Of a stretch of 64,000 nt of DNA, positions 1 to 64,000 are shown one piece after another. A program made the translations under genes and the position numbers. The notes below the pieces were generated by a model. The model was not told the origin of the DNA, did not search any database, and saw nothing but the letters and a program-made list of their open reading frames with translations. This stretch comes from Myxococcales bacterium (lineage in GTDB: Bacteria; Myxococcota_A; UBA9042). The stretch covers positions 8,615 through 72,614 of the forward strand of contig CANMNA010000001.1 in the NCBI GenBank assembly GCA_947499075.1, read 5' to 3'. Positions within the stretch are counted from its first letter, which is position 1. Each line of letters opens with the position of its first letter.

Positions 1-587
1 CGCCAAGGTAAATTCGCGTCGTCGCCAGCGTACGCCACGCCAACCCGCGGCCCCGTGACCACCTGGGCGTCGCCCACCTCATGGCCTGCGGCGATCCACA
101 CGCTAGCACTTTGTCCCAGCGCCTGCCCCGACAGCACCCCGGTCAGGCCCAGCCCTTGGGCAAGCTTGCCCGGCCCGTCCATCCACCGGCGCTCATCCTG
201 CGGCGCAGGCCGCCCAGGACCATAGCCACGCAGCATCGCCATGGTCTGGGCTCCCAGAATCGGCACTGCGCCACGCAGCAACACGGCCTCGCCTACGTCG
301 CGCGCGCCTGTCACGACGTTGCACGCCCAGTGCATGCCGTAGACGAAGTACACGTAAAGTACCCCGCCTTGGGCAAACATCGGCTCGGTGCGAGCGGTCC
401 GTCGCCCCGCGAAGGCATGGCACGCGCGCTCCTGCTCGTGGTACGCCTCGGTCTCGCTGATCCGTGCGACAAGCACCGTTCCGTCTGAGCGGATGCACAC
501 AAGGTCGCGGCCAAGCAAGTCTCGGGCAACCACGAGCGCAGGCCTGTGGAAAAAATGCGGCCCTAGTGGCGCTCGGTCGACGAACAA
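1..587 (-). CDS. mpg: DNA-3-methyladenine glycosylase (Mpg/AAG family); 3' end runs off the window
   Basis: Manual minus-strand translation gives FFHRPALVVARDLLGRDLVCIRSDG...EAYHEQERACHAFAGRRTARTEPMFAQGGVLYVYFVYGMHWACNVV...PRVGVAYAG, the AAG-family signature. It is absent from the ORF track because there is no stop inside the window. An in-frame TGA at 588-590 forces a TTG start at 585-587. Confidence 0.8.
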   Translation of the reverse strand, partial: MFVDRAPLGPHFFHRPALVVARDLLGRDLVCIRSDGTVLVARISETEAYHEQERACHAFAGRRTARTEPMFAQGGVLYVYFVYGMHWACNVVTGARDVGEAVLLRGAVPILGAQTMAMLRGYGPGRPAPQDERRWMDGPGKLAQGLGLTGVLSGQALGQSASVWIAAGHEVGDAQVVTGPRVGVAYAGDDANLPW

Positions 588-588
588 T

Positions 589-609
589 CAGACGCACCCT
601 TTATTCAAC
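589..609 (-). repeat. Dispersed core repeat copy 1 (variant GTTGAATAAAGGGTGCGTCTG)
   Basis: 18/21 match to the consensus GTTGAACAAAGGGTGCGTCCG. It overlaps the stop codon of the 601-2697 CDS and lies directly upstream of the mpg start. Confidence 0.85.
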
Positions 610-2697
610 ATCTTGATTTGGCAGGACAATCGCGTACACGTAGCTGGCTTTGGGGGCCCTGAGCCAGCGCGACCGGATGGTCTCGCGCAGGTCCGACCAG
701 GCGCCTTTGGCTACCACGAACTCGGCCAGCAACCGGTCGGCCTCAGCCCTGTCGCCCCGGGCCTTGATGCCCGCCACGCGCTTCATCAGGCCAGCAACCG
801 CTATCGGCATCTTGGCCATGTCGACCTCAAAGCAGCCACCGTCCTGCCCGTTGGCTGCCACCGTGCTAGAACGCCAAGTCACCGCGCCCGCAGCCTGAAG
901 TGCTCCCAGTTGAATCGCCGCCAACTGGCTGTACGGTTTAGGCTTGCCTTGCGCATCGGCCATGCCATTGCTGATATGGCCCATCGCCCATGCCAAATCG
1001 CTGATGTGCGACTTGTCGCGCTCCGCGGCGGTCAGCAGGCCCTTGCCGACCAGCCAATCGGCCAACCACATCGCCGCTGTCTGCGCTTTGAGTTCCTCCA
1101 AAGTCGCAGCCAGTGGCCCACCGAAGACTTGCCGGTCCTGCTTGCCCTCAACGGCGTACTCGTGGGCTGGCCCCAAATTGTGGGCCGCCTCGTGCAGCAC
1201 CGTGCTCATGCGCTGCGGCTCTGGATCCGGCGAAAACTGCTTGTACATCTGGGGGCACATCAGCGACGCCGCTTGCTCGGTCCAGATTGTCCGGCTATCC
1301 GGATCGGTGCCAATGTTGACCATGGCCACGGTGCGGCCCCGGCCTTCGCTCGCGACGGGGCCCCAGTTGGGCAAGCTCTGGCCAATTGTGGCGCCAAATG
1401 GGCTGCGGGAGTCTCCGGCGTTGAGCACAACCTCGATGAAGTCTGGCAAGTGGAACGCGACCTTGCGTGCTTTGTACGGCGCGCCGGCCAGCGCCGCCAA
1501 CGCCTGCTCCATGTCGTTCTTGACCGGGTCGAGCAGCTTTTGCCACTTGCGGCTGGCCTGATCGATGCGCGCAAAGGACACATGGAAGCCAGCCTTTTGG
1601 CTGCACGGCTCGTGGTAGGTCTCGTCGGGGCCGATACGCAGGTAGAATCGCGAGTTGTCGACGGTCATCGCCGCCCAAGTCTCATCGGCCTTGGTCCAAC
1701 TGCCGTCGCGAAACGCTTGTGCCGCAGCCCGAAGGTACGCGCGAAAGGCGTTTTCCGCAGGATCAGTCAGCGCTTTGGCTGCCGCATCCAACTCAGTAGC
1801 GACAGCAGCCATGTCCGCTGCCCAGGCGACGTGATAGGGCACAGCGGAGAGTTGACCGGCCGCGCTGCGCTGCACCGTGACGAACGGTGCCATCAACTGC
1901 GCGCCATCGGGCCGAGCCGCCAGCTTGTCGCAGAACTGTTTGTCCGTTTGCAGGTCGAGCGGATACAACCCGCTGGTCCGCGTTGGGTGGTCGGCCAAAG
2001 CGCTGCAATTGACATCATTTTCGGTCTTGGGCGCCTCACACCATGGGCCCTGGTTGCGCTGAAACAGTGCCCGGCTCGCCGTATCCGTCGCGGGAATTCG
2101 CGCGGCCGTGTCCACGACACCGCTTTGGCGCGCATACAGTCGCTCGACCGTCGCTGCGGCATTCAGCACGTGCTGCACCATCTCCACGGTCCCGTCGCGG
2201 CGCGCTGCATCGGCAGTAAAATCAGTGACCACAACCGTTGGCCGACCCTGTGCCAGCTCCGCGAGTACCGCAGCCTTGCGGCGCTGTTCTGGATCCGCTG
2301 GGTCTGCGGACGGCGGTCGCGAGGGCTTGCGGTTGTCGATAATGGCGACCGCAGCTGCGGTGGCCACCGCGTCCATCGGTTTTGCCTGGTCGGCACGCCA
2401 CAGCACCAGCACTTCGCCGCGGCCACCTGTTGCTGTTGCAGCTTCGAAAAGGGGTACATTGAGCACTGCGGCCGCACTGTTCCACACAGCACGGCTCAAG
2501 ACGGGCGGACCCAGGGTCGGCGTCGCCGCGTTGGCCAAACCCGCAGCGTTTGCGACGGCCGTGAGCGCCACGGCTCCAGCCGGCGGTTCCATCGCGGCGG
2601 TCGGTGCAGGCTCCTGGGCTGCGACCGGCGCGGGCGGGGCAGGTCGGCTGCATCCTGTGAGCAACAAACAGAGAATCAAGCAGTCGCGCAGTGTCAT
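601..2697 (-). CDS. Secreted zinc-metalloprotease-like lipoprotein (HExxH)
   Basis: The track ORF is 601..2928. I chose the internal ATG at 2697 because it gives MTLRDCLILCLLLTGC, a signal peptide plus lipobox. An HEAAHNLGPAHEY metal-binding-type motif is present. Confidence 0.7.
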   Translation of the reverse strand: MTLRDCLILCLLLTGCSRPAPPAPVAAQEPAPTAAMEPPAGAVALTAVANAAGLANAATPTLGPPVLSRAVWNSAAAVLNVPLFEAATATGGRGEVLVLWRADQAKPMDAVATAAAVAIIDNRKPSRPPSADPADPEQRRKAAVLAELAQGRPTVVVTDFTADAARRDGTVEMVQHVLNAAATVERLYARQSGVVDTAARIPATDTASRALFQRNQGPWCEAPKTENDVNCSALADHPTRTSGLYPLDLQTDKQFCDKLAARPDGAQLMAPFVTVQRSAAGQLSAVPYHVAWAADMAAVATELDAAAKALTDPAENAFRAYLRAAAQAFRDGSWTKADETWAAMTVDNSRFYLRIGPDETYHEPCSQKAGFHVSFARIDQASRKWQKLLDPVKNDMEQALAALAGAPYKARKVAFHLPDFIEVVLNAGDSRSPFGATIGQSLPNWGPVASEGRGRTVAMVNIGTDPDSRTIWTEQAASLMCPQMYKQFSPDPEPQRMSTVLHEAAHNLGPAHEYAVEGKQDRQVFGGPLAATLEELKAQTAAMWLADWLVGKGLLTAAERDKSHISDLAWAMGHISNGMADAQGKPKPYSQLAAIQLGALQAAGAVTWRSSTVAANGQDGGCFEVDMAKMPIAVAGLMKRVAGIKARGDRAEADRLLAEFVVAKGAWSDLRETIRSRWLRAPKASYVYAIVLPNQDVE

Positions 2698-2807
2698 GGT
2701 CGGGTCCAGCAGGCCAGCAGGCCGCTGCGGCAGGCTACGCCGGGGCAGCCGCAACGGGCAAGTCCCCAGCGGTGGATTGCCGTGCCCGATGGCGAGAACC
2801 TCAAATT

Positions 2808-3050
2808 CTAAGAGGGCGTATTCGAAAAGGTGACCTGCGCGGGGCTCGCGAAGACCGAAGACCTTCACATTTTCACCGTCAGAATAAATTCTGCGGCGAC
2901 AGGTAACGGTGTCGGCCGACGCCGACACCCGGCCGGGCGCCCGCGCAGGCGGGAGCCGTCACCTGTAGCCGCGCAATTCATTGCGACAGCGTCCCAAGCC
3001 GTCATCAACGCTGCGGTTTTCAGTTGACACAATTGAATACACCCCCTAAG
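2808..3050. repeat. Structured dispersed repeat (MITE-like), copy 1, 243 bp including flanking CTAAG
   Basis: About 93% identical to 26325-26552. It has imperfect terminal inverted repeats (AGGGCGTATTCGAA / reverse complement GGGGTGTATTCAAT), CTAAG at both boundaries, and several internal hairpins. Confidence 0.75.
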
Positions 3051-4590
3051 GCGTGCAGGTCTTGCCATCGCCGGAGAAGCCGGGGCTGCACACGCACACC
3101 GCGGCGGCGCCTAGACCTTGGCAGCTCGCGTCTGCGGCACAGCCCTTGCCGGGCTTGCACGTGTAGTTGCCGCAGGTATCGCCGCTGGTGCATCCATTGG
3201 CGTCGTCGCATCCAGCGGTATTGGCCGCGACTTTGCAGCCGAACTGGGCGCTGCAGGTGTCGGTCGTGCACGGGTTGCCATCGTCGCAGACCGCGGTGCC
3301 GATGGGCGTACACACCGTTTTGATGCACGCCTCGCCGACCGAGCAAGCGTCGCCGTCGTTGCACGGCAGTGTGTTGGGCACGTGTAGACAGCCCTTGACC
3401 TTGTCGCAGCTGTCGTCCGTGCACGCGTTGGCGTCTTCACAGTCGAGCTTGCCGGGCGCCTGACACTGGCTCAGTTTGCAGTGGTCCAATGTCGTGCAAG
3501 CGTCGCCGTCGCTGCAGTCGGCGTCGTTGGGCGTCGCCCAGCAACCGGCGGCGGCGAAGCAACTGTCGTCGGTGCACACGTTGCCGTCGTCGCACACAAC
3601 GACGGGGCCTGCGATGCACGCGGCTTTGGCGCAGGCATCGCCCGCAGTGCACTTGCTGCCGTCTTCACAAGCGGTGGCGTTGGGCTTGAACTGGCATCCG
3701 GCACTTGGATCGCAGCTGTCATCGGTACAGGCGTTGTTGTCGCCGCACACTGTTGATCCGCTGGACACGCACGCGCCGGCTTGGCATGCGTCGCCTGCTG
3801 TGCACGCATCGCCATCACTGCACGCGCCGGCCTTGGCAGGGTTGGCACACCCCAGAGCCTTGCTGCAATTGTCGAGCGTGCAACTGTTGCCGTCGTTGCA
3901 GTTGATCGCCGCGCCAGACTTGCACTTGCCGGCCGTGCACTGGTCGCCCGCCGTGCACGCGCTGCCGTCGCTGCAAGTGGCGTCGTCGGGGAGCGCGATG
4001 CCGGCGCACGGGCCAGTGTTGACCGCGCAATCGCCCATTGTGCAGGCATTGTTGTCATCACAGGCCACGCAGGGTTGCGCGACGTCTGTGTCGACATCCG
4101 CATCGGCGCCTATCGCCACTTCACCATCGAAGACTGCAAGGCTGTCGCTTGGCGCGGTCGCGTCGGTTGCGTTCGCAGTCTCTTTCTTGCCATCCGCAGT
4201 TGCAGCGGCGTCCGCGTCAGCCGCGGTGTCACCGCCCGTGGCTGGCTCAGCAACGGACGCGCCGCCCGCGTCGAGGTCCGCCGAGTCAGTTGCTCCAGCG
4301 GCATCGGCTGGCACGCCGGTGGCGTCGGTGGCGGTCGCGACATCGTCTACATCACTGCCAATGGTTCCATCACTGGCTGTGCTCAAAGTGTCGCTCGCAT
4401 TGCTGCGTGCGGTTTCTGCCTGCGCGTCCGAATTGACTAGGCCAACGTCTGGATCAGGCACACAGCGGTCCCCTGCCACGATCAGCGGACTCGGACACCC
4501 AAATTGCAAGTCAGCCTCTGTCACGTCGCCGCACGCGCTCGCCCATGCAAGTGCCAGTGCGGCCGCCGATTTTCGCAGTGATGACGTCAC
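3046..4590 (-). CDS. Cys-rich-repeat secreted lipoprotein (CxDxNxCTxDxC modules, EGF-like C-terminus)
   Basis: GTG start. The signal peptide and lipobox read ALALAWASAC. An Asp/Ala/Thr-rich linker is followed by about 8 repeats of the C.DG..C..G..C......C.D.N.CT.D.C....GC type. The 4-nt GTGA overlap with the upstream gene suggests translational coupling. Confidence 0.8.
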   Translation of the reverse strand: MTSSLRKSAAALALAWASACGDVTEADLQFGCPSPLIVAGDRCVPDPDVGLVNSDAQAETARSNASDTLSTASDGTIGSDVDDVATATDATGVPADAAGATDSADLDAGGASVAEPATGGDTAADADAAATADGKKETANATDATAPSDSLAVFDGEVAIGADADVDTDVAQPCVACDDNNACTMGDCAVNTGPCAGIALPDDATCSDGSACTAGDQCTAGKCKSGAAINCNDGNSCTLDNCSKALGCANPAKAGACSDGDACTAGDACQAGACVSSGSTVCGDNNACTDDSCDPSAGCQFKPNATACEDGSKCTAGDACAKAACIAGPVVVCDDGNVCTDDSCFAAAGCWATPNDADCSDGDACTTLDHCKLSQCQAPGKLDCEDANACTDDSCDKVKGCLHVPNTLPCNDGDACSVGEACIKTVCTPIGTAVCDDGNPCTTDTCSAQFGCKVAANTAGCDDANGCTSGDTCGNYTCKPGKGCAADASCQGLGAAAVCVCSPGFSGDGKTCTP

Positions 4591-5507
4591 GGTGACTCCT
4601 GCGGCCGCTCAGACGGCGTCTCGTCGGTGAGCACAGCCGCGCCTGTCACCACGCCGACTCCCGCCAAAATGCCAGTCATGATCACGCCGGTCCACCAGTG
4701 GCCAATCGCATTGGTCTCGCTCACCGCACGCGGTTTGGTGATGCGCGTGAGGTCAAACACGTCGGTATCGCCCAAGCGCTGCGTGTCGAGTCGCTGCTGC
4801 AGCGTAGTGACGTGTGCGCCCAGCGCGACAGCGGCGATCGTGGCCACACCGGCAATCACCAACGCGGAGATGCCCAGTGTCTTGGACGGCGCCTGGGGCG
4901 GCGCGCTCAGTGGCGGCACCGCAAGCGGCGGCGCTGGCGTGATGACCAGCTTGGGCCGCGGTACATCGACGACGACCGACTTGGCCAGCGTCGGCGGCGC
5001 AGTGGGCGCGGGCGCGGCAGGCGGCGCCACCGCGGCCGGCACCGGTTTGACGGGCACCGGCTTGGTCACAGCAGCAGGCGGCGGCCGGACAATCGGCGGC
5101 GGCGGCTTGGGCGGATCGACCGGGCGCACGCCGGTGACCGTCTGGAGTTGCCCCAACTCCAGACGCGCCTGATTCTTCAGCCATAACGGAAGCCTGCGCA
5201 TCTTGATCAAGCGTTCCAAGCTCGAAATCGCCAGTTTGGGCTGGCCTGCAAGCCACTCAGCGCGGGCCGCACGATACAGGTACAAGGGCAAGGGCTTGAG
5301 CAGGTGCGCATCGTGAAAGCGCGCGGCGGCGTCAGAGAAGCGCCCTTGGCGATCGAGACGGTCGGCCTCTGCGGCAACCGCGTCAGCAGCCTTTGGCGCG
5401 ATCTGCACGCGCGGTGGAGCGACCATGGCTGGCACAGGCAACAGCGCAAGCTGCAGCGCCGCCGCAGCACGAATGACAATGGCAGCGATGGCGGTTGGCG
5501 TGGACAT
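4587..5507 (-). CDS. Proline-rich membrane-anchored protein
   Basis: The track ORF is 4587..5732; I chose the start at MSTPTAIAAIVIRAAAAL (ATG at 5505-5507). It has a long PxxP/PPPP region and a C-terminal hydrophobic helix, GISALVIAGVATIAAVALG. The function is unknown. Confidence 0.55.
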   Translation of the reverse strand: MSTPTAIAAIVIRAAAALQLALLPVPAMVAPPRVQIAPKAADAVAAEADRLDRQGRFSDAAARFHDAHLLKPLPLYLYRAARAEWLAGQPKLAISSLERLIKMRRLPLWLKNQARLELGQLQTVTGVRPVDPPKPPPPIVRPPPAAVTKPVPVKPVPAAVAPPAAPAPTAPPTLAKSVVVDVPRPKLVITPAPPLAVPPLSAPPQAPSKTLGISALVIAGVATIAAVALGAHVTTLQQRLDTQRLGDTDVFDLTRITKPRAVSETNAIGHWWTGVIMTGILAGVGVVTGAAVLTDETPSERPQESP

Positions 5508-5724
5508 GGGACAAAGCAGCTTGTGCGAGGACCTGTTGCAAAACGCCAAAGTTGTGCCCGCAGCGGCACAGTACCCCCTGACGGGTTGTGCGGTCAACTC
5601 AATCGCACTGCATCGACGGTTGCGTCGACCCCGTTGCCAACACGTGCTACGCTGGAAGGGCGACGTCGCAAGCGCCGCATGATTCGCGCAGCTTTGCCCA
5701 AACCAAAACGCGCCAAGGAACAAA

Positions 5725-6862
5725 ATGGCCACTTACGCCGACGTACGGTCCTGTGCAGCCCAACTCGCCACGCGAGTTGACGCGCTGCGCAGGTCGCTTT
5801 GACACAGACGCCAAAATCGAGCGGTTGGCCGAGCTTGAGCACCTCAGCGCCGACCCCAGTTTCTGGCTAGACGGCGAGCGCGCCCAGCGCCTGATGAAGG
5901 AACGTACCGAGTTCGCCACCGCTATTGACACCGTGCAGACGCCACAACGCACTATCGACGAGGTGCGCGAGATGGTTGACATGGCTGAGGCTGAAGGTGA
6001 TTCGTCCTTGCTCGACGAGTTGCAGGCCCAACTTGCCGATGTTGCCCGCAGCTTGGACGAAGCGGAGTTCGCCCGAACCATGGGCCAGCCCACGGATCGG
6101 TCGCCGGCCATCGTTCAGGTCAACGCCGGGGCAGGTGGCACCGAGAGCGCCGACTGGGCACTGATGCTAGTGCGCATGTACGAGCGGTGGGCCAGCAGTC
6201 GCGGCATGACCGTGGAGCTGATTGACGAAGTCGTCGGCGAAGAAGCAGGAATTCGCAATGCAGTGCTGCGCATCGAAGGGCCGTTTGCCTTTGGATGGCT
6301 TAAGGCCGAAAACGGCGTGCACCGGCTGGTCCGGATCAGCCCCTTTGACGCCGCCAAGCGCCGCCACACCAGTTTCTGCAGTGTGTTCGTGGTGCCCGAA
6401 GAAGACGACTCCATTCCGATTGACATCAACGAGTCAGACTTGCGGATCGACACTTACCGGGCCAGCGGCTCGGGTGGGCAGCACGTCAACAAGACGGACT
6501 CGGCGATCCGGATCACCCACATGCCGACGGGCGTTGTGGTCTCGTGTCAGGCCGAGCGCAGCCAGTACAAGAACAAAAGTGTGGCGATGAAAATGCTGCA
6601 TGCCCGCTTGGTGGACTTGGAAAAGCGTAGGCGGGCGGCCGTCAAGGACGACATCGAAGCGGGCAAGATGGGCATCAACTTTGGCAGCCAGATTCGCTCC
6701 TATGTGCTTCAGCCCTACCAGATGGTCAAGGACCACCGTACCGGGTTTCAGACTAGTGACACCAACGGTGTGCTCCATGGCGCGCTTGACGGCCTGATGA
6801 CGGCGTACTTGCTTGCGGCGGCAAGTGGCGAACCGCTCAAGGTCCATGCGCTGGATGATTAG
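5725..6862 (+). CDS. prfB: Peptide chain release factor 2, with programmed +1 frameshift: join(5725..5799,5801..6862)
   Basis: Frame 0 reads MATYADVRSCAAQLATRVDALRRSL then TGA at 5800-5802. The +1 frame continues DTDAKIERLAELE...SGGQHVNKTDSAIRITH, which includes the SPF/GGQ-family RF2 body. The CTT TGA C shift site is present. Confidence 0.92.
5791..5803 (+). promoter_or_regulatory. RF2 autoregulatory +1 frameshift site (AGG TCG CTT TGA C)
   Basis: CTTTGAC at 5797-5803, with an upstream AGG as a weak internal SD-like element. Confidence 0.85.
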
Positions 6863-6886
6863 AATTGTCCTATTCAAAATCAATGA

Positions 6887-6907
6887 GTTGAACAAAGGGT
6901 GCGTCCG
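6887..6907 (+). repeat. Dispersed core repeat copy 2 (consensus GTTGAACAAAGGGTGCGTCCG)
   Basis: An exact core. The AT-rich left arm AATTGTCCTATTCAAAATCAATGA begins at the prfB stop codon. Confidence 0.9.
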
Positions 6908-6982
6908 AATTCTGTGGCTCCTTGACACCAGCCGAGAATCTTGCGACACCGCGGCGGCGGCCAGCGCCGCAGGAACGTATCG

Positions 6983-8107
6983 ATGACTGCTGAGACCGCG
7001 TTGCGGCGAACGCCGCTCTTCGACGCCCATGTCAGACTTGGCGGCCAGATGGTCGAGTTTGCCGGCTGGCACATGCCCGTGCAGTACCAAGGCCGCGGAC
7101 TTGTGGCAGAACATGAAGCGACGCGCACCGCTGTCGGCCTCTTCGACGTGAGCCACATGGGCGAAATCCTGATTGAAGGGCCTGGTGCTGCCGTCGAGGT
7201 CAACCGACTCGTGAGCAACGACACCAGCAAGTTGGCCGAGGGCGACGCTTGTTACGCGCTGCTCTGCCACGACGACGGCGGCACTGTCGACGACTTGTAC
7301 GTGTACAGGCTGGGCGCCGAGCGGTTCTTGGTGGTCGTCAACGCCAGCAACGCTGACAAAGACTTTGCGTACATGCAGAAAATGGCGCGCAAGCCAAGCC
7401 TGGTCCACAACCGATCCGATGACTTCGCTCAGATTGCGGTTCAGGGGCCCCATGCGACCAAGCTGTTGCAGCGGGTGGCACCGGGTGAGGCTATCGGGTT
7501 GCCGCGCAACAAGATTCGGGTCCACACCTTCGCGGGTCGCGATGTGTTGGTCGCGACCACAGGGTACACAGGCGAAGCTGGCTTTGAGTTGTACTGTGCC
7601 CCCCAGAGCGCAGAGGCGCTGTGGTTTGCCCTGCTTGATGCGGGTCAAGACCTGGGGGTCAGCCCGGTTGGCTTGGGCGCTCGCGACACGCTGCGCCTGG
7701 AGATGGGCTACCCGCTGTATGGCCACGAGTTGGACGACCAGACCAGCGGCTACGAAGCCCGGGTCGGTTGGGCCATCAAGCCCAAGAAAGAGGGTGGCTT
7801 CGTGGGTGGCGAGGCGCTTGTCCGTCAACAGTCCGATGGCCTGATGCGCAAGCTGGTGGGACTAGAACTGGTTGACCGAGGCGTGGCGCGGGCCGACTAC
7901 GCGGTGCTGCACGAAGGCAAGCTTGTCGGCTCGGTAACCAGTGGCACGCATTCGCCCACAGCCAAAAAGCCGATTGCTTTGGCGTGGGTGCCTACGGGTC
8001 TGGCCGTCAACGGCACCGAAGTTCACGTCGACGTGCGTGGCCAGCCCAAGCGCGCGGTGGTCGTGCCCTTTCCCTTTGTGACCCCCGGATCACTGTTTCC
8101 TGTTTAA
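6983..8107 (+). CDS. gcvT: Glycine cleavage system aminomethyltransferase T
   Basis: MTAETALRRTPLFDAHVRLGGQMVEFAGWHMPVQY is the typical GcvT N-terminus. AGGAA lies 7 nt upstream of the ATG at 6983. Confidence 0.9.
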   Translation: MTAETALRRTPLFDAHVRLGGQMVEFAGWHMPVQYQGRGLVAEHEATRTAVGLFDVSHMGEILIEGPGAAVEVNRLVSNDTSKLAEGDACYALLCHDDGGTVDDLYVYRLGAERFLVVVNASNADKDFAYMQKMARKPSLVHNRSDDFAQIAVQGPHATKLLQRVAPGEAIGLPRNKIRVHTFAGRDVLVATTGYTGEAGFELYCAPQSAEALWFALLDAGQDLGVSPVGLGARDTLRLEMGYPLYGHELDDQTSGYEARVGWAIKPKKEGGFVGGEALVRQQSDGLMRKLVGLELVDRGVARADYAVLHEGKLVGSVTSGTHSPTAKKPIALAWVPTGLAVNGTEVHVDVRGQPKRAVVVPFPFVTPGSLFPV

Positions 8108-8136
8108 CCTCATGATGCTGAATAATCGAGGCGACC

Positions 8137-8526
8137 ATGGCGATTCCTGCTGAGCTGCGCTACACCACGGACCATGAGTGGGCCAGAGATGAAGGAGACG
8201 GCACCTATTCTGTCGGCGTGACCGATTTTGCCCAGGAGAATCTGGGTGGTGTCGTCTACGTCGAGCTGTCTGCCGAGGGCACTGGGCTGGCCGCCGGCGG
8301 CCGGTTCGGTACCGTCGAATCGACCAAGTCCGTGAGCGAAATGTACGCGCCCATTTCCGGCGAAGTCGTCGCCAAGAATGCCGCGCTGGATGGCGAGCCA
8401 GAGCTGGTGAACAGCGATCCGTATGGTGCCGGCTGGATGGTCAAGATTCGCGCCACTGCAAGTGGTGAGTTCGCAGCGCTGATGGACGCCGCGGCCTACG
8501 AGGCCCACGTGGCGGCAGGTCACTGA
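8137..8526 (+). CDS. gcvH: Glycine cleavage system H protein
   Basis: YTTDHEWAR...GTVESTKSVSEMYAPISGEV contains the lipoyl-lysine motif ESxK. Confidence 0.95.
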   Translation: MAIPAELRYTTDHEWARDEGDGTYSVGVTDFAQENLGGVVYVELSAEGTGLAAGGRFGTVESTKSVSEMYAPISGEVVAKNAALDGEPELVNSDPYGAGWMVKIRATASGEFAALMDAAAYEAHVAAGH

Positions 8527-8634
8527 TTTTGTAGGTTCCACGCCGTTGCCGGCCTCTGCGTAGCTGCCCGCGGCCCCGATTTGTCGTTACGCGCAACTCA
8601 GGGTACGCTTGCTGCCCCGCTTGGAGCACGCGCC

Positions 8635-9795
8635 ATGACCACCACCCGTCTCGTCCGCCTCTACCTGGTACTTGCGCTGTCGTCCGTGCTCGCTACGCCG
8701 GCGTGGGCGCGCCGCCCTTTTCAAGACACCGACCTATTCTCGGGCCACTCGATTCGCCAGTCGTCCAAAGATCGCAAGATTGCTGTGGGTGTCAACGTCC
8801 ACGCCGCGCCTATACCGTATGTAGCGCGCAAGTCACTTGACGCCGCCGTTGCAAAGGCCAAGGGAATCTACCCCGACGCTGCCGCGCTGGTCAGCGTACT
8901 GGAGAAGTCGGACACCGCCAAGGTCAATGCGCTAGCCTCCGCCAAGAACATCAAGGGCACCCAAGACCAGTTGCGGTCCGATCTTGCCAAGGCTGGCGTT
9001 ACGCCGACCAAAGCCCAGACCGATGCCATCAACAACATCAACAGCGGCAACATCGACAACGTCGCCGCCATTTCGCTCATCGCTGGCGGCAGCGCCGACG
9101 AAGCGTTCATCTTTGGCTTGGAGCCCTGGGCGGAGTACAACTTCGGCACCTACGACTTGACCGCATCGCTGCCCTTGGCTGGGTTCAAGAACAGCGACGG
9201 CAGCTCCTTCTCGGTTGGCAACTTGTCGCTGGACTTGCGGGCAGGCTCGCGTCGCAGCATGGGCGCGGCCGGTGTGTACTTGCCCTTCGCCATCGGCTGG
9301 ACGGGAGGCTTGAACTTGTACTTGCCGACCGGCACTTCTGACGCCAACCGAGTCGCGTTGTCCAACGTGCTTGCGCTACCCAAGTACTTGCACGAGTACG
9401 CGACGGTGCAGCCCTACGCTATTTTTGGCGCCGAAGCCACGATCTTGGCCGTGCTGTTGCGGTTGGAGTACAGTCACATGCAGGCCATGCGCGGTAACCC
9501 GCAGTTTTCCAAGGTCGGCTATCTGAATTGGGGCGCTTCGGCCATCATCCGAGCGTGGGTGGTCGACATGGTTGGCGAACTAGACGGCTTGGTCGAGGTC
9601 TACAACGCGCCGGCCATGAACGACATTTACGGTACCTTTGGGGCGCGGCTCAACGTCGGTCCGGTGCGGTTGGGCATGGGCGCGCGAATGCCGATTACGA
9701 CGCATAGCCCATCGGCCAATGACCAGTCGTTTGGCATCTCGTTTGCAAACGTCACCAAGCTCAACGTGTTGCTGCAAGCCATTCTCACGTTTTGA
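8635..9795 (+). CDS. Secreted, possibly outer-membrane, protein of unknown function
   Basis: I chose the internal ATG at 8635, which gives the signal peptide MTTTRLVRLYLVLALSSVLATPAWA. The C-terminus ends in ...LLQAILTF; a terminal aromatic residue is common in beta-barrel OMPs. Confidence 0.55.
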   Translation: MTTTRLVRLYLVLALSSVLATPAWARRPFQDTDLFSGHSIRQSSKDRKIAVGVNVHAAPIPYVARKSLDAAVAKAKGIYPDAAALVSVLEKSDTAKVNALASAKNIKGTQDQLRSDLAKAGVTPTKAQTDAINNINSGNIDNVAAISLIAGGSADEAFIFGLEPWAEYNFGTYDLTASLPLAGFKNSDGSSFSVGNLSLDLRAGSRRSMGAAGVYLPFAIGWTGGLNLYLPTGTSDANRVALSNVLALPKYLHEYATVQPYAIFGAEATILAVLLRLEYSHMQAMRGNPQFSKVGYLNWGASAIIRAWVVDMVGELDGLVEVYNAPAMNDIYGTFGARLNVGPVRLGMGARMPITTHSPSANDQSFGISFANVTKLNVLLQAILTF

Positions 9796-9813
9796 GAACG
9801 AGCGCCCGCTTGT

Positions 9814-10968
9814 TCAACTGTGCCACTTGGAAACAGGGCTTTCGGCTGGCCTTGTCGCCGCTGACGCCTTGGCAAACTCAATCTCACGCCGCAAGCGCCC
9901 TGTGCGCACACCGCACGGAAACGTATTCGCCGGAAATTCGACGGCCGCCGCTGGCAAGCCCTGCAGCATAAGCGCCGCTTGCTCTGACAACTGCCGCCGA
10001 GCCTGCTGGTAGGCTGCGCAAATCAGCGCGAACGCCTGCTCGAACTCCTCGGCTTGCTGTCTGCAGGCGGCGTGAACGATGAGTGGTCGGCGGCCACGCT
10101 TTTTGGGCAGTTTGGGCTTGGAACGAGGCTCGCGACGTTGTCCCGCGTCGTCGGAACCGTCGTGACCGCGCGGGTCGGTAGCATCGGGGAGGGCCAGGCT
10201 GGGGCCGGCGTTCGAAAGCCCTGCACGGCTTTGACCATCAATAATATCAGTGCGTTGAACAAAGGGTGCGTTTGAATACTTCGCCTCGGCATTCGCCGCA
10301 AGAGCTTGATACTTTTGGAGTTGTTCGAAGGTCGCCAAGTGGTCCCAGCACGGCAGCACGGCCAACTCGACGACCGAATGCGACACGTAGGCTTCGTCCG
10401 CCTTTGGACCGAGTTTGTGCCGCGCGTCGAGGGTCTTCTGGTGGTAGTCAAAGTACCTGCCGACAATGGGCGCCCCTTCGATCAGCGCCCGATTCGTGTT
10501 GGCTCCCCGCCACCCCATCATGCCAAGTTCACCCTTGACCTTAACCGCTTGGCCCATGATGTATGCCAAGCGATTGGCCTGCGTCGTTTCTTCCATGAGC
10601 ACGGGGGTCACTTTGGCGCGCCCGGCGAAGACGGGGCCCTTGCGACCGTTCGCCCGGTTGGCCCAGCGCGCCATGGACGCATGAACATCGTTCAGGAAAT
10701 CGGCCATTGCGTCCGGATCAGGTGCTGCATACAACCCGTGATAATGGTTGCTCATCACGAAATAGGCATAGATCGTTACACCGTGCCGTTGTTGAGCACG
10801 GGCGAAGATGGCGTCAAACGCCGGGCCGATGCTGTCGTGCAAGTCCGGGTCGAATAGGAAGGTGCCGCCGATGGTGCGTGCGGTGACTTCGTAGAGAAGA
10901 GTCGGGTCGTAACATCGAATTGCGCGCATCGGCCACCGTCCCGCAGTTGAGCGCGGGCTGCGTGACAT
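9814..10968 (-). CDS. RAYT-like HUH/Y1 tyrosine transposase (COG1943-type) with a C-terminal extension; contains an in-frame repeat copy
   Basis: The HUH motif is YAYFVMSNHYHGLY. It is followed by ARWANRANGRKGPVFAGRAKV and ANRLAYIMGQ, a candidate catalytic Tyr context. The start could instead be M14 (10929). Codons at 10230-10280 are AT-rich, unlike the rest of the gene. Confidence 0.7.
   Translation of the reverse strand: MSRSPRSTAGRWPMRAIRCYDPTLLYEVTARTIGGTFLFDPDLHDSIGPAFDAIFARAQQRHGVTIYAYFVMSNHYHGLYAAPDPDAMADFLNDVHASMARWANRANGRKGPVFAGRAKVTPVLMEETTQANRLAYIMGQAVKVKGELGMMGWRGANTNRALIEGAPIVGRYFDYHQKTLDARHKLGPKADEAYVSHSVVELAVLPCWDHLATFEQLQKYQALAANAEAKYSNAPFVQRTDIIDGQSRAGLSNAGPSLALPDATDPRGHDGSDDAGQRREPRSKPKLPKKRGRRPLIVHAACRQQAEEFEQAFALICAAYQQARRQLSEQAALMLQGLPAAAVEFPANTFPCGVRTGRLRREIEFAKASAATRPAESPVSKWHS
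10254..10274 (+). repeat. Dispersed core repeat copy 3 (GTTGAACAAAGGGTGCGTTTG), intragenic
   Basis: 19/21 match to the consensus. It lies antisense inside the RAYT-like ORF, where it is translated as NAPFVQR. Confidence 0.85.
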
Positions 10969-11060
10969 GATCGCCGGCCAGCGACTTTTTCCGCGGCCAC
11001 CGACTAAGAATACTGCCCCGAAGTGGTGAGGCGAAAGTCGAGGCCTAGCAATATTAGGCT

Positions 11061-11081
11061 GTTGAACAAAGGGTGGGTTTG
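11061..11081 (+). repeat. Dispersed core repeat copy 4 (GTTGAACAAAGGGTGGGTTTG)
   Basis: 18/21 match to the consensus. It lies 93 nt upstream of the RAYT-like start and 114 nt upstream of the AAA+ gene. Confidence 0.85.
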
Positions 11082-11194
11082 AATTCGCGCCAATTGCGAC
11101 AGCGGCAGACGTGATCGCACCGTGACGCAGTCAGCCGGCCAGCCCCCTTCGCCAAGCCGGCCCGCCGTGCTATGTTCAGCCGCGAGGTAGCCCA

Positions 11195-13387
11195 ATGGCC
11201 AAGTTAAAGTCCCTGCAAATACAACATATTGCAACTCAGGCCGATCCTGCGGCACGCGTGCTGCTGTGCCAGCGCTGGCTGGCCGCCGCCTGCAGCCACA
11301 TGCGCGTGCGGATGGTGATGGCCACGCAGGTACGGCAAGCCAAAGCCGCCGGGTTGACCGAAGACGAAGCGTTGCTGTCCGTCGAGCCCACCCAAGTCGA
11401 GGTCCACCAAGCGCAGCGCAAGGTCGAAGCTGTGGCAGCAGACGCGCATGCTGCCGGCATCCGGCTGCCCATAGATCAGTTGGCACAACAGGCACTTCTG
11501 GACGATGACGACCGTGACATCCTGTTGCTTTCGATCGCTCCGCAAGTCGACGTCGATATTCGGGACGCCGTGGCGCGCTTCAACGACAACTTGTTGGCCA
11601 ACTACGTCGATGTCCGTTTGAGTTTAGAGTTCTTGCGATCCGACACCGTCGATCGGCTCGCCCTGCGCGGGCGGTTTGGCCCGGACGCTACGCTGCGCCG
11701 CACGCGCCTCGTTTCGCTGGAGCGCCGCGATTCGGGTGGCGACAACTTGCTGAGCTACGAAGTCGTACCGGCGCCGCGCGTGTTGCAGCTGCTGCTGGGC
11801 GATCAGGGTCTGCTCGACGTGTCGATGGCTGGCATCGCGACTTTTCACCGCCCGACAGTACGGTTGGACCAAGTCGTGCTTCCGCCAGGCGACCTCGATC
11901 CCTTGCTGACTTTGCTCGATGCGTGGCACCACCGCAGCGCTCAAGCGCTACAGCCCGGCTCGCCGTTTTCGCTGCCGCCTGGTTTGGTCGTCGAGATTTC
12001 CGGACCGCCAGGTACCGGCAAGTCTATGCTTGTCGAAGGTTTGGCCTACCACCTGCAAAAACCAATTCTGGCCATCGACGCGACGCGCCTGAGCGAAATG
12101 GCTGACGTCGATGTCCAGCGCAACTTGTACTCTTCGCTCGACCAAGCGCGCCTGATCGATGCCATGCTGGTCCTTGATGGTGTCGACGGCCTGCTCGCCA
12201 AGGGCAGCTCCAAAGTGGACGTGGTCCAAGATGTCTTGCGTGGCCACCCGGCGCTGACGGTGCTCACGTCACGCGACACAGCGGTCCTCGATCCGAATCT
12301 GGACCGCTTCGTGGTGCAACGCTTGATGCTCGACACGCCTGCTCCTCAAGAGCGAAAGAAAATCTACGACTTGCATTTACCGGACGGCGTAGTGTTTGAG
12401 TCGTCCGACGACGTGATGGCGCTGGCGGGCCAATTCACGTTCCCGGGAGCGCTGATCCGCAATGCCATGCAAGTCGCCGCCAACCGGGCATTTGCCGCGA
12501 GTCCAGATCGCCCTGTGATTTCTTCGGAATTGCTGAAGAAGGCCTGCTACGAGCAGATCCGCGCTAGCTTGGAAGAGTACGCGGTGCGCAAGAAGACCGG
12601 GCTGTCGCTTTCTGACCTCATTGTGCCGCAAGAGACCCGCGACGACATCGAAGAGATGTTCGTGGCCGCCCGCCAGCGCGCACACGTGCTGCACAACTGG
12701 GGGTTTGCCCAGAAAATGTCGACAGGAAAGGGCATCGTCGCCCTGTTTTCTGGTGATCCGGGTACCGGCAAGACGCTGTGCGCAACTATCTTGGCCAACG
12801 AGATGGACCAGCAATTGTTCCAGATTGCGATTCCTCGGGTCGTGAGCAAGTGGATCGGCGAGACCGAAAAGAACATCGAGAAAATCTTCGAAACCGCGCG
12901 CGCGTCGCACGGCATATTGCTGTTTGACGAGGCGGATTCGCTTTTTGCGAGTCGGACCAAGGTCGATTCGAGCGTCGACCGGTACAGCAACATGGCCACC
13001 AACATGTTGCTCCAAGAAATCGAGAACTTCGAGGGCGTGGTCATTCTGACGACCAACCTGGAGAAGAACATCGACAAGGCGTTTCAGCGCCGAATCGGGT
13101 TCAAGATCCACTTTCCGTTTCCAGAAGCTCAGTTTCGGGCGCGGATTTGGCAGACGCTGGTGCCCAAGGCCTGTCCCGTCGATCCGGGTATGGATTGGAC
13201 GGCCCTGGGCCAGCGGTTTGAGCTATCTGGCGGTCACATCAAGAATGCGGTGCTGCGCGGCGCCTACCAAGCTGCGGCTGAGGGCGACGCGATCCGGTTC
13301 AAGCACTTTGAATTCGCGGCACGCCAAGAGTGTAAGAACGCCGGCAAGGTCTTCCGCAGCACCGCTGGCATGGGCGACCTCTTCTAG
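11195..13387 (+). CDS. Two-domain AAA+ ATPase (degenerate first module, classical second module)
   Basis: AAA-1 has GPPGTGKS but the Walker B is LVLDGVD, with no DE. AAA-2 has GDPGTGKT, LLFDEAD, TTN (sensor 1) and FQRR (Arg finger). Confidence 0.85.
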   Translation: MAKLKSLQIQHIATQADPAARVLLCQRWLAAACSHMRVRMVMATQVRQAKAAGLTEDEALLSVEPTQVEVHQAQRKVEAVAADAHAAGIRLPIDQLAQQALLDDDDRDILLLSIAPQVDVDIRDAVARFNDNLLANYVDVRLSLEFLRSDTVDRLALRGRFGPDATLRRTRLVSLERRDSGGDNLLSYEVVPAPRVLQLLLGDQGLLDVSMAGIATFHRPTVRLDQVVLPPGDLDPLLTLLDAWHHRSAQALQPGSPFSLPPGLVVEISGPPGTGKSMLVEGLAYHLQKPILAIDATRLSEMADVDVQRNLYSSLDQARLIDAMLVLDGVDGLLAKGSSKVDVVQDVLRGHPALTVLTSRDTAVLDPNLDRFVVQRLMLDTPAPQERKKIYDLHLPDGVVFESSDDVMALAGQFTFPGALIRNAMQVAANRAFAASPDRPVISSELLKKACYEQIRASLEEYAVRKKTGLSLSDLIVPQETRDDIEEMFVAARQRAHVLHNWGFAQKMSTGKGIVALFSGDPGTGKTLCATILANEMDQQLFQIAIPRVVSKWIGETEKNIEKIFETARASHGILLFDEADSLFASRTKVDSSVDRYSNMATNMLLQEIENFEGVVILTTNLEKNIDKAFQRRIGFKIHFPFPEAQFRARIWQTLVPKACPVDPGMDWTALGQRFELSGGHIKNAVLRGAYQAAAEGDAIRFKHFEFAARQECKNAGKVFRSTAGMGDLF

Positions 13388-13391
13388 GATA

Positions 13392-13412
13392 CGGACGCAC
13401 CCTTTGTTCAAC
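13392..13412 (-). repeat. Dispersed core repeat copy 5 (exact consensus)
   Basis: Reads CGGACGCACCCTTTGTTCAAC on the plus strand. CTAG lies at 13384-13387 and 13412-13415 on either side. Confidence 0.9.
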
Positions 13413-13551
13413 TAGCTGAATTTACAGCGACCGTTCGGCCGTTGCCGCCCGAACGCAATCTCGGTACCATGACGCACCGCGTCACGTGTTCGTGCACGCG
13501 ATTCCCGTCGCCACTTTTCCGCCGGCCCACGCGCCGACCACCGAGCCACTG

Positions 13552-15372
13552 ATGAGCACCGCGCTTCACTACAAGTCCAATCTCCGCGATCTGCAGTTCA
13601 ACCTCTTCGAAGTCAGCGACATCGGCAAGACGGTGCTGGGGCAGGGCGAATTTGCCTATCTGGACGAACGGACCGCCCGCGACGTGCTCAAGGCTGTCGA
13701 CGAACTGTCGCGTACTGAGATCGCGGCGTCGTTTCAAGCCGCGGATCAGGACCCGCTTACCCAAGACGCAGCAGGCAACGTGATTCTGCCCAAGTCCGTC
13801 ACCAAGTCGCTGCAAGCGTATTACGACGCGGGGTTTGGCGGCCTTGAATTGCCAGAGCACATGGGCGGCATTGGCGCACCACCGTCGCTGATTTGGGCGT
13901 GTTTTGAGCTGATTGCCGGTGGCAACCCGGTCGTCGCATTTTACCTGTTTGGCACGTTTATCGCCAAGATCGTCGATCGGTTGGGCACGCCGAGCCAAAA
14001 GGCGCGGTTTGTCAAAGCCCACGTCGCAAACAACTGGGGCGGCTCGATGGTACTGACCGAGCCAGATGCAGGCAGCGACGTCGGTGCCGGGCGCGCCAAG
14101 GCCGTGCAAGTCGAAGATGACCTGTGGGAAATCACGGGCACCAAGCGCTTCATCACCAACGGCGACTTCGACTTTCCAGCCAACATCATCCACTTGGTGC
14201 TGGCCCGGCCAGAGGGCGCTGACGTCGGCACCAAAGGCTTGAGCCTGTTCATCGTGCCCAAGATCTGGGTCAACGTCGATGGCAGCCTCGGCGAGCCCAA
14301 CGGCGTGCGCGTGAGCAAAGTCGAGAAAAAGATGGGCATCAAGGGCTCATCGACCTGCGAGATGGTGTTTGGCGAAGACAAGCCCGCGCGTGGCTTTCTG
14401 ATGGGCAACGTCCACGATGGCATTCGTCAAATGTTTCATGTGATTGAGAATGCGCGGATGGCCGTCGGGCTCAAGTCGGCGACGACGATGTCAACCGCCT
14501 ACCTCAACGCGCTGGCGTACGCCAAGGACCGCGTGCAAGGCCCCGATTTGCTGCAGGCGATGGACAAGAAGGCGCCGCGCGTGCGGATTATTCAGCACCC
14601 CGACGTCAAGCGCATGCTGATGAGTTGCAAGGCCCACGCCGAAGGCATGCGCGCAATCGCCTTCTTTACCGCGCACTTGCAGGACCTCGTCGAGTTGCTG
14701 GGTGGCCACGGCGACAAGCGGGCTATCGAGCTGGACCGCCTCAACGACCTGATGCTGCCGTTGGTCAAGGGCTGGAATTCAGACCGCGGCTACGAGCAAC
14801 TCGGGGTTGCGCTGCAAATTATCGGTGGGTCGGGGTACGTCCAAGATTTTCCGTTTGAGCAATACATTCGCGACCAGAAGATCGACTCCCTCTACGAGGG
14901 CACGACCCACATTCAGGCGCTCGACCTGATTTTTCGCAAGATTGCCAAAGACGGCGGCGCAACTTTGGGCGTGCTCGCCGCGATGGTTCAGCAGACCTTG
15001 GACAGCGACGAGGGCGGCAATGAGCTGGTCGAAGAGCGCACAGCGGTCGCCAAGGGGCTGGGCGACATCAACGGCATCTTGATGGCGTTGTTGGAGAAAC
15101 TCAACGAATCTCCGTATCACGTCGGCTTTCAGGGCAATCGCGTGCTGCTGGCCCTGGCAGACGTAGTGGTGGCCTGGCTCTTGGTCCGTCATGCGGCGAT
15201 TGCCGTGGCCAAGTTGCCCAAAGCGAAAGCCAGCGACAAGGCGTTCTACACCGGCAAGATCGCCTCGGCACGCTGGTGGTGCAAGAACGTGCTGCCAGGC
15301 GTGACGCTGACGCGCAAACTCGTGCAGGGATCGGATCTCGCGCTCATGGACCTCGCCGAGGACGCGTTTTAG
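13552..15372 (+). CDS. Large acyl-CoA dehydrogenase
   Basis: I chose the start at MSTALHYKSNLRDLQFNLFEV. The ACAD family pattern TEPDAGSDVG...RFITNGD...STCEMVFG is present, with a long C-terminal domain. Confidence 0.88.
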   Translation: MSTALHYKSNLRDLQFNLFEVSDIGKTVLGQGEFAYLDERTARDVLKAVDELSRTEIAASFQAADQDPLTQDAAGNVILPKSVTKSLQAYYDAGFGGLELPEHMGGIGAPPSLIWACFELIAGGNPVVAFYLFGTFIAKIVDRLGTPSQKARFVKAHVANNWGGSMVLTEPDAGSDVGAGRAKAVQVEDDLWEITGTKRFITNGDFDFPANIIHLVLARPEGADVGTKGLSLFIVPKIWVNVDGSLGEPNGVRVSKVEKKMGIKGSSTCEMVFGEDKPARGFLMGNVHDGIRQMFHVIENARMAVGLKSATTMSTAYLNALAYAKDRVQGPDLLQAMDKKAPRVRIIQHPDVKRMLMSCKAHAEGMRAIAFFTAHLQDLVELLGGHGDKRAIELDRLNDLMLPLVKGWNSDRGYEQLGVALQIIGGSGYVQDFPFEQYIRDQKIDSLYEGTTHIQALDLIFRKIAKDGGATLGVLAAMVQQTLDSDEGGNELVEERTAVAKGLGDINGILMALLEKLNESPYHVGFQGNRVLLALADVVVAWLLVRHAAIAVAKLPKAKASDKAFYTGKIASARWWCKNVLPGVTLTRKLVQGSDLALMDLAEDAF

Positions 15373-16397
15373 CGGCGCGGATACTGCGGCTGGGCTTCCG
15401 ACATCTCTCGCAATTTTGCTTCGATGGCCTCAGCCCGTTGGTTGGCCTGAACCGCACGCATCTGAGCATCGGCTGCCCGCTGTTCTGCGAGCTGTGCCTT
15501 GCGTTGGGCATCGGCCGCGGTGGCTTCCGCTTGCTTGGCCTTGGCCTCGGCCTGCTGCGCCCGACTGTCCGCCTGTTTGGCCAGCAACTCGGCTTGCTGG
15601 GCACGTTGCTCTGCCAATGCGGCCCGTTGCTCGGCACCTTGGGCGCGCTGGTCGGCGGTGCGCGCCTGATGCTGCGCCTGACCCGCCGCTGCCTCCGCGC
15701 GTGCCGCCGTCTGCTTGGCCGTTTCAGCGGCGACTTGGGCGTTTTTGACCAGATCTCCCGTGTCCGAGGCCAGTCGACGCTGAATCCCAACCAGCTTGTT
15801 GACCGCATCGCGACGGTCGCGCCAAGGTCCCGGCAACGCCATGTACGCCGTGTAGAACACCGCAGCTTCCTGCCACAAATTGCCGAGCTCGCACGCCCGC
15901 GCTGCGTTGTAGAGTAGCACCGGCTTCGGCACCAGCATGTAGGCTGCCTCATACAGGTTGGCCGCTTGACCATGCTGGCCATTTTGGGCCTGCTGCTTGC
16001 CCAATTGCACACACGACACAGCGTGCTCGGCAACAAGTGCTGCGCTGGACTTCTTGGCGTCCGCCAATTCCATCTTCCACAGCTTGCTCTTGCCTTGGCT
16101 GTTTGCCGTGTCGTCAAACTTGTCGTACAGCGCCTTGGCGTGACCGGCTCGCAGGCACTTCTGCACTGGATCGCCTGCCATCGCCGCAGTGCAGCGCAGC
16201 ACTGACGCAGCCGCCCAGTAGTTGTTTGAGGCGCCCGTATCGGCTTGGGCCTGCTGCTCCAGTGTCTGAGAAAATTGCTCAGGATTCTGGTCGCCCATCG
16301 TCGTGAGTACTTGGCCGCAAATATCAGCTGCAAGCGTTGGCGCTGCTAGCAACGCGCCCGTGACCGCTGTCACCAGCATGAACTTGTACTCCGGCAT
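15369..16397 (-). CDS. Secreted TPR/coiled-coil protein (Ala/Gln/Glu-rich repeats)
   Basis: The signal peptide is MPEYKFMLVTAVTGALLAAPTLA. The C-terminal heptad-like repeats read AQQAEAKAKQAEATAADAQRKAQLAEQRAADAQ. Its stop overlaps the convergent ACAD stop (TTAG at 15369-15372). Confidence 0.6.
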   Translation of the reverse strand: MPEYKFMLVTAVTGALLAAPTLAADICGQVLTTMGDQNPEQFSQTLEQQAQADTGASNNYWAAASVLRCTAAMAGDPVQKCLRAGHAKALYDKFDDTANSQGKSKLWKMELADAKKSSAALVAEHAVSCVQLGKQQAQNGQHGQAANLYEAAYMLVPKPVLLYNAARACELGNLWQEAAVFYTAYMALPGPWRDRRDAVNKLVGIQRRLASDTGDLVKNAQVAAETAKQTAARAEAAAGQAQHQARTADQRAQGAEQRAALAEQRAQQAELLAKQADSRAQQAEAKAKQAEATAADAQRKAQLAEQRAADAQMRAVQANQRAEAIEAKLREMSEAQPQYPRR

Positions 16398-16562
16398 GTG
16401 CGCCTCCGTGCCGCTAGGGCGGCGCGACTGTACCGTGCATCACCCGGTAGCGTCGAGAGACGGCGGGCGCCTTTGGCGCTAGACTGCCGGCACCGACGGT
16501 TTCGACCCGATCTTGGCTCAAGGGTCCCTGAGTCAGCCGCCTCTGTCCAACACTTACAGGTA

Positions 16563-16618
16563 GTTGAACAAAGGGTGCGTCCGTAATTCTTCCGTAATTC
16601 TAACAAAGGGTGCGTCCG
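16563..16618 (+). repeat. Dispersed core repeat copies 6a/6b (full core plus tandem partial core)
   Basis: GTTGAACAAAGGGTGCGTCCGTAATTCT-TCCGTAATTCT-AACAAAGGGTGCGTCCGTAATTCT shows internal tandem duplication of the element. Confidence 0.9.
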
Positions 16619-16629
16619 TAATTCTCTTT

Positions 16630-18075
16630 CTAGTCGGGCGGCCGTTCCGCCAGTTGCCACGCCACAACGGCCATTGTCGCGGCGCAGCGCGCCAACTCCT
16701 TGGCATCGACCTTGTCCACGGTATCCGCGGCAGTGTGATGATAGTCAAAGTACTTCTCGCCCTGCACAACCAAGCCAAAGTTGGGCACACCAAGCTGTAG
16801 CCAGGGCGAAATGTCCGCGCCGCCTTCTCCCGGCACCACTTGGAGCTGGACAATCGCTGCCAGTGCCTGGAGCCACGGCCCAGCCCACGCAGCAAGCGCC
16901 GCCGTCCCGGCATCGTCCTTGCCATGCACGCCCAGACCAACCGGAGCAAACCCGCCGCTGTCGGCCTCGAGCAAGGCGACGTGACGCTCAGCCTTGTGGG
17001 CTTCAAAGTAAGCCTTGCCGCCAGCGAGGCCGTTTTCCTCATTGGTGAACAAGACGACGCGTATCGTTCGTTTCGGCTGCAGTCCCAGCCGCTGCAACGT
17101 CGCCAGCGCCTGCATCGCCGCGACGACACCCGCGCCATCGTCGTGGGCGCCCTGTCCCACATCCCAGCTGTCGAGGTGACCGCCAATGACCACTATGTCG
17201 CCGGGGTGCTCGCTGCCAATCAGTTCCGCGACCACGTTGTGCGACGCAGCGGGCTCCTCCTCGTGTGCCTCCATCTGCAACAGGACCTCAGTCTTGATGC
17301 CGCGCGCCGCGAACCGCGCCAGTAACTCCGCGTGCTCGACAGAGATGGCTGCAACGGGCACGGGGGTCCCGCGCCCCTGATGCCGTGTGCCACCCGTATG
17401 CGGCGTGCTCAGGCTCTGGGCAGTCACCGAGCGCACCAGTGCCGCCACTGCGCCGTGCTCAAACGCCCACTGCGCGCCGTGAACGCGCTGCTGGACCGTG
17501 TCACCGTACCCAGAGCCGTGCTGGGGTGTCCACGCCGGCATCGCCTGATTGAACAGGACAATCTTGCCTTTGGCGGCCGCTGCCCGCGTCTTGAGCTCGG
17601 CCAAATCACGGACGACCAGCACTTCAGCCTTCAGGCCACCTACGGGCGTCGCAGTCGACCCGCCAAGCCCCAGCATCACCAGCGGCATGGCCCGCGGCGC
17701 CACCAGCTGAAGCGATTCTTTGCCACGCAGCCACTTGGGCACCATGACAGGTTCCAGGCGCGCCGTAGCGATGCCGTCTTGCCGAAGCGCTTTGACCGCC
17801 CACGCGGCTGCCAAGTCGAGCTGCGGCGACCCTGAGAGGCGATGTCCAATGTCGTCGCAGAGTTCGATCAACTTCTGGTACGCCGCATCGCTGGCCGTTG
17901 CGCTCTGCCAAATACGCTGCAGCACCGGGTCGATCGGCGCCGTCGCTGCAGACGCGACGAGTTCGGCCCGACAAGCCGAAAACAGGTGACCGCTGGACAA
18001 TAGCGCCGCAAGAAACAGCCTGTAGAGCCACACATGCCGGGTCGTCCACTTGCGCCTCCGCGAATTTTCGGCCAT
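16630..18075 (-). CDS. M28-family aminopeptidase
   Basis: I chose the start MAENSRRRKW..LFLAALLSSG (ATG at 18073-18075). The Zn-ligand region is GGHLDSWDVGQGAHDDGAGV...FTNEENGLAG. Confidence 0.85.
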   Translation of the reverse strand: MAENSRRRKWTTRHVWLYRLFLAALLSSGHLFSACRAELVASAATAPIDPVLQRIWQSATASDAAYQKLIELCDDIGHRLSGSPQLDLAAAWAVKALRQDGIATARLEPVMVPKWLRGKESLQLVAPRAMPLVMLGLGGSTATPVGGLKAEVLVVRDLAELKTRAAAAKGKIVLFNQAMPAWTPQHGSGYGDTVQQRVHGAQWAFEHGAVAALVRSVTAQSLSTPHTGGTRHQGRGTPVPVAAISVEHAELLARFAARGIKTEVLLQMEAHEEEPAASHNVVAELIGSEHPGDIVVIGGHLDSWDVGQGAHDDGAGVVAAMQALATLQRLGLQPKRTIRVVLFTNEENGLAGGKAYFEAHKAERHVALLEADSGGFAPVGLGVHGKDDAGTAALAAWAGPWLQALAAIVQLQVVPGEGGADISPWLQLGVPNFGLVVQGEKYFDYHHTAADTVDKVDAKELARCAATMAVVAWQLAERPPD

Positions 18076-18108
18076 GTTGCCCGCCCGCTTCCGGTTGATA
18101 AGGCCCGC

Positions 18109-19611
18109 ATGTTCGCATCGACCTTGTCCAGCACGCAATCGGCCGCGAAAATGGCGCTGCCTGACCCGCTTGACCACCTCGCCAAGCGCGCCCAATTGGC
18201 TGCTGTGCCGTGTGCGTGGTGGTCCGTGCGCGGATTGCGCGAACGCAGCGAGTCGCTGGTGGTGCGCGCGGGCGTGGTCGAGCCGCCGCGCGGTGCTGAT
18301 GACTTTGGCGCGATGGTGACCGTGCTCGACCAGGGTGCGCTTGGCTATGCCGCAACCGCCGATTTGTCGCTGTCTGGTTTGCAACGGGCCTTTGTCCAAG
18401 CCCGTGCGCTTGCCCATGCCACGGCGCTGTGCAATCTGGTGCCTCTGCATGCAGGCGACCTACCCAACGCAGTCGGCCAGTGGCATGGCCCCGCCGCGGT
18501 CTCGCCCAGCCAATTGACGCGTCGGGCCCTGCTCGATCGTCTGCGGCAATGGGACACCGCGCTGGCAAGCGCTGGCCCACAGATTGTGGACCGTCGCGCC
18601 GGCGTAACGGTTACCGCGGTGACCAGCGTGCTCGTCACTGCTGGTGGTGGCGACGCCCAGACACGCTACCACGTGGTGCACCCGCAGCTGGAAGCGTATG
18701 CATCCGATGGCCAGACCACCCAGCGTCGCACCCACATGGACACCGCGCGTCAGGCGGGTCTGGAGCTCTTGGACGAACTCGCCCTGGACCTACACGCTGA
18801 GCGCGTTGGGCGCGAGGCCGTACGGTTGGTCGGTTCGGCCAATTGCCCAACTGGAGCGACGACCCTGCTGCTCGCTTCAGACCAGATGATGCTGCAAATT
18901 CACGAGTCGATTGGCCATCCGCTCGAGCTTGACCGCATCTTGGGTGACGAGCGCAACTTCGCTGGCACCAGCTTTGTTGTGCCCGAGATGTTCGGGTCGT
19001 ACCAATACGGTTCAGAATTGCTCAATATTTCGTTTGACCCAGGCGTGCCAGGCGAGCTAGCGTCGCTGGCGGTTGATGACTTTGGCACCGTCACCAGCCG
19101 GCAACTGGTCATCGCGGGCGGCATCTTGCTGCGGCCGCTGGGTGGCCAATTGTCGCAGGCCCGCGCCAGCTTGCCTGGCGTCGCGACCACCCGAGCGTGT
19201 AGCTGGAACCGCCCACCTATCGACCGCATGTCCAATTTGAACCTCGAACCTGGTGCGGCCACCGAAGCAGAGCTGATCGCAGGCACCGAGCGCGGCATCT
19301 TGATGCACACCAACCTGAGCTGGTCGATCGACGACTCGCGCAACAAGTTCCAGTTTGGTTGCGAGGTTGGCGAAAGGATCGAAAACGGCGCCATCGTTGG
19401 TTGGGTGCGCAACCCGTGCTATCGGGGCATCTCCGCGACATTCTGGCGTAGCCTCAATGGCGTGGCCCAAGCCCTGGGCATCCACGGCACCCCGTACTGC
19501 GGCAAAGGTGAGCCGACGCAAATCGTCCGCGTTGGCCACGCTTCGCCGATGTGCCGATTCGCCGCTGTCGACGTCTTTGGTGCCCAAAGCGCAGCGGAAG
19601 GCACCAAATGA
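18109..19611 (+). CDS. tldD: TldD-family metalloprotease subunit
   Basis: HESIGHPLELDRILGDE is an HExxxH-type TldD motif. I chose the start at MFASTLSS. Confidence 0.8.
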   Translation: MFASTLSSTQSAAKMALPDPLDHLAKRAQLAAVPCAWWSVRGLRERSESLVVRAGVVEPPRGADDFGAMVTVLDQGALGYAATADLSLSGLQRAFVQARALAHATALCNLVPLHAGDLPNAVGQWHGPAAVSPSQLTRRALLDRLRQWDTALASAGPQIVDRRAGVTVTAVTSVLVTAGGGDAQTRYHVVHPQLEAYASDGQTTQRRTHMDTARQAGLELLDELALDLHAERVGREAVRLVGSANCPTGATTLLLASDQMMLQIHESIGHPLELDRILGDERNFAGTSFVVPEMFGSYQYGSELLNISFDPGVPGELASLAVDDFGTVTSRQLVIAGGILLRPLGGQLSQARASLPGVATTRACSWNRPPIDRMSNLNLEPGAATEAELIAGTERGILMHTNLSWSIDDSRNKFQFGCEVGERIENGAIVGWVRNPCYRGISATFWRSLNGVAQALGIHGTPYCGKGEPTQIVRVGHASPMCRFAAVDVFGAQSAAEGTK

Positions 19612-20927
19612 GGGCAATCGAGCAGTTTTTTCACCATTTTGGCAAGTTGCGCGTGCCTGCTGCGCATAGGGCCAGCGCCTACCTGCAGTGTGAAGAAACG
19701 GCGTTTGTGCGCTGGAACCATGCTCAGGTACGCCAGGCTGGGCATGTCGACCAGGCCACCTGTACCGTGGAGCTCGTGTTCGGTCGGCAGCACGCGTCGC
19801 TCGAAGTCAACTTGGGCGGCGATGCAGCAGACGACGTGGCGCGGCTTCAGTGGGCCATCGACACGCTTGCCGAAACGCTGCCGGACGTGCCCGACGATCC
19901 GCACTTGTTGTTATGTGACGGTGCAGAAAGCCAATTCGACCTACCAGACCTGCCAACGGATCCCGTTGACGCTGCCATCGCTGACATCGCCAGATTTTCT
20001 CAAGGCTTAGATCTTGTCGGTATCCTGGCCCAAGGACCGATAGGCGCCGCGTATGCCGATTCGAGCGGCGTACGGCACGCGTGGCAGCGACCGATGTCGC
20101 TGCTGGATTATTCCGTGTATGCCCACACCGACAAGGCCATCAAGCGCAGCCTCGCTGGGCCGACGTGGCAACCGGCGCAGTTTGCGGCGCAACTGACCGA
20201 TGTGCGCGCTTGTTTGCCCTTGCTGTTTGTGCCACCGAGGCTGCTGGAGCCCGACGGGTATCGCGCCTGGCTCACTCCGGCTGCGGTCGAGGCCCTGCTC
20301 GAAGTGCTGAGCTGGACCGGTTTTTCAACCAAGGCCCACAAGACGCGCCAGTCCCACTTGCAGCGGTTGGCCGACGGGCAAGGCATCCTCGATGCGCGCG
20401 TCAACCTGGTTGAGGACACGACGTTGGGTGTCGGGCCGACGTTTGGGCCGACGGGGTTTGCCAAGAAATCTGTGCAATTGTGGCAGAATGGCCGACACAT
20501 TCAGGGGCTTTGTGGGCCGCGCACCGCGCAGGAGTACAGTCTGGTCACTGACGGGGCGGCCGACAGCGAGGAGCCGGGCAGCCTGTCGTTGCGTGGCGGT
20601 GCGCTCGCCCAAGCCGATGTCTTGGCACGGCTGGGCACCGGCCTATGGGTGGACAACTTGTGGTACCTCAATTTTTCAGACCGGGACGCGTGTCGCATTA
20701 CCGGCATGACTCGTTTTGCCACACTGTGGGTGGAGAATGGTGTACCGGTGGCCCCGGTCGCGGTGATGCGCTTTGACGACACGCTCGAGCGCATGTTTGG
20801 TACCGCGCTGGTCGACCTAGGGCAGAATCCGGAATTGTGTGTCGATGCATTGACTTGGAAGCGTCGTGCTACCCGCGGGGCACGCACCCCGGGCGTGCTT
20901 CTAAGCGACTGGACCTTGACCCTGTAA
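19608..20927 (+). CDS. pmbA: PmbA/TldE-family partner subunit
   Basis: ATGA overlap with the tldD stop. The family-typical C-terminus reads GLWVDNLWYLNFSD...TGMTRFATLWVENG. Confidence 0.75.
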   Translation: MRAIEQFFHHFGKLRVPAAHRASAYLQCEETAFVRWNHAQVRQAGHVDQATCTVELVFGRQHASLEVNLGGDAADDVARLQWAIDTLAETLPDVPDDPHLLLCDGAESQFDLPDLPTDPVDAAIADIARFSQGLDLVGILAQGPIGAAYADSSGVRHAWQRPMSLLDYSVYAHTDKAIKRSLAGPTWQPAQFAAQLTDVRACLPLLFVPPRLLEPDGYRAWLTPAAVEALLEVLSWTGFSTKAHKTRQSHLQRLADGQGILDARVNLVEDTTLGVGPTFGPTGFAKKSVQLWQNGRHIQGLCGPRTAQEYSLVTDGAADSEEPGSLSLRGGALAQADVLARLGTGLWVDNLWYLNFSDRDACRITGMTRFATLWVENGVPVAPVAVMRFDDTLERMFGTALVDLGQNPELCVDALTWKRRATRGARTPGVLLSDWTLTL

Positions 20928-20934
20928 AACTAAC

Positions 20935-20956
20935 CGACGCATCCTTTGTTCAGAAC
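20935..20956 (-). repeat. Dispersed core repeat copy 7 (degenerate: CCGACGCATCCTTTGTTCAGAAC on plus)
   Basis: Lies 7 nt after the pmbA-like stop. Its AT-rich arm ATTGAAATAGTTGATTATTCT resembles the long arm of copies 1 and 2. Confidence 0.7.
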
Positions 20957-21068
20957 ATTGAAATAGTTGATTATTCTGGCGACGGTGGCCTGTCGCTGTC
21001 ACGGTCACGGTCAGCAGACACCGGGTGGGCGCAAACTTGCCGCACCCCTGACGTGACTGCCGCAATTC

Positions 21069-21088
21069 GTACGCGCCCTTTGTTCAAG
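21069..21088 (-). repeat. Dispersed core repeat copy 8 (degenerate: GTACGCGCCCTTTGTTCAAG on plus)
   Basis: Lies 11 nt beyond the stop of the minus-strand MFS gene and in the same orientation as that gene. A half-copy, CTGAACAAATGAG, is adjacent. Confidence 0.7.
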
Positions 21089-21099
21089 TGCTCATTTGT

Positions 21100-22467
21100 T
21101 CAGCCCCTTTCTTGGTCCCTCAGGCCGCCGCCCGTGGCTTCGCTGGCGAGTTTTTGCTTGCCCATGCCCAACAAGAGCGGCAGGGCCACCAAAGCCAGCG
21201 CCGCGTCGAGCGCCAGCGTATTGGGGTAGCCCCAGTGCTCGGCCGCCCAGCCCTGCCACTTGGCGCTCAATCCAATCGACAAGTTCAGCAACGCCATGTA
21301 CGCGGTGAACTGCGTGGCAGCCACCGCAGGCGTCGTGACGTCCATGAACAACGCGGTGCGCACGCCATACATCAGTCCTTGCGGCACCGCGTACAGCAGG
21401 CTCGCCATCCACAACGCGGAGACCAAGCCAGCCGGAATCGGCGGTCGCTGCTTGGCGTCGAGTGCTACTGGCATCAGCCACCCCGCAGCTTGCATTTTCC
21501 AGGCCAGATACGCCGTTGGCACGGCCGTCGCCCCCAGAAACAGCGCCAGCATCTTGCGCCGACCGAACCGATCCGAGATGTGCCCGCCTGCGACACAGCA
21601 CAGCGCGGAGATAACTGTTGAGGCAAGGCTCATGGTCGCGATCTGGTCGTCTGCAAGCCCCAGCTCGACACACAGGTTGGACTGAAGCGCCAGCGACAGG
21701 GCCATCGCTCCCGCCGGCAACAGCGCAAAGGCCACCGCTAGCAGTGCCGCGCGCGAGCCGATAAACGCAAAGAACGTATCTTTGGCAAACTTGCCAATTT
21801 CGCGCCTAATTTGTGCAAGCCGCGGGCCTGCAGTCACCGCGCGCGGCGGATAAGGTGGCTCCTTGAGGCGCCACGAGACCAGCACGGTGACCACCAGGAT
21901 CGACGCGCCCACCAGCAAGAAGCTCGCCTTGAGCGCCGCTTGAGGCCCAAGCGCCTGCTGGAGCGACTCGCGCAGGTAGAGCACACCGGCACCGCCGACC
22001 GCCTGACCCGCGTAGGCGCCCGCGAACATCAGGCCATTGGCTACGCCGCGCTCCTCTTCGGGCAGAACATGGCACGCCAGCGCGTCAATCGCCACGTCTT
22101 GGGTGGCGCCAAACAGGTTGTGGACAAAGATTAGCGCGGTAAACATCGTGAGATCTTTGGCGATGTCCACGCCCATCGCCAGTAACAACGTGCCCACCAT
22201 GAGCAATTGGGCGCCGACGATCCACGCCCGGCGTCGGCCAAATTTGTCTGGCGCGACGACATCGACGATGGGGCCGATCGCCCACTTCCATGCCCACGGC
22301 AAGTACAAGGACGCGACGAAGCCGCCGATGGCAGCTGGACCCAAGCCCATGCGGCGCATCTCGGTGGCAATCGCGGTGGCGGTAAAGCCAAGCGGGATGC
22401 CCTCGGTGAGGTACAGGCAGAACAGAGTCGACAGGCGGCCGCGCCGCGTTTGCAACGGGTGGAGCAT
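21100..22467 (-). CDS. AmpG/PAT-family MFS transporter
   Basis: LSTLFCLYLTEGIPLGFTATAIATEMRRMGLGPAAIGGFVASLYLPWAWKWAIGPIVD is an AmpG-like N-terminus. I chose the start at MLHPLQTRRG. Confidence 0.8.
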   Translation of the reverse strand: MLHPLQTRRGRLSTLFCLYLTEGIPLGFTATAIATEMRRMGLGPAAIGGFVASLYLPWAWKWAIGPIVDVVAPDKFGRRRAWIVGAQLLMVGTLLLAMGVDIAKDLTMFTALIFVHNLFGATQDVAIDALACHVLPEEERGVANGLMFAGAYAGQAVGGAGVLYLRESLQQALGPQAALKASFLLVGASILVVTVLVSWRLKEPPYPPRAVTAGPRLAQIRREIGKFAKDTFFAFIGSRAALLAVAFALLPAGAMALSLALQSNLCVELGLADDQIATMSLASTVISALCCVAGGHISDRFGRRKMLALFLGATAVPTAYLAWKMQAAGWLMPVALDAKQRPPIPAGLVSALWMASLLYAVPQGLMYGVRTALFMDVTTPAVAATQFTAYMALLNLSIGLSAKWQGWAAEHWGYPNTLALDAALALVALPLLLGMGKQKLASEATGGGLRDQERG

Positions 22468-22522
22468 GGCGGTAGCGTTGACGCCGTGCGGCAGGCTGTC
22501 AAGTCTGCGGCGAGGAGGCGCG

Positions 22523-24952
22523 GTGCGCCACGGCTGGCTGTTCCTGTGCGCGCTTGCGGTGGTCCTCGCCCAACCTGCCGCGGCGTTGCTGCCGCCGCCC
22601 ATGCCGCTGATGGTGCGCGTCGCCGCCAACGGTCAGTCGGCGGCGGTGTTTGACCACAAGTACGGCGCGCTCAACAGCTGGTGGGTCCGACCTTACCAAA
22701 GCTTCGCACCAGGCAAGCCGACCGTCGACGTGCTCCACGACCTGTTTTGGGGGCTGGCGCCGGTGGTGGACGGCAAGGTCGGCAAGGGCACCTGGGCGCC
22801 CCAGATGCCGCTAAGCCTAGGCACCAAGCCTTGGCAGCCCAGCGACGGGATCAACGACACGGTCTTTGGCTATTGGGGGGCGACCGGCATCGTGCGCGAG
22901 ACGCGGCTGTGGCCCGGTCCCCCGCCAGTTGCGCTGACGACATTGGTGTTTGCGCCGATGACCGCGCCGGGGCGGTGTCTGGCCGTGCTGGCCCGGGTCG
23001 CCAGCTTGAGCCAAAGTGGGCCGATCAAGCAGGACTTCACGCTGGCGCTGCTGGTGAACCTGCACATGGGCAGCGGGTCGCCCCATGCCGGCAGTGACGC
23101 GGAGCAGTTGGAGATCGCGGGGCCGGGGACCCTGCTGGAGCGTGGCCTGAACACCGACCACCATGCGCTGGTGCGCGGCCTCGCGCCCTGGGACGGCACG
23201 CCAACCGTGCAGAACATCTACGCGCCCTTCCAATTGGGCGTGCCACTGCAGTTGGGCGAGGTCGGCAAGGCGGTTGGCAACGACTTGGTCGGCGCACTGG
23301 TCGTCAACGGGCTGTCCTTGAGCCCGCTTGGCCAAACCTTGACCGGTGCACTGGTGTGCTATGACTCGACCGACGTCGCCGCCCCTGACATCCATGCTTG
23401 GCTCGCCGGTCGCAATGCCGAGCAATTGCTTGCCGACGAGCAAGCTTGGTGGCAGAAGTGGCACGCAGTAGCGCCTTTGCCCATCGCGCTGCCGGACAAC
23501 GAGGTGCTCACGTTTCAGCGCCAACTGACCTTGCTCAAGATGGCGCAGTGCCAACAGCCCGAATTGGTCGGACCCTGGCAAGGGCAGACGCCCTTTGGCC
23601 AGATCGTCGCGAGCTTGCCGCCGGGCGAGTGGAACATCACGTGGCCGCGCGACCAGAGTTACGCGGGCGTGGCGCTGGCGGCGAGCGGTCACTTGCCGGA
23701 GGCGAAGGCCGCGCTTGCGTTCGTGCTGCAAGGCAAAGCGGGCCAGTTTCAGGCTCAAGTCGGCGCTCCGTATCGGGTGTCTGTCACGCGCTACTTTGGC
23801 GGTGGCCTGGAGGAAAGCGACAGCAACGAGGACGGTCCCAACATCGAACTGGACGGCTTTGGCTTGGTGCTGTGGCAGGCCGCGCGCTACGTCCAAGCGG
23901 CCAATGACGTCGACTTCGTGGCCAAGTGGTGGCCTGACTTGCGCGATCTGGTCGCCGCGCCGTTGCTGCAGGCCATCGACGCCACGGGTCTGATCAAGCC
24001 TGATTCGTCGATTTGGGAAGTGCACTGGAACGGTAAGCAAAAGCACTTTGCCTACACGTCGATCGCTGCCGTGCGCGGCCTGTGCGGTGCTGCTCAGCTG
24101 GCGACGGTGGCGGGGCAGGGCGCGCTGGCCGCCCAGTATCGGCAGCAGGCGACCCAGTTGCGCGATGCGATTGTGGCCAACCTGGCGCCGGCGGGTACCT
24201 ACCTGCGTGGCAACGTGGAGGAACCGCCTCAGACCGCCGCCGATCTGGCGGCGATTGAAGCGCTGCTCGACGGCCAGATTGCGCCGTGGGGGCCGGTCGC
24301 CCAGTCGAGCTGGAACAAGTGGCGCAAGACGTTGCAGGCGGGCAGCGGACCCGGTTTTGTGCGCAACGACGACGGCGGATGGTACGACAGCCAAGAGTGG
24401 CTGTTCATCGACCTGCGGGTGCTGCACTGGATGGAGCGCGCGCTGTCGGCGGGCGCGCCGCTGCAGGCCGAGCGCGACGAACTGCGCAAGCGCGTGCTGC
24501 AAGTCGCGGCTGCGGGTGGCGGGCTTGTCCCGGAGCTTGTCCAGACCACCGGCACCGGCGCAGGCCAGTTTGCCGGCGCGCTGCCCATGATGGGCTTTGG
24601 CGCTGGGGTGCTGGCCTTAGTTCTGGGCGGTGAGGCGTATGGCGACGACCTGGCGGCTTGCGTCGGGGCACCGGCGAGTCCGGCGGCAGTCGCGGTGGCC
24701 GACAACGTGGCTGATGCTGCGGCCGATGCGGCGGTCGCCGATGTGGCCGCGGCACCAGAACCCGTTGCTGCCGACAGCCCAGCCGCAGACGCGGCCAGCC
24801 TAGGCGCCGCGTCAGACCTCGCTTCGCCGGCCATTCCTCAGGTTCAGTCGGCCACAGCACGTGGATGTGCGGGCGCGCCACGCGGTGCCAGCGGGTGGAC
24901 GCTGGCCTGGGCCATTTGCGTGGCTTGGCTGGCAATGCGGCGTAAATCTTGA
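22523..24952 (+). CDS. GH15-like (glucoamylase-family) secreted glycoside hydrolase with a MYXO-CTERM-like tail
   Basis: I chose the GTG at 22523: AGGAGG lies 5 nt upstream and it gives the signal peptide RHGWLFLCALAVVLAQPAAA. ITWPRDQSYAGVALA and SSIWEVHW are GH15-like. The C-terminus is GCAGAPRGASGWTLAWAICVAWLAMRRKS. Confidence 0.75.
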   Translation: MRHGWLFLCALAVVLAQPAAALLPPPMPLMVRVAANGQSAAVFDHKYGALNSWWVRPYQSFAPGKPTVDVLHDLFWGLAPVVDGKVGKGTWAPQMPLSLGTKPWQPSDGINDTVFGYWGATGIVRETRLWPGPPPVALTTLVFAPMTAPGRCLAVLARVASLSQSGPIKQDFTLALLVNLHMGSGSPHAGSDAEQLEIAGPGTLLERGLNTDHHALVRGLAPWDGTPTVQNIYAPFQLGVPLQLGEVGKAVGNDLVGALVVNGLSLSPLGQTLTGALVCYDSTDVAAPDIHAWLAGRNAEQLLADEQAWWQKWHAVAPLPIALPDNEVLTFQRQLTLLKMAQCQQPELVGPWQGQTPFGQIVASLPPGEWNITWPRDQSYAGVALAASGHLPEAKAALAFVLQGKAGQFQAQVGAPYRVSVTRYFGGGLEESDSNEDGPNIELDGFGLVLWQAARYVQAANDVDFVAKWWPDLRDLVAAPLLQAIDATGLIKPDSSIWEVHWNGKQKHFAYTSIAAVRGLCGAAQLATVAGQGALAAQYRQQATQLRDAIVANLAPAGTYLRGNVEEPPQTAADLAAIEALLDGQIAPWGPVAQSSWNKWRKTLQAGSGPGFVRNDDGGWYDSQEWLFIDLRVLHWMERALSAGAPLQAERDELRKRVLQVAAAGGGLVPELVQTTGTGAGQFAGALPMMGFGAGVLALVLGGEAYGDDLAACVGAPASPAAVAVADNVADAAADAAVADVAAAPEPVAADSPAADAASLGAASDLASPAIPQVQSATARGCAGAPRGASGWTLAWAICVAWLAMRRKS

Positions 24953-24954
24953 TA

Positions 24955-24975
24955 GTTGAACAAAGGGTGCGTCCG
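24955..24975 (+). repeat. Dispersed core repeat copy 9 (exact consensus)
   Basis: Starts 2 nt after the GH15 stop (TGA TAG TTGAAC...). Confidence 0.9.
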
Positions 24976-25041
24976 TTATTTTCGCGCTGCCGTGGCCGTG
25001 ATAGCCTGCTCGCTGGCGCGGTCCACGCGCTCTGGAGCCCC

Positions 25042-26226
25042 ATGACCATGTCGTTTCTCACCGTTTCCCTATTGACCCTGCTACTTGCTGCGAGCCTGTC
25101 GGCCTGTTCCGACGCGGCCAAGCCGGCGTCCGGCGCCGACGCGCAAGCTGTCGCGATCAGCGACGCTGGCGGTGACGTTGTGCCAACAGCGGACGCAGCC
25201 GGCGCAGACGTCGCACCCGATTCCAAGGCCGCCGACGCGGACGCAACCGCAGCGCCCGACGTCGCCGCGGACGCGCCGGCGCCCACTGACGCTGGACCAG
25301 AAGTTGCGGCCGACGCTGCTCCACCAGTTGACACCGTTGCTGCCGATGTGGCAACCGATTCCGGTCCGGCATTGTCCACGGTCACCGGCACGTGGACTTT
25401 GGGCGACTCTGGCGCCAAATACAGCCTGCACGGCCTGTGGGGCGCCGCCAAGGACAAGCTGGTGGCCGTCGGCGAACAGGGTGCCATCCAGTGGTACGAC
25501 GGAGCGGGGTGGCACGCCGAAGCCAAACCAGCGACGATTCAGTGGCTGCATGGCGTCTGGGGCGCGTCGGACAAGGACATTTGGGCGGTTGGTGAGAGCG
25601 CGACGGCTGTGCATTGGGACGGTTCGGCCTGGAAAGTCGTGGCTTTGCCCGTTGACGGCGCCCTGCAAGCTGTGCACGGCACGGCCACCGACGACGTGTG
25701 GACGGTCGGTGACGCCGGCGGCGCGGTGCACTGGGATGGCAAGCTGTGGGCGGCGGTCAAGCTGCCAGTCCAAAACTACTTGTACGGCGTGCACGCCATC
25801 GCCAAAGACGACGTTTGGATCGCCGGCGGCATGGGCACCCTGCTGCATTGGGACGGCAAAGTCTGGACGTCGACACCCGTAGGCTCCAGCGGCATGGACG
25901 ACAACATCGAGGGCGTGTGGGCCTACGGCGCCAAGGACGTCTGGGCCGTGGGCAAAAAGGGTGTGGTGTTCCACAACACCGGCAGCGGATGGACCAAGGT
26001 CGAATCGCCCACCAAGGCCGCTTGGCTTTTCCGAATCTGGGGCTCCGCCAGCAACGACGTGTGGATGGCCGGCAACGGCGGCGTGGTGTTGCACTGGAAC
26101 GGCGAGGCCCTGGCCCAGATCGACATCGGCGAACTCGACGCCTTGCGCGGGATTTGGGGATCGTCGGCCAAGGACATCTGGATGGTCGGGCCCAATAAGA
26201 CGACTTGGCACTACCTGGCACCGTAA
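25042..26226 (+). CDS. Lipoprotein with beta-propeller-like repeats (W.VG..G....WDG..W)
   Basis: I chose the start at MTMSFLTVSLLTLLLAASLSAC (lipobox). An acidic Ala/Asp linker is followed by about 8 repeats such as VWAVGESATAVHWDGSAWK. Confidence 0.7.
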   Translation: MTMSFLTVSLLTLLLAASLSACSDAAKPASGADAQAVAISDAGGDVVPTADAAGADVAPDSKAADADATAAPDVAADAPAPTDAGPEVAADAAPPVDTVAADVATDSGPALSTVTGTWTLGDSGAKYSLHGLWGAAKDKLVAVGEQGAIQWYDGAGWHAEAKPATIQWLHGVWGASDKDIWAVGESATAVHWDGSAWKVVALPVDGALQAVHGTATDDVWTVGDAGGAVHWDGKLWAAVKLPVQNYLYGVHAIAKDDVWIAGGMGTLLHWDGKVWTSTPVGSSGMDDNIEGVWAYGAKDVWAVGKKGVVFHNTGSGWTKVESPTKAAWLFRIWGSASNDVWMAGNGGVVLHWNGEALAQIDIGELDALRGIWGSSAKDIWMVGPNKTTWHYLAP

Positions 26227-26324
26227 GCGACCGCCGCAAGAAAAGTAGTCGTCGCTTCTTCAGCATTCGATCTGGATTCATAGACTTGGCGTCCGCAATC
26301 GATCTGCTTATCTTGCAGCGATGC

Positions 26325-26552
26325 CTAAGAGGCGGCCTGCGCGGGGCTCGCGAAGACCGAAGACCTTCACATTTTCACCGTCAGAATAAATTCTGCGGCT
26401 ACAGGCAACGGTGTCGGCCTACGCCGACACCCGGCCGGGCGCCCGCGCAGGCGAGCGCCGTCACCTGTAGGTGCGCAATTCATTGCGACGGCGTCCCAAG
26501 CCGTTATCAACGCTGCGGTTTTTAGTTGACACAATCGAATCCACCCTCTAAG
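26325..26552. repeat. Structured dispersed repeat (MITE-like), copy 2, 228 bp including flanking CTAAG
   Basis: Same orientation as copy 1, with 13 substitutions and a 15-nt deletion of the left-end TATTCGAAAAGGTGA. CTAAG at 26325-26329 and 26548-26552. Confidence 0.75.
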
Positions 26553-26653
26553 CAACCGTGACAATTTAAGTCGATCGACTGCAAATTCGACAGGAGCGGC
26601 GAGTCGGCTGTCAAGCTGCGAGCTTGCGGCCCACCCAGCAAGCAATTGAGCCG

Positions 26654-26680
26654 TGTGACAGAACAACTTGTTCTGTCACA
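26654..26680. repeat. Perfect 11-bp-stem palindrome TGTGACAGAAC-aactt-GTTCTGTCACA
   Basis: Read directly from the sequence. It lies in a roughly 410-nt stretch (26553-26964) with no convincing ORF. No T-tract follows it on either strand. Confidence 0.8.
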
Positions 26681-26964
26681 GATCCTAACGCCGCGATCGC
26701 CAAAATCGTGGCGTCAACCGCGGCTCTGCGCCTCCAAAGTCATTGCCTTCTAGTCACCAGACGCCACGCTGCCGCCCAAGCTGGGCGCGCGCCAGCGCAC
26801 GGCAGAGACGATGGCTGACAGGCGAAGTGGGCCGCCATTCTGGTTTGGCCGCGGCGTTGCAGGCCCCGTCGATTCACTGGCTGCTGCTGGACTGCCCGTT
26901 CTGGCGCAGCAACCTGTCGGAGTCTGCGCTCACCGCTGGCAGGCAGGCGCAGCCTGCGCGATCG

Positions 26965-27441
26965 TCACTGGATCGGAACTCCCGTCCCAAACCCTTTGCC
27001 CCGCAGTTTGACGGGGGCCGCCTTGTCCATCGGGTTGGGCAACTTTGGCTCGGGGCGTCCGAACCGGTAAGCAGCTGTCGCGTGCACGCCAAAATCACCG
27101 CCATTGACGTCGACCGCTACCAGCAAATCGTCGGCTGGCACTCCGGTCAGGCTGAATCGCACCTTTAGGTCCACGACTTTGCCGCGCTTGGGCTGCAGAC
27201 GAAGGGGTAACACCTTGGGCTGCATCAGCTTGGCTCCCTGTGGCACGGTCCACGTCACGGCAAGCGGCAGGTCTAGCGCCCGGGTCAGCGCCAAGTGTAG
27301 CACCACCGTCAGCTGCTGCCCTGGGCGGACCTTGGCCGGCCCGACAAACGTGGCAACCATTGGGGCCCGCTGCGGCGGGTCCGCCAGCACCGCGCTTGGC
27401 AGTCCTAGCAGCACAAGTGCTGCCGCAATCCAGTGCTTCAT
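26965..27441 (-). CDS. Small secreted protein, unknown function
   Basis: I chose the start at MKHWIAAALVLLGLPSAVLA (signal peptide). It lies 7 nt downstream of the 27449-29143 gene, so the two are probably co-transcribed. Confidence 0.5.
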   Translation of the reverse strand: MKHWIAAALVLLGLPSAVLADPPQRAPMVATFVGPAKVRPGQQLTVVLHLALTRALDLPLAVTWTVPQGAKLMQPKVLPLRLQPKRGKVVDLKVRFSLTGVPADDLLVAVDVNGGDFGVHATAAYRFGRPEPKLPNPMDKAAPVKLRGKGFGTGVPIQ

Positions 27442-27448
27442 GGTCCCC

Positions 27449-38531: not shown

Positions 38532-38600
38532 TCGCCGACAGTCGTTCCAAGCCGCAACGCGCGCAAGCGCAAGAAGCGTTGAAAGTCAAAGAGGGTTACG

Positions 38601-38930
38601 ATGCGCAAGATCCGCAAAGGCGACACCGTCCAAGTCATCGCCGGCAAAGACAACGGCAAGAGTGGCACGGTCAAAAGCATGGCCCGCGATGGCGAAGCTG
38701 TGATTGTCGAAGGCCTTAACATCGTCAAGAAGCACGCCAAGGCCAAGCGCCAGAACGAGACGGCGGGCATCAAAGAGATCGAAGCGCCGTTGCACATCAG
38801 CAATGTGGCGCTCATCAGCCCGACGACCGGCAAGCCGGTGCGTGTCGGATTTCAAACGGTCGAGACCGCGACGGGCCCCAAGAAGGTCCGCGTGGTCCAC
38901 AAGACCGGCGAGGTTCTCGACCCCGTTTAG
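38601..38930 (+). CDS. rplX: 50S ribosomal protein L24
   Basis: [22 protein letters not shown] (KOW motif). Confidence 0.95.
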
Positions 38931-39046
38931 GGGTCCAACGAGTCCTCCCAATCCTTCAGACGTCGGCTAAGTGAGCTGGCGCAGGTTGGAGGGGAACCCA
39001 AGGTTCGAGAAGAACACGCGCACTCAGCCGCGCGAATGAGAAACCG

Positions 39047-39589
39047 ATGGCAGCCAGAATGGCCACCAAGTACAAGACCGAAGTCATCGCCGCTCTGACC
39101 AAAGAGTTTGGCTTTGATAACCCGATGCGGGTTCCTCGGTTGCAGAAGATCGTCATCAACTTCGGTATTGGCGAAGCGACGCAGAATCCCAAGGTCGTCG
39201 ACAAGGCGGTTGAGCAGCTCACCATGCTGTCGGGACAAAAGCCGATCGTGACCAAGTCGCGCAAGGCGATCGCCAACTTCAAGCTGCGCGAGAACCAGGC
39301 GATCGGTGTCAAAGTGACCCTGCGCCGTGATCGCATGTGGGAGTTCCTCGATCGGTTGATCAGCATCGCGCTGCCGCGTGTTCGCGACTTTCGCGGTGTC
39401 AGCCCCAAGGGCTTTGACGGGCGGGGCAACTTCACCATGGGTCTGCGCGAGCAGATCATCTTTCCTGAGATCAACTACGAGCAGGTCGACAAGGTCCGCG
39501 GCATGAACGTCACCTTGGTGACCAGCGCTGTCAATGACGCCGAGAGCAAGTCCTTGCTCTTGGCGCTGGGCATGCCGTTCCGCAAGTAG
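39047..39589 (+). CDS. rplE: 50S ribosomal protein L5
   Basis: [15 protein letters not shown]...[19 protein letters not shown]. Confidence 0.96.
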
Positions 39590-39684
39590 CCGAGTCAACC
39601 GTCGAAACGAAGTAGCACACCAGCACCAGGGCAACACAGACCGCAGCGACCCAGCCCGAAGTGACTGGGCACAGAGAGCGAAAA

Positions 39685-39870
39685 ATGGCCAAGACAAGCA
39701 AGATCATCGCCGCCACCCGCACACCCAAGTTTACGGTGCGCAAGCACAGCCGCTGCGAGCGCTGCGGTCGCCCCAAGGCGTTTATGCGCAAGTTCGGGCT
39801 GTGCCGCATTTGTTTTCGGCAGCTTGCCCACCGTGGTGAGCTACCTGGCGTGACCAAGGCTTCTTGGTAA
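39685..39870 (+). CDS. rpsN: 30S ribosomal protein S14, short zinc-binding type
   Basis: I chose the start at [19 protein letters not shown]...CRIC (four Cys). 61 aa. Confidence 0.93.
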
Positions 39871-39960
39871 CCCTGTGGCCGCGCGATTCGGCCAACCCAG
39901 CGTGAACCAGCCCTTTTGAGCCACCTATTTCTAGTAAGTGACTAGCAAGCGAGAACTGCC

Positions 39961-40359
39961 ATGCCGACCAGCGACCCGATTGCGGACTTCTTGACCCGCG
40001 TACGCAACGCGATCCTCGCCCGCCACAGCAACGTGCGGGTGCCCACCTCCAACACCTTGCGCGCGATCGCTGAGATCCTGCAGCAGGAAGGCTACTTGGC
40101 AGAGCTCAATGACGACGCTGTCGCTGAGCATCCGGCCATCGTGTTGACTTTGCGCTATTGCGCTGACAAGTCCAACGCGATCTCGGGGCTGCGGCGCTGG
40201 TCGCGGCCCGGACAGCGCAAGTACGTGGGTGTGACCGAGATCCCCAAGGTGAAGAACGGCATGGGCATTGCCATCCTGTCGACCTCTTCGGGTGTCATGA
40301 CCGGCAACAAGGCGCGTCAGCTCAATGTGGGCGGCGAGTTGCTGTGCACGGTCTGGTAG
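39961..40359 (+). CDS. rpsH: 30S ribosomal protein S8
   Basis: MPTSDPIADFLTRVRNA. Confidence 0.96.
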   Translation: MPTSDPIADFLTRVRNAILARHSNVRVPTSNTLRAIAEILQQEGYLAELNDDAVAEHPAIVLTLRYCADKSNAISGLRRWSRPGQRKYVGVTEIPKVKNGMGIAILSTSSGVMTGNKARQLNVGGELLCTVW

Positions 40360-40473
40360 CCAGTCCGAAGTTCTGTGCCGCTGTGGCGACGCCACTGGCC
40401 AGATGACCACCGCCAGCCGAACCCCAAGCGGTCTGTAGATCGACCAGCGGGCCACAGGGGCAGGAGATTTGAG

Positions 40474-41055
40474 ATGAGTACGGAAAGTGCAAATAAAATC
40501 GTTGCTTCACGCGTGGGCAAAGCCCCAGTCGTGGTGCCGCCCAAGGTGACCGTGAGCGTGGTGGGCGATGATGTGACGGTTAAGGGGCCGCTCGGCGCGC
40601 TCCACCGGACATTCAAGGGCGTGACGTTTGAACAGCAGCAGGGCCAGATTCTGGTCCACCCGGTCGATACCAACCGCACCGGCAAGGCGCTGCACGGCTT
40701 GGGCCGCAACTTGCTGCGCAACATGGTTCAGGGCGTCACCGTGGGCTACAAGCGTGAGCTCGATGTCCAAGGCGTCGGCTTCAAAGTCGAGCAGTCGGGC
40801 CAAGTGCTCAAGTTCTCGATTGGCTTTTCGCACACGATCAACTACGCGCTGCCCGACAGCGTGCAGTGCAAGATTGAAAAGCTGATTCACCTGGAGCTGA
40901 CCTCGATCGACAAAGAAGCGGTCGGTCAGGCTGCAGCCAACATTCGCGATCTGCGTCCGCCGGAGCCCTACAAGGGCAAGGGCATTCGCTACACCAACGA
41001 GAAAGTGCGGCAGAAGGCCGGCAAGTCCGGCGGCAAGGGCGGCAAGAAAAAGTAA
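40474..41055 (+). CDS. rplF: 50S ribosomal protein L6
   Basis: I chose the start at MSTESANKIVASRVGKAPVVVP, with GGAG upstream. ...PEPYKGKGIRY. Confidence 0.94.
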   Translation: MSTESANKIVASRVGKAPVVVPPKVTVSVVGDDVTVKGPLGALHRTFKGVTFEQQQGQILVHPVDTNRTGKALHGLGRNLLRNMVQGVTVGYKRELDVQGVGFKVEQSGQVLKFSIGFSHTINYALPDSVQCKIEKLIHLELTSIDKEAVGQAAANIRDLRPPEPYKGKGIRYTNEKVRQKAGKSGGKGGKKK

Positions 41056-41065
41056 CCTGACCGGT

Positions 41066-41116
41066 CACGGTCGGGCTCACTGCACGGTCGGGCTCACTGC
41101 ACGGACGGGCTCACTG
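41066..41116 (+). repeat. 17-bp x3 tandem repeat CACGGTCGGGCTCACTG in the rplF-rplR spacer
   Basis: Units at 41066-41082, 41083-41099 and 41100-41116 (one T>A change in the third unit). Confidence 0.95.
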
Positions 41117-41221
41117 CAACAGTGCCACGGTTTCGCCGAGCGTAGGGGCCGTCCCCCGCGCTTCACCCCAGCAAAGTGTTGGGGCGGTGGTTTGGGCAGT
41201 TCTAGAAGCGAGGAAGCTGTT

Positions 41222-41629
41222 ATGTCGATTCAGCATTACAAGAATGCGCGCGAGCACCGCAAGGTGCGTCTCCGCCACACCATCAAAGGGACCGCGCAGC
41301 GGCCACGCATGTCGGTGTTCCGCTCGGCCAAGCACATCTACGTGCAGGTCATCGACGACGACTCTGGCAAGACCCTGGCCGCCGCTTCGACCATCGAAGC
41401 GAGCATGAAGACGTTCGAAGGCAACAAGACGGCCGCCGCTAAAGCGGTCGGTCAGCTTGCCGCAGAGCGCGCCCTGGCCAGCGGCATCACCAAATTGGTG
41501 TTTGACCGCAACGGGTTTCATTACTGCGGCCGCATTGCAGCGGTGTCGCAGGCCGCCCACGAGATGGGCCTGTTGACCAAAGAAGGCCACAGCCCCAGCA
41601 CCGGCGGCGACGCCCCAGGCCAGGAGTAA
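41222..41629 (+). CDS. rplR: 50S ribosomal protein L18
   Basis: I chose the start at MSIQHYKNAREHRKVRLRHTIKGTAQRPRMSVFRS. Confidence 0.94.
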   Translation: MSIQHYKNAREHRKVRLRHTIKGTAQRPRMSVFRSAKHIYVQVIDDDSGKTLAAASTIEASMKTFEGNKTAAAKAVGQLAAERALASGITKLVFDRNGFHYCGRIAAVSQAAHEMGLLTKEGHSPSTGGDAPGQE

Positions 41630-41635
41630 TCGATT

Positions 41636-42193
41636 ATGGCTGAGCAGACCAATTCCAATCCCCGCGGCAACCGCAACGATCGTCCTCAACGCCGCGAGCC
41701 GCGCGAGAAGGACCAAGACGAGCTGTTGACCGCGACCATCGCGATCAACCGCACTGCCAAGGTCGTCAAGGGCGGCCGGCGCTTCAGCTTTTCGGCGCTC
41801 ATCGTCGTGGGCGACGGTAAGGGCAACGTCGGTGTCGGCATGGGCAAGGCCTCCGAAGTGCCGGAAGCCATCCGCAAGGGCACCGAGCAGGCGCGCAAGT
41901 CGATGTTTCTGGTGCCGCTGGTCAAGGGTTCCATCCCGCACGATGTCATGGGCCACTATGGCGCGGGCGAAGTGCTGCTCAAGCCGGCTGGCAAAGGGAC
42001 CGGCGTCATTGCCGGTGGCCCTGTGCGCGCGCTGCTCGAGCAGGCAGGCGTACGCGACGTTGTCACCAAGTGCATTGGTTCGAACAACCCGCACAACGTC
42101 GTTCGGGCCACGGTCGATGCGCTCAAGCAGTTGCGCACGGTCGAGGATGTCGCGAGCCGTCGCGGCAAGGCTGTCGAAGAATTGCGCGGCTAG
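41636..42193 (+). CDS. rpsE: 30S ribosomal protein S5
   Basis: [36 protein letters not shown]. Confidence 0.96.
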
Positions 42194-42369
42194 CCGCTGT
42201 TGCAGGACGGCACGGCAGGCTTGGGCTTGCCGTTGCCGCCGCCTGCGCTTATACTCCCGCGCCCTTGGTCTGGTCCGACGCTGCTGTCGGCACCACATTA
42301 CGGGCCTCCGCCCGCCCGCCGCCAGACTTCGTTGTCCGGGCAGCGGTCTACCACAAACGAGTTTGCGCC

Positions 42370-42828
42370 ATGAAAGAACTGAGCAACCTGCAAGCGCCGC
42401 GCGGCGCGAATCGTCAGACCAAGCGCTTGGGCCGTGGCCCGGGCTCTGGCCAGGGCAAGACGGCCGGCAAGGGCCACAAGGGGCAGCTGGCGCGCAAGAG
42501 TCCTGATGTCGGCAACTCGTTCGAGGGCGGCCAAATGCCGATCCAGCGGCGCTTGCCCAAGATCGGCTTCACCAACATCTTCCGGACGCGCTTGGCTTCG
42601 GTCAATGTTGGCGATCTCGTGATTTTCGAGGCCAACACCCGCATAGACGAGATTACCTTGCGCGCCGTGGGCTTGGTCCGCGGCCGCTGGGACGGTGTCA
42701 AAATTCTGGGTGACGGCGATCTGGACCGCGCGCTGACCGTCGTCGCCGACAAGTTCAGCGAGACAGCGCAGACCAAGATTGCCGCCGCCGGCGGCACCGC
42801 AGAAACCAAAGCGGCAGGCCGAACTTAA
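42370..42828 (+). CDS. rplO: 50S ribosomal protein L15
   Basis: I chose the start at MKELSNLQAPRGANRQTKRLGRGPGSGQGKTAGKGHKGQ. Confidence 0.94.
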   Translation: MKELSNLQAPRGANRQTKRLGRGPGSGQGKTAGKGHKGQLARKSPDVGNSFEGGQMPIQRRLPKIGFTNIFRTRLASVNVGDLVIFEANTRIDEITLRAVGLVRGRWDGVKILGDGDLDRALTVVADKFSETAQTKIAAAGGTAETKAAGRT

Positions 42829-42943
42829 GCCAATCGCCGGGCGGCGTGACAGCGCGACTCACCCAGTGAGGCGGTGCGGTTCGGCCCCTATGTTCGCTAG
42901 CGCGGCGCCGCCTTGCGCCAGTTCCTGAGAGAAGAGGTCGTCC

Positions 42944-44275
42944 GTGGCCAATGTGCTACAGAACATCGCCAAAGTACCCGAGCTGAAAAGCCGCGTGTTG
43001 TTTTCACTCGCGATGCTCGCCATTTACCGCATTGGCGTGTTCGTCACGGTGCCCGGCGTCGATCGTCACGTCATGGCCGACTACATGAACAGCCGGGGTG
43101 CCGGCGGGTTGATGGGCCTGATTGACCTATTTTCGGGCGGGGCGCTGCAACAGGTCTCGATTTTTGCGCTTGGCATCATGCCGTACATCTCGGCGAGCAT
43201 CATCTTGCAGCTGCTGACGGTGGTAGTCCCGGCTGTCGAGCGCTTGAACAAAGAAGGCGACGCGGGCCGGCGCAAGATCAACCAGTGGACCCGCTACGGC
43301 TGCGTGATCCTCTCGATCGTTCAGGGTACTGCGCTGGCAATTTGGCTTGAAGGCATGAATTCTGCGGCGCTAGGCGGCGTAGTCCAAAACGGCGGCTGGG
43401 GCTTTCGGGCGCTGTGCGTGCTGTCCTTGACCGCGGGCACCACCTTTATCATGTGGCTTGGCGAGCAGATTACTGAGCGCGGCATCGGCAACGGCATCTC
43501 GCTGGTCATCTACGCGGGCATCGTGGCCGGCTTGCCGAGCGCCGTGCATCAGACCTGGGAGTTGGTCAAGAATGGCCAAATTCCTATCCCGGTGCTCATT
43601 CTGATCGCTGGTCTGGTGGTCGGCGTCATCGCCGTCATCGTGTACTTTGAGAGCGCCCAGCGCCGGATCTTGGTGCAGTACGCCAAGCGGACGGTCAACC
43701 GCCAAGCCGTGGCAGCCGCGAACTCGTACCTGCCGCTCAAGGTCAACTCAGCCGGCGTGATTCCGCCGATCTTTGCTTCTTCGATCCTGATGTTCCCGGC
43801 GACCTTGGCCAACTTCTTTCCTGACCAAAACTGGTTGGTGGGCGTGGTCAATGGCTTGTCACCCGGACGCATGATGTACAACGCGATGTATGTCGCGCTG
43901 ATCGTGTTCTTCTGCTACTTCTACACGGCCGTTACCTTCAACTCAGTCGACATTGCCGACAACTTGCGGCGCGGTGGTGGCGCAGTCGTCGGCGTTCGCG
44001 CTGGCAAAGACACTGCGGAGTACATTGACCGGGTGCTGTCGCGGATCACCTTTGGCGGGGCACTGTACATTTCCAGCGTGTGCGTATTGCCGACGCTGCT
44101 GCAGACAAACTTCAACGTGCCGTTCTACTACGGCGGCACTTCTCTGCTGATCGTGGTCGGCGTCGCCATGGACACCGCCAAGCAGATTGAGAGCCACCTG
44201 ATTAGCCGCTCCTATGAGAGCTTTGGCGGCGAGCGTGGTCCGAGGATGCGCGGTCGGCGGTTAGACGATGTGTGA
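42944..44275 (+). CDS. secY: Preprotein translocase subunit SecY
   Basis: GTG start. ELKSRVLFSLAMLAIYRIGVFVTVPG...FALGIMPYISASIILQLL. Confidence 0.96.
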   Translation: MANVLQNIAKVPELKSRVLFSLAMLAIYRIGVFVTVPGVDRHVMADYMNSRGAGGLMGLIDLFSGGALQQVSIFALGIMPYISASIILQLLTVVVPAVERLNKEGDAGRRKINQWTRYGCVILSIVQGTALAIWLEGMNSAALGGVVQNGGWGFRALCVLSLTAGTTFIMWLGEQITERGIGNGISLVIYAGIVAGLPSAVHQTWELVKNGQIPIPVLILIAGLVVGVIAVIVYFESAQRRILVQYAKRTVNRQAVAAANSYLPLKVNSAGVIPPIFASSILMFPATLANFFPDQNWLVGVVNGLSPGRMMYNAMYVALIVFFCYFYTAVTFNSVDIADNLRRGGGAVVGVRAGKDTAEYIDRVLSRITFGGALYISSVCVLPTLLQTNFNVPFYYGGTSLLIVVGVAMDTAKQIESHLISRSYESFGGERGPRMRGRRLDDV

Positions 44276-44314
44276 GCAAGATCGCCGAGCCACACGCGTC
44301 AAGGTAGCCAGGCC

Positions 44315-44986
44315 ATGACGACTTCGGTTGCCCACAAGATCATTTTGGTAGGCCCGCCCGGTGCTGGCAAAGGTACCGTTGCCAAAGGCTTGGTCGACAG
44401 ATTCGGCCTGACCCATCTTTCGACTGGCGACATGCTGCGCGCAGCTGGGGCTGCTGGAACTGAGGTTGGCACGCTGGCGAAGACGTTTATGGATCGCGGC
44501 GCTCTGGTGCCCGATGAGGTCATGGTCAAGCTCATTTCTGAGCGCGTGCAGGCCAACGATTGCCGCAACCCCGATGGGTCGCCGCGGTTCCTGCTCGACG
44601 GTTTTCCGCGCACGCTGCCCCAGGCTGATGCGCTGGCTGCCGAGGGCCTTTCGCCCGATTTGGTGATTTTTCTGGACGTACCGACCGACGCCGTTGTGCG
44701 CAGGCTGTGCGGCCGCCGGACTTGCCCGGCGTGTGGTGGTGTCCACCACGTCGAGTTTGCCCCGCCGCTCAAAGATGGCATGTGCGATCGCTGTGGTGCC
44801 GCTTTGGTTCACCGCAGCGACGACCAAGAGGCGACAATTCGCCAGCGCTTGGCGGCGTTTGAGGCGCAAACCTCACCGCTGGTGCAACGCTATGGCAGTG
44901 TGATTGCGCGCGTCGATGGCAACCAGGCACCCGAAGTGGTGCTCAAGGCGGCCGCCGCGGTGGCGCGCGCCCACGGTGTCACCTGA
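44315..44986 (+). CDS. adk: Adenylate kinase (Cys4 zinc lid)
   Basis: LVGPPGAGKGT... The lid reads CPACGGVHHV...CDRCG. Confidence 0.95.
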   Translation: MTTSVAHKIILVGPPGAGKGTVAKGLVDRFGLTHLSTGDMLRAAGAAGTEVGTLAKTFMDRGALVPDEVMVKLISERVQANDCRNPDGSPRFLLDGFPRTLPQADALAAEGLSPDLVIFLDVPTDAVVRRLCGRRTCPACGGVHHVEFAPPLKDGMCDRCGAALVHRSDDQEATIRQRLAAFEAQTSPLVQRYGSVIARVDGNQAPEVVLKAAAAVARAHGVT

Positions 44987-45016
44987 CCGCTGGTAGCAAA
45001 GACGAAGGGAGCGTGG

Positions 45017-45235
45017 ATGTCGAAAGACGACGCCATTGAAGTAGAAGGGACTGTACTGGAGCCGTTGCCCAACGCGATGTTTCGGGTGCAGCTTGAGAAC
45101 GGTCACAAGGTCTTGGCGCACGTTTCGGGCAAAATGCGCATGCACTTCATCCGGATCCTGCCGGGCGACAAAGTCAAAGTGGCCCTGAGCCCCTACGACT
45201 TGACGCGCGGTCGCATCACTTACCGCGCAAAGTAA
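45017..45235 (+). CDS. infA: Translation initiation factor IF-1
   Basis: [41 protein letters not shown]. Confidence 0.97.
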
Positions 45236-45399
45236 CTGCCGTCGCGCCTAGCGCGCCGATGGTGAAAAGCAGCGCTGGGCGGCAAGCGCCCACCGGTCGG
45301 CCCAAATTGGGGCTTCCGCTTTGCGATGAAACCGGGTACACTGCCGCCCCCTCGCTGACCCAACTGGGCCGAGGGTACGCTGGAACGAGAGGAAACACT

Positions 45400-45513
45400 A
45401 TGAAGGTACGAGCTTCTGTCAAGCCAATCTGTGACCAGTGCCGCATGGTCAAGCGCCGCGGCATCGTGCGCGTGATCTGCGTCACACCCAAGCACAAGCA
45501 GCGCCAAGGGTAG
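45400..45513 (+). CDS. rpmJ: 50S ribosomal protein L36
   Basis: [37 protein letters not shown], read inside track ORF 45259..45513. Confidence 0.95.
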
Positions 45514-45646
45514 GTCGAGCGGCAGCTCGGGCGTCGTCAGGCGCACCTAGCCGCTGAATTCATTTGGTCCTCGTCACTCTGACGTCGACCCACAACAGTC
45601 GATGCGCGTGCCCGCCAACAGCCGCACGCGCCGCAAGAGGTAGATC

Positions 45647-46012
45647 ATGGCTCGTATCGCAGGTGTTGACCTGCCCCGCAACAAGCGCATTGAGATCGCG
45701 CTGCGCTCGATCTACGGGGTCGGCCCGCGCGTCGCCACCGATGTGTGCAACAAAGCTGGGGTTCCTTTGGATCGCAAGGCCGACGAACTGACGGAAGTCG
45801 ACGTCGTCCGCATCCGTGACGTGCTCGAAAACCAGTACAAGGTGGAGGGCGACCTGCGTCGTCAAATCGCCATGGACATCAAGCGTTTGATGGATTTGGG
45901 CTGCTACCGTGGCCTGCGTCACCGCAAGGGACTGCCCGTCCGCGGTCAGCGCACCCACACCAACGCCCGGACCCGCAAGGGTCCACGTCGGACGGCCATC
46001 AAGAAGAAGTAG
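45647..46012 (+). CDS. rpsM: 30S ribosomal protein S13
   Basis: [19 protein letters not shown]. Confidence 0.97.
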
Positions 46013-46115
46013 ACGGCGCGACGCCGCAAGGCGATCGCCACAGAAGCAAGCGACCGGCACGCTGCCGGCGCCCACTGCGCGATCCGAGAGGATCGGCACC
46101 TGTTGAGGAAGTTTC

Positions 46116-46526
46116 ATGGCCACTGGCAACACCAACAAGCCCGCCACCGCGGCCCGCGCCAAAAAGCGGGTCAAGAAGAATGTGCAGACCGGGGTGGTCC
46201 ACATTGCATCGACGTTCAACAACACGATCGTGACCGTCACCGATGTGGCTGGCAACACGCTGGCGTGGTCGTCGTGTGGTCGCCGCGGCTTCAAAGGCTC
46301 GCGCAAGTCGACGCCGTTTGCGGCACAAATGTCCGCCGAAGACGCGGTCAAGCGTGCGCAGGAACATGGCGTCAAGACAGTGTCCGTGCTGGTCAAGGGG
46401 CCAGGCACCGGTCGCGAAGCTGCGCTGCGGGCGCTGGCCAACGCCGGACTGAAAGTCACGACAATTCGAGATGTTACACCGATTCCGCACAACGGTTGTC
46501 GGCCGCCGAAGCGCCGCCGCGTCTAG
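46116..46526 (+). CDS. rpsK: 30S ribosomal protein S11
   Basis: [18 protein letters not shown]...[14 protein letters not shown]. Confidence 0.97.
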
Positions 46527-46636
46527 AACGGGCGTGTCGCCTCACCTATCGGTCCCAGTTTCACCGCGCGCACCGCGCAAATGACAAGAACGCGCACTGC
46601 GCATCTGGTTACGCACCAGTAGATCTCGGAGAACCT

Positions 46637-47266
46637 ATGGCTCGTTACATTGGACCTGTCTGTCGCCTGTGCCGCCGCGAAGGGCTCAAGCTCTTCCTCA
46701 AGGGCGAGCGCTGCTACACAGACAAGTGCGCCGTTGATCGTCGGCACTACATTCCTGGCCAGCACGGCCAGGCCCGCCCAGCCAAGGTTTCGGAGTTCGG
46801 CCGCCAGCTGCGCGAGAAACAGAAGGTCAAGCGCATCTACGGCGTTTTGGAGAAGCAGTTCCGCGGCTACTACGAGCTGGCAGCGCGCAAAGGTGGCGTC
46901 ACCGGCGAGAACCTGCTGTCGTTCCTCGAGCGTCGCTTGGATAACGTGGTGTATCGTTTGGGCTTTGCCACCAGCCGCAGCGAAGCCCGCTTGCTGGTGC
47001 GCCACGGTCACGTCCACCTCAACGGCAAGCCGGTGGACATTCCCTCGATGTCGCTCAAAGCCGGCGACGAGGTCAAAGTCATCGACTCGTCCAAGGAAAT
47101 CGCGCGCATCGTCGAAGCGATCGAGAGCGTCGAGCGCCGTGGCGTTCCGGCGTGGCTGACCTTGGATCGCAAGGCGATGGCCGGCAAGATCATGACACTG
47201 CCGACCCGCGCTGATGTGACAATGCCCATCGAAGAGCGGCTCATCGTCGAATTGTACTCGAAGTAG
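46637..47266 (+). CDS. rpsD: 30S ribosomal protein S4
   Basis: [26 protein letters not shown], the in-frame internal start of track ORF 46103..47266. Confidence 0.96.
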
Positions 47267-47358
47267 TCCCGTCCCTAGGTGCGGCAGCGGCCTCCAATCG
47301 GTGGTCCGTTGACGCCCACGCCCACCATCGCGGGCAAACGCCCGCCGCGAGGATCGCC

Positions 47359-48465
47359 ATGGCAGACACCATGCAGCGCAACTGGAAAAACCTGCAGCGC
47401 CCGAAGGCTTTAGAAGTCGAGGAGCTGACCGATACCTACGGCAAGTTCCGCGTGGAGCCGCTAGAGCGCGGCTATGGCCAGACGTTGGGCAACAGCCTGC
47501 GCCGGGTCCTGCTGTCGAGCATCCGCGGCGCAGCCATCACCGGCGTGCGCATGGCGGCGCTGGGCAAAGTGGTGCGCGAAGACGACAGCGGCAAGGGCAA
47601 GGTCCAGCGCAAGATGGTCGAGCAGATGCAATCGGCACTGCACGAATTTCAGGCGCTGCCCGACGTTGTCGAAGACGTCGCCGAGATCGTGTTGAACCTC
47701 AAAGAGGTCAACTTTCGGCTCGATAGTGGCGAAGGGCCTGAATTGGTTCAGCTTGTCGCTGAGGCTCCTCCCGGCAACGTGCCGCTCGAAGTCACCGCGG
47801 GCATGCTGCAGGTGCCCCACAATCTGACCGTGCTCAATCCCGAGCTGCACCTGATGACGGTGGAGCCAGGTGGTCGGCTCGAGATGGAGCTGACGGTCAA
47901 AGAAGGCGTGGGCTACGTGCCGGCGACCCGCGATACCGAAGACGCCACGGTCGACCTGTTGCCGATCGACGCCATTTTCTCGCCAGTCCGGCGTGTCAAC
48001 CTGCGCGTGACCAACGCCCGTGTTGAGCAGCGCACTGACTACGATCGGCTGACGCTAGAAGTTTGGACCAACGGCGCCATTGACCCGGAGATGGCGGTCA
48101 GCGTCGCTGCAAAGATTCTGCGCGACCAGACCCGCGTGTTCGTCAACTTCGATGACGAAGACGAGATCTTTGACGACGAGGCCGACGACGGCGTGCAGAC
48201 CACCGCGCCGCTCAACGAGAACCTGTGGAAGACCATTGATTCCTTGGAGCTGTCGGTCCGCTCGGCCAACTGTCTGCAAAACGCCAACATTCGCTTTGTC
48301 GGTGAGCTGGTGCAGAAGACTGAGTCCGACATGCTCAAGACCAAGAACTTTGGGCGCAAGTCGCTCAAGGAAATCAAGGACACCTTGGAGACCATGAGTT
48401 TGCAGCTCGGCATGCGCGTGGAAGGCTTTGACCCTGACAACCCGCCGCCGGTGGCCGTGGCCTAG
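47359..48465 (+). CDS. rpoA: DNA-directed RNA polymerase alpha subunit
   Basis: GYGQTLGNSLRRVLLSSI... The C-terminal domain reads LELSVRSANCLQNANIRFVGELV. There is an insertion in the N-terminal domain region. Confidence 0.95.
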   Translation: MADTMQRNWKNLQRPKALEVEELTDTYGKFRVEPLERGYGQTLGNSLRRVLLSSIRGAAITGVRMAALGKVVREDDSGKGKVQRKMVEQMQSALHEFQALPDVVEDVAEIVLNLKEVNFRLDSGEGPELVQLVAEAPPGNVPLEVTAGMLQVPHNLTVLNPELHLMTVEPGGRLEMELTVKEGVGYVPATRDTEDATVDLLPIDAIFSPVRRVNLRVTNARVEQRTDYDRLTLEVWTNGAIDPEMAVSVAAKILRDQTRVFVNFDDEDEIFDDEADDGVQTTAPLNENLWKTIDSLELSVRSANCLQNANIRFVGELVQKTESDMLKTKNFGRKSLKEIKDTLETMSLQLGMRVEGFDPDNPPPVAVA

Positions 48466-48531
48466 CCGCAGCGTGTTTGGCCCTGAAATAGACCACTTGA
48501 ACTGACCTAGCTCGACCTCTGCGAGGATCCC

Positions 48532-48882
48532 ATGCGCCACCTACTCAAAGGCAACAAGCTCAGCCGCGAAACATCGCACCGCCGGTCGATGTTGCTCAAT
48601 CTGTGCAAGTCACTGATCATCCACGGTCAGCTGACGACGACCATTGCCAAGGCCAAAGAACTGCGCGGATGGATCGAGCCGATGATCACCGCAGCGCGGG
48701 AGGACTCAGTGCATCAGCGCCGGCTGAGCTTTGCCAAGTTGCGCGACAACGGCTTGGTGGCCAAGCTGTTTACCGAGCTCGCGCCCAAATACGCGACGCG
48801 GCCAGGCGGGTACACCCGTACGCTCAAGATTGGCCGACGCTCGGGCGATGCGGCTGAGATGGCGATTATCGCGTTTGTCTAG
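48532..48882 (+). CDS. rplQ: 50S ribosomal protein L17
   Basis: MRHLLKGNKLSRETSHRRSMLLNL. Confidence 0.96.
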   Translation: MRHLLKGNKLSRETSHRRSMLLNLCKSLIIHGQLTTTIAKAKELRGWIEPMITAAREDSVHQRRLSFAKLRDNGLVAKLFTELAPKYATRPGGYTRTLKIGRRSGDAAEMAIIAFV

Positions 48883-48921
48883 ACAGACCATGCGCTGACT
48901 TTGCGGTAGGCCCACCTTCGG

Positions 48922-49575
48922 CTACGCGGTCCACTGATAGCCGACTTCTCGCAAGGTCTGCAGCCTGCTCGCCTCGGCGCCCAAGCGCGCACGCAGGCGG
49001 CGAATATGCACATCAACCGTGCGTGGGCCACCCTGATACCGCTGACCCCACACCGCGTGCAGCAGTTGGTCGCGGCTGAGCGCACGGCCCTGATTTTGCA
49101 GCAAGTACCGCAACAGCGCGAATTCTTGAGGTGCCAAAGTCAGTCGGGCATCGCCGAGTTTGGCTTGGTGGGCCTGAAGGTCCAACGCCAGCAGGCCGCT
49201 GTGCAGCACGGTGTCCCGGTGGAACGCGGCGCCCAGCAAGCGCTCGGCGCGCCCCAGCAGCTCCGCTGGCTCGCAGCCCCGCACCACGAAGTCGCGGCAC
49301 GTCAAGCGTGGCACCAGGTGCAGGCGCTGCGGGTCGAGCACCAACAGCCACGGCACGCGCGCGATGACCGGGTGCTGCGCCAATGCGGGCGCAAGGCCTT
49401 CGATCGACTTGAGCGGTGCCGGCTCGACCACCACCAGATCGGGCGGCAAGGCGATCGGACAGTCAAAGAATGTACCACGCAGCAAACGTGCGGTAACCTG
49501 CCAGTCCGACTGCGCCAACGCCAGCCGGGCCGGAGACCGATCGCTCATTTCAGAAAAGAGGAACACCCTGCGCAT
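48922..49575 (-). CDS. OmpR/PhoB-type winged-helix regulator with a degenerate (pseudo-)receiver domain
   Basis: The C-terminus is LAPQEFALLRYLLQNQGRALSRDQLLHAVWG...TVDVHIRRLRARLG. In the receiver region the expected phospho-Asp position reads DLVVVE and the conserved Lys position reads FVVRG. Confidence 0.75.
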   Translation of the reverse strand: MRRVFLFSEMSDRSPARLALAQSDWQVTARLLRGTFFDCPIALPPDLVVVEPAPLKSIEGLAPALAQHPVIARVPWLLVLDPQRLHLVPRLTCRDFVVRGCEPAELLGRAERLLGAAFHRDTVLHSGLLALDLQAHQAKLGDARLTLAPQEFALLRYLLQNQGRALSRDQLLHAVWGQRYQGGPRTVDVHIRRLRARLGAEASRLQTLREVGYQWTA

Positions 49576-51181
49576 GGCCACCGCGTACCACATCTGGGCT
49601 GACAGCGGCAAACGCGCGGCAGTCGGCATCGGCCTGATCAGCGGCAGCTTGGTCAGCTTGGCTTATCCCAGCTGCGGCTGGTGGGTGTTGGCCTTGGTTG
49701 GTTACGTGCCGCTGCTGCGCTGGCTGCAGGCCGCGCAGCCGACTTGGCGCCGTGCGCTGCTGGCGGGGTGGAGCGCGGGCCTGGTGCTGCACATGGTGGC
49801 CTACGCGTTTTTGGCCTTTACCTGTCAGGAGATGAGCGGCATGCCGGCCGCACTTGGCTGGCTGTTGGTGGCGGTCCACGCCGCTGCGATGGCGCTGCAC
49901 CAGGGGCTGTTCGCCGTGGCGGTCGCTTGGAGCAACCGGCAGGGCGTGGGCGCGCTGCGTCGTGCCGGCGAAGTGGCCCTGATTTTGGCGGTGTGTGAGT
50001 TCCTGCCGCCCTGGCTGTTCCGGTGGTACCTCGGCAGCGCGTTTTTCCGGGCGCCGGTACTGGTTCAGGCGGCGGACATCGTCGGCACGATCGGTGTGAG
50101 TGCACTGGCGATCGCGGTGGCGTCGCTGCTGGCGCGGGCATGGAGCGTGCGCAGCTGGCAGCCGCTTGGCCTGGCTGGGATGGTGGTTGCGCTGTGGGCG
50201 AGCTACGGCGCGCTGCGGATCTACCAAGTGGATCATGCGTCGGCGACGGGCACGTGGCGGGCGGTGGTTGTCCAGCAGAACGCGACGTTGGCGGAGAAGA
50301 AGGCGCTGGACGCACCGCATCGACTGCCCGCATTGGATCGGCTCGAAGCGATGACGCTGCAGGCCAAGCGCGATGGCAAGCTGGCGACGGCGGACGCGGT
50401 GATTTGGCCAGAAGGTGCCTTCCCGTTTTTTTGGGTGCCTGATGACGTGACGCCGGTTGCGGGGGTGCGCGTGCCAACCAAGGCCAATCGGGTGTTGCTG
50501 CGCACCAAGAAGCGCGTGCTCGATCTGGCCAACCAACTGCCGGTGCCGTTGCTGATGGGTACACTGCGGCGGTTCGATCCGATGTGGCGGCAGGAGGCAC
50601 GCAACAGCGCGATCGTGGTTGATCGCAGTGGCGTGAAATGGGTCTACGACAAGCAGATTCTGCTGGCGTTTGGCGAGTACTTGCCAGGGACACGGCTGCT
50701 GCCGCAGTTCAAGGAGGCTATCCCCGGCGTGTCCAATTTTGACGAGGGCACGACCTCAGGGTTGGTCCAGCTGGGCAAGGCCAAAGTGCTGGTCAATATC
50801 TGCTATGAGGCGTTGTTTTCGGACTTCATGCGCAGCGAAGCGCAGGACGCGCAGGTGCTCATCAACTTGACCAACGACGTGTGGTTTGGTCCACCGCCCG
50901 CGCCCGACCTGCATTTGATGGTGCAACACGCACGGGCCGTGGAACTGCGTCGGCCATTGGTCCGCAGCACGGTCAACGGCATATCCGCGGTGGTCGATGC
51001 GGCCGGACGCTTCACGGCCGAAGCGGGCCACGGCGTGCAGCAAAACCTGGAAGTGGCGGTGCCGCTGGCCGACATCGGCAGCCCGTACCGGTTGTGGGGC
51101 GATGCGCCGCTGTGGTTGCTGTCGCTGCTGGCGGTGGTGGGCGGCGCACTGCTGCACCGGCGGCGAAAACTGGTATCCTAG
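49574..51181 (+). CDS. lnt: Apolipoprotein N-acyltransferase
   Basis: I chose the start at MATAYHIW. There is a multi-TM N-terminus, then a CN-hydrolase region with VNICYEALF. Confidence 0.85.
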   Translation: MATAYHIWADSGKRAAVGIGLISGSLVSLAYPSCGWWVLALVGYVPLLRWLQAAQPTWRRALLAGWSAGLVLHMVAYAFLAFTCQEMSGMPAALGWLLVAVHAAAMALHQGLFAVAVAWSNRQGVGALRRAGEVALILAVCEFLPPWLFRWYLGSAFFRAPVLVQAADIVGTIGVSALAIAVASLLARAWSVRSWQPLGLAGMVVALWASYGALRIYQVDHASATGTWRAVVVQQNATLAEKKALDAPHRLPALDRLEAMTLQAKRDGKLATADAVIWPEGAFPFFWVPDDVTPVAGVRVPTKANRVLLRTKKRVLDLANQLPVPLLMGTLRRFDPMWRQEARNSAIVVDRSGVKWVYDKQILLAFGEYLPGTRLLPQFKEAIPGVSNFDEGTTSGLVQLGKAKVLVNICYEALFSDFMRSEAQDAQVLINLTNDVWFGPPPAPDLHLMVQHARAVELRRPLVRSTVNGISAVVDAAGRFTAEAGHGVQQNLEVAVPLADIGSPYRLWGDAPLWLLSLLAVVGGALLHRRRKLVS

Positions 51182-51196
51182 CCGGGCGAGGTGGCG

Positions 51197-52267
51197 ATGG
51201 GTCGGTGTGGCTGGGCTTTGGTTGTCGTTGGGGCGCTGCTTGTCGCGGCCTGTGGTGAGGATGCGGGCGTGCAGCCGCAGTTGTCGATGGCTGACAAGGA
51301 TGCTGGCGCCGAAGTGCGGGTGGGGTTGAAACCGCAGGACGGTGCAGGCGGCGATGCTTTCGAGGTCGGTGAAGCAGGCGACGCGACTGCCGTCGACGAC
51401 GCTGCGGCCGCAGGTGCCGAAGTCGCAGCGCCTGACCCCGACATCATTGGAGTCGGCGCCGATGGCGGTCCGCTTGTGCCTGACGCGGTTTCGTCCTCGC
51501 CTGATGCAGTTCAGCCCGTCGCGGACACCGTTCAGACCGTCGCGGACACCGTTCAGACCGTCGCGGACACCGTTCAGCCCGTCGCGGACACCGTTCAGCC
51601 CGTCGCGGACACCGTTCAGCCAGATTCCGACCTCGCGTCGCCACCGCTAGACGCCCCGCCGCCACCTCCCGATGTGCCACAGCCACCTCCCGACCTCCCG
51701 CCACCGCCTCCGGATGTGCCCCCACCACCGCCGGACGTGCCTCCACCACCGCCCGATGTACCCAAAGGCCCCGTCTGCGGCAACGGCACCTGCGAAACTG
51801 GGGAGTCGACGACTGGGTGTCCCGCCGACTGCAAGAGCGGCTCCGGCACTTGGACTTGCGGTGACTTGAAATGCGACATCGGCGAGGAATTCTACTGCGA
51901 AAAAGATTGCCTGGGTCCACAGTGCGGCGATGGCGTCTGTCAGTTCCCGGAGAACAAGGACAACTGCGGCAAGGACTGCAAGAGCAGCGGCAGTCTATGG
52001 GTCTGTGGCGACGGCAAGTGTGACTTTGGTGAGCAATTTTACTGCGGGCAAGACTGCAAGCCGCCCGCTGGCGACTGCCTGAAGACCAAGTGTGCCGCAG
52101 AGATGACCATGTGCTCGGCCAAGCCCAGTTGCCAGACCGCGGTGTCGTGCGCCCAGAAGTGCAACGGCAGCTGGAGCTGCGCGCAGGGATGCTTGCCGGG
52201 CGGCGCGTCGGCCAATCAGGAAGCCGTGGCTGTGCTCATTTGCGGTCAGACCAAGGGGTGTTTGTAG
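51197..52267 (+). CDS. Lipoprotein with VQPVADT and PPPPDV tandem repeats and Cys-rich C-terminal modules
   Basis: The lipobox reads MGRCGWALVVVGALLVAAC. A 21-bp x5.4 repeat lies at 51509-51622, followed by a Pro-rich region and CGNGTCETGES..C modules. Confidence 0.75.
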   Translation: MGRCGWALVVVGALLVAACGEDAGVQPQLSMADKDAGAEVRVGLKPQDGAGGDAFEVGEAGDATAVDDAAAAGAEVAAPDPDIIGVGADGGPLVPDAVSSSPDAVQPVADTVQTVADTVQTVADTVQPVADTVQPVADTVQPDSDLASPPLDAPPPPPDVPQPPPDLPPPPPDVPPPPPDVPPPPPDVPKGPVCGNGTCETGESTTGCPADCKSGSGTWTCGDLKCDIGEEFYCEKDCLGPQCGDGVCQFPENKDNCGKDCKSSGSLWVCGDGKCDFGEQFYCGQDCKPPAGDCLKTKCAAEMTMCSAKPSCQTAVSCAQKCNGSWSCAQGCLPGGASANQEAVAVLICGQTKGCL

Positions 52268-52459
52268 GCGGTCGGCCTATGCGCAGGGACCGCTATGCCC
52301 GGTGGCAATGCGGCCTCACCCCGCTTGCCGGCGCCGTCGGCATGCGTCCCTCTCCCGACCGGGAGAGGAAAAATCTGACAAGATTATGCTGAATTACCGC
52401 AATGCGGCGTTGCGATCGCCACCTGCGGCGTTGGCCTGGACTGCGTAGGCAGTACGCGT

Positions 52460-53704
52460 TTGCGCCGGGCAGGCATTGACCGATCATGTCCCAGCGGTCA
52501 AACCTGCGGGCCGCCCAGCCGCGCACCGACTGGCATCGGCTTGTCCAGCATGCTTGGCCATTTGCGATACAACCTTGGCATCCTGCGGACCCTGATCGCG
52601 TGGTCCGAGCCGGCGTCGCCAGCCCCCACACCAGCAGTGAGCATCGCCGATACCGACACGGCAACCGGCAGCGGCGATATCTCCGCGCTCGATTTCGGCG
52701 TGCCCGACACACCGGTCGGCCGCGGTGCCTGCCCCGGCAGCCCCGGGTGCGCCTGCGCGAGCAACGAGGAATGCAGCACCGGCGTCTGCGCCGACAGCGC
52801 AGACACGGCCACCGGCAAGGCGTGTGCGTTCCCGTTTGGCAGCGGGTGTGCATCGGCCTTCATCGCCGTAACCGCACAGGTCGGCGAAGGGACAACGGTT
52901 TGCGTGCCGTCCGCGCCAAAGCTGTGCAACCCGTTCGAAAAAGACGACGACTGCAAGGCGACCGGCGGCACCGGAGCGCTGTGCATCGACCGCGGCGCCA
53001 GTGGTCGGTTCTGTGGCATTGCGTGTCCGGCATTCGGTTGCCCTGCCGGCTACGCGTGCCAGGACGCAATGAGCATAGGTTGGGCTAAGGCCCAGCAATG
53101 TCAGAGTTCCGAACAAACGGCGGGTCCGGTAGATTGCGGGTGTGCCGCCGCCGCCATTGGGCAGAAGCTGGCGACGCCATGCGGCGTCGTCGGCAAGGAC
53201 GCAGCAGGCAAAGTCATGGGTACCCGCGCAGGTCAGCGCTCCTGTGGCGCCTCGGGTCTGGGTGCGTGCGCGGGTAAGACTGCGCAAGCGGAAGCCTGCA
53301 ACGGCCAAGACGACGACTGCAACGGCAAGACCGACGCCAACGCACCGTGCGACAACGGGTTGCCGTGCACCTTCGGAGACGACTGCACCGGCGGCACCCG
53401 CCAACCGGGTTCTAGGGTCGTCTGTAACGACAAGAACGACTGCACCGACGACAACTGTGACCCCAAGTCCGGCAAGTGCGTGTTTGCTGCGGTGACCACG
53501 ACTATCGCCTGCGACGACGGCGACCCCTGTGCCAGTGGCGAGGGCTGCGCGGGCGGCGTCTGCCAGAACGGCGTCGCCAAAGCGTGCAGCGGTGGGACGT
53601 GCACGGTGGGGCAATGCAGCAAGACCAGCGGTCAGTGCCAGTTCGCTGACAAGCCCGACGGCAGCCCATGCGCTCAGGCGGAGCCTGTCTGCCTGGGGCC
53701 GTAA
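52460..53704 (+). CDS. Cys-rich-repeat protein, upstream part (probably one gene with 53668..54483, interrupted by a frameshift)
   Basis: Contains CNDKNDCTDDNCDPKSGKC-type modules. The start is uncertain and I saw no clear signal peptide. It ends in the middle of a repeat module. Confidence 0.55.
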   Translation: MRRAGIDRSCPSGQTCGPPSRAPTGIGLSSMLGHLRYNLGILRTLIAWSEPASPAPTPAVSIADTDTATGSGDISALDFGVPDTPVGRGACPGSPGCACASNEECSTGVCADSADTATGKACAFPFGSGCASAFIAVTAQVGEGTTVCVPSAPKLCNPFEKDDDCKATGGTGALCIDRGASGRFCGIACPAFGCPAGYACQDAMSIGWAKAQQCQSSEQTAGPVDCGCAAAAIGQKLATPCGVVGKDAAGKVMGTRAGQRSCGASGLGACAGKTAQAEACNGQDDDCNGKTDANAPCDNGLPCTFGDDCTGGTRQPGSRVVCNDKNDCTDDNCDPKSGKCVFAAVTTTIACDDGDPCASGEGCAGGVCQNGVAKACSGGTCTVGQCSKTSGQCQFADKPDGSPCAQAEPVCLGP

Positions 53705-54483
53705 CGGCCTGTGATGACGCGAATTTGTGCACGAACGACTCCTGTGATCCATCCAAGGGATGCCTCAACATGGCCAACGCCGCGTCGTGCAGCGACGGCA
53801 GTGTGTGTACGGTTGGCGACAAGTGCGGCGGAGCGGTTTGTTTGCCGGGTATCGCTACGACCTGTGACGATGGAGATCCTTGCACGACCGACTTTTGTGA
53901 TTCCGCAAAAGGGTGCCAAAAGGTCAACGCCGCGGACAAAACAGCGTGCGGAGCAGCATTGTGGTGCAAATTCGGCAAGTGCGTCCCCGTTCCAGTCTGT
54001 GGGAATACCGTTGTTGAACCCGAAAATGGAGAGGCATGCGACGATGGCAACCTGGTTCCGGGCGACGGCTGTGACCCGAAGTGCAAGGTCGAGCCCCCGC
54101 CCGCAGCCGTTGGCACGCTGGTGCTGTCCAACGGCACCGACATCATCTCGCTGCTCAACGCGCAAGGGGCCGTGGTGGACTCGATCACCTACGACGCGAC
54201 CTGGCCGTGGGGCAACGGCGGTTCGATGTACGTCAAAGACGGATGCCTGGACACCCTGCTCAACGACAGCAAGGACTGTTGGCCGGGCGCCACAAGCGCT
54301 TGCGCCTACGGCCAGTACTACAGCAAAGAATCCGCATCACTTGCATCATGCGCCGTCACCGCCTGCACCACTTCCGGCGAAGCGTGCTCCGACGTTCCGG
54401 AATGCGGCGCCGCTGGCGCCAGCTGCAAGCAGCGCGTTTTCAAGGATCGCGGCACGCCGGGCGCGCCTAACGGCTGCCCCTAA
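53668..54483 (+). CDS. Cys-rich-repeat protein, downstream part (myxo-type disulfide repeat plus LTD-like domain)
   Basis: The module continues as ACLPGAVTACDDANLCTNDSCDPSKGC, then CGNTVVEPENGEACDDGNLVPGDGCDPKC, then LVLSNGTDIISLLNAQGAVVDSITYD. Confidence 0.6.
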   Translation: MRSGGACLPGAVTACDDANLCTNDSCDPSKGCLNMANAASCSDGSVCTVGDKCGGAVCLPGIATTCDDGDPCTTDFCDSAKGCQKVNAADKTACGAALWCKFGKCVPVPVCGNTVVEPENGEACDDGNLVPGDGCDPKCKVEPPPAAVGTLVLSNGTDIISLLNAQGAVVDSITYDATWPWGNGGSMYVKDGCLDTLLNDSKDCWPGATSACAYGQYYSKESASLASCAVTACTTSGEACSDVPECGAAGASCKQRVFKDRGTPGAPNGCP

Positions 54484-54493
54484 CCGCAGGCAT

Positions 54494-54763
54494 TCAGGGC
54501 CCTAGGCCCGTCCCGTCACTGCGTTGTCGCCGCGTAAATGTGCTGTCGCGCATAGCCTCGACCCGTTCTTCGCCGGTCTCTTCCCGTGGACAGGAACCCG
54601 CCGTCGCCACCAGTATCTCCCCGATCGACGCCGGTCCGTGCGTCAACTGCATGGAATCGATGGCGTCACTCGCCAACTGGGGCAGATCCGTGGCGCACGC
54701 TTTCGGGGGGCGCTGCACATCGGCGCTGTCAACGTGCATCTGGTCGATTTCGGTGTCTGGCAT
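54494..54763 (-). CDS. Hypothetical small acidic protein (89 aa)
   Basis: Supported only by an ORF with a GC-rich third codon position. I saw no recognisable motif and no clear RBS. Confidence 0.25.
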   Translation of the reverse strand: MPDTEIDQMHVDSADVQRPPKACATDLPQLASDAIDSMQLTHGPASIGEILVATAGSCPREETGEERVEAMRDSTFTRRQRSDGTGLGP

Positions 54764-55065
54764 AGTGAGGGTCTACATCACTTCAAACCGCCGATCAAGT
54801 GGTCCGTCAGCTAGCGCCACCGAGCGGACGAGGTGAAGCCGCGGTCCGCCCCCCCGGTCTCAAGCCCAGTCCCGAGACCAGTCTCGAGACCAGTGCCTCG
54901 TCTCGCAACTCGCTGAAATCGTGCAATCGACCAGTTGGCCTAGACCTTGCATTCCACTGGACCGCCCCGCTATTCTGTGGTCGGAGGTGCACAGTGGCCT
55001 ACGGCGACAGCAACAACCCAAGCGGCGGCGACACAGCCGGCAAGCCGCCGACTTGGGAGGATATT

Positions 55066-55599
55066 ATGCATCTGCACGACAGCCTGGGCGCCGAAATTCT
55101 CGGGGGAAAGATACGCTACAAAACCATGGCGCGCTTCAGCCACGCCGAGACGATCGACGACATGCGTCGGCAACTGCCGAGCAATCGCGATGGCACGCCG
55201 CCAGACGGGTGGTGGATCGCGACCGATGTCGATGCCCGGCTCAGCGACAGCGCGTATGTCAAGCCCGATCTCAGCGGCTGGCGCAAGTCCAGTCTGGCGG
55301 CTCGGCCGGTCGAATGGCCCGTGCGACAGCTGCCCGACTGGGTTTGCGAGGTGATGTCCCGGTCGACCCAAGCCTACGACCGCGGCGAGAAGGCCGCTGC
55401 CTACGCTGCCGCCAGCGTGCCGTGGTACTGGATTGTCGACCCCGACGAGCGGACAGTCGAAGTCTTGGAGCTCGTCAACGGCCGCTGGACCATCTGCGGT
55501 GTCTACACCGACGGTGCGGTCCTGACCTTGCCTCCTTTTGACCAAACCGTTGTCACCGTCAGCGACCTGTTCCTGCCGCTGCCCGCGCCGACTCCGTAG
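55066..55599 (+). CDS. Uma2-family (DUF820) putative endonuclease
   Basis: I chose the start at MHLHDSLGAEI, with GGGAGG upstream. ...PDWVCEVMSRSTQAYDRGEKAAAYAAASVPWYWIVDPDERTVEVLEL is the Uma2 pattern. Confidence 0.75.
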   Translation: MHLHDSLGAEILGGKIRYKTMARFSHAETIDDMRRQLPSNRDGTPPDGWWIATDVDARLSDSAYVKPDLSGWRKSSLAARPVEWPVRQLPDWVCEVMSRSTQAYDRGEKAAAYAAASVPWYWIVDPDERTVEVLELVNGRWTICGVYTDGAVLTLPPFDQTVVTVSDLFLPLPAPTP

Positions 55600-55653
55600 A
55601 CAAAACCCCCAAACCATGGCCCACTACGCGCCGCCGCCGGGAGGCGCCAGTCC

Positions 55654-57048
55654 ATGACCAAGCCCAAAAAGCCCACCAAAGCGCCGCCCCAATCGGGCGA
55701 GCGCCTGCAAAAAGTCCTCGCGCGCTGTGGTGTTGCATCGCGTCGCGCCGCCGAAGAGCTGATCACCCAAGGCCGCATTGAGGTCAACGGCCATGTCGTG
55801 ACCACGCTGGGCACGCGCGTCGATCCGCTGGTGGCAGAGATCCGCTTGGATGGCGAGCGGTTGCGCATGCCTTCGGAGCGGCTGGTGCTGGTGCTGAACA
55901 AGCCCGTGGGCTACCTGAGCGCGGCCAAGGATCCCGAGGGTCGGCCGTTGGTCTATCACTTGGTCCCGACCAAGCTGGCGCTGCGCTCGATCGGGCGGTT
56001 GGACTTCAACACCGAGGGCGTGCTGCTATTCACCAACGATGGCGACCTGGCCGAGCGGTTGGGCCACGCCCGCCATGCGATTCAGCGTGTCTACGAGGCG
56101 CGGGTCCGCGGTATCCCCGATCAGGAGACGCTGGCGCGGCTGCGTCTGGGCGTGCGGTTGGAAGATGGTCCGGCGCGGGCGGAGCAAGTCGATGTCGTCA
56201 AGCAGACTGAGGCCAACGCCTGGCTGCGCTTGACGCTGCTGGAAGGCCGCAACCGCGAAGTCCGGCGCTTGCTTGAGCGCGTGGGCCATCCGGTGGTGCG
56301 GTTGCGCCGGATCTCGTTTGCGGGCGTGACGGCGCAGGGTCTGGCCCAAGGGCAATGGCGGTTGCTGGACGATCGAGAAATCAACCAGTTGCAACAGAAA
56401 GGCCACGTCGGCGGCTTTGCGCTGCCCCCCGATCCGCGCAAGGGCGAAGTCTCCAAGCCGCGGTTGAGCACCGGTCCGGGGCCTCAATCGACGCCGCAGC
56501 GCCGGGGTGCTGACCGCCATGCCAGCGCAACGGCCGGGCAGCCCGACGCCCGCAGTGCGCCGGTTGAAAACAACCGCCCGCCCCGCAACCCCGGTACCCG
56601 GCCCGACAAGCCTGCGGCAGCACGCGGTGGCGGTCGACCCGCGGCTGACCGCCCCGGCCGCCCCGGCGACGCGCGGGCCAGACCCGACAACGCGCCGGCC
56701 AGACCCGACAACGCGCGGGCCAGACCCGACAACGCGCGGGCCAGACCTGACAACGCGCGGGCCAGACCTGACAACGCGCGGGCCAGACCTGACAACGCGC
56801 GGGCCAAGCCTGACAACGCGCGGGCCAAGCCTGACAACGCGCGGGCCAAGCCTGACAACGCGCGGGCCAAGCCTGACAACGCGCGGGCCAAGCCTGACAA
56901 CGCGCGGGCCAAGCCTGACAACGCCCGCGCCAAACCCGATAACCGGCGGTCTGGACCGCCCGACGGCAAACGTCCCGGTCGACCCGACAACCGCCGCGGC
57001 CGCAGCAACGAGTTGCCGCCCGCCCCACCACCCAGGAGAAGTCGGTGA
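55654..57048 (+). CDS. rluB: 23S rRNA pseudouridine synthase, RluB/RsuA family, with a long repetitive basic tail
   Basis: The S4 domain reads RLQKVLARCGVASRRAAEELI. The catalytic region reads IGRLDFNTEGVLLFTNDGDL. The C-terminal tail is ARPDNAR/AKPDNAR repeats. Confidence 0.85.
   Translation: MTKPKKPTKAPPQSGERLQKVLARCGVASRRAAEELITQGRIEVNGHVVTTLGTRVDPLVAEIRLDGERLRMPSERLVLVLNKPVGYLSAAKDPEGRPLVYHLVPTKLALRSIGRLDFNTEGVLLFTNDGDLAERLGHARHAIQRVYEARVRGIPDQETLARLRLGVRLEDGPARAEQVDVVKQTEANAWLRLTLLEGRNREVRRLLERVGHPVVRLRRISFAGVTAQGLAQGQWRLLDDREINQLQQKGHVGGFALPPDPRKGEVSKPRLSTGPGPQSTPQRRGADRHASATAGQPDARSAPVENNRPPRNPGTRPDKPAAARGGGRPAADRPGRPGDARARPDNAPARPDNARARPDNARARPDNARARPDNARARPDNARAKPDNARAKPDNARAKPDNARAKPDNARAKPDNARAKPDNARAKPDNRRSGPPDGKRPGRPDNRRGRSNELPPAPPPRRSR
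56677..56949 (+). repeat. 21-bp x13 in-frame tandem repeat (GCCAGACCCGACAACGCGCGG and variants)
   Basis: Units start at 56677 and recur every 21 nt. They fall into blocks of AGACCC (3), AGACCT (3) and AAGCCT (6), plus 1 degenerate unit. Confidence 0.95.
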
Positions 57049-58157
57049 AGCCCCAGCGCATCAGCTGTGTGGTCGGTGCCCGACCCAACTTCATGAAGGT
57101 GGCGCCCGTGTACTTGGCGCTGCGCGACCGTGGCTTGCAGGTGCGGCTGGTCCACACCGGTCAGCACTACGACGCCAAGATGAGCGCGGTGTTCTTTGAT
57201 GACTTGGGCATGCCGCGACCCGACGCGTTCTTGGGTGTGGGATCAGGCAGCCACGCTGCGCAAACTGCCAAAATCATGACGCTGTTTGAGCAGGACTGCC
57301 TGCAATTTCAGCCCGAGCTGGTGCTGGTGGCGGGCGATGTCAACAGCACAATTGCCTGTGCGCTGGTGGCGTCCAAGCTGGGTGCGGCGGTGGGGCACAT
57401 CGAAGCGGGGCTGCGCTCGGGCGATTGGGCCATGCCCGAAGAGATCAATCGGGTGCTGACGGACCACGCTTCGGACTTGTTGCTGACACCGAGCCCCGAT
57501 GCCGATGTCAACTTGGCCGCAGATGGCATCGCGCCGTGGCGGATTCACTTTGTCGGCAATTGCATGATCGACAGCCTGCGCAAGCACTTGGCGCGTGCAC
57601 TGGAGATCGGGGCCTGGCGCGAGCACGGCTTGCAGCCCAAAGAGTATGCGGTGGCGACGCTGCACCGGCCGAGCAACGTCGATGATCCCGCGCAGTTGGC
57701 CGCCCTGTTGGCCGGTCTGGGCGAGGTCAGCGCCCAGCTTCCGGTGGTGTTTCCGGTCCATCCGCGGACGTCGGCGCGCATCGCCGCCTCGGGTCTGGCC
57801 GTGCCGCCGGGTCTGCAACTGGTCGAGCCGCTGGGCTATCTGCAGTTTCTGGGCATCATGGCCCAAGCGGCGGTGGTGGCAACCGACTCGGGCGGCATGC
57901 AAGAAGAGACCACGGCGCTCGGTGTGCCGTGCCTGACGCTGCGGGCCAACACCGAGCGGCCGATTACGATAACCGAAGGGACCAACACGCTGCTGGGCAC
58001 CGATCCGGCGCTGCTGGGTCCGGCGGTGGCAGAGGTGCTAGCGGGGCGCGGCAAGGGCGGTCGGGTGCCGGATCGCTGGGACGGTCGCGCGGCGCAGCGC
58101 ATCGCCGATGTGGTCTGTGCCGGCTTTGAGACCTTGCTGGAGCGGTCGACGCCGTGA
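57045..58157 (+). CDS. wecB: UDP-N-acetylglucosamine 2-epimerase (non-hydrolysing)
   Basis: GARPNFMKVAPV...HTGQHYD...DSGGMQEETTALGVPCLTLRANTERP. GTGA overlap with rluB. Confidence 0.9.
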   Translation: MKPQRISCVVGARPNFMKVAPVYLALRDRGLQVRLVHTGQHYDAKMSAVFFDDLGMPRPDAFLGVGSGSHAAQTAKIMTLFEQDCLQFQPELVLVAGDVNSTIACALVASKLGAAVGHIEAGLRSGDWAMPEEINRVLTDHASDLLLTPSPDADVNLAADGIAPWRIHFVGNCMIDSLRKHLARALEIGAWREHGLQPKEYAVATLHRPSNVDDPAQLAALLAGLGEVSAQLPVVFPVHPRTSARIAASGLAVPPGLQLVEPLGYLQFLGIMAQAAVVATDSGGMQEETTALGVPCLTLRANTERPITITEGTNTLLGTDPALLGPAVAEVLAGRGKGGRVPDRWDGRAAQRIADVVCAGFETLLERSTP

Positions 58158-59833
58158 CACTGCTCAGCGTGCCGCAGTCTCGGTGGTCCAAACCGGGCCT
58201 TGCCGCGATGGTGCTGCTGACTGCAGGTGCCATTGGCGGTTGGATTTGGTATGCGCAGCGCGATGTCGCCCTGTCGCCGTGGCAGGCCGCCCGCTTTCTG
58301 CCGGCCGATGCCGATGCGGTGGCGTGGACTGCGACGCTGGGCGATGTTGCCGACAACTTGGGCGCGCTGGGCAAGAACGTGCAAGGCCTGCAGGGCGTGT
58401 TCGAGATGGTCAAGTTGGCCGTCGGGGTCGACCTGCGCGATGCGCGCGCAACGGAGCGGGCCGGCTTGCGTCGCGACGCCGGTCTGGCGGCCTCGATCTG
58501 GCACAACGGGCTGTGGATGGCGCTGCCGGTGGCCAATTCCGCGGGCGTCGACCACGTACTTGAAGTCCTGCGGCGCCGCGGCTATGGCATTGGCGCACCC
58601 CAACTGGCCGCGTTGCAGCGCAGTTGGCTGATCGCCGATCGCCAAGGCGGGCAGGGTCGGGCGCGGGTCTGGGACTTAGGCGACACCGCAGTGGTGCGGG
58701 TGGCGCTGGATGCGACGGCGACTGGCAATGAAATCAGCGATGTGCAGGCGTGGTTGGCGACGCCCAAGCGCAGCGACGTCGCGCTCGACGGCGCGGTGCT
58801 CCGCATCGCCATGGCGTGGGGCTTGGACACGCCGCAGGCCAAGCGCGTGCGCGAGCCGCTGCACAAGCTGCTGGGTCCAGCCGATTTGCTGGTCGGCGGC
58901 GCGCTGGACCGGGTGCAGGGCCTGGACGTGCGCGCGGAGTTGGGCGGCGACGGTGTGCGTCTCCGCGCGACACTGCAGGCACCGTCGGGCAAGCTCGCCG
59001 ACATCGCCGCGTACTACCAGAACTTTGTTGGTGATGACGCCGCGCTCAACGTCGGTGACCTGTTGCCGGACGAGACGCCCCTGTTGCTGCGTGCCCGTGT
59101 CAACCCAGCCTTGCTGAGTATGGTTCCCGAAGCGTTGCGCAATCAGGTGTTGCCCGCGACGGCGTTGGCGGTGCTGCATCCCAGCTTGAGCGGTGTCGAC
59201 GCGGGGAGCATCATCAACCAATGGGACGGGCAGGTCGCCTTGGCCGTGCTCGCCATCGGTGACAGCGTGCCGCTCGACCCCAACGCCTGGAAAAACCTGT
59301 GGTGGCGCACGGCGCTGCGCCTGGGGCTGGCAGTGTCGCTGCGCACCGATGTCGCAGCCAAAGACACGCTGGAGAAGCTGCGCAGCGCCATCGACACTTC
59401 CGCCGACCGCAGTACGCCCGCCCAGTACGGCGCGTGGGCGGGATTTGGGGTGCCGGGTCCAGGTGCGCCGTGGCTACTGCTGCGCAATGGGCGGCATTTG
59501 GCCGTCGTGGCGGGTACGGGCGCGACCGACGACCTGCGTCGCATCACCGACGGCAAGTACGCGTCGCTCGACAAGGTGGCGCGGCCGGGGCTGGACCGGG
59601 CGCTGGTGCAAGGGCAGGGTACGTGGTTGGGCGTGCGGCTAGCGACGCCGCGGATCGTGCGGTCCCTGCGGCGGCGTGGCGTGCCCGACTATGCCAGCCA
59701 ATTGGTCGGCGCCATCGACACCGTTGCGGCGCGGGTCCAGCTCACCAACGACGCGATGGTCGCAGAGCTGTCGCTGTTTTCGGCCGGCAACGCAGCCACA
59801 GCCGAAATGCCCGTCAACGGAACGGGCCCATGA
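58154..59833 (+). CDS. Membrane-anchored periplasmic protein, unknown function
   Basis: GTGA overlap with wecB. A single N-terminal TM helix, GLAAMVLLTAGAIGGWIW, is present. I recognised no motif. Confidence 0.6.
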   Translation: MTLLSVPQSRWSKPGLAAMVLLTAGAIGGWIWYAQRDVALSPWQAARFLPADADAVAWTATLGDVADNLGALGKNVQGLQGVFEMVKLAVGVDLRDARATERAGLRRDAGLAASIWHNGLWMALPVANSAGVDHVLEVLRRRGYGIGAPQLAALQRSWLIADRQGGQGRARVWDLGDTAVVRVALDATATGNEISDVQAWLATPKRSDVALDGAVLRIAMAWGLDTPQAKRVREPLHKLLGPADLLVGGALDRVQGLDVRAELGGDGVRLRATLQAPSGKLADIAAYYQNFVGDDAALNVGDLLPDETPLLLRARVNPALLSMVPEALRNQVLPATALAVLHPSLSGVDAGSIINQWDGQVALAVLAIGDSVPLDPNAWKNLWWRTALRLGLAVSLRTDVAAKDTLEKLRSAIDTSADRSTPAQYGAWAGFGVPGPGAPWLLLRNGRHLAVVAGTGATDDLRRITDGKYASLDKVARPGLDRALVQGQGTWLGVRLATPRIVRSLRRRGVPDYASQLVGAIDTVAARVQLTNDAMVAELSLFSAGNAATAEMPVNGTGP

Positions 59834-60525
59834 GCGCGGTTCCTGCAATTGCCGCCGTCGGCCTGGGTCGCAGTTTTGAAGTGGACGGCAAGCCGGTGCA
59901 CGCCATCGCCGACCTGACGCTGCACGTGGCGCCCGCCGAACACATTGCCATTGTCGGCAAGTCCGGCGCAGGCAAGTCGACGCTGCTCAACCTGATTGGC
60001 GCGCTGGATCGCGGCTACTCGGGATCGCTGCAGGTCTTCGGTCAGGAACTCAAGACCTTGCCCGATCGGGCCTTGGCCCAGTTCCGCAACCGCCAGATCG
60101 GGTTCGTGTTCCAAGCCTTCAACCTGTTGTCGAATTTGAGTGTTGGCGACAACGTGATGCTGCCTGGCTCGTTTGGCAGCGGTTTGGACGCGTCCGAGTT
60201 GCGGCGGCGGGCCAAGGCGCTGCTCGATGACTTTGGCCTCGGCGACCGCTTTGACCAGCGTCCGGCGCAGATGTCGGGCGGTGAGCGGCAGCGGGTGGCG
60301 ATTGCCCGTGCGCTGTTGCTGCAGCCGCCGCTTTTGGTCTGCGACGAGCCGACGGGCAGCCTGGACGGTGAGACTGCGGCGCATATCCTCAGTGTACTCA
60401 GTGATATTCGACGCACCCGCGGTACCGCCTTGGTCATTGTGACCCACGACCCAGCCATTGCTGCTGCGGCTGACCGGGTGATCCGCCTGGAGCGCGGCCG
60501 CAGCGTCGCCGAGGGCACCCCATGA
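59830..60525 (+). CDS. ABC transporter ATP-binding protein (MacB/LolD/FtsE-like)
   Basis: ATGA overlap. GKSGAGKSTLLN, the signature MSGGERQRVAIARALL, and the Walker B LLVCDEPTGSLD. Confidence 0.9.
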   Translation: MSAVPAIAAVGLGRSFEVDGKPVHAIADLTLHVAPAEHIAIVGKSGAGKSTLLNLIGALDRGYSGSLQVFGQELKTLPDRALAQFRNRQIGFVFQAFNLLSNLSVGDNVMLPGSFGSGLDASELRRRAKALLDDFGLGDRFDQRPAQMSGGERQRVAIARALLLQPPLLVCDEPTGSLDGETAAHILSVLSDIRRTRGTALVIVTHDPAIAAAADRVIRLERGRSVAEGTP

Positions 60526-62207
60526 GGCTGCGTCGCCTGTTTGGCTTGGTGGCGAGCAACTTGCGGGCCTCGTGGGTGCGTGCGGCGCTGGCGATGGTCG
60601 GTATCGTGGTCGGCACCGGCCTGCTGACGTTTTTCGTGGGTTTGGGCCAAGGGCTGCGCGAAAAGGTGCTGGAGCGGATTTTTCCGGTCAACCAGCTGGA
60701 ACTGGAAGCCAAGGCCGTGCAAATCTTTGGCACCGAGCAAGTGCTGGGTCAGGAACCGCTTGACGACGCGCGCGTCAGCCAGGTGGCGCAATTACCGGGC
60801 GTGGTGCGGGCCTTTGGCAAGCAAAAGTCGAGCTTTCCGGCGCGGCTGTGGGGCGGCAAAGAGCTGTTGGGCTACAACCTGTTCACCGAAGCGTTTTTCG
60901 ATGGCATGCCGGCGGCGGTGCTCAAGAGTGAGTTGGAGTCTTTTGAGGACGTCGCCGCCAAACGAAATCCCATGGCGACTGCCAAACCGCAGCGCTGCGA
61001 AGAAGACTTGGATTGCCGCGCCGGCATGGGTTGCGCCGATGGTCTGTGTACGCCGATTGTGTGGGCCGACCGCTTTGTCGCGATCCCCGATGTGGTGCTG
61101 CCTTGCGCTGCCGAAGACCGCTGTCCCCTCGCCATGCAGTGCAAGGACGGCCGGTGTGTCGGTGACGACGACGTGCCGCCGCAGCGTTGCTTGTTGCCTG
61201 CACCCGCTGGCAACGGCCGCGAGCTGCAATTCGACGCCGAAGTGGGCGCGCTCGCCCAGCCCTGCGCCGAGCCGGGCGGTTGGTGCGCCAAGCCCAACAC
61301 GACCTGTGGCAGCGGCCGTTACTGCGCGGGTGACAACCCGGAGACCAAGCTTGGGTACTGTGAACAGCCGCTGCCCGCCGTGCTCAATCCGCTGTTGCTC
61401 GAAGTGTTCAACAGCGACATGGCGCGCTCGCTGGGCGCAGCGCCGATCGGCTCGTTGGCGGTGCTCTTCGGCGTTCGCTTTCACATTGCGATGGGCGATT
61501 CCTATTTCAGCAAGGATGCCGAGCGGACACGCCAGCAGTACAAGCAGGCAGTGGTCGTGGGTTTTTCGCGCAAAGCTCCAGAGCTTGGGGTGGCCCTGCC
61601 GCTCGAGCTGGTCCGCCACTTCAACGCCCGGCTCAAGGGGGTGGCGAGCGCGGCAGCGTACGACGCGCTGTTGCTCGACACGGCGTCCAACGAATTGGTG
61701 CCGCAAGTGATTGGCGACGCCGAGAAGCTGGGCCTGCAGCTCAGTCGCAAGTCGCGGGCTGCCCGCACGTTTGGCACGGTGGTGCTGGTGACGTCGCTGG
61801 CGCTGGTGCTGTTGGCGGCCGTTGTGCTGGTGGTGGCGGCGATTCAGATTGCCCAGACTTTTGCCATGCTGGTCCACGACCGCCGCCGCGAGATTGCGGT
61901 GCTGCGGGCGATCGGCGCGGCACGCTGGGACGTGGCGGTGCTAGTGTTGGGCGAAGCTGCGGTGATCGGCATTTTGGGCGGGCTGCTGGGCGGCGGTCTG
62001 GCTTTGGCCTTGGCCGCAGGCGTTGACGCGGCGGCTGCGCGTTTTCTGGCCGATGTGCCTTTGGTGCCCCAGGGGTTCTTCGCCTTTCCGGACTGGAGCG
62101 TGCCGCTGGCGGTAGCCGTGGCGCTGCTGTGCACGGTGCTGGGCGCGCTGGGTCCGGCGCGTCGCGCGATGGCCCTGGATCCTGCTGCGGTGTTGGCCCA
62201 ATCGTGA
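60522..62207 (+). CDS. FtsX/MacB-type (type VII) ABC permease with a Cys-rich extracytoplasmic domain
   Basis: ATGA overlap. TM1 is followed by a roughly 370-aa ectodomain containing 14 Cys (nt 60996-61361), then three C-terminal TMs in the FtsX-domain pattern ...REIAVLRAIGA. Confidence 0.82.
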   Translation: MRLRRLFGLVASNLRASWVRAALAMVGIVVGTGLLTFFVGLGQGLREKVLERIFPVNQLELEAKAVQIFGTEQVLGQEPLDDARVSQVAQLPGVVRAFGKQKSSFPARLWGGKELLGYNLFTEAFFDGMPAAVLKSELESFEDVAAKRNPMATAKPQRCEEDLDCRAGMGCADGLCTPIVWADRFVAIPDVVLPCAAEDRCPLAMQCKDGRCVGDDDVPPQRCLLPAPAGNGRELQFDAEVGALAQPCAEPGGWCAKPNTTCGSGRYCAGDNPETKLGYCEQPLPAVLNPLLLEVFNSDMARSLGAAPIGSLAVLFGVRFHIAMGDSYFSKDAERTRQQYKQAVVVGFSRKAPELGVALPLELVRHFNARLKGVASAAAYDALLLDTASNELVPQVIGDAEKLGLQLSRKSRAARTFGTVVLVTSLALVLLAAVVLVVAAIQIAQTFAMLVHDRRREIAVLRAIGAARWDVAVLVLGEAAVIGILGGLLGGGLALALAAGVDAAAARFLADVPLVPQGFFAFPDWSVPLAVAVALLCTVLGALGPARRAMALDPAAVLAQS

Positions 62208-63700
62208 AATGGCTGGTTTGGGCGTGCGGGCTGCTGTTGCCGGCGTTGGCGCTGGCCGAGCCGCCGCAGCTGCAGACCCATGCCGACACGCCGGCGCTGC
62301 TGTATTGGTCCTTGTCGGCGTTGGCGGGTGACCCGCACATCGATGGTCCGACATGGCGGGCGTGGTGGGCCAAAGAGCTGCCCGCTGACGCGCGCGACGT
62401 GGAAGCCATTGCCAAGTTCGGGCACCTCAAGAGCCTGTACCGGGGCCGGCTGGTCGACGTCCGTGGACGCACCAATCCTTGGGTGCCGGTGCCGCCACCG
62501 CCGTCGTATCGCCTCGACGTCCGCTTTGCCGCGCTGTTTTTGGGTGCGCGCGACTTGCCGGAGTTGCTGCGGCGCGCCGAAGTGCTGTTGGCAGAGCCAG
62601 ATTTGCTGACGCTGCAGCAAGTGGTGGCGGTGGTCGGGCCGCGCCTGCAGCAATTCATCGGCCAGGCCAAGTGGCTGGCTCAGTTTCGCAGTGATTTTGA
62701 CGTTTTTTCGACGCGACAACAGCTGCCGCAGTTCCTTGACCGGGTGGCGCAACTTTTGGGTGCGACCCAGACGGGTGTTGTGGCGGTGCACTTCGTGCCA
62801 GTAGGGCCGGGCCAAGTGCTGCACGGCCGCCGCTTGGGCGGCCATGTGGTAGTTGAAGTGCGCGCCGACGACAAGCCGCTGCACCGCAGTGACGTCGTCG
62901 CCCATGAAGTGGTGCATTGGCTGCAGGAGCGGGCCGGCAATGACGACGACCCGGCGCTGATCCAGGCCCTGTTCGGCGGCGGCGATGTGCGCGCGGCGCG
63001 GGCGTGGGAGCTGCACAGTGAGGGCATAGCAACCGCGATTGGGCAAGGGGCGTGGCAGCAACAGGCCTCGCCTGCTGAATTTGAGCGCGCGCGGAACAAG
63101 CCGGGCGGGTGGTATGTCGACAATGCGATTGAGCCCTACGCCAAGGCCATTTACCCAGCGGTGGCGGCGGCGTTGCCGGGGTCCGCGACGCTGACCGCGC
63201 TGGTGCCAGCGCTGCTCGCGGGCGTCGATGCCGTGCCGGCGCCGCGCAAGCTCGCCGACGTTTTGCACCGCTATTGCCTGATCAGCGATTTTCGCGACGC
63301 CGCCTGGATGGATGCCCAGTGGTGGGCGGCCATCCCGCCGCGCGCGGTCTGGCGCGTTGACTTGGAGGCCCTGAGCCAGTGGACACAGGCTGCGCAAGCC
63401 ACCACCTTGGTTGTGCTGGCGACGTGGTCACAACTGGCTCGGTTGCCCAGCGCTGACGCAAAAGTGCTGGGTCTGCCAGTGCCGCGCAAATCCGACACTG
63501 GGGCGGCAACTTGGCTCGCGCCACGCAGCGGCGGCGCGGTCGTGCTGGTGGTTGCCGCACCCGACGAAGCGCAGTTGTCGCAAGCTGCCGGCGCCGTTGC
63601 GTCTGGTGGCCTGCCAGCGCCGGGTTGGCGCGTCGTCACAAAATCGCCATCAGGATTTGACAAAACCAACAAAGCTGGCACGCTGCCGACTGGGCGCTGA
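62204..63700 (+). CDS. Secreted HExxH protein (putative metallopeptidase-like)
   Basis: GTGA overlap; I chose the GTG at 62204. The signal peptide is KWLVWACGLLLPALALA. The motif is VVAHEVVHWLQE. Confidence 0.6.
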   Translation: MKWLVWACGLLLPALALAEPPQLQTHADTPALLYWSLSALAGDPHIDGPTWRAWWAKELPADARDVEAIAKFGHLKSLYRGRLVDVRGRTNPWVPVPPPPSYRLDVRFAALFLGARDLPELLRRAEVLLAEPDLLTLQQVVAVVGPRLQQFIGQAKWLAQFRSDFDVFSTRQQLPQFLDRVAQLLGATQTGVVAVHFVPVGPGQVLHGRRLGGHVVVEVRADDKPLHRSDVVAHEVVHWLQERAGNDDDPALIQALFGGGDVRAARAWELHSEGIATAIGQGAWQQQASPAEFERARNKPGGWYVDNAIEPYAKAIYPAVAAALPGSATLTALVPALLAGVDAVPAPRKLADVLHRYCLISDFRDAAWMDAQWWAAIPPRAVWRVDLEALSQWTQAAQATTLVVLATWSQLARLPSADAKVLGLPVPRKSDTGAATWLAPRSGGAVVLVVAAPDEAQLSQAAGAVASGGLPAPGWRVVTKSPSGFDKTNKAGTLPTGR

Positions 63701-63719
63701 CCGGCCACAGGGCTCTGCC

Positions 63720-64000
63720 ATGTTTGCTCGCTTTTCTTGCATCGCACTGTTCGCCCTTGCCGCCTGCGGAACCTCGGGTGGCGCCACCACAACTGCCGGC
63801 GACGCCGCGGCCGACATAACGGCGGCTGCCGACGCGGCAGCGGGTTCAGACTCCACCCCCGCAAAGGCCGACAGCGTCACCGACACTGTCGCCGTCGCAG
63901 ACGCCAAAGCGTCAGACGAGGGCACCGTGCCCGGCGACATCGCTCCGATCGGGGGCGACACCGTGACCCCCGACATCGCTGGTGGCACGCCGATCCCGCT
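63720..64000 (+). CDS. Lipoprotein, 5' part (runs off the window)
   Basis: Manual translation gives MFARFSCIALFALAACGTSGG (lipobox LAAC) followed by an Ala/Asp/Thr-rich linker. It is not in the track because no stop falls inside the window. Confidence 0.6.
   Translation, partial: MFARFSCIALFALAACGTSGGATTTAGDAAADITAAADAAAGSDSTPAKADSVTDTVAVADAKASDEGTVPGDIAPIGGDTVTPDIAGGTPIP

What the first reader, a model, noticed from the sequence alone, without database searches (positions are those of the whole stretch)
2808..3050. A 230-243 bp highly structured repeat present twice (second copy 26325-26552), bounded by CTAAG: MITE or unknown ncRNA
**The two copies.** They share orientation and differ by 13 substitutions plus one 15-nt indel at the left end.

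**Boundaries.** Both are bounded on each side by CTAAG (2808-2812 and 3046-3050; 26325-26329 and 26548-26552). They carry imperfect terminal inverted repeats (left AGGGCGTATTCGAA; right, reverse-complemented, GGGGTGTATTCAAT). CTAA fits the YTAR target known for IS5-type elements, but no transposase is nearby.

**Internal structure.**
- A long stem, GCGGCGACAGGTAACGG...CCGTCACCTGTAGCCGC, encloses two hairpins: GGTGTCGGC-cgac-GCCGACACC (2908-2929) and CCCGC-gcag-GCGGG.
- There are also the palindromes CAGAATAAATTCTG and GCGCAATTCATTGCG.
- There is a CAGCGT...ACGCTG stem followed by CGGTTTT.

**Substitution pattern.** Some inter-copy substitutions fall in loops (cgac versus ctac). Others give G-U-compatible changes, but these support opposite strands, so the transcribed strand, if any, is unresolved.

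**Outward promoter and stop overlap.** The right end contains TTGACA (3024-3029), which could act as an outward -35. The right CTAAG of copy 1 overlaps the TAG stop of the 3046-4590 gene.
Basis: partly seen in the sequence, partly recalled or inferred. Interest (0 to 1): 0.65.

Follow-up and report, generated by a model that had tools for sequence, protein, structure and literature searches.

The report
Small non-coding transposon (MITE) copies
The 230-243 bp repeat is a miniature, non-coding "jumping DNA" element (a MITE) of an uncultured myxobacterium, which lands on TAA/TTA sites that are often gene stop codons; this is an ordinary kind of element, and only the family is new.

Summary
Copies at 2808-3050 and 26325-26552 are 93% identical over 226 nt, differ by a 15-nt deletion, and have unrelated flanks.

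The window comes from a Myxococcota metagenome contig. Neither repeat motif I scanned for (an element 20-mer and the separate upstream motif) occurs in the 185,579 reference genomes. I found more copies by searching a protein database for spurious ORFs translated across the element:
- three further copies of this family (L005, L006);
- a second 431-nt family, E431, that carries the same ~125-nt palindromic core.

Features that identify a MITE:
- imperfect terminal inverted repeats, G(R)GGGYGTATTCGA;
- flanking direct repeats that change together between copies (CTAAG/CTAAG in the window, CTTAG/CTTAG in L005);
- either orientation relative to neighbouring genes;
- no coding capacity;
- other small transposons nested inside or directly next to copies.

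In three copies the duplicated site overlaps a neighbouring gene's stop codon.

The ncRNA reading is not supported. There is no Rfam match, covariation is no better than in shuffled controls, and no promoter or terminator is detected.

The likely mobilising enzyme is an IS5/IS1182-type transposase encoded elsewhere; it was not found. One open point: the core is shared by two families with different ends and targets, and its stems vary less than its loops.

Verdict: new member of a known kind, low interest.

The parts
2809..2811 (.). Left target-site duplication of copy 1 (TAA, inside CTAAG 2808-2812)
   Evidence: A direct repeat of it lies at 3047-3049. The same position is TTA/TTA in L005 copy L5b.
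2812..3046 (+). MITE-1 copy 1, full length (235 nt between the TAA repeats)
   Evidence: Aligns end to end with copy 2, L5b and L5a, and with the left part of the L006 copy. It lies in the intergenic region between two minus-strand genes: gene A (4590->3046) and gene B (2697->601).
2813..2826 (+). Left terminal inverted repeat AGGGCGTATTCGAA
   Evidence: 11 of 14 positions are complementary to 3032-3045. It is conserved in L5b (GGGGTGTATTCGAA) and L006 (AAGTGTATTCGAA).
2870..2996 (+). Conserved ~125-nt core. It is an end-to-end imperfect palindrome (2876-2989) enclosing two 9-bp GC hairpins, with the small palindromes CAGAAT-AA-ATTCTG and CGCAAT-TC-ATTGCG in its arms.
   Evidence: - It matches its own reverse complement at 71% over 110 nt.
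- It is 86-94% identical in all copies of MITE-1 and of the 431-nt family E431.
- 95% of cells are paired, against 29-50% for slid controls.
3032..3045 (-). Right terminal inverted repeat (reverse complement GGGGTGTATTCAAT)
3047..3049 (.). Right target-site duplication of copy 1 (TAA, inside CTAAG 3046-3050). The CTA at 3046-3048 is the TAG stop codon of gene A on the minus strand.
26326..26328 (.). Left target-site duplication of copy 2 (TAA, inside CTAAG 26325-26329)
26329..26548 (+). MITE-1 copy 2. A 15-nt deletion removes most of its left TIR. Its core lies at 26372-26496.
   Evidence: It sits 100 nt downstream of the plus-strand lipoprotein gene that ends at 26226.
26549..26551 (.). TAA that serves both as the right duplication of copy 2 and as the left duplication of the adjacent MITE-2
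26552..26685 (+). A second, unrelated small TIR element (MITE-2, 134 nt) inserted exactly at copy 2's right-hand TAA. Its own right-hand TAA is at 26686-26688.
   Evidence: It is homologous to four ~124-nt copies in L005 and L006. Those are flanked by TAA/TAA three times and by CTA/CTA once, and one of them is nested inside MITE-1 copy L5a.

Best explanation
**What it is.** The repeat is a non-autonomous DNA transposon (a MITE, here called MITE-1) of an uncultured Myxococcota bacterium. It is ~235 nt long and encodes nothing. It ends in imperfect inverted repeats, G(R)GGGYGTATTCGA...TCGAATACRCCCC(C).

**How it moves.**
- Shown: it duplicates a short A/T-containing target on insertion, either TWA within CTWAG or the whole 5 bp.
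- Inferred: a DDE transposase encoded elsewhere in the genome, most likely of the IS5/IS1182 type, binds the ends and moves it by cut- or copy-and-paste.

**Why it sits at gene ends (inferred).** Such targets are rare in a 64% G+C genome except at stop codons and in intergenic DNA. Insertions therefore pile up at the ends of genes, and the duplication restores the stop codon.

**The 'rich structure'.** It is a ~125-nt palindromic core inherited by descent. The core is shared with a related 431-nt element (E431) that has different ends and a different target (TCNGA). No RNA function is needed to explain the observations.

**Copy 2.** It has lost most of its left end and is probably immobile.
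For: **1. Dispersed family with unrelated flanks.**
- There are two copies in the window.
- A third lies just past the window end on the same genome (L006).
- Two more lie on another contig of the same sample (L5a and L5b in L005).

**2. TIRs are conserved at both ends of the intact copies**.

**3. The flanking repeats co-vary, as a target-site duplication does.**
- w1: CTAAG/CTAAG. w2: CTAAG/CTAA(G). L5b: CTTAG/CTTAG. L5a (old and decayed): CGAAG/CTACG.
- The sister family E431 shows the same logic more strongly. Four independent loci are flanked by TCTGA/TCTGA, TCCGA/TCCGA, TCTGA/TCTGA and TCGGA/TCGGA.

**4. Transposon-rich setting with nested insertions.**
- A 123-nt MITE-2 sits inside L5a, flanked by CTA/CTA. 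The other MITE-1 copies serve as its empty site.
- A 308-nt TIR element sits inside L5b with a 10-bp duplication.
- MITE-2 is inserted exactly at MITE-1's TAA at window 26552 and again in L006.

**5. The duplicated site overlaps a neighbouring gene's stop codon in three copies:** w1, L5a and L5b.

**6. Orientation relative to neighbouring genes is mixed,** 3 sense and 2 antisense.

**7. No evidence for a coding or RNA function.**
- No conserved start codon, and a frame-breaking 1-nt indel in E431.
- No Rfam family.
- No covariation.

**8. Candidate transposase type occurs in the same sample.**
- An IS1182-family IS lies in L009 (NCBIfam 293 bits, cut-off 270).
- It sits in a CCTAGG site.
- Its TIR GGTGTCTGTCGGAGAAC resembles the MITE-1 TIR at about 11 of 17 positions.
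Against: - No autonomous element with matching TIRs was found. Only about 150 kb of DNA from this lineage could be reached.
- The CTAAG-versus-CTTAG contrast for MITE-1 itself rests on one intact copy (L5b) plus one decayed copy.
- No empty site for a MITE-1 insertion could be obtained.
- Unusually for a MITE, the interior core (86-94% identity) is at least as conserved as the ends, and it is shared by a second family with different TIRs.
- Paired columns of the core vary less than unpaired ones: 15 of 90 versus 15 of 37, Fisher p = 0.006. This could reflect a constraint beyond transposition.
Confidence: 0.85

Rival explanations
1. The conserved ~125-nt palindromic core is a functional module that MITEs carry around. 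It could be a structured RNA, a protein-bound or cruciform DNA site, or a bidirectional transcription block. It would be kept by selection, and the transposon arms would only be its vehicle.
For: - The core is shared at 86-94% identity by two families with different TIRs and targets.
- Stems are less variable than loops and junctions, p = 0.006.
- The two AT-rich 6-2-6 palindromes are invariant, apart from one central base in the second (C in all MITE-1 copies and L5d, A in the other E431 copies).
- One G-C to A-U compensatory pair occurs in hairpin C.
- The complementary dinucleotide changes GG->AC (L007) and CC->GT (w2, L009) hit the same two base pairs in different copies.
- Folding z-scores are -4.5 and -5.6.
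Against: - The covariation measures equal the shuffled controls, and the RNAalifold covariation term is unfavourable at +1.39.
- About 12 substitutions break pairs, against 1 compensatory event.
- There is no Rfam match, no promoter or terminator, and orientation to genes is mixed.
- The core tolerates large nested insertions (L5b, L006).
- MITE-1 and E431 also share ~50 nt of weakly similar left arm, so common descent explains the sharing.
Confidence: 0.1
2. It is a dispersed family of small non-coding RNA genes (sRNA paralogues) rather than a transposon.
For: Strong predicted structure on both strands. All copies are intergenic.
Against: - Copies carry TIRs and co-varying flanking duplications.
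- They occur in both orientations relative to neighbouring genes.
- No promoter or terminator is detected.
- There is no Rfam hit and no covariation.
Confidence: 0.03
3. It is a palindrome-associated element moved by an HUH (IS200/IS605 TnpA or RAYT) single-strand transposase, like REP elements or PATEs. These use subterminal hairpins rather than TIRs.
For: - The content is very hairpin-rich.
- The hairpin-bearing core is the best conserved part.
- A Y2_Tnp (PF04986) ORF lies next to one E431 locus (L015).
Against: - HUH elements make no target duplication and have asymmetric ends.
- Here both ends are inverted repeats, and each copy is flanked by the same short repeat, which differs between copies.
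Confidence: 0.03
4. The + strand frame that is open across the element (2812-3024, ~70 codons) encodes a small protein.
For: - The frame is open in all four full-length MITE-1 copies.
- 7 of 10 w1/w2 substitutions in it fall at codon position 3.
Against: - Copy 2 has no start codon: GTG is changed to GCG and the upstream 15 nt are deleted.
- No ribosome-binding site is visible.
- The position-3 bias fades to 11:13:19 when four copies are used.
- A 1-nt indel breaks the frame in E431.
- The only homologue among 5.8 billion proteins is a spurious ORF read in other frames.
- The predicted peptide is an Arg/Pro/Ala-rich translation typical of G+C-rich non-coding DNA.
Confidence: 0.02
5. It is a local segmental duplication with no mobility.
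For: Within the window there are only two copies, 23.5 kb apart and in the same orientation.
Against: - Homology stops exactly at the flanking repeats.
- Further copies lie on other contigs with other flanks.
Confidence: 0.01

Closest known systems
Bacterial MITEs such as Neisseria Correia elements (CREE) and enterobacterial ERIC/IRU (from my own knowledge of the literature)
   Same: - Size of 100-250 bp, non-coding and intergenic.
- Imperfect terminal inverted repeats and a short A/T-containing target duplication.
- Strongly self-complementary, so they fold as long hairpins.
- Variants with internal insertions.
- Frequently next to gene ends.
   Different: - No sequence similarity.
- The target here is TWA/CTWAG, whereas Correia elements use TA.
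- The host is an uncultured Myxococcota lineage, and my literature search turned up no paper describing a myxobacterial MITE.
- A promoter, IHF site or terminator function, as described for Correia elements, is not detectable here.
IS5 / IS1182 family insertion sequences, and their eukaryotic relatives PIF/Harbinger with Tourist-type MITEs
   Same: - Short palindromic A/T-centred targets.
- Canonical Harbinger elements make 3-bp duplications and are grouped phylogenetically with the IS5 family (PMC12730594).
- IS5-group TSDs of 4 bp at YTAR, 3 bp in the IS1031/ISL2 groups, and TAA/TTA for Tourist are from my own knowledge.
- TIRs start with G-rich GGxxGGTG-like ends. E. coli IS5 has GGAAGGTGCGAA. 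The IS1182-family IS in L009 has GGTGTCTGTCGGAGAAC and sits in CCTAGG. MITE-1 has GGGGGTGTATTCGAA.
   Different: - No transposase with matching TIRs was found, so derivation from a particular IS is not shown.
- TIR similarity is modest: about 11 of 17 to the L009 IS, and only the outer ~8 nt to IS5.
- Whether the duplication is 3 or 5 bp cannot be decided, because the element's terminal G...C recreates CTWAG.
E431, the 431-nt TIR element found here in L005, L007, L009 and L008
   Same: - Carries the same ~125-nt palindromic core, plus ~50 nt of weakly similar left arm.
- Same host community.
- Same style of 5-bp palindromic target with a free central base.
   Different: - Different TIRs (ACAGGAASCCCGGCC).
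- Different target (TCNGA rather than CTWAG).
- Unrelated right arm.
- Not present in the window.

Membership tests
MITE (non-autonomous TIR transposon) | Small (less than ~600 bp) and without coding capacity | tested here: met
   - Length is 220-235 nt.
- No frame has a conserved start codon.
- The one long open frame lacks a start in copy 2, and its codon-position bias fades with more copies.
- The public gene calls leave the region intergenic.
MITE (non-autonomous TIR transposon) | Terminal inverted repeats conserved among copies | tested here: met
   Left ends are AGGGCGTATTCGAA, GGGGTGTATTCGAA and AAGTGTATTCGAA. Right ends (reverse complement) are GGGGTGTATTCAAT, AGGGTGGATTCGAT and CCGTTGTATTCGAT.
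MITE (non-autonomous TIR transposon) | Target-site duplication: a direct repeat flanking each copy that differs between copies | tested here: met
   - MITE-1: CTAAG/CTAAG (w1, w2) versus CTTAG/CTTAG (L5b); L5a is decayed.
- The point rests on few copies.
- The sister family E431 has three different central bases across four loci.
MITE (non-autonomous TIR transposon) | Multiple dispersed copies with unrelated flanks | tested here: met
   Five MITE-1 copies on three contigs of one sample. The copy number in the whole genome is unknown.
MITE (non-autonomous TIR transposon) | Insertion polymorphism, i.e. an empty site | not testable with these tools
   - Relatives at 74% and 67% protein identity are not syntenic at this locus and lack the element.
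- Empty sites were obtained only for the elements nested inside MITE-1 copies.
MITE (non-autonomous TIR transposon) | A cognate autonomous IS with the same TIRs | tested here: inconclusive
   - No matching TIR lies next to a transposase in the window or in loci L003-L015.
- The IS1182-family IS in L009 has only similar TIRs.
- Only about 150 kb of lineage DNA was available.
IS5/IS1182-superfamily derivative | Short duplication at a palindromic A/T-centred target (YTAR, TNA or CTAG type) | tested here: met
   The duplication is TAA or TTA within CTWAG. This is compatible with the family but not exclusive to it.
IS5/IS1182-superfamily derivative | TIRs matching those of a member IS | tested here: inconclusive
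   About 11 of 17 positions match the L009 IS1182-family TIR. Only the outer GGxxGGTG is shared with E. coli IS5.
Described structured RNA family (Rfam) | Covariance-model match at or above the gathering score | tested here: not met
   - 0 hits at the gathering threshold in the window and in L005-L009.
- The best sub-threshold hit scores 22.5 bits against a gathering score of 197.
Structured ncRNA in general | Compensatory base-pair changes beyond what relatedness gives | tested here: not met
   - 1 pair of 45 has a double change.
- The covariation score is 0.041 against 0.041 in shuffles.
- The RNAalifold covariation term is +1.39.
- Only six sequences were available, so power is low.
Intrinsic terminator or outward promoter carried by the element | Consensus -35/-10 promoter, or a GC stem followed by a U-run, conserved among copies | tested here: not met
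   - No site is found in either copy by the scans.
- TTGACA is followed 17 nt later by TAAGGC, TAAGCA or TTAGGG.
- The U-run is lost in L5a.
REP/RAYT or IS200/IS605-type palindromic element | No TIRs and no target duplication; asymmetric ends with subterminal hairpins | tested here: not met
   TIRs and co-varying flanking repeats are present.

The most novel reading that the evidence does not exclude
**Reading.** The ~125-nt palindromic core (2870-2996) would be a selected functional module that has been captured or retained by two MITE families with different ends and targets, and is being spread by them through the genome. Candidates are a structured RNA, a cruciform or protein-binding site built around the two near-invariant 6-2-6 AT-rich palindromes, or a bidirectional transcription block.

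**Hints.**
- Stems vary less than loops (p = 0.006).
- Complementary dinucleotide changes sit at the same two base pairs in different copies.

**A related open possibility.** The element's ends resemble the abundant upstream motif GTTGAACAAAGGGTGCGTCC, so MITE ends and a host regulatory site may share a binding protein.
Probability: 0.1. Interest if true: 0.55.

Novelty: new member of a known kind. Interest (0 to 1): 0.22.

Why it matters
- **Annotation.** It explains a structured intergenic repeat that might otherwise be annotated as an RNA gene. It also explains why the repeat abuts stop codons: in a G+C-rich genome the TAA/TAG-containing target is found mainly there.
- **Biology of the lineage.** This uncultured Myxococcota lineage carries several nested MITE families (MITE-1, MITE-2, E431 and a 308-nt element). 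Neither repeat motif I scanned for (an element 20-mer and the upstream motif) occurs in any of the 185,579 reference genomes, and my literature search turned up no paper describing a myxobacterial MITE.
- **Practical use.** These repeats probably contribute to the fragmentation of this organism's metagenome assemblies, and they could serve as strain markers.
- **Method.** Translating a non-coding repeat and looking for spurious ORFs in protein databases recovered DNA copies when DNA searches could not.
- **Limit.** Beyond that, this is an ordinary selfish element.

Tried and rejected
**Searches that found nothing useful.**
- Exact 20-mer scan of 185,579 reference genomes with ACCGTCAGAATAAATTCTGC: 0 hits.
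- The same 20-mer in JGI metagenomes: one chance match inside a gene of an AT-rich contig.
- Second genome scan, with the abundant upstream motif, intended to fish out a related genome: 0 hits.
- Two viral-contig scans with invariant core segments: 0 hits.
- blastn against 72,556 plasmids: no match.
- Orthologous loci in the closest relatives (74% and 67% protein identity, L003 and L004): no element, no motif and no synteny upstream.
- Cluster members of the spurious ORFs: these gave only the same E431 locus from five samples.
- A 2,576-residue concatenation of all open frames as a protein query: it saturated the candidate list and returned nothing, wasting the third search.
- Attempts to read the ISfinder-based reviews for TSD tables: the papers were not held.

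**Readings considered and rejected.**
- Small protein in the open + frame.
- Outward promoter and terminator.
- Segmental duplication.
- HUH-type palindromic element: a TSD is present.
- The core as an independently inserted mini-element: no duplication flanks the core, and the left arm is also weakly shared between the two families.

Full report
**1.

- Copy 1 (2808-3050) and copy 2 (26325-26552) lie in the same orientation. They are 93% identical over the 226 nt that align without gaps.
- From 2835 onward they differ by 13 substitutions. Copy 2 also lacks 15 nt at its left end.
- Similarity starts and stops exactly at the pentamer CTAAG on both sides of both copies, and the flanks are unrelated.
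- The sequence folds far better than shuffles on either strand: z = -4.5 and -5.6.
- Its centre matches its own reverse complement at 71% over 110 nt, so the 'rich structure' is one long imperfect palindrome enclosing two GC hairpins.
- blastn with 7-nt words and nhmmer find no other copy in the window.

**2. Context**

- The long + strand ORF 388-2811 is spurious.
- The real genes are all predicted lipoproteins:
  - gene A, 4590->3046 (-), cysteine-rich with Dicty_CTDC repeats;
  - gene B, 2697->601 (-), with an HExxH motif;
  - gene C, ~25042-26226 (+).
- Copy 1 fills most of the A-B intergenic region. Its right-hand CTA is gene A's TAG stop codon.
- Copy 2 lies 100 nt after gene C.
- Gene B's exact protein is encoded on contig k141_1311616 of ENA analysis ERZ27280213, which carries the same locus including copy 1. 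The nearest named relatives of gene B are 'Myxococcales bacterium' MAGs, at no more than 74% identity.

**3. Finding more copies**

DNA searches failed:
- A 20-mer from the element is absent from 185,579 reference genomes.
- In JGI metagenomes it gave one chance hit.
- It is absent from viral contigs and from plasmids.
- The two nearest relatives lack the element.

What worked was translating the open frames across the element and searching the protein collection for spurious ORFs:
- That search gave P0121 and its contig L005, from the same sample.
- An exhaustive search with P0121 gave P0122-P0125 and loci L007-L010.
- L006 extends the window's own genome 1.5 kb to the right.

**4. What the extra copies show**

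*MITE-1 copies in L005*:
- L5b is a full-length copy with both TIRs, flanked by CTTAG/CTTAG rather than CTAAG. It is split by a 308-nt TIR element that duplicated CCGGCCGGGC.
- L5a is an older full-length copy whose flanks have decayed to CGAAG/CTACG. It carries a 123-nt element (MITE-2) nested in its right arm between CTA repeats.

*A third copy in the window's genome:* L006 holds another MITE-1 copy directly to the right of a MITE-2 copy.

*MITE-2 in the window:*
- The 134 nt immediately right of copy 2 (26552-26685) are another MITE-2 copy, flanked by TAA/TAA.
- The 'G' of copy 2's right CTAAG is therefore probably MITE-2's first base. The MITE-1 duplication is most simply the 3-bp TWA, with the element's terminal G...C recreating CTWAG. 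A 5-bp duplication is not excluded.

*Insertion pattern:*
- In w1, L5a and L5b the duplicated site overlaps a neighbouring gene's stop codon.
- Orientation relative to neighbouring genes is mixed.

Together these are the defining features of a MITE. Palindromic A/T-centred targets and G-rich GGxxGGTG-type ends point to the IS5/IS1182 group:
- An IS1182-family IS in the same sample sits in CCTAGG and has a TIR that matches MITE-1's at about 11 of 17 positions.
- E. coli IS5 ends are GGAAGGTGCGAA.
- Harbinger relatives of IS5 make 3-bp duplications (PMC12730594).
- No autonomous partner with matching ends was found.

**5. A second family shares the core**

- Two further L005 hits (L5c, L5d), together with L007, L009 and a partial copy in L008, belong to a 431-nt element I call E431.
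- E431 has its own TIRs (ACAGGAASCCCGGCC).
- Its flanking repeats are TCTGA, TCCGA, TCTGA and TCGGA, the same on both sides of each copy.
- E431 contains the same ~125-nt core at 86-91% identity, plus ~50 nt of weakly similar left arm. Its right arm is unrelated.
- The L008 partial copy abuts a truncated ORF with a weak (sub-threshold) match to IS4-family transposases.

**6. Is the structure selected?**

Evidence against selection on pairing:
- On six core sequences, RNAalifold pairs the core end to end around two internal hairpins, but the covariation term is unfavourable at +1.39.
- All covariation measures equal the shuffled controls, and only one pair shows a double change.
- About a dozen substitutions break pairs.
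- Rfam has nothing.
- The promoter and terminator scans find nothing in either copy.

Hints in the other direction:
- Paired columns vary less than unpaired ones: 15 of 90 versus 15 of 37, p = 0.006.
- The two AT-rich 6-2-6 palindromes are invariant, apart from one central base in the second (C in all MITE-1 copies and L5d, A in the other E431 copies).
- L007 carries GG->AC in the 5' arm at exactly the two base pairs where w2 and L009 carry CC->GT in the 3' arm. This suggests arm-to-arm conversion or recombination with an unseen fully paired variant.

These hints fit DNA-level palindrome dynamics, or a need for end-binding sequences, as well as they fit a function. I give a functional core about 10%.

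**7. Coding?**

- One + strand frame is open in all four full-length copies, and 7 of 10 w1/w2 substitutions fall at its third codon positions.
- Against this: copy 2 has no start codon, the bias fades to 11:13:19 with four copies, E431 breaks the frame, and no protein homologue exists. I reject the coding reading.

**8. Verdict**

- This is a new MITE family in an uncultured myxobacterium, most likely mobilised by an IS5/IS1182-type transposase.
- It is ordinary in kind, so interest is low.
The ncRNA, promoter and terminator suggestions are not supported.

Noticed in passing
window 590-609(-), 6887(+), 10254(+), 11061(+), 13393(-), 16563(+), 16598(+), 21069(-), 24955(+), 29297(+); also L001 12708(+), just left of the window: - A ~35-nt motif, aAnaTCAGnnaGTTGAACAAAGGGTGCGTCCGaAtt, occurs 10 times in the window against 0 expected by chance. 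Five copies match the 20-nt core exactly.
- All copies lie in the first 30 kb.
- Most lie 20-190 nt upstream of start codons, in the orientation of the gene. The genes include the glycine-cleavage T protein, a DNA glycosylase, a porin, an AAA ATPase and gene C.
- The motif is absent from relatives, from loci L005-L015, and (as an exact 20-mer) from all reference genomes.
- It does not fit sigma-70, ECF or sigma-54 spacing.
- Its 3' half GGGTGCGTCCGAA differs from the MITE-1 TIR GGGTGTATTCGAA by three transitions only. Its 5' half resembles the MITE's subterminal GTTGACACAA.
- I could not explain it.
   Followed up: partly
window 26552-26685 (TAA at 26549-26551 and 26686-26688): A second small TIR element (MITE-2, TIR GGAACGGTCAAG) is inserted exactly at the right-hand TAA of MITE-1 copy 2. 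Four ~124-nt relatives lie in L005 and L006. One is nested inside a MITE-1 copy, and one abuts the left end of another.
   Followed up: yes
L006 8550-8736 (about window coordinate 65,320, beyond the window end): A third MITE-1 copy in the window's genome. It is interrupted after the first third of the core by yet another palindromic sequence (GGGCACCGGCAAAATCAAGTCGATTTTGTCGGTGGCCC). The contig ends before this can be resolved.
   Followed up: partly
window 29991-30078: An 11-nt tandem repeat, CGAAGCCAGAA, with about 8 perfect copies. It ends ~50 nt upstream of the start codon of ribosomal protein S12 (rpsL, ATG at 30128). The ribosomal-protein operons that follow explain the strong A>T skew from 30 to 49 kb.
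   Followed up: no
window 56599-56991: A 21-nt tandem repeat of about 13 or more copies (65-100% identity to the reference unit) in a 71% G+C stretch. It is probably a 7-residue repeat within a protein.
   Followed up: no
L005 14284-14593 (inside MITE-1 copy L5b): A 308-nt TIR element (ends CAATGCCGTTCGGTTAAG / CTTAACCGATCGGCATTG) that duplicated 10 bp (CCGGCCGGGC) of the MITE-1 core. Part of it recurs in L009 and L010.
   Followed up: partly
L009 5426-7472; L008 10001-10654 and 11263-11616: - L009 holds an IS1182-family insertion sequence. Its transposase is 434 aa (NCBIfam 293 bits), and the IS is flanked by CCTAGG.
- In L008, a truncated ORF with a weak (sub-threshold) match to IS4-family transposases abuts a partial E431 copy, next to a DUF772 transposase fragment.
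- The E431 locus of L007 recurs unchanged in five different samples.
   Followed up: partly
window 2898-3045 versus 26400-26547: Substitutions between the two window copies show three-base periodicity: 9 of the 13 substitutions fall at the third position of one + strand frame. That frame is open in all four full-length MITE-1 copies. The signal weakens when more copies are added, and I judged it to be chance.
   Followed up: yes
core columns 26-27 and 101-102 (window 2895-2896 / 2969-2970; copy 2 26471-26472): Copy 2 and the L009 E431 copy carry CC->GT in the 3' arm of the long stem. The L007 E431 copy carries the exactly complementary GG->AC in the 5' arm. These are the two halves of a double compensatory change, found in different copies and in different families.
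   Followed up: partly

What the first reader, a model, noticed from the sequence alone, without database searches (positions are those of the whole stretch)
9814..11081. RAYT-like HUH/Y1 transposase gene carries one repeat copy in-frame and a second just upstream: candidate cognate enzyme
**The gene.** The 384-aa ORF has the HUH motif (VMSNHYHGLY) and the downstream ...RLAYIMGQ... segment, typical of COG1943/REP-associated tyrosine transposases. That family assignment is established knowledge; my placement of this ORF in it is by eye.

**Repeat copies.** In known systems RAYT genes are flanked by the REPs they act on. Here one core copy lies 93 nt upstream of the start (11061-11081). Another (10254-10274) lies inside the ORF, antisense, translated as YSNAPFVQRTDIIDGQ.

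**Evidence for an insertion.** The inserted stretch uses ACT GAT ATT ATT GAT GGT CAA, AT-rich codons foreign to the rest of the gene. The sequence on both sides keeps GC-rich third positions. This fits an in-frame insertion of about 48 nt into a linker rather than a chance ORF fusion.

**Departures from the classical picture.** Both copies are in the same orientation, not inverted, and the core lacks a hairpin.
Basis: partly seen in the sequence, partly recalled or inferred. Interest (0 to 1): 0.7.

Follow-up and report, generated by a model that had tools for sequence, protein, structure and literature searches.

The report
Transposase-like gene carrying its own repeat
A single-copy gene for a long, unannotated relative of the IS200/REP-associated tyrosine transposases is flanked by a short repeat that is scattered through this genome and also carries one in-frame copy of it, and relatives show that this inner copy is ancient and kept at the DNA level, which points to a function and not a chance insertion.

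Summary
The core CACCCTTTGTTCAAC occurs 9 times (up to 2 mismatches) in the window against 0.09 expected. The full element is about 45 nt and has 11-12 copies.

The ORF (9814-10929, minus strand) has the Y1/HUH fold, an invariant H-Y-H and an invariant Y136xxxQ140. It scores below the curated Pfam and NCBIfam cut-offs and fits none of the published TnpA-Y1 subclass signatures.

In more than 15 homologous loci (36-83% identity) the same layout recurs:
- one sense copy about 150 nt upstream of the start;
- one sense, same-frame copy at the start of a disordered inter-domain linker;
- one inverted copy just after the stop.

It is degenerate, lies at 9799-9830 and supplies the stop codon.

The inner copy is not a private or recent insertion. 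It follows each lineage's own core variant (TTGTTCAA/G, TTGTGTCAG, TTTCACAAC, AGTGTCTG). It is conserved as DNA, not as peptide: Val is GTT in 14 of 14 cases against 16% elsewhere.

In this genome the repeat does not fold into a hairpin. In one relative it is a perfect 10-12 bp hairpin.

In-frame REP copies inside tnpA-REP genes have been reported (subclass 2.4). A positionally conserved, co-varying copy has not, so this is a new variant of a known kind.

The parts
9814..10929 (-). Gene for a 371-aa long Y1/HUH (IS200/RAYT-like) protein. The ORF is open from the ATG at 10968, but homologues and the database entry P0001 start at M14 (10929).
   Evidence: N-terminal domain (residues 15-231) is modelled with high confidence, the linker (239-290) is disordered, and the C-terminal helix (303-335) is confident.
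10738..10746 (-). HUH motif, H75-Y76-H77 (cat tat cac).
   Evidence: Invariant in the 21-sequence alignment A1. Sequence read.
10549..10563 (-). Catalytic-type Tyr136 and Gln140 (YIMGQ, the Y---Q signature).
   Evidence: Y136 is invariant and Q140 nearly invariant. YIMGQ[AG] is the commonest form in the wider family.
10234..10280 (-). Internal, in-frame, sense copy of the repeat, encoding SNAPFVQRTDIIDGQ at the start of the inter-domain linker.
   Evidence: 37.5 bits; GC3 0.20; GTT 14/14 across homologues; low pLDDT.
11038..11086 (-). Upstream copy, in the same orientation as the gene, about 140 nt before the M14 start.
   Evidence: The position relative to the start is conserved in homologues.
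9799..9830 (+). Degenerate inverted copy (CGAGCGCCCGCTTGTTCAACT...) overlapping the gene's TGA stop codon (9814-9816).
   Evidence: It corresponds to the inverted downstream copy seen 60-100 nt after the stop in homologues.
584..633 (+). Dispersed copy. It overlaps the last codons and the TAA stop of the 698-aa gene 601..2697(-).
6868..6913 (-). Dispersed copy in the spacer between the RF-1-like gene and gcvT.
13386..13433 (+). Dispersed copy directly after the stop of the 730-aa AAA+ gene.
16540..16623 (-). Dispersed copy (16540-16588) plus nested partial 5' halves (16602-16623 and beyond).
20929..20978 (+). Dispersed copy (TTCAGA variant) in a convergent spacer.
21063..21108 (+). Dispersed copy, diverged.
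24932..24981 (-). Dispersed copy at the end of gene 22037..24952(+).
29273..29322 (-). Dispersed copy in a divergent spacer.
53086..53130 (-). Weak, diverged possible copy.
   Evidence: E = 0.02

Best explanation
**What it is.** This is a REPtron-like unit. It consists of a single-copy gene for a long (about 370 aa), previously unclassified Y1/HUH single-strand-DNA transposase relative, together with its cognate dispersed repeat of about 45 nt. The window consensus of the repeat is aaTTaCGGACGCACCCTTTGTTCAACtnnCTGAtaTT.

**Layout, shared by the whole clade.**
- One copy in gene orientation about 150 nt upstream of the start.
- One in-frame sense copy at the start of the disordered linker between the catalytic domain and a C-terminal helical domain.
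- One inverted copy just past (here, overlapping) the stop codon.

**How it most likely works (inferred by analogy with TnpA-REP and IS200/IS605 TnpA; nothing here was tested biochemically).** The HUH histidines and Gln140 hold a divalent metal. Tyr136 cleaves and rejoins single-stranded DNA at or next to the conserved core. This activity generates and maintains the dispersed copies.

**The inner copy.** It is an old part of the unit, not a recent hit. It is kept identical to the lineage's current repeat variant by a constraint acting on the nucleic acid. That fits either a cis site for the enzyme (autoregulation or a protected template) or continual overwriting by the enzyme. The evidence here cannot say which.
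For: **Protein.**
- HUH and Y---Q are invariant.
- AF2 model: pLDDT 79, pTM 0.74.
- Foldseek top 29 hits are IS200/IS605 TnpA and TnpA-REP 4ER8 (TM 0.68 over 155 columns).
- Weak Pfam and NCBIfam hits.

**Repeat.**
- 9 matches against 0.09 expected; 10-12 copies by profile search.
- Copies lie in convergent, co-directional and divergent spacers and in both orientations, so it is not a promoter.

**Association.**
- The upstream / internal / inverted-downstream layout is seen in L001, L003, L004, L019, L022-L032 and others.
- The window's own inverted copy lies at the stop codon.

**Co-variation.** The internal copy follows the lineage's variant in four independent forms:
- TTGTTCAA or TTGTTCAG; the synonymous CAA/CAG choice matches the local repeats in 14 of 16 loci.
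- GCACCCTTGTGTCAGA, 16/16 identical between the two upstream copies and the internal copy in L034.
- TTCACAACAT in L005, a paralogue from the same MAG as L003, which uses TTGTTCAGA.
- AGTGTCTG...TTGAAAT in L058.
- A permutation test of same-locus against other-locus identity gives p about 5e-5.

**DNA-level constraint.**
- Val is GTT in 14/14 homologues against 16% GTT elsewhere in the same genes, P = 7e-12.
- The preceding codon ends in T in 16/17, although its amino acid varies (F, N, T, G, S, A, I).

**Palindrome in a relative.** L020 copies are 10-12 bp hairpins, z -3.4 to -4.3 for three of the four (-1.6 for the fourth).
Against: - No biochemical evidence exists for any member of this family.
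- In this genome the repeat has no hairpin, whereas all characterised Y1 transposases recognise folded ssDNA.
- The protein fails the curated cut-offs of Y1_Tnp (20.3 against 23 bits) and REP_Tyr_transpos (27 against 80 bits).
- Genome-wide copy number of the gene and of the repeat could not be measured. The source genome is not in the GTDB representative set.
- No presence/absence polymorphism of copies was seen among three assemblies of the same population, so mobility is not shown.
- The loci are related to one another, so the co-variation statistics overstate independence.
- One distant homologue, L036 (32% identity), has flanking inverted repeats but no detectable inner copy.
Confidence: 0.65

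Rival explanations
1. **Tolerated passenger.** A REP-like copy once landed in a disordered linker where it does no harm, as described for subclass 2.4 tnpA-REP genes. It has no function of its own. It resembles the local repeats only through gene conversion or repeated excision and re-insertion at the same target.
For: - In-frame REP insertions inside tnpA-REP genes and in unrelated genes are documented and are interpreted as neutral when they lie in loops or linkers (PMC6006769).
- The peptide lies in a low-confidence linker.
- The window's inner and upstream copies share a private CAAAC variant, which suggests local conversion.
- L036 lacks an inner copy.
Against: - Every one of the 19 homologues of 36-83% identity examined has the copy at the same position, in the same orientation and frame. 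No empty site was seen.
- The surrounding linker cannot be aligned, yet the core is kept with GTT 14/14.
- Subclass 2.4 insertions are described as variable in length, sequence and place. This one is not.
Confidence: 0.25
2. **Autonomous insertion sequence.** The whole block (upstream copy, gene, inverted downstream copy) is an IS200/IS605-like or TIR-bounded insertion sequence. The short dispersed copies are its solo ends or MITE-like derivatives.
For: - The Y---Q signature is that of class 1 IS200 transposases.
- The unit sits in unrelated gene neighbourhoods in different genomes.
- The upstream and downstream copies each have their own conserved extensions, like left and right ends.
- One MAG holds at least three paralogues.
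Against: - There is only one gene copy in the window.
- Paralogues in the same MAG are only about 40-50% identical, with no near-identical copies.
- Short repeats outnumber the gene by more than 10 to 1.
- The protein is about 370 aa with extra domains, against about 150 aa for IS200 TnpA.
- No tnpB partner is present.
Confidence: 0.07
3. **Operator of a DNA-binding regulator.** The repeat is the operator of a host or domesticated regulator. The Y1-like protein is merely one regulated gene, or the regulator itself, with no DNA cleavage involved.
For: - L020 copies are perfect inverted repeats of the CTGAAC/GTTCAG type, like a dimeric operator.
- The upstream copy lies at a fixed distance from the start codon, followed by a leader with conserved blocks.
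Against: - Copies lie at 3' ends of genes, in convergent spacers and inside a coding region, in either orientation.
- Two paralogues in one genome each pair with a different repeat variant, as expected for cognate enzyme and substrate pairs.
- The catalytic residues are invariant.
- No sigma-70-like promoter is found at the gene.
Confidence: 0.03

Closest known systems
REPtrons: TnpA-REP / RAYT (class 2 TnpA-Y1) with flanking REP/REPIN sequences (Nunvar 2010; Bertels & Rainey 2011; Ton-Hoang 2012; Quentin et al. 2018, PMC6006769; Corneloup et al. 2021, PMC8266576)
   Same: - Low-copy Y1/HUH gene flanked by inverted copies of a short repeat that is dispersed in intergenic spacers.
- Each paralogue is paired with its own repeat variant.
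- Enzyme and repeat co-evolve.
   Different: - Y---Q instead of the class-2 Y---NP signature.
- About 370 aa with an added subdomain (residues 144-231), a disordered linker and a C-terminal helical domain.
- No GT[AG]G foot.
- The repeat is not palindromic in this genome.
- Far below the NCBIfam RAYT cut-off.
Subclass 2.4 (and some 2.8) tnpA-REP genes with in-frame REP insertions (Quentin et al. 2018, PMC6006769)
   Same: Copies of the cognate repeat lie inside the transposase gene without breaking the reading frame, in a surface or flexible region.
   Different: [quoted passage not shown]
- Here there is a single copy at one conserved position after the catalytic domain.
- Here the frame and orientation are the same in all close homologues, conservation is at the DNA level, and the copy co-varies with the lineage's repeats.
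Class 3 TnpA-Y1 (Planctomycetes, Acidobacteria, Proteobacteria; Quentin et al. 2018)
   Same: - Glutamine, not Asn-Pro, after the catalytic Tyr.
- Flanked by atypical, weakly structured repeats that can be abundant.
- Described as intermediate between an IS and a REPtron.
   Different: - Class 3 has NHVH and Y----Q (Gln at +5), with a median length of 178 aa.
- Here the motifs are NHYH and Y---Q (Gln at +4), with about 370 aa.
- The CnGA foot reported for class 3 is present in only 14 of 48 copies here.
IS200/IS605 TnpA (class 1.1; IS608, ISDra2)
   Same: - Best structural matches.
- Y---Q metal-ligand signature.
   Different: - IS200/IS605 TnpA is about 150 aa and core-only, multi-copy and near-identical within a genome.
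- It has subterminal hairpins on one strand and is often paired with tnpB.
- None of these features is seen here.

Membership tests
Y1/HUH transposase superfamily (TnpA-Y1; Pfam PF01797) | [quoted passage not shown] | tested here: met
   H75-Y-H77 is invariant in 21 homologues. NHYH is the commonest form in the wider family.
Y1/HUH transposase superfamily (TnpA-Y1; Pfam PF01797) | Single catalytic Tyr on a helix, with a polar metal ligand (Q or N) about 4 residues downstream. | tested here: met
   Y136 is invariant and Q140 nearly invariant, on helix 127-143 of the model.
Y1/HUH transposase superfamily (TnpA-Y1; Pfam PF01797) | The fold of IS200/IS605 TnpA. | tested here: met
   Foldseek probability 1.0 and E down to 7e-6 to ISDra2 and IS608 TnpA and to 4ER8.
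Y1/HUH transposase superfamily (TnpA-Y1; Pfam PF01797) | Score at or above the curated Pfam gathering threshold. | tested here: not met
   20.3 bits against a cut-off of 23, E = 6e-4. One of 10 wider-family members passes.
RAYT / TnpA-REP (class 2; NCBIfam NF047646) | Y---NP signature and a score above the equivalog cut-off. | tested here: not met
   The motif is YIMGQA. The score is 27.1 bits against a cut-off of 80.
RAYT / TnpA-REP (class 2; NCBIfam NF047646) | Gene flanked by copies of a dispersed repeat in inverted orientation (REPtron). | tested here: met
   In the window: upstream copy 11038-11086(-) and degenerate inverted copy 9799-9830(+). The arrangement is clear in L001, L003, L004, L019, L023-L032, L005, L058 and L036.
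RAYT / TnpA-REP (class 2; NCBIfam NF047646) | The repeat is a palindrome (hairpin) with a 5' GT[AG]G foot. | tested here: not met
   Window copies give no significant fold and have no GTAG or GTGG foot. Three of the four intergenic L020 copies are clear hairpins (z -3.4 to -4.3; the fourth forms the same stem at z -1.6), but without the GT[AG]G foot.
RAYT / TnpA-REP (class 2; NCBIfam NF047646) | Single or low gene copy number per genome, with vertical inheritance. | not testable with these tools
   There is one copy in the 64-kb window. The source genome is not in the searchable genome set. Little synteny is seen between loci.
IS200/IS605 insertion sequence | Several near-identical copies, a core-only transposase of about 150 aa, subterminal hairpins, and often tnpB. 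| tested here: not met
   The protein is 371 aa with extra domains. Paralogues in one MAG are 40-53% identical. No tnpB-like neighbour is present.
Class 3 TnpA-Y1 (Quentin et al. 2018) | NHVH, Y----Q, and a CnGA foot on flanking structures. | tested here: not met
   The motifs here are NHYH and Y---Q. CnGA is at the expected place in 14 of 48 copies.

The most novel reading that the evidence does not exclude
The in-frame copy is an obligatory, functional cis element of a new class of long Y1/HUH enzymes. It would be a nucleic-acid site embedded in the enzyme's own coding sequence that the enzyme, or transcripts of the dispersed copies, acts on. One possibility is negative feedback that senses repeat copy number. 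Another is a selection-protected master template from which the dispersed family is renewed. Either would explain why the copy is kept at one position, in one frame, with DNA-level conservation and lineage-specific co-variation over more than 60% protein divergence.
Probability: 0.35. Interest if true: 0.8.

Novelty: new variant of a known kind. Interest (0 to 1): 0.62.

Why it matters
**The open question.** How REP/REPIN families are made, kept uniform and kept in check by their single-copy transposase is still unresolved. So is why such domesticated transposases persist at all.

**What this system offers.**
- The enzyme's own gene holds a conserved copy of its substrate. That gives a built-in handle for experiments: recode the copy, or swap variants between paralogues, to test autoregulation, master-copy dynamics or enzyme-driven homogenisation.
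- It adds a sizeable family to the Y1/HUH landscape. At least 324 clusters at 50% identity score E < 1e-10. All of the few members that carry a source name (four) are annotated as hypothetical proteins, and the family is largely invisible to the curated models (1 of 11 members tested passes Pfam's cut-off).
- It shows that the cognate repeat can be a plain non-palindromic half-site in one genome and a perfect hairpin in a relative. This bears on how these enzymes recognise DNA.

Tried and rejected
- **Promoter or operator reading.** Copies lie in convergent, co-directional and divergent spacers, in both orientations and at 3' gene ends. There is no sigma-70-like site at the gene. By eye the repeat does not fit sigma-54 spacing. 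The L020 palindrome shares half-sites with the Myxococcus LexA box as I recall it from memory, but the spacing is wrong.
- **Known RNA family.** Rfam finds nothing in the window at gathering thresholds.
- **Hairpin in window copies.** None is significant.
- **Genome-wide count.** The 18-mer scan of GTDB representative genomes gave only 8 singletons in unrelated taxa. This is chance level, and the source genome is absent from that set.
- **Evidence of mobility.** Three assemblies of the same population are 99.995-100% identical over the region, with no copy polymorphism.
- **Synteny among homologous loci.** Essentially none, apart from L006 and L027, which share an upstream gene.
- **Class 3 CnGA foot.** Only 14 of 48 copies have it. 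The supplementary tables of PMC6006769 held nothing searchable on it.
- **Conserved RNA structure in the 150-nt leader.** Sequence blocks are conserved but there is no covariation.
- **PDB sequence search with the family profile.** Only E about 0.2 to ISDra2 TnpA. The fold search was needed.
- **Inner copy in very distant homologues.**
  - L036 and L035 have none detectable.
  - L007 shares only a 12-mer between its upstream region and its linker, which is borderline.
Full report
**1. Observation**

The ORF 9814..10968 on the minus strand (384 aa) is there as described, with VMSNHYHGLY and RLAYIMGQ. The identical database protein P0001 and all homologues begin at M14 (ATG at 10929), giving 371 aa.

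The core CACCCTTTGTTCAAC has 9 matches with up to 2 mismatches in the 64-kb window. The expectation is 0.09, and none of 100 shuffles reaches 9. Aligning the copies shows a longer element of about 45 nt: aaTTaCGGACGCACCCTTTGTTCAACtnnCTGAtaTT.

A profile built from ten copies recovers them at E 4e-12 to 4e-7. It also finds a partial copy at 16602-16623 and a weak one at 53086-53130. The inner copy (10234-10280) scores 37.5 bits, as high as the intergenic ones.

The 15 codons the inner copy contributes have GC3 0.20 against 0.71 for the rest of the gene.

None of the ten window copies folds better than shuffled sequence as single-stranded DNA (z -0.9 to +1.6). The only other TTGTTCAAC in the window, at 9810-9818 on the plus strand, is an inverted, degenerate copy (CGAGCGCCCGC-TTGTTCAACT). 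Its complement supplies the gene's TGA stop.

**2. The protein**

Curated models see it only weakly:
- Y1_Tnp scores 20.3 bits against a cut-off of 23.
- REP_Tyr_transpos scores 27 bits against a cut-off of 80.
- A family profile against PDB sequences reaches only E about 0.2 to ISDra2 TnpA.

The AlphaFold model built from 21 homologues is good: pLDDT 79 and pTM 0.74. Residues 15-231 and 291-350 are confident, and residues 239-290 are disordered.

The best structural matches are all IS200/IS605 transposases, plus E. coli TnpA-REP (4ER8), which aligns over 155 columns at TM 0.68.

H75, H77 and Y136 are invariant and Q140 nearly so. So this is a Y1/HUH enzyme with an intact catalytic set, an added subdomain (about residues 144-231), a disordered linker and a C-terminal helical domain.

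An exhaustive phmmer search finds 1248 cluster representatives at E < 1e-3. Of these, 324 are below 1e-10 and only 16 below 1e-30. Most are 300-400 aa with NHYH and Y(I/L)xxQ(A/G).

All four close homologues that carry a source name are called 'hypothetical protein', from Myxococcales or Deltaproteobacteria MAGs.

Compared with the published classification of TnpA-Y1 proteins (PMC6006769, Table 1), the combination of NHYH, Y---Q and this length matches none of the 12 subclasses.

**3. What the repeat is not**

Using gene calls for the same contig, copies lie in two convergent, five co-directional and two divergent spacers. They occur in both orientations relative to their neighbours, and several overlap the last codons of a gene. 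That rules out a promoter or a simple operator. No sigma-70-like site is found at the gene, and Rfam finds nothing in the window.

**4. Link between gene and repeat**

I fetched homologous loci through exact-protein look-ups and one metagenome scan. The window-derived profile finds related repeats in them.

The layout is the same again and again:
- a sense copy about 150 nt before the start codon;
- a sense copy about 670 nt into the gene;
- an inverted copy 60-100 nt after the stop.

This is seen in L001/L029, L003, L004/L023, L019, L022, L024-L028, L030 and L032. This is the REPtron arrangement, and the window conforms to it once the degenerate inverted copy at the stop codon is counted.

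In L020 the intergenic copies are perfect hairpins, CTGAACAAAG-N5-CTTTGTTCAG (z -3.4 to -4.3 for three of the four, -1.6 for the fourth). The right arm of that hairpin is the core that is conserved in the window. The G-run and C-run forms seen in other genomes are the two readings of the hairpin loop. The family is therefore REP-like in a relative, but it has lost the left arm in the window's genome.

**5. The inner copy is ancestral and constrained as DNA**

In the protein alignment the linker cannot be aligned, except for an island (G)G(F)VQxxEIAxQS at the place of the window's APFVQRTDIIDGQS.

At that site Val is GTT in 14 of 14 homologues, against 16% GTT among the other Val codons of the same genes (P = 7e-12). 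The preceding codon ends in T in 16 of 17, even though it encodes F, N, T, G, S, A or I. The conserved object is therefore nT-GTT-CAR, not a peptide.

The inner copy also follows the local repeat variant:
- The synonymous CAA or CAG agrees with the locus's own repeats in 14 of 16 loci.
- In L025 the inner copy shares CCACCATTT(G/A)TTCAAGTCCATG with four dispersed copies.
- In L034 (36% identity) two upstream copies and the inner copy share GCACCCTTGTGTCAGA, 16 of 16, turning APFVQ into APLCQ.
- In L005 the inner copy, the inverted downstream copy and four dispersed copies carry TTCACAACAT. The paralogue L003 from the same MAG uses TTGTTCAGA.
- In L058 (37% identity) the upstream, inner and inverted downstream copies share AGTGTC..(N)..TTGAAAT.

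Reading frame and orientation are the same in all of these. Same-locus identity exceeds other-locus identity (0.487 against 0.441, permutation p about 5e-5). Relatedness among the loci inflates this significance.

One 32%-identity homologue (L036) has flanking inverted 15-mers but no detectable inner copy.

**6. Interpretation**

- *Shown:* a Y1/HUH-fold protein with an intact catalytic signature; a dispersed repeat; a conserved three-copy architecture around and inside the gene; and DNA-level conservation and co-variation of the inner copy.
- *Inferred from established knowledge of TnpA-REP and IS200/IS605 TnpA (PMC6006769, PMC8266576):* the protein binds and cleaves single-stranded copies of the element through a phosphotyrosine intermediate, and is responsible for their spread and upkeep.
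- *Not resolved:* what the inner copy does.

A neutral 45-nt passenger in a disordered linker should have decayed like its surroundings, and it has not. Either it is selected as a cis site, or it is continually renewed by the enzyme. A cis site could act through autoregulation on DNA or mRNA; the mRNA would carry two sense copies and one antisense copy. It could also be a protected master copy. I give the REPtron-like reading with a constrained inner copy 0.65, the pure tolerated-passenger reading 0.25, an autonomous IS 0.07 and an operator reading 0.03.

**7. Comparison with what is known**

In-frame REP copies inside tnpA-REP genes have been reported for subclass 2.4 and some members of 2.8. 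[quoted passage not shown]

The phenomenon as such is therefore not new. What is new:
- the protein clade;
- the fixed position, frame and orientation of the copy;
- its conservation at the nucleotide level;
- its co-variation across at least four core variants;
- a cognate repeat that is non-palindromic in this genome.

The protein fails the membership tests for classical RAYTs (Y---NP, GT[AG]G foot, palindrome, HMM cut-off), for IS200/IS605 elements and for class 3. It is best filed as a new variant of the REPtron kind.

**8. Limits**

- There is no biochemistry for any member of the family.
- Genome-wide counts were not possible, because the source genome is absent from the searchable genome set.
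- No copy-number polymorphism is seen among three assemblies of the same population.
- The true ends and target site of the element are undefined.

Noticed in passing
window 2825-3050 and 26327-26552: A 226-bp direct repeat, 93% identical and apparently non-coding. It is unrelated to the short repeat.
   Followed up: partly
window 16588-16640 (-): Nested or tandem partial 5' halves of the repeat sit just upstream of a full copy: GAATTACGGACGCACCCTTTGTT / AGAATTACGGA / AGAATTACGGACGCACCCTTTGTTCAAC. This could mark cleavage or insertion points within the element.
   Followed up: no
window 601-603, 9814-9816, 24950-24952: Three genes end inside repeat copies, so the repeat supplies or displaces the native stop codon. 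They are the 698-aa gene (TAA in a mutated core), the Y1-like gene (TGA in the inverted core) and the gene 22037..24952.
   Followed up: partly
window 10930-11037 and the equivalent about 150 nt in L001, L003, L004, L006, L019, L020, L024, L026-L028, L032: The leader between the upstream copy and the start codon keeps sequence blocks (TTTTCGCC, CCGCGG, CGATCAC, GCGC..GCCGCGC) across homologues of 40-80% protein identity. RNAalifold finds no covarying structure.
   Followed up: partly
L004 8375-8420, L023, L024, L026-L030, L032 (region between the stop codon and the inverted copy): The downstream inverted copy has its own conserved extension, CTGAyTACATTGnnTTCTCCnCGGCGC. On the gene strand this reads GGAGA-N6-ATG followed directly by a stop codon (ATGTAA, ATGTGA or ATGTAG), that is, a start-stop pair behind a Shine-Dalgarno-like motif.
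   Followed up: no
L005 15850-16130: Three tandem copies of the TTCACAAC repeat variant, spaced 113-124 nt apart.
   Followed up: no
L020 1337-1397: P0014 has a second repeat copy read in frame near its C-terminus (NTKVAFVQVIDVKDIF), in addition to the linker copy (STKVAFVHHPNIANEV). Both have a 7-bp ACAAAGG/CCTTTGT stem.
   Followed up: partly
window 56650-56943 and 51509-51621: Tandem repeats with a 21-nt period. The first lies inside ORF 55654..57048(+).
   Followed up: no
window 31164-49000: A dense run of small plus-strand genes that looks like the ribosomal-protein/EF-G region (assigned by ORF sizes only). Its tight spacing probably explains why repeat copies are nearly absent from the second half of the window.
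   Followed up: no
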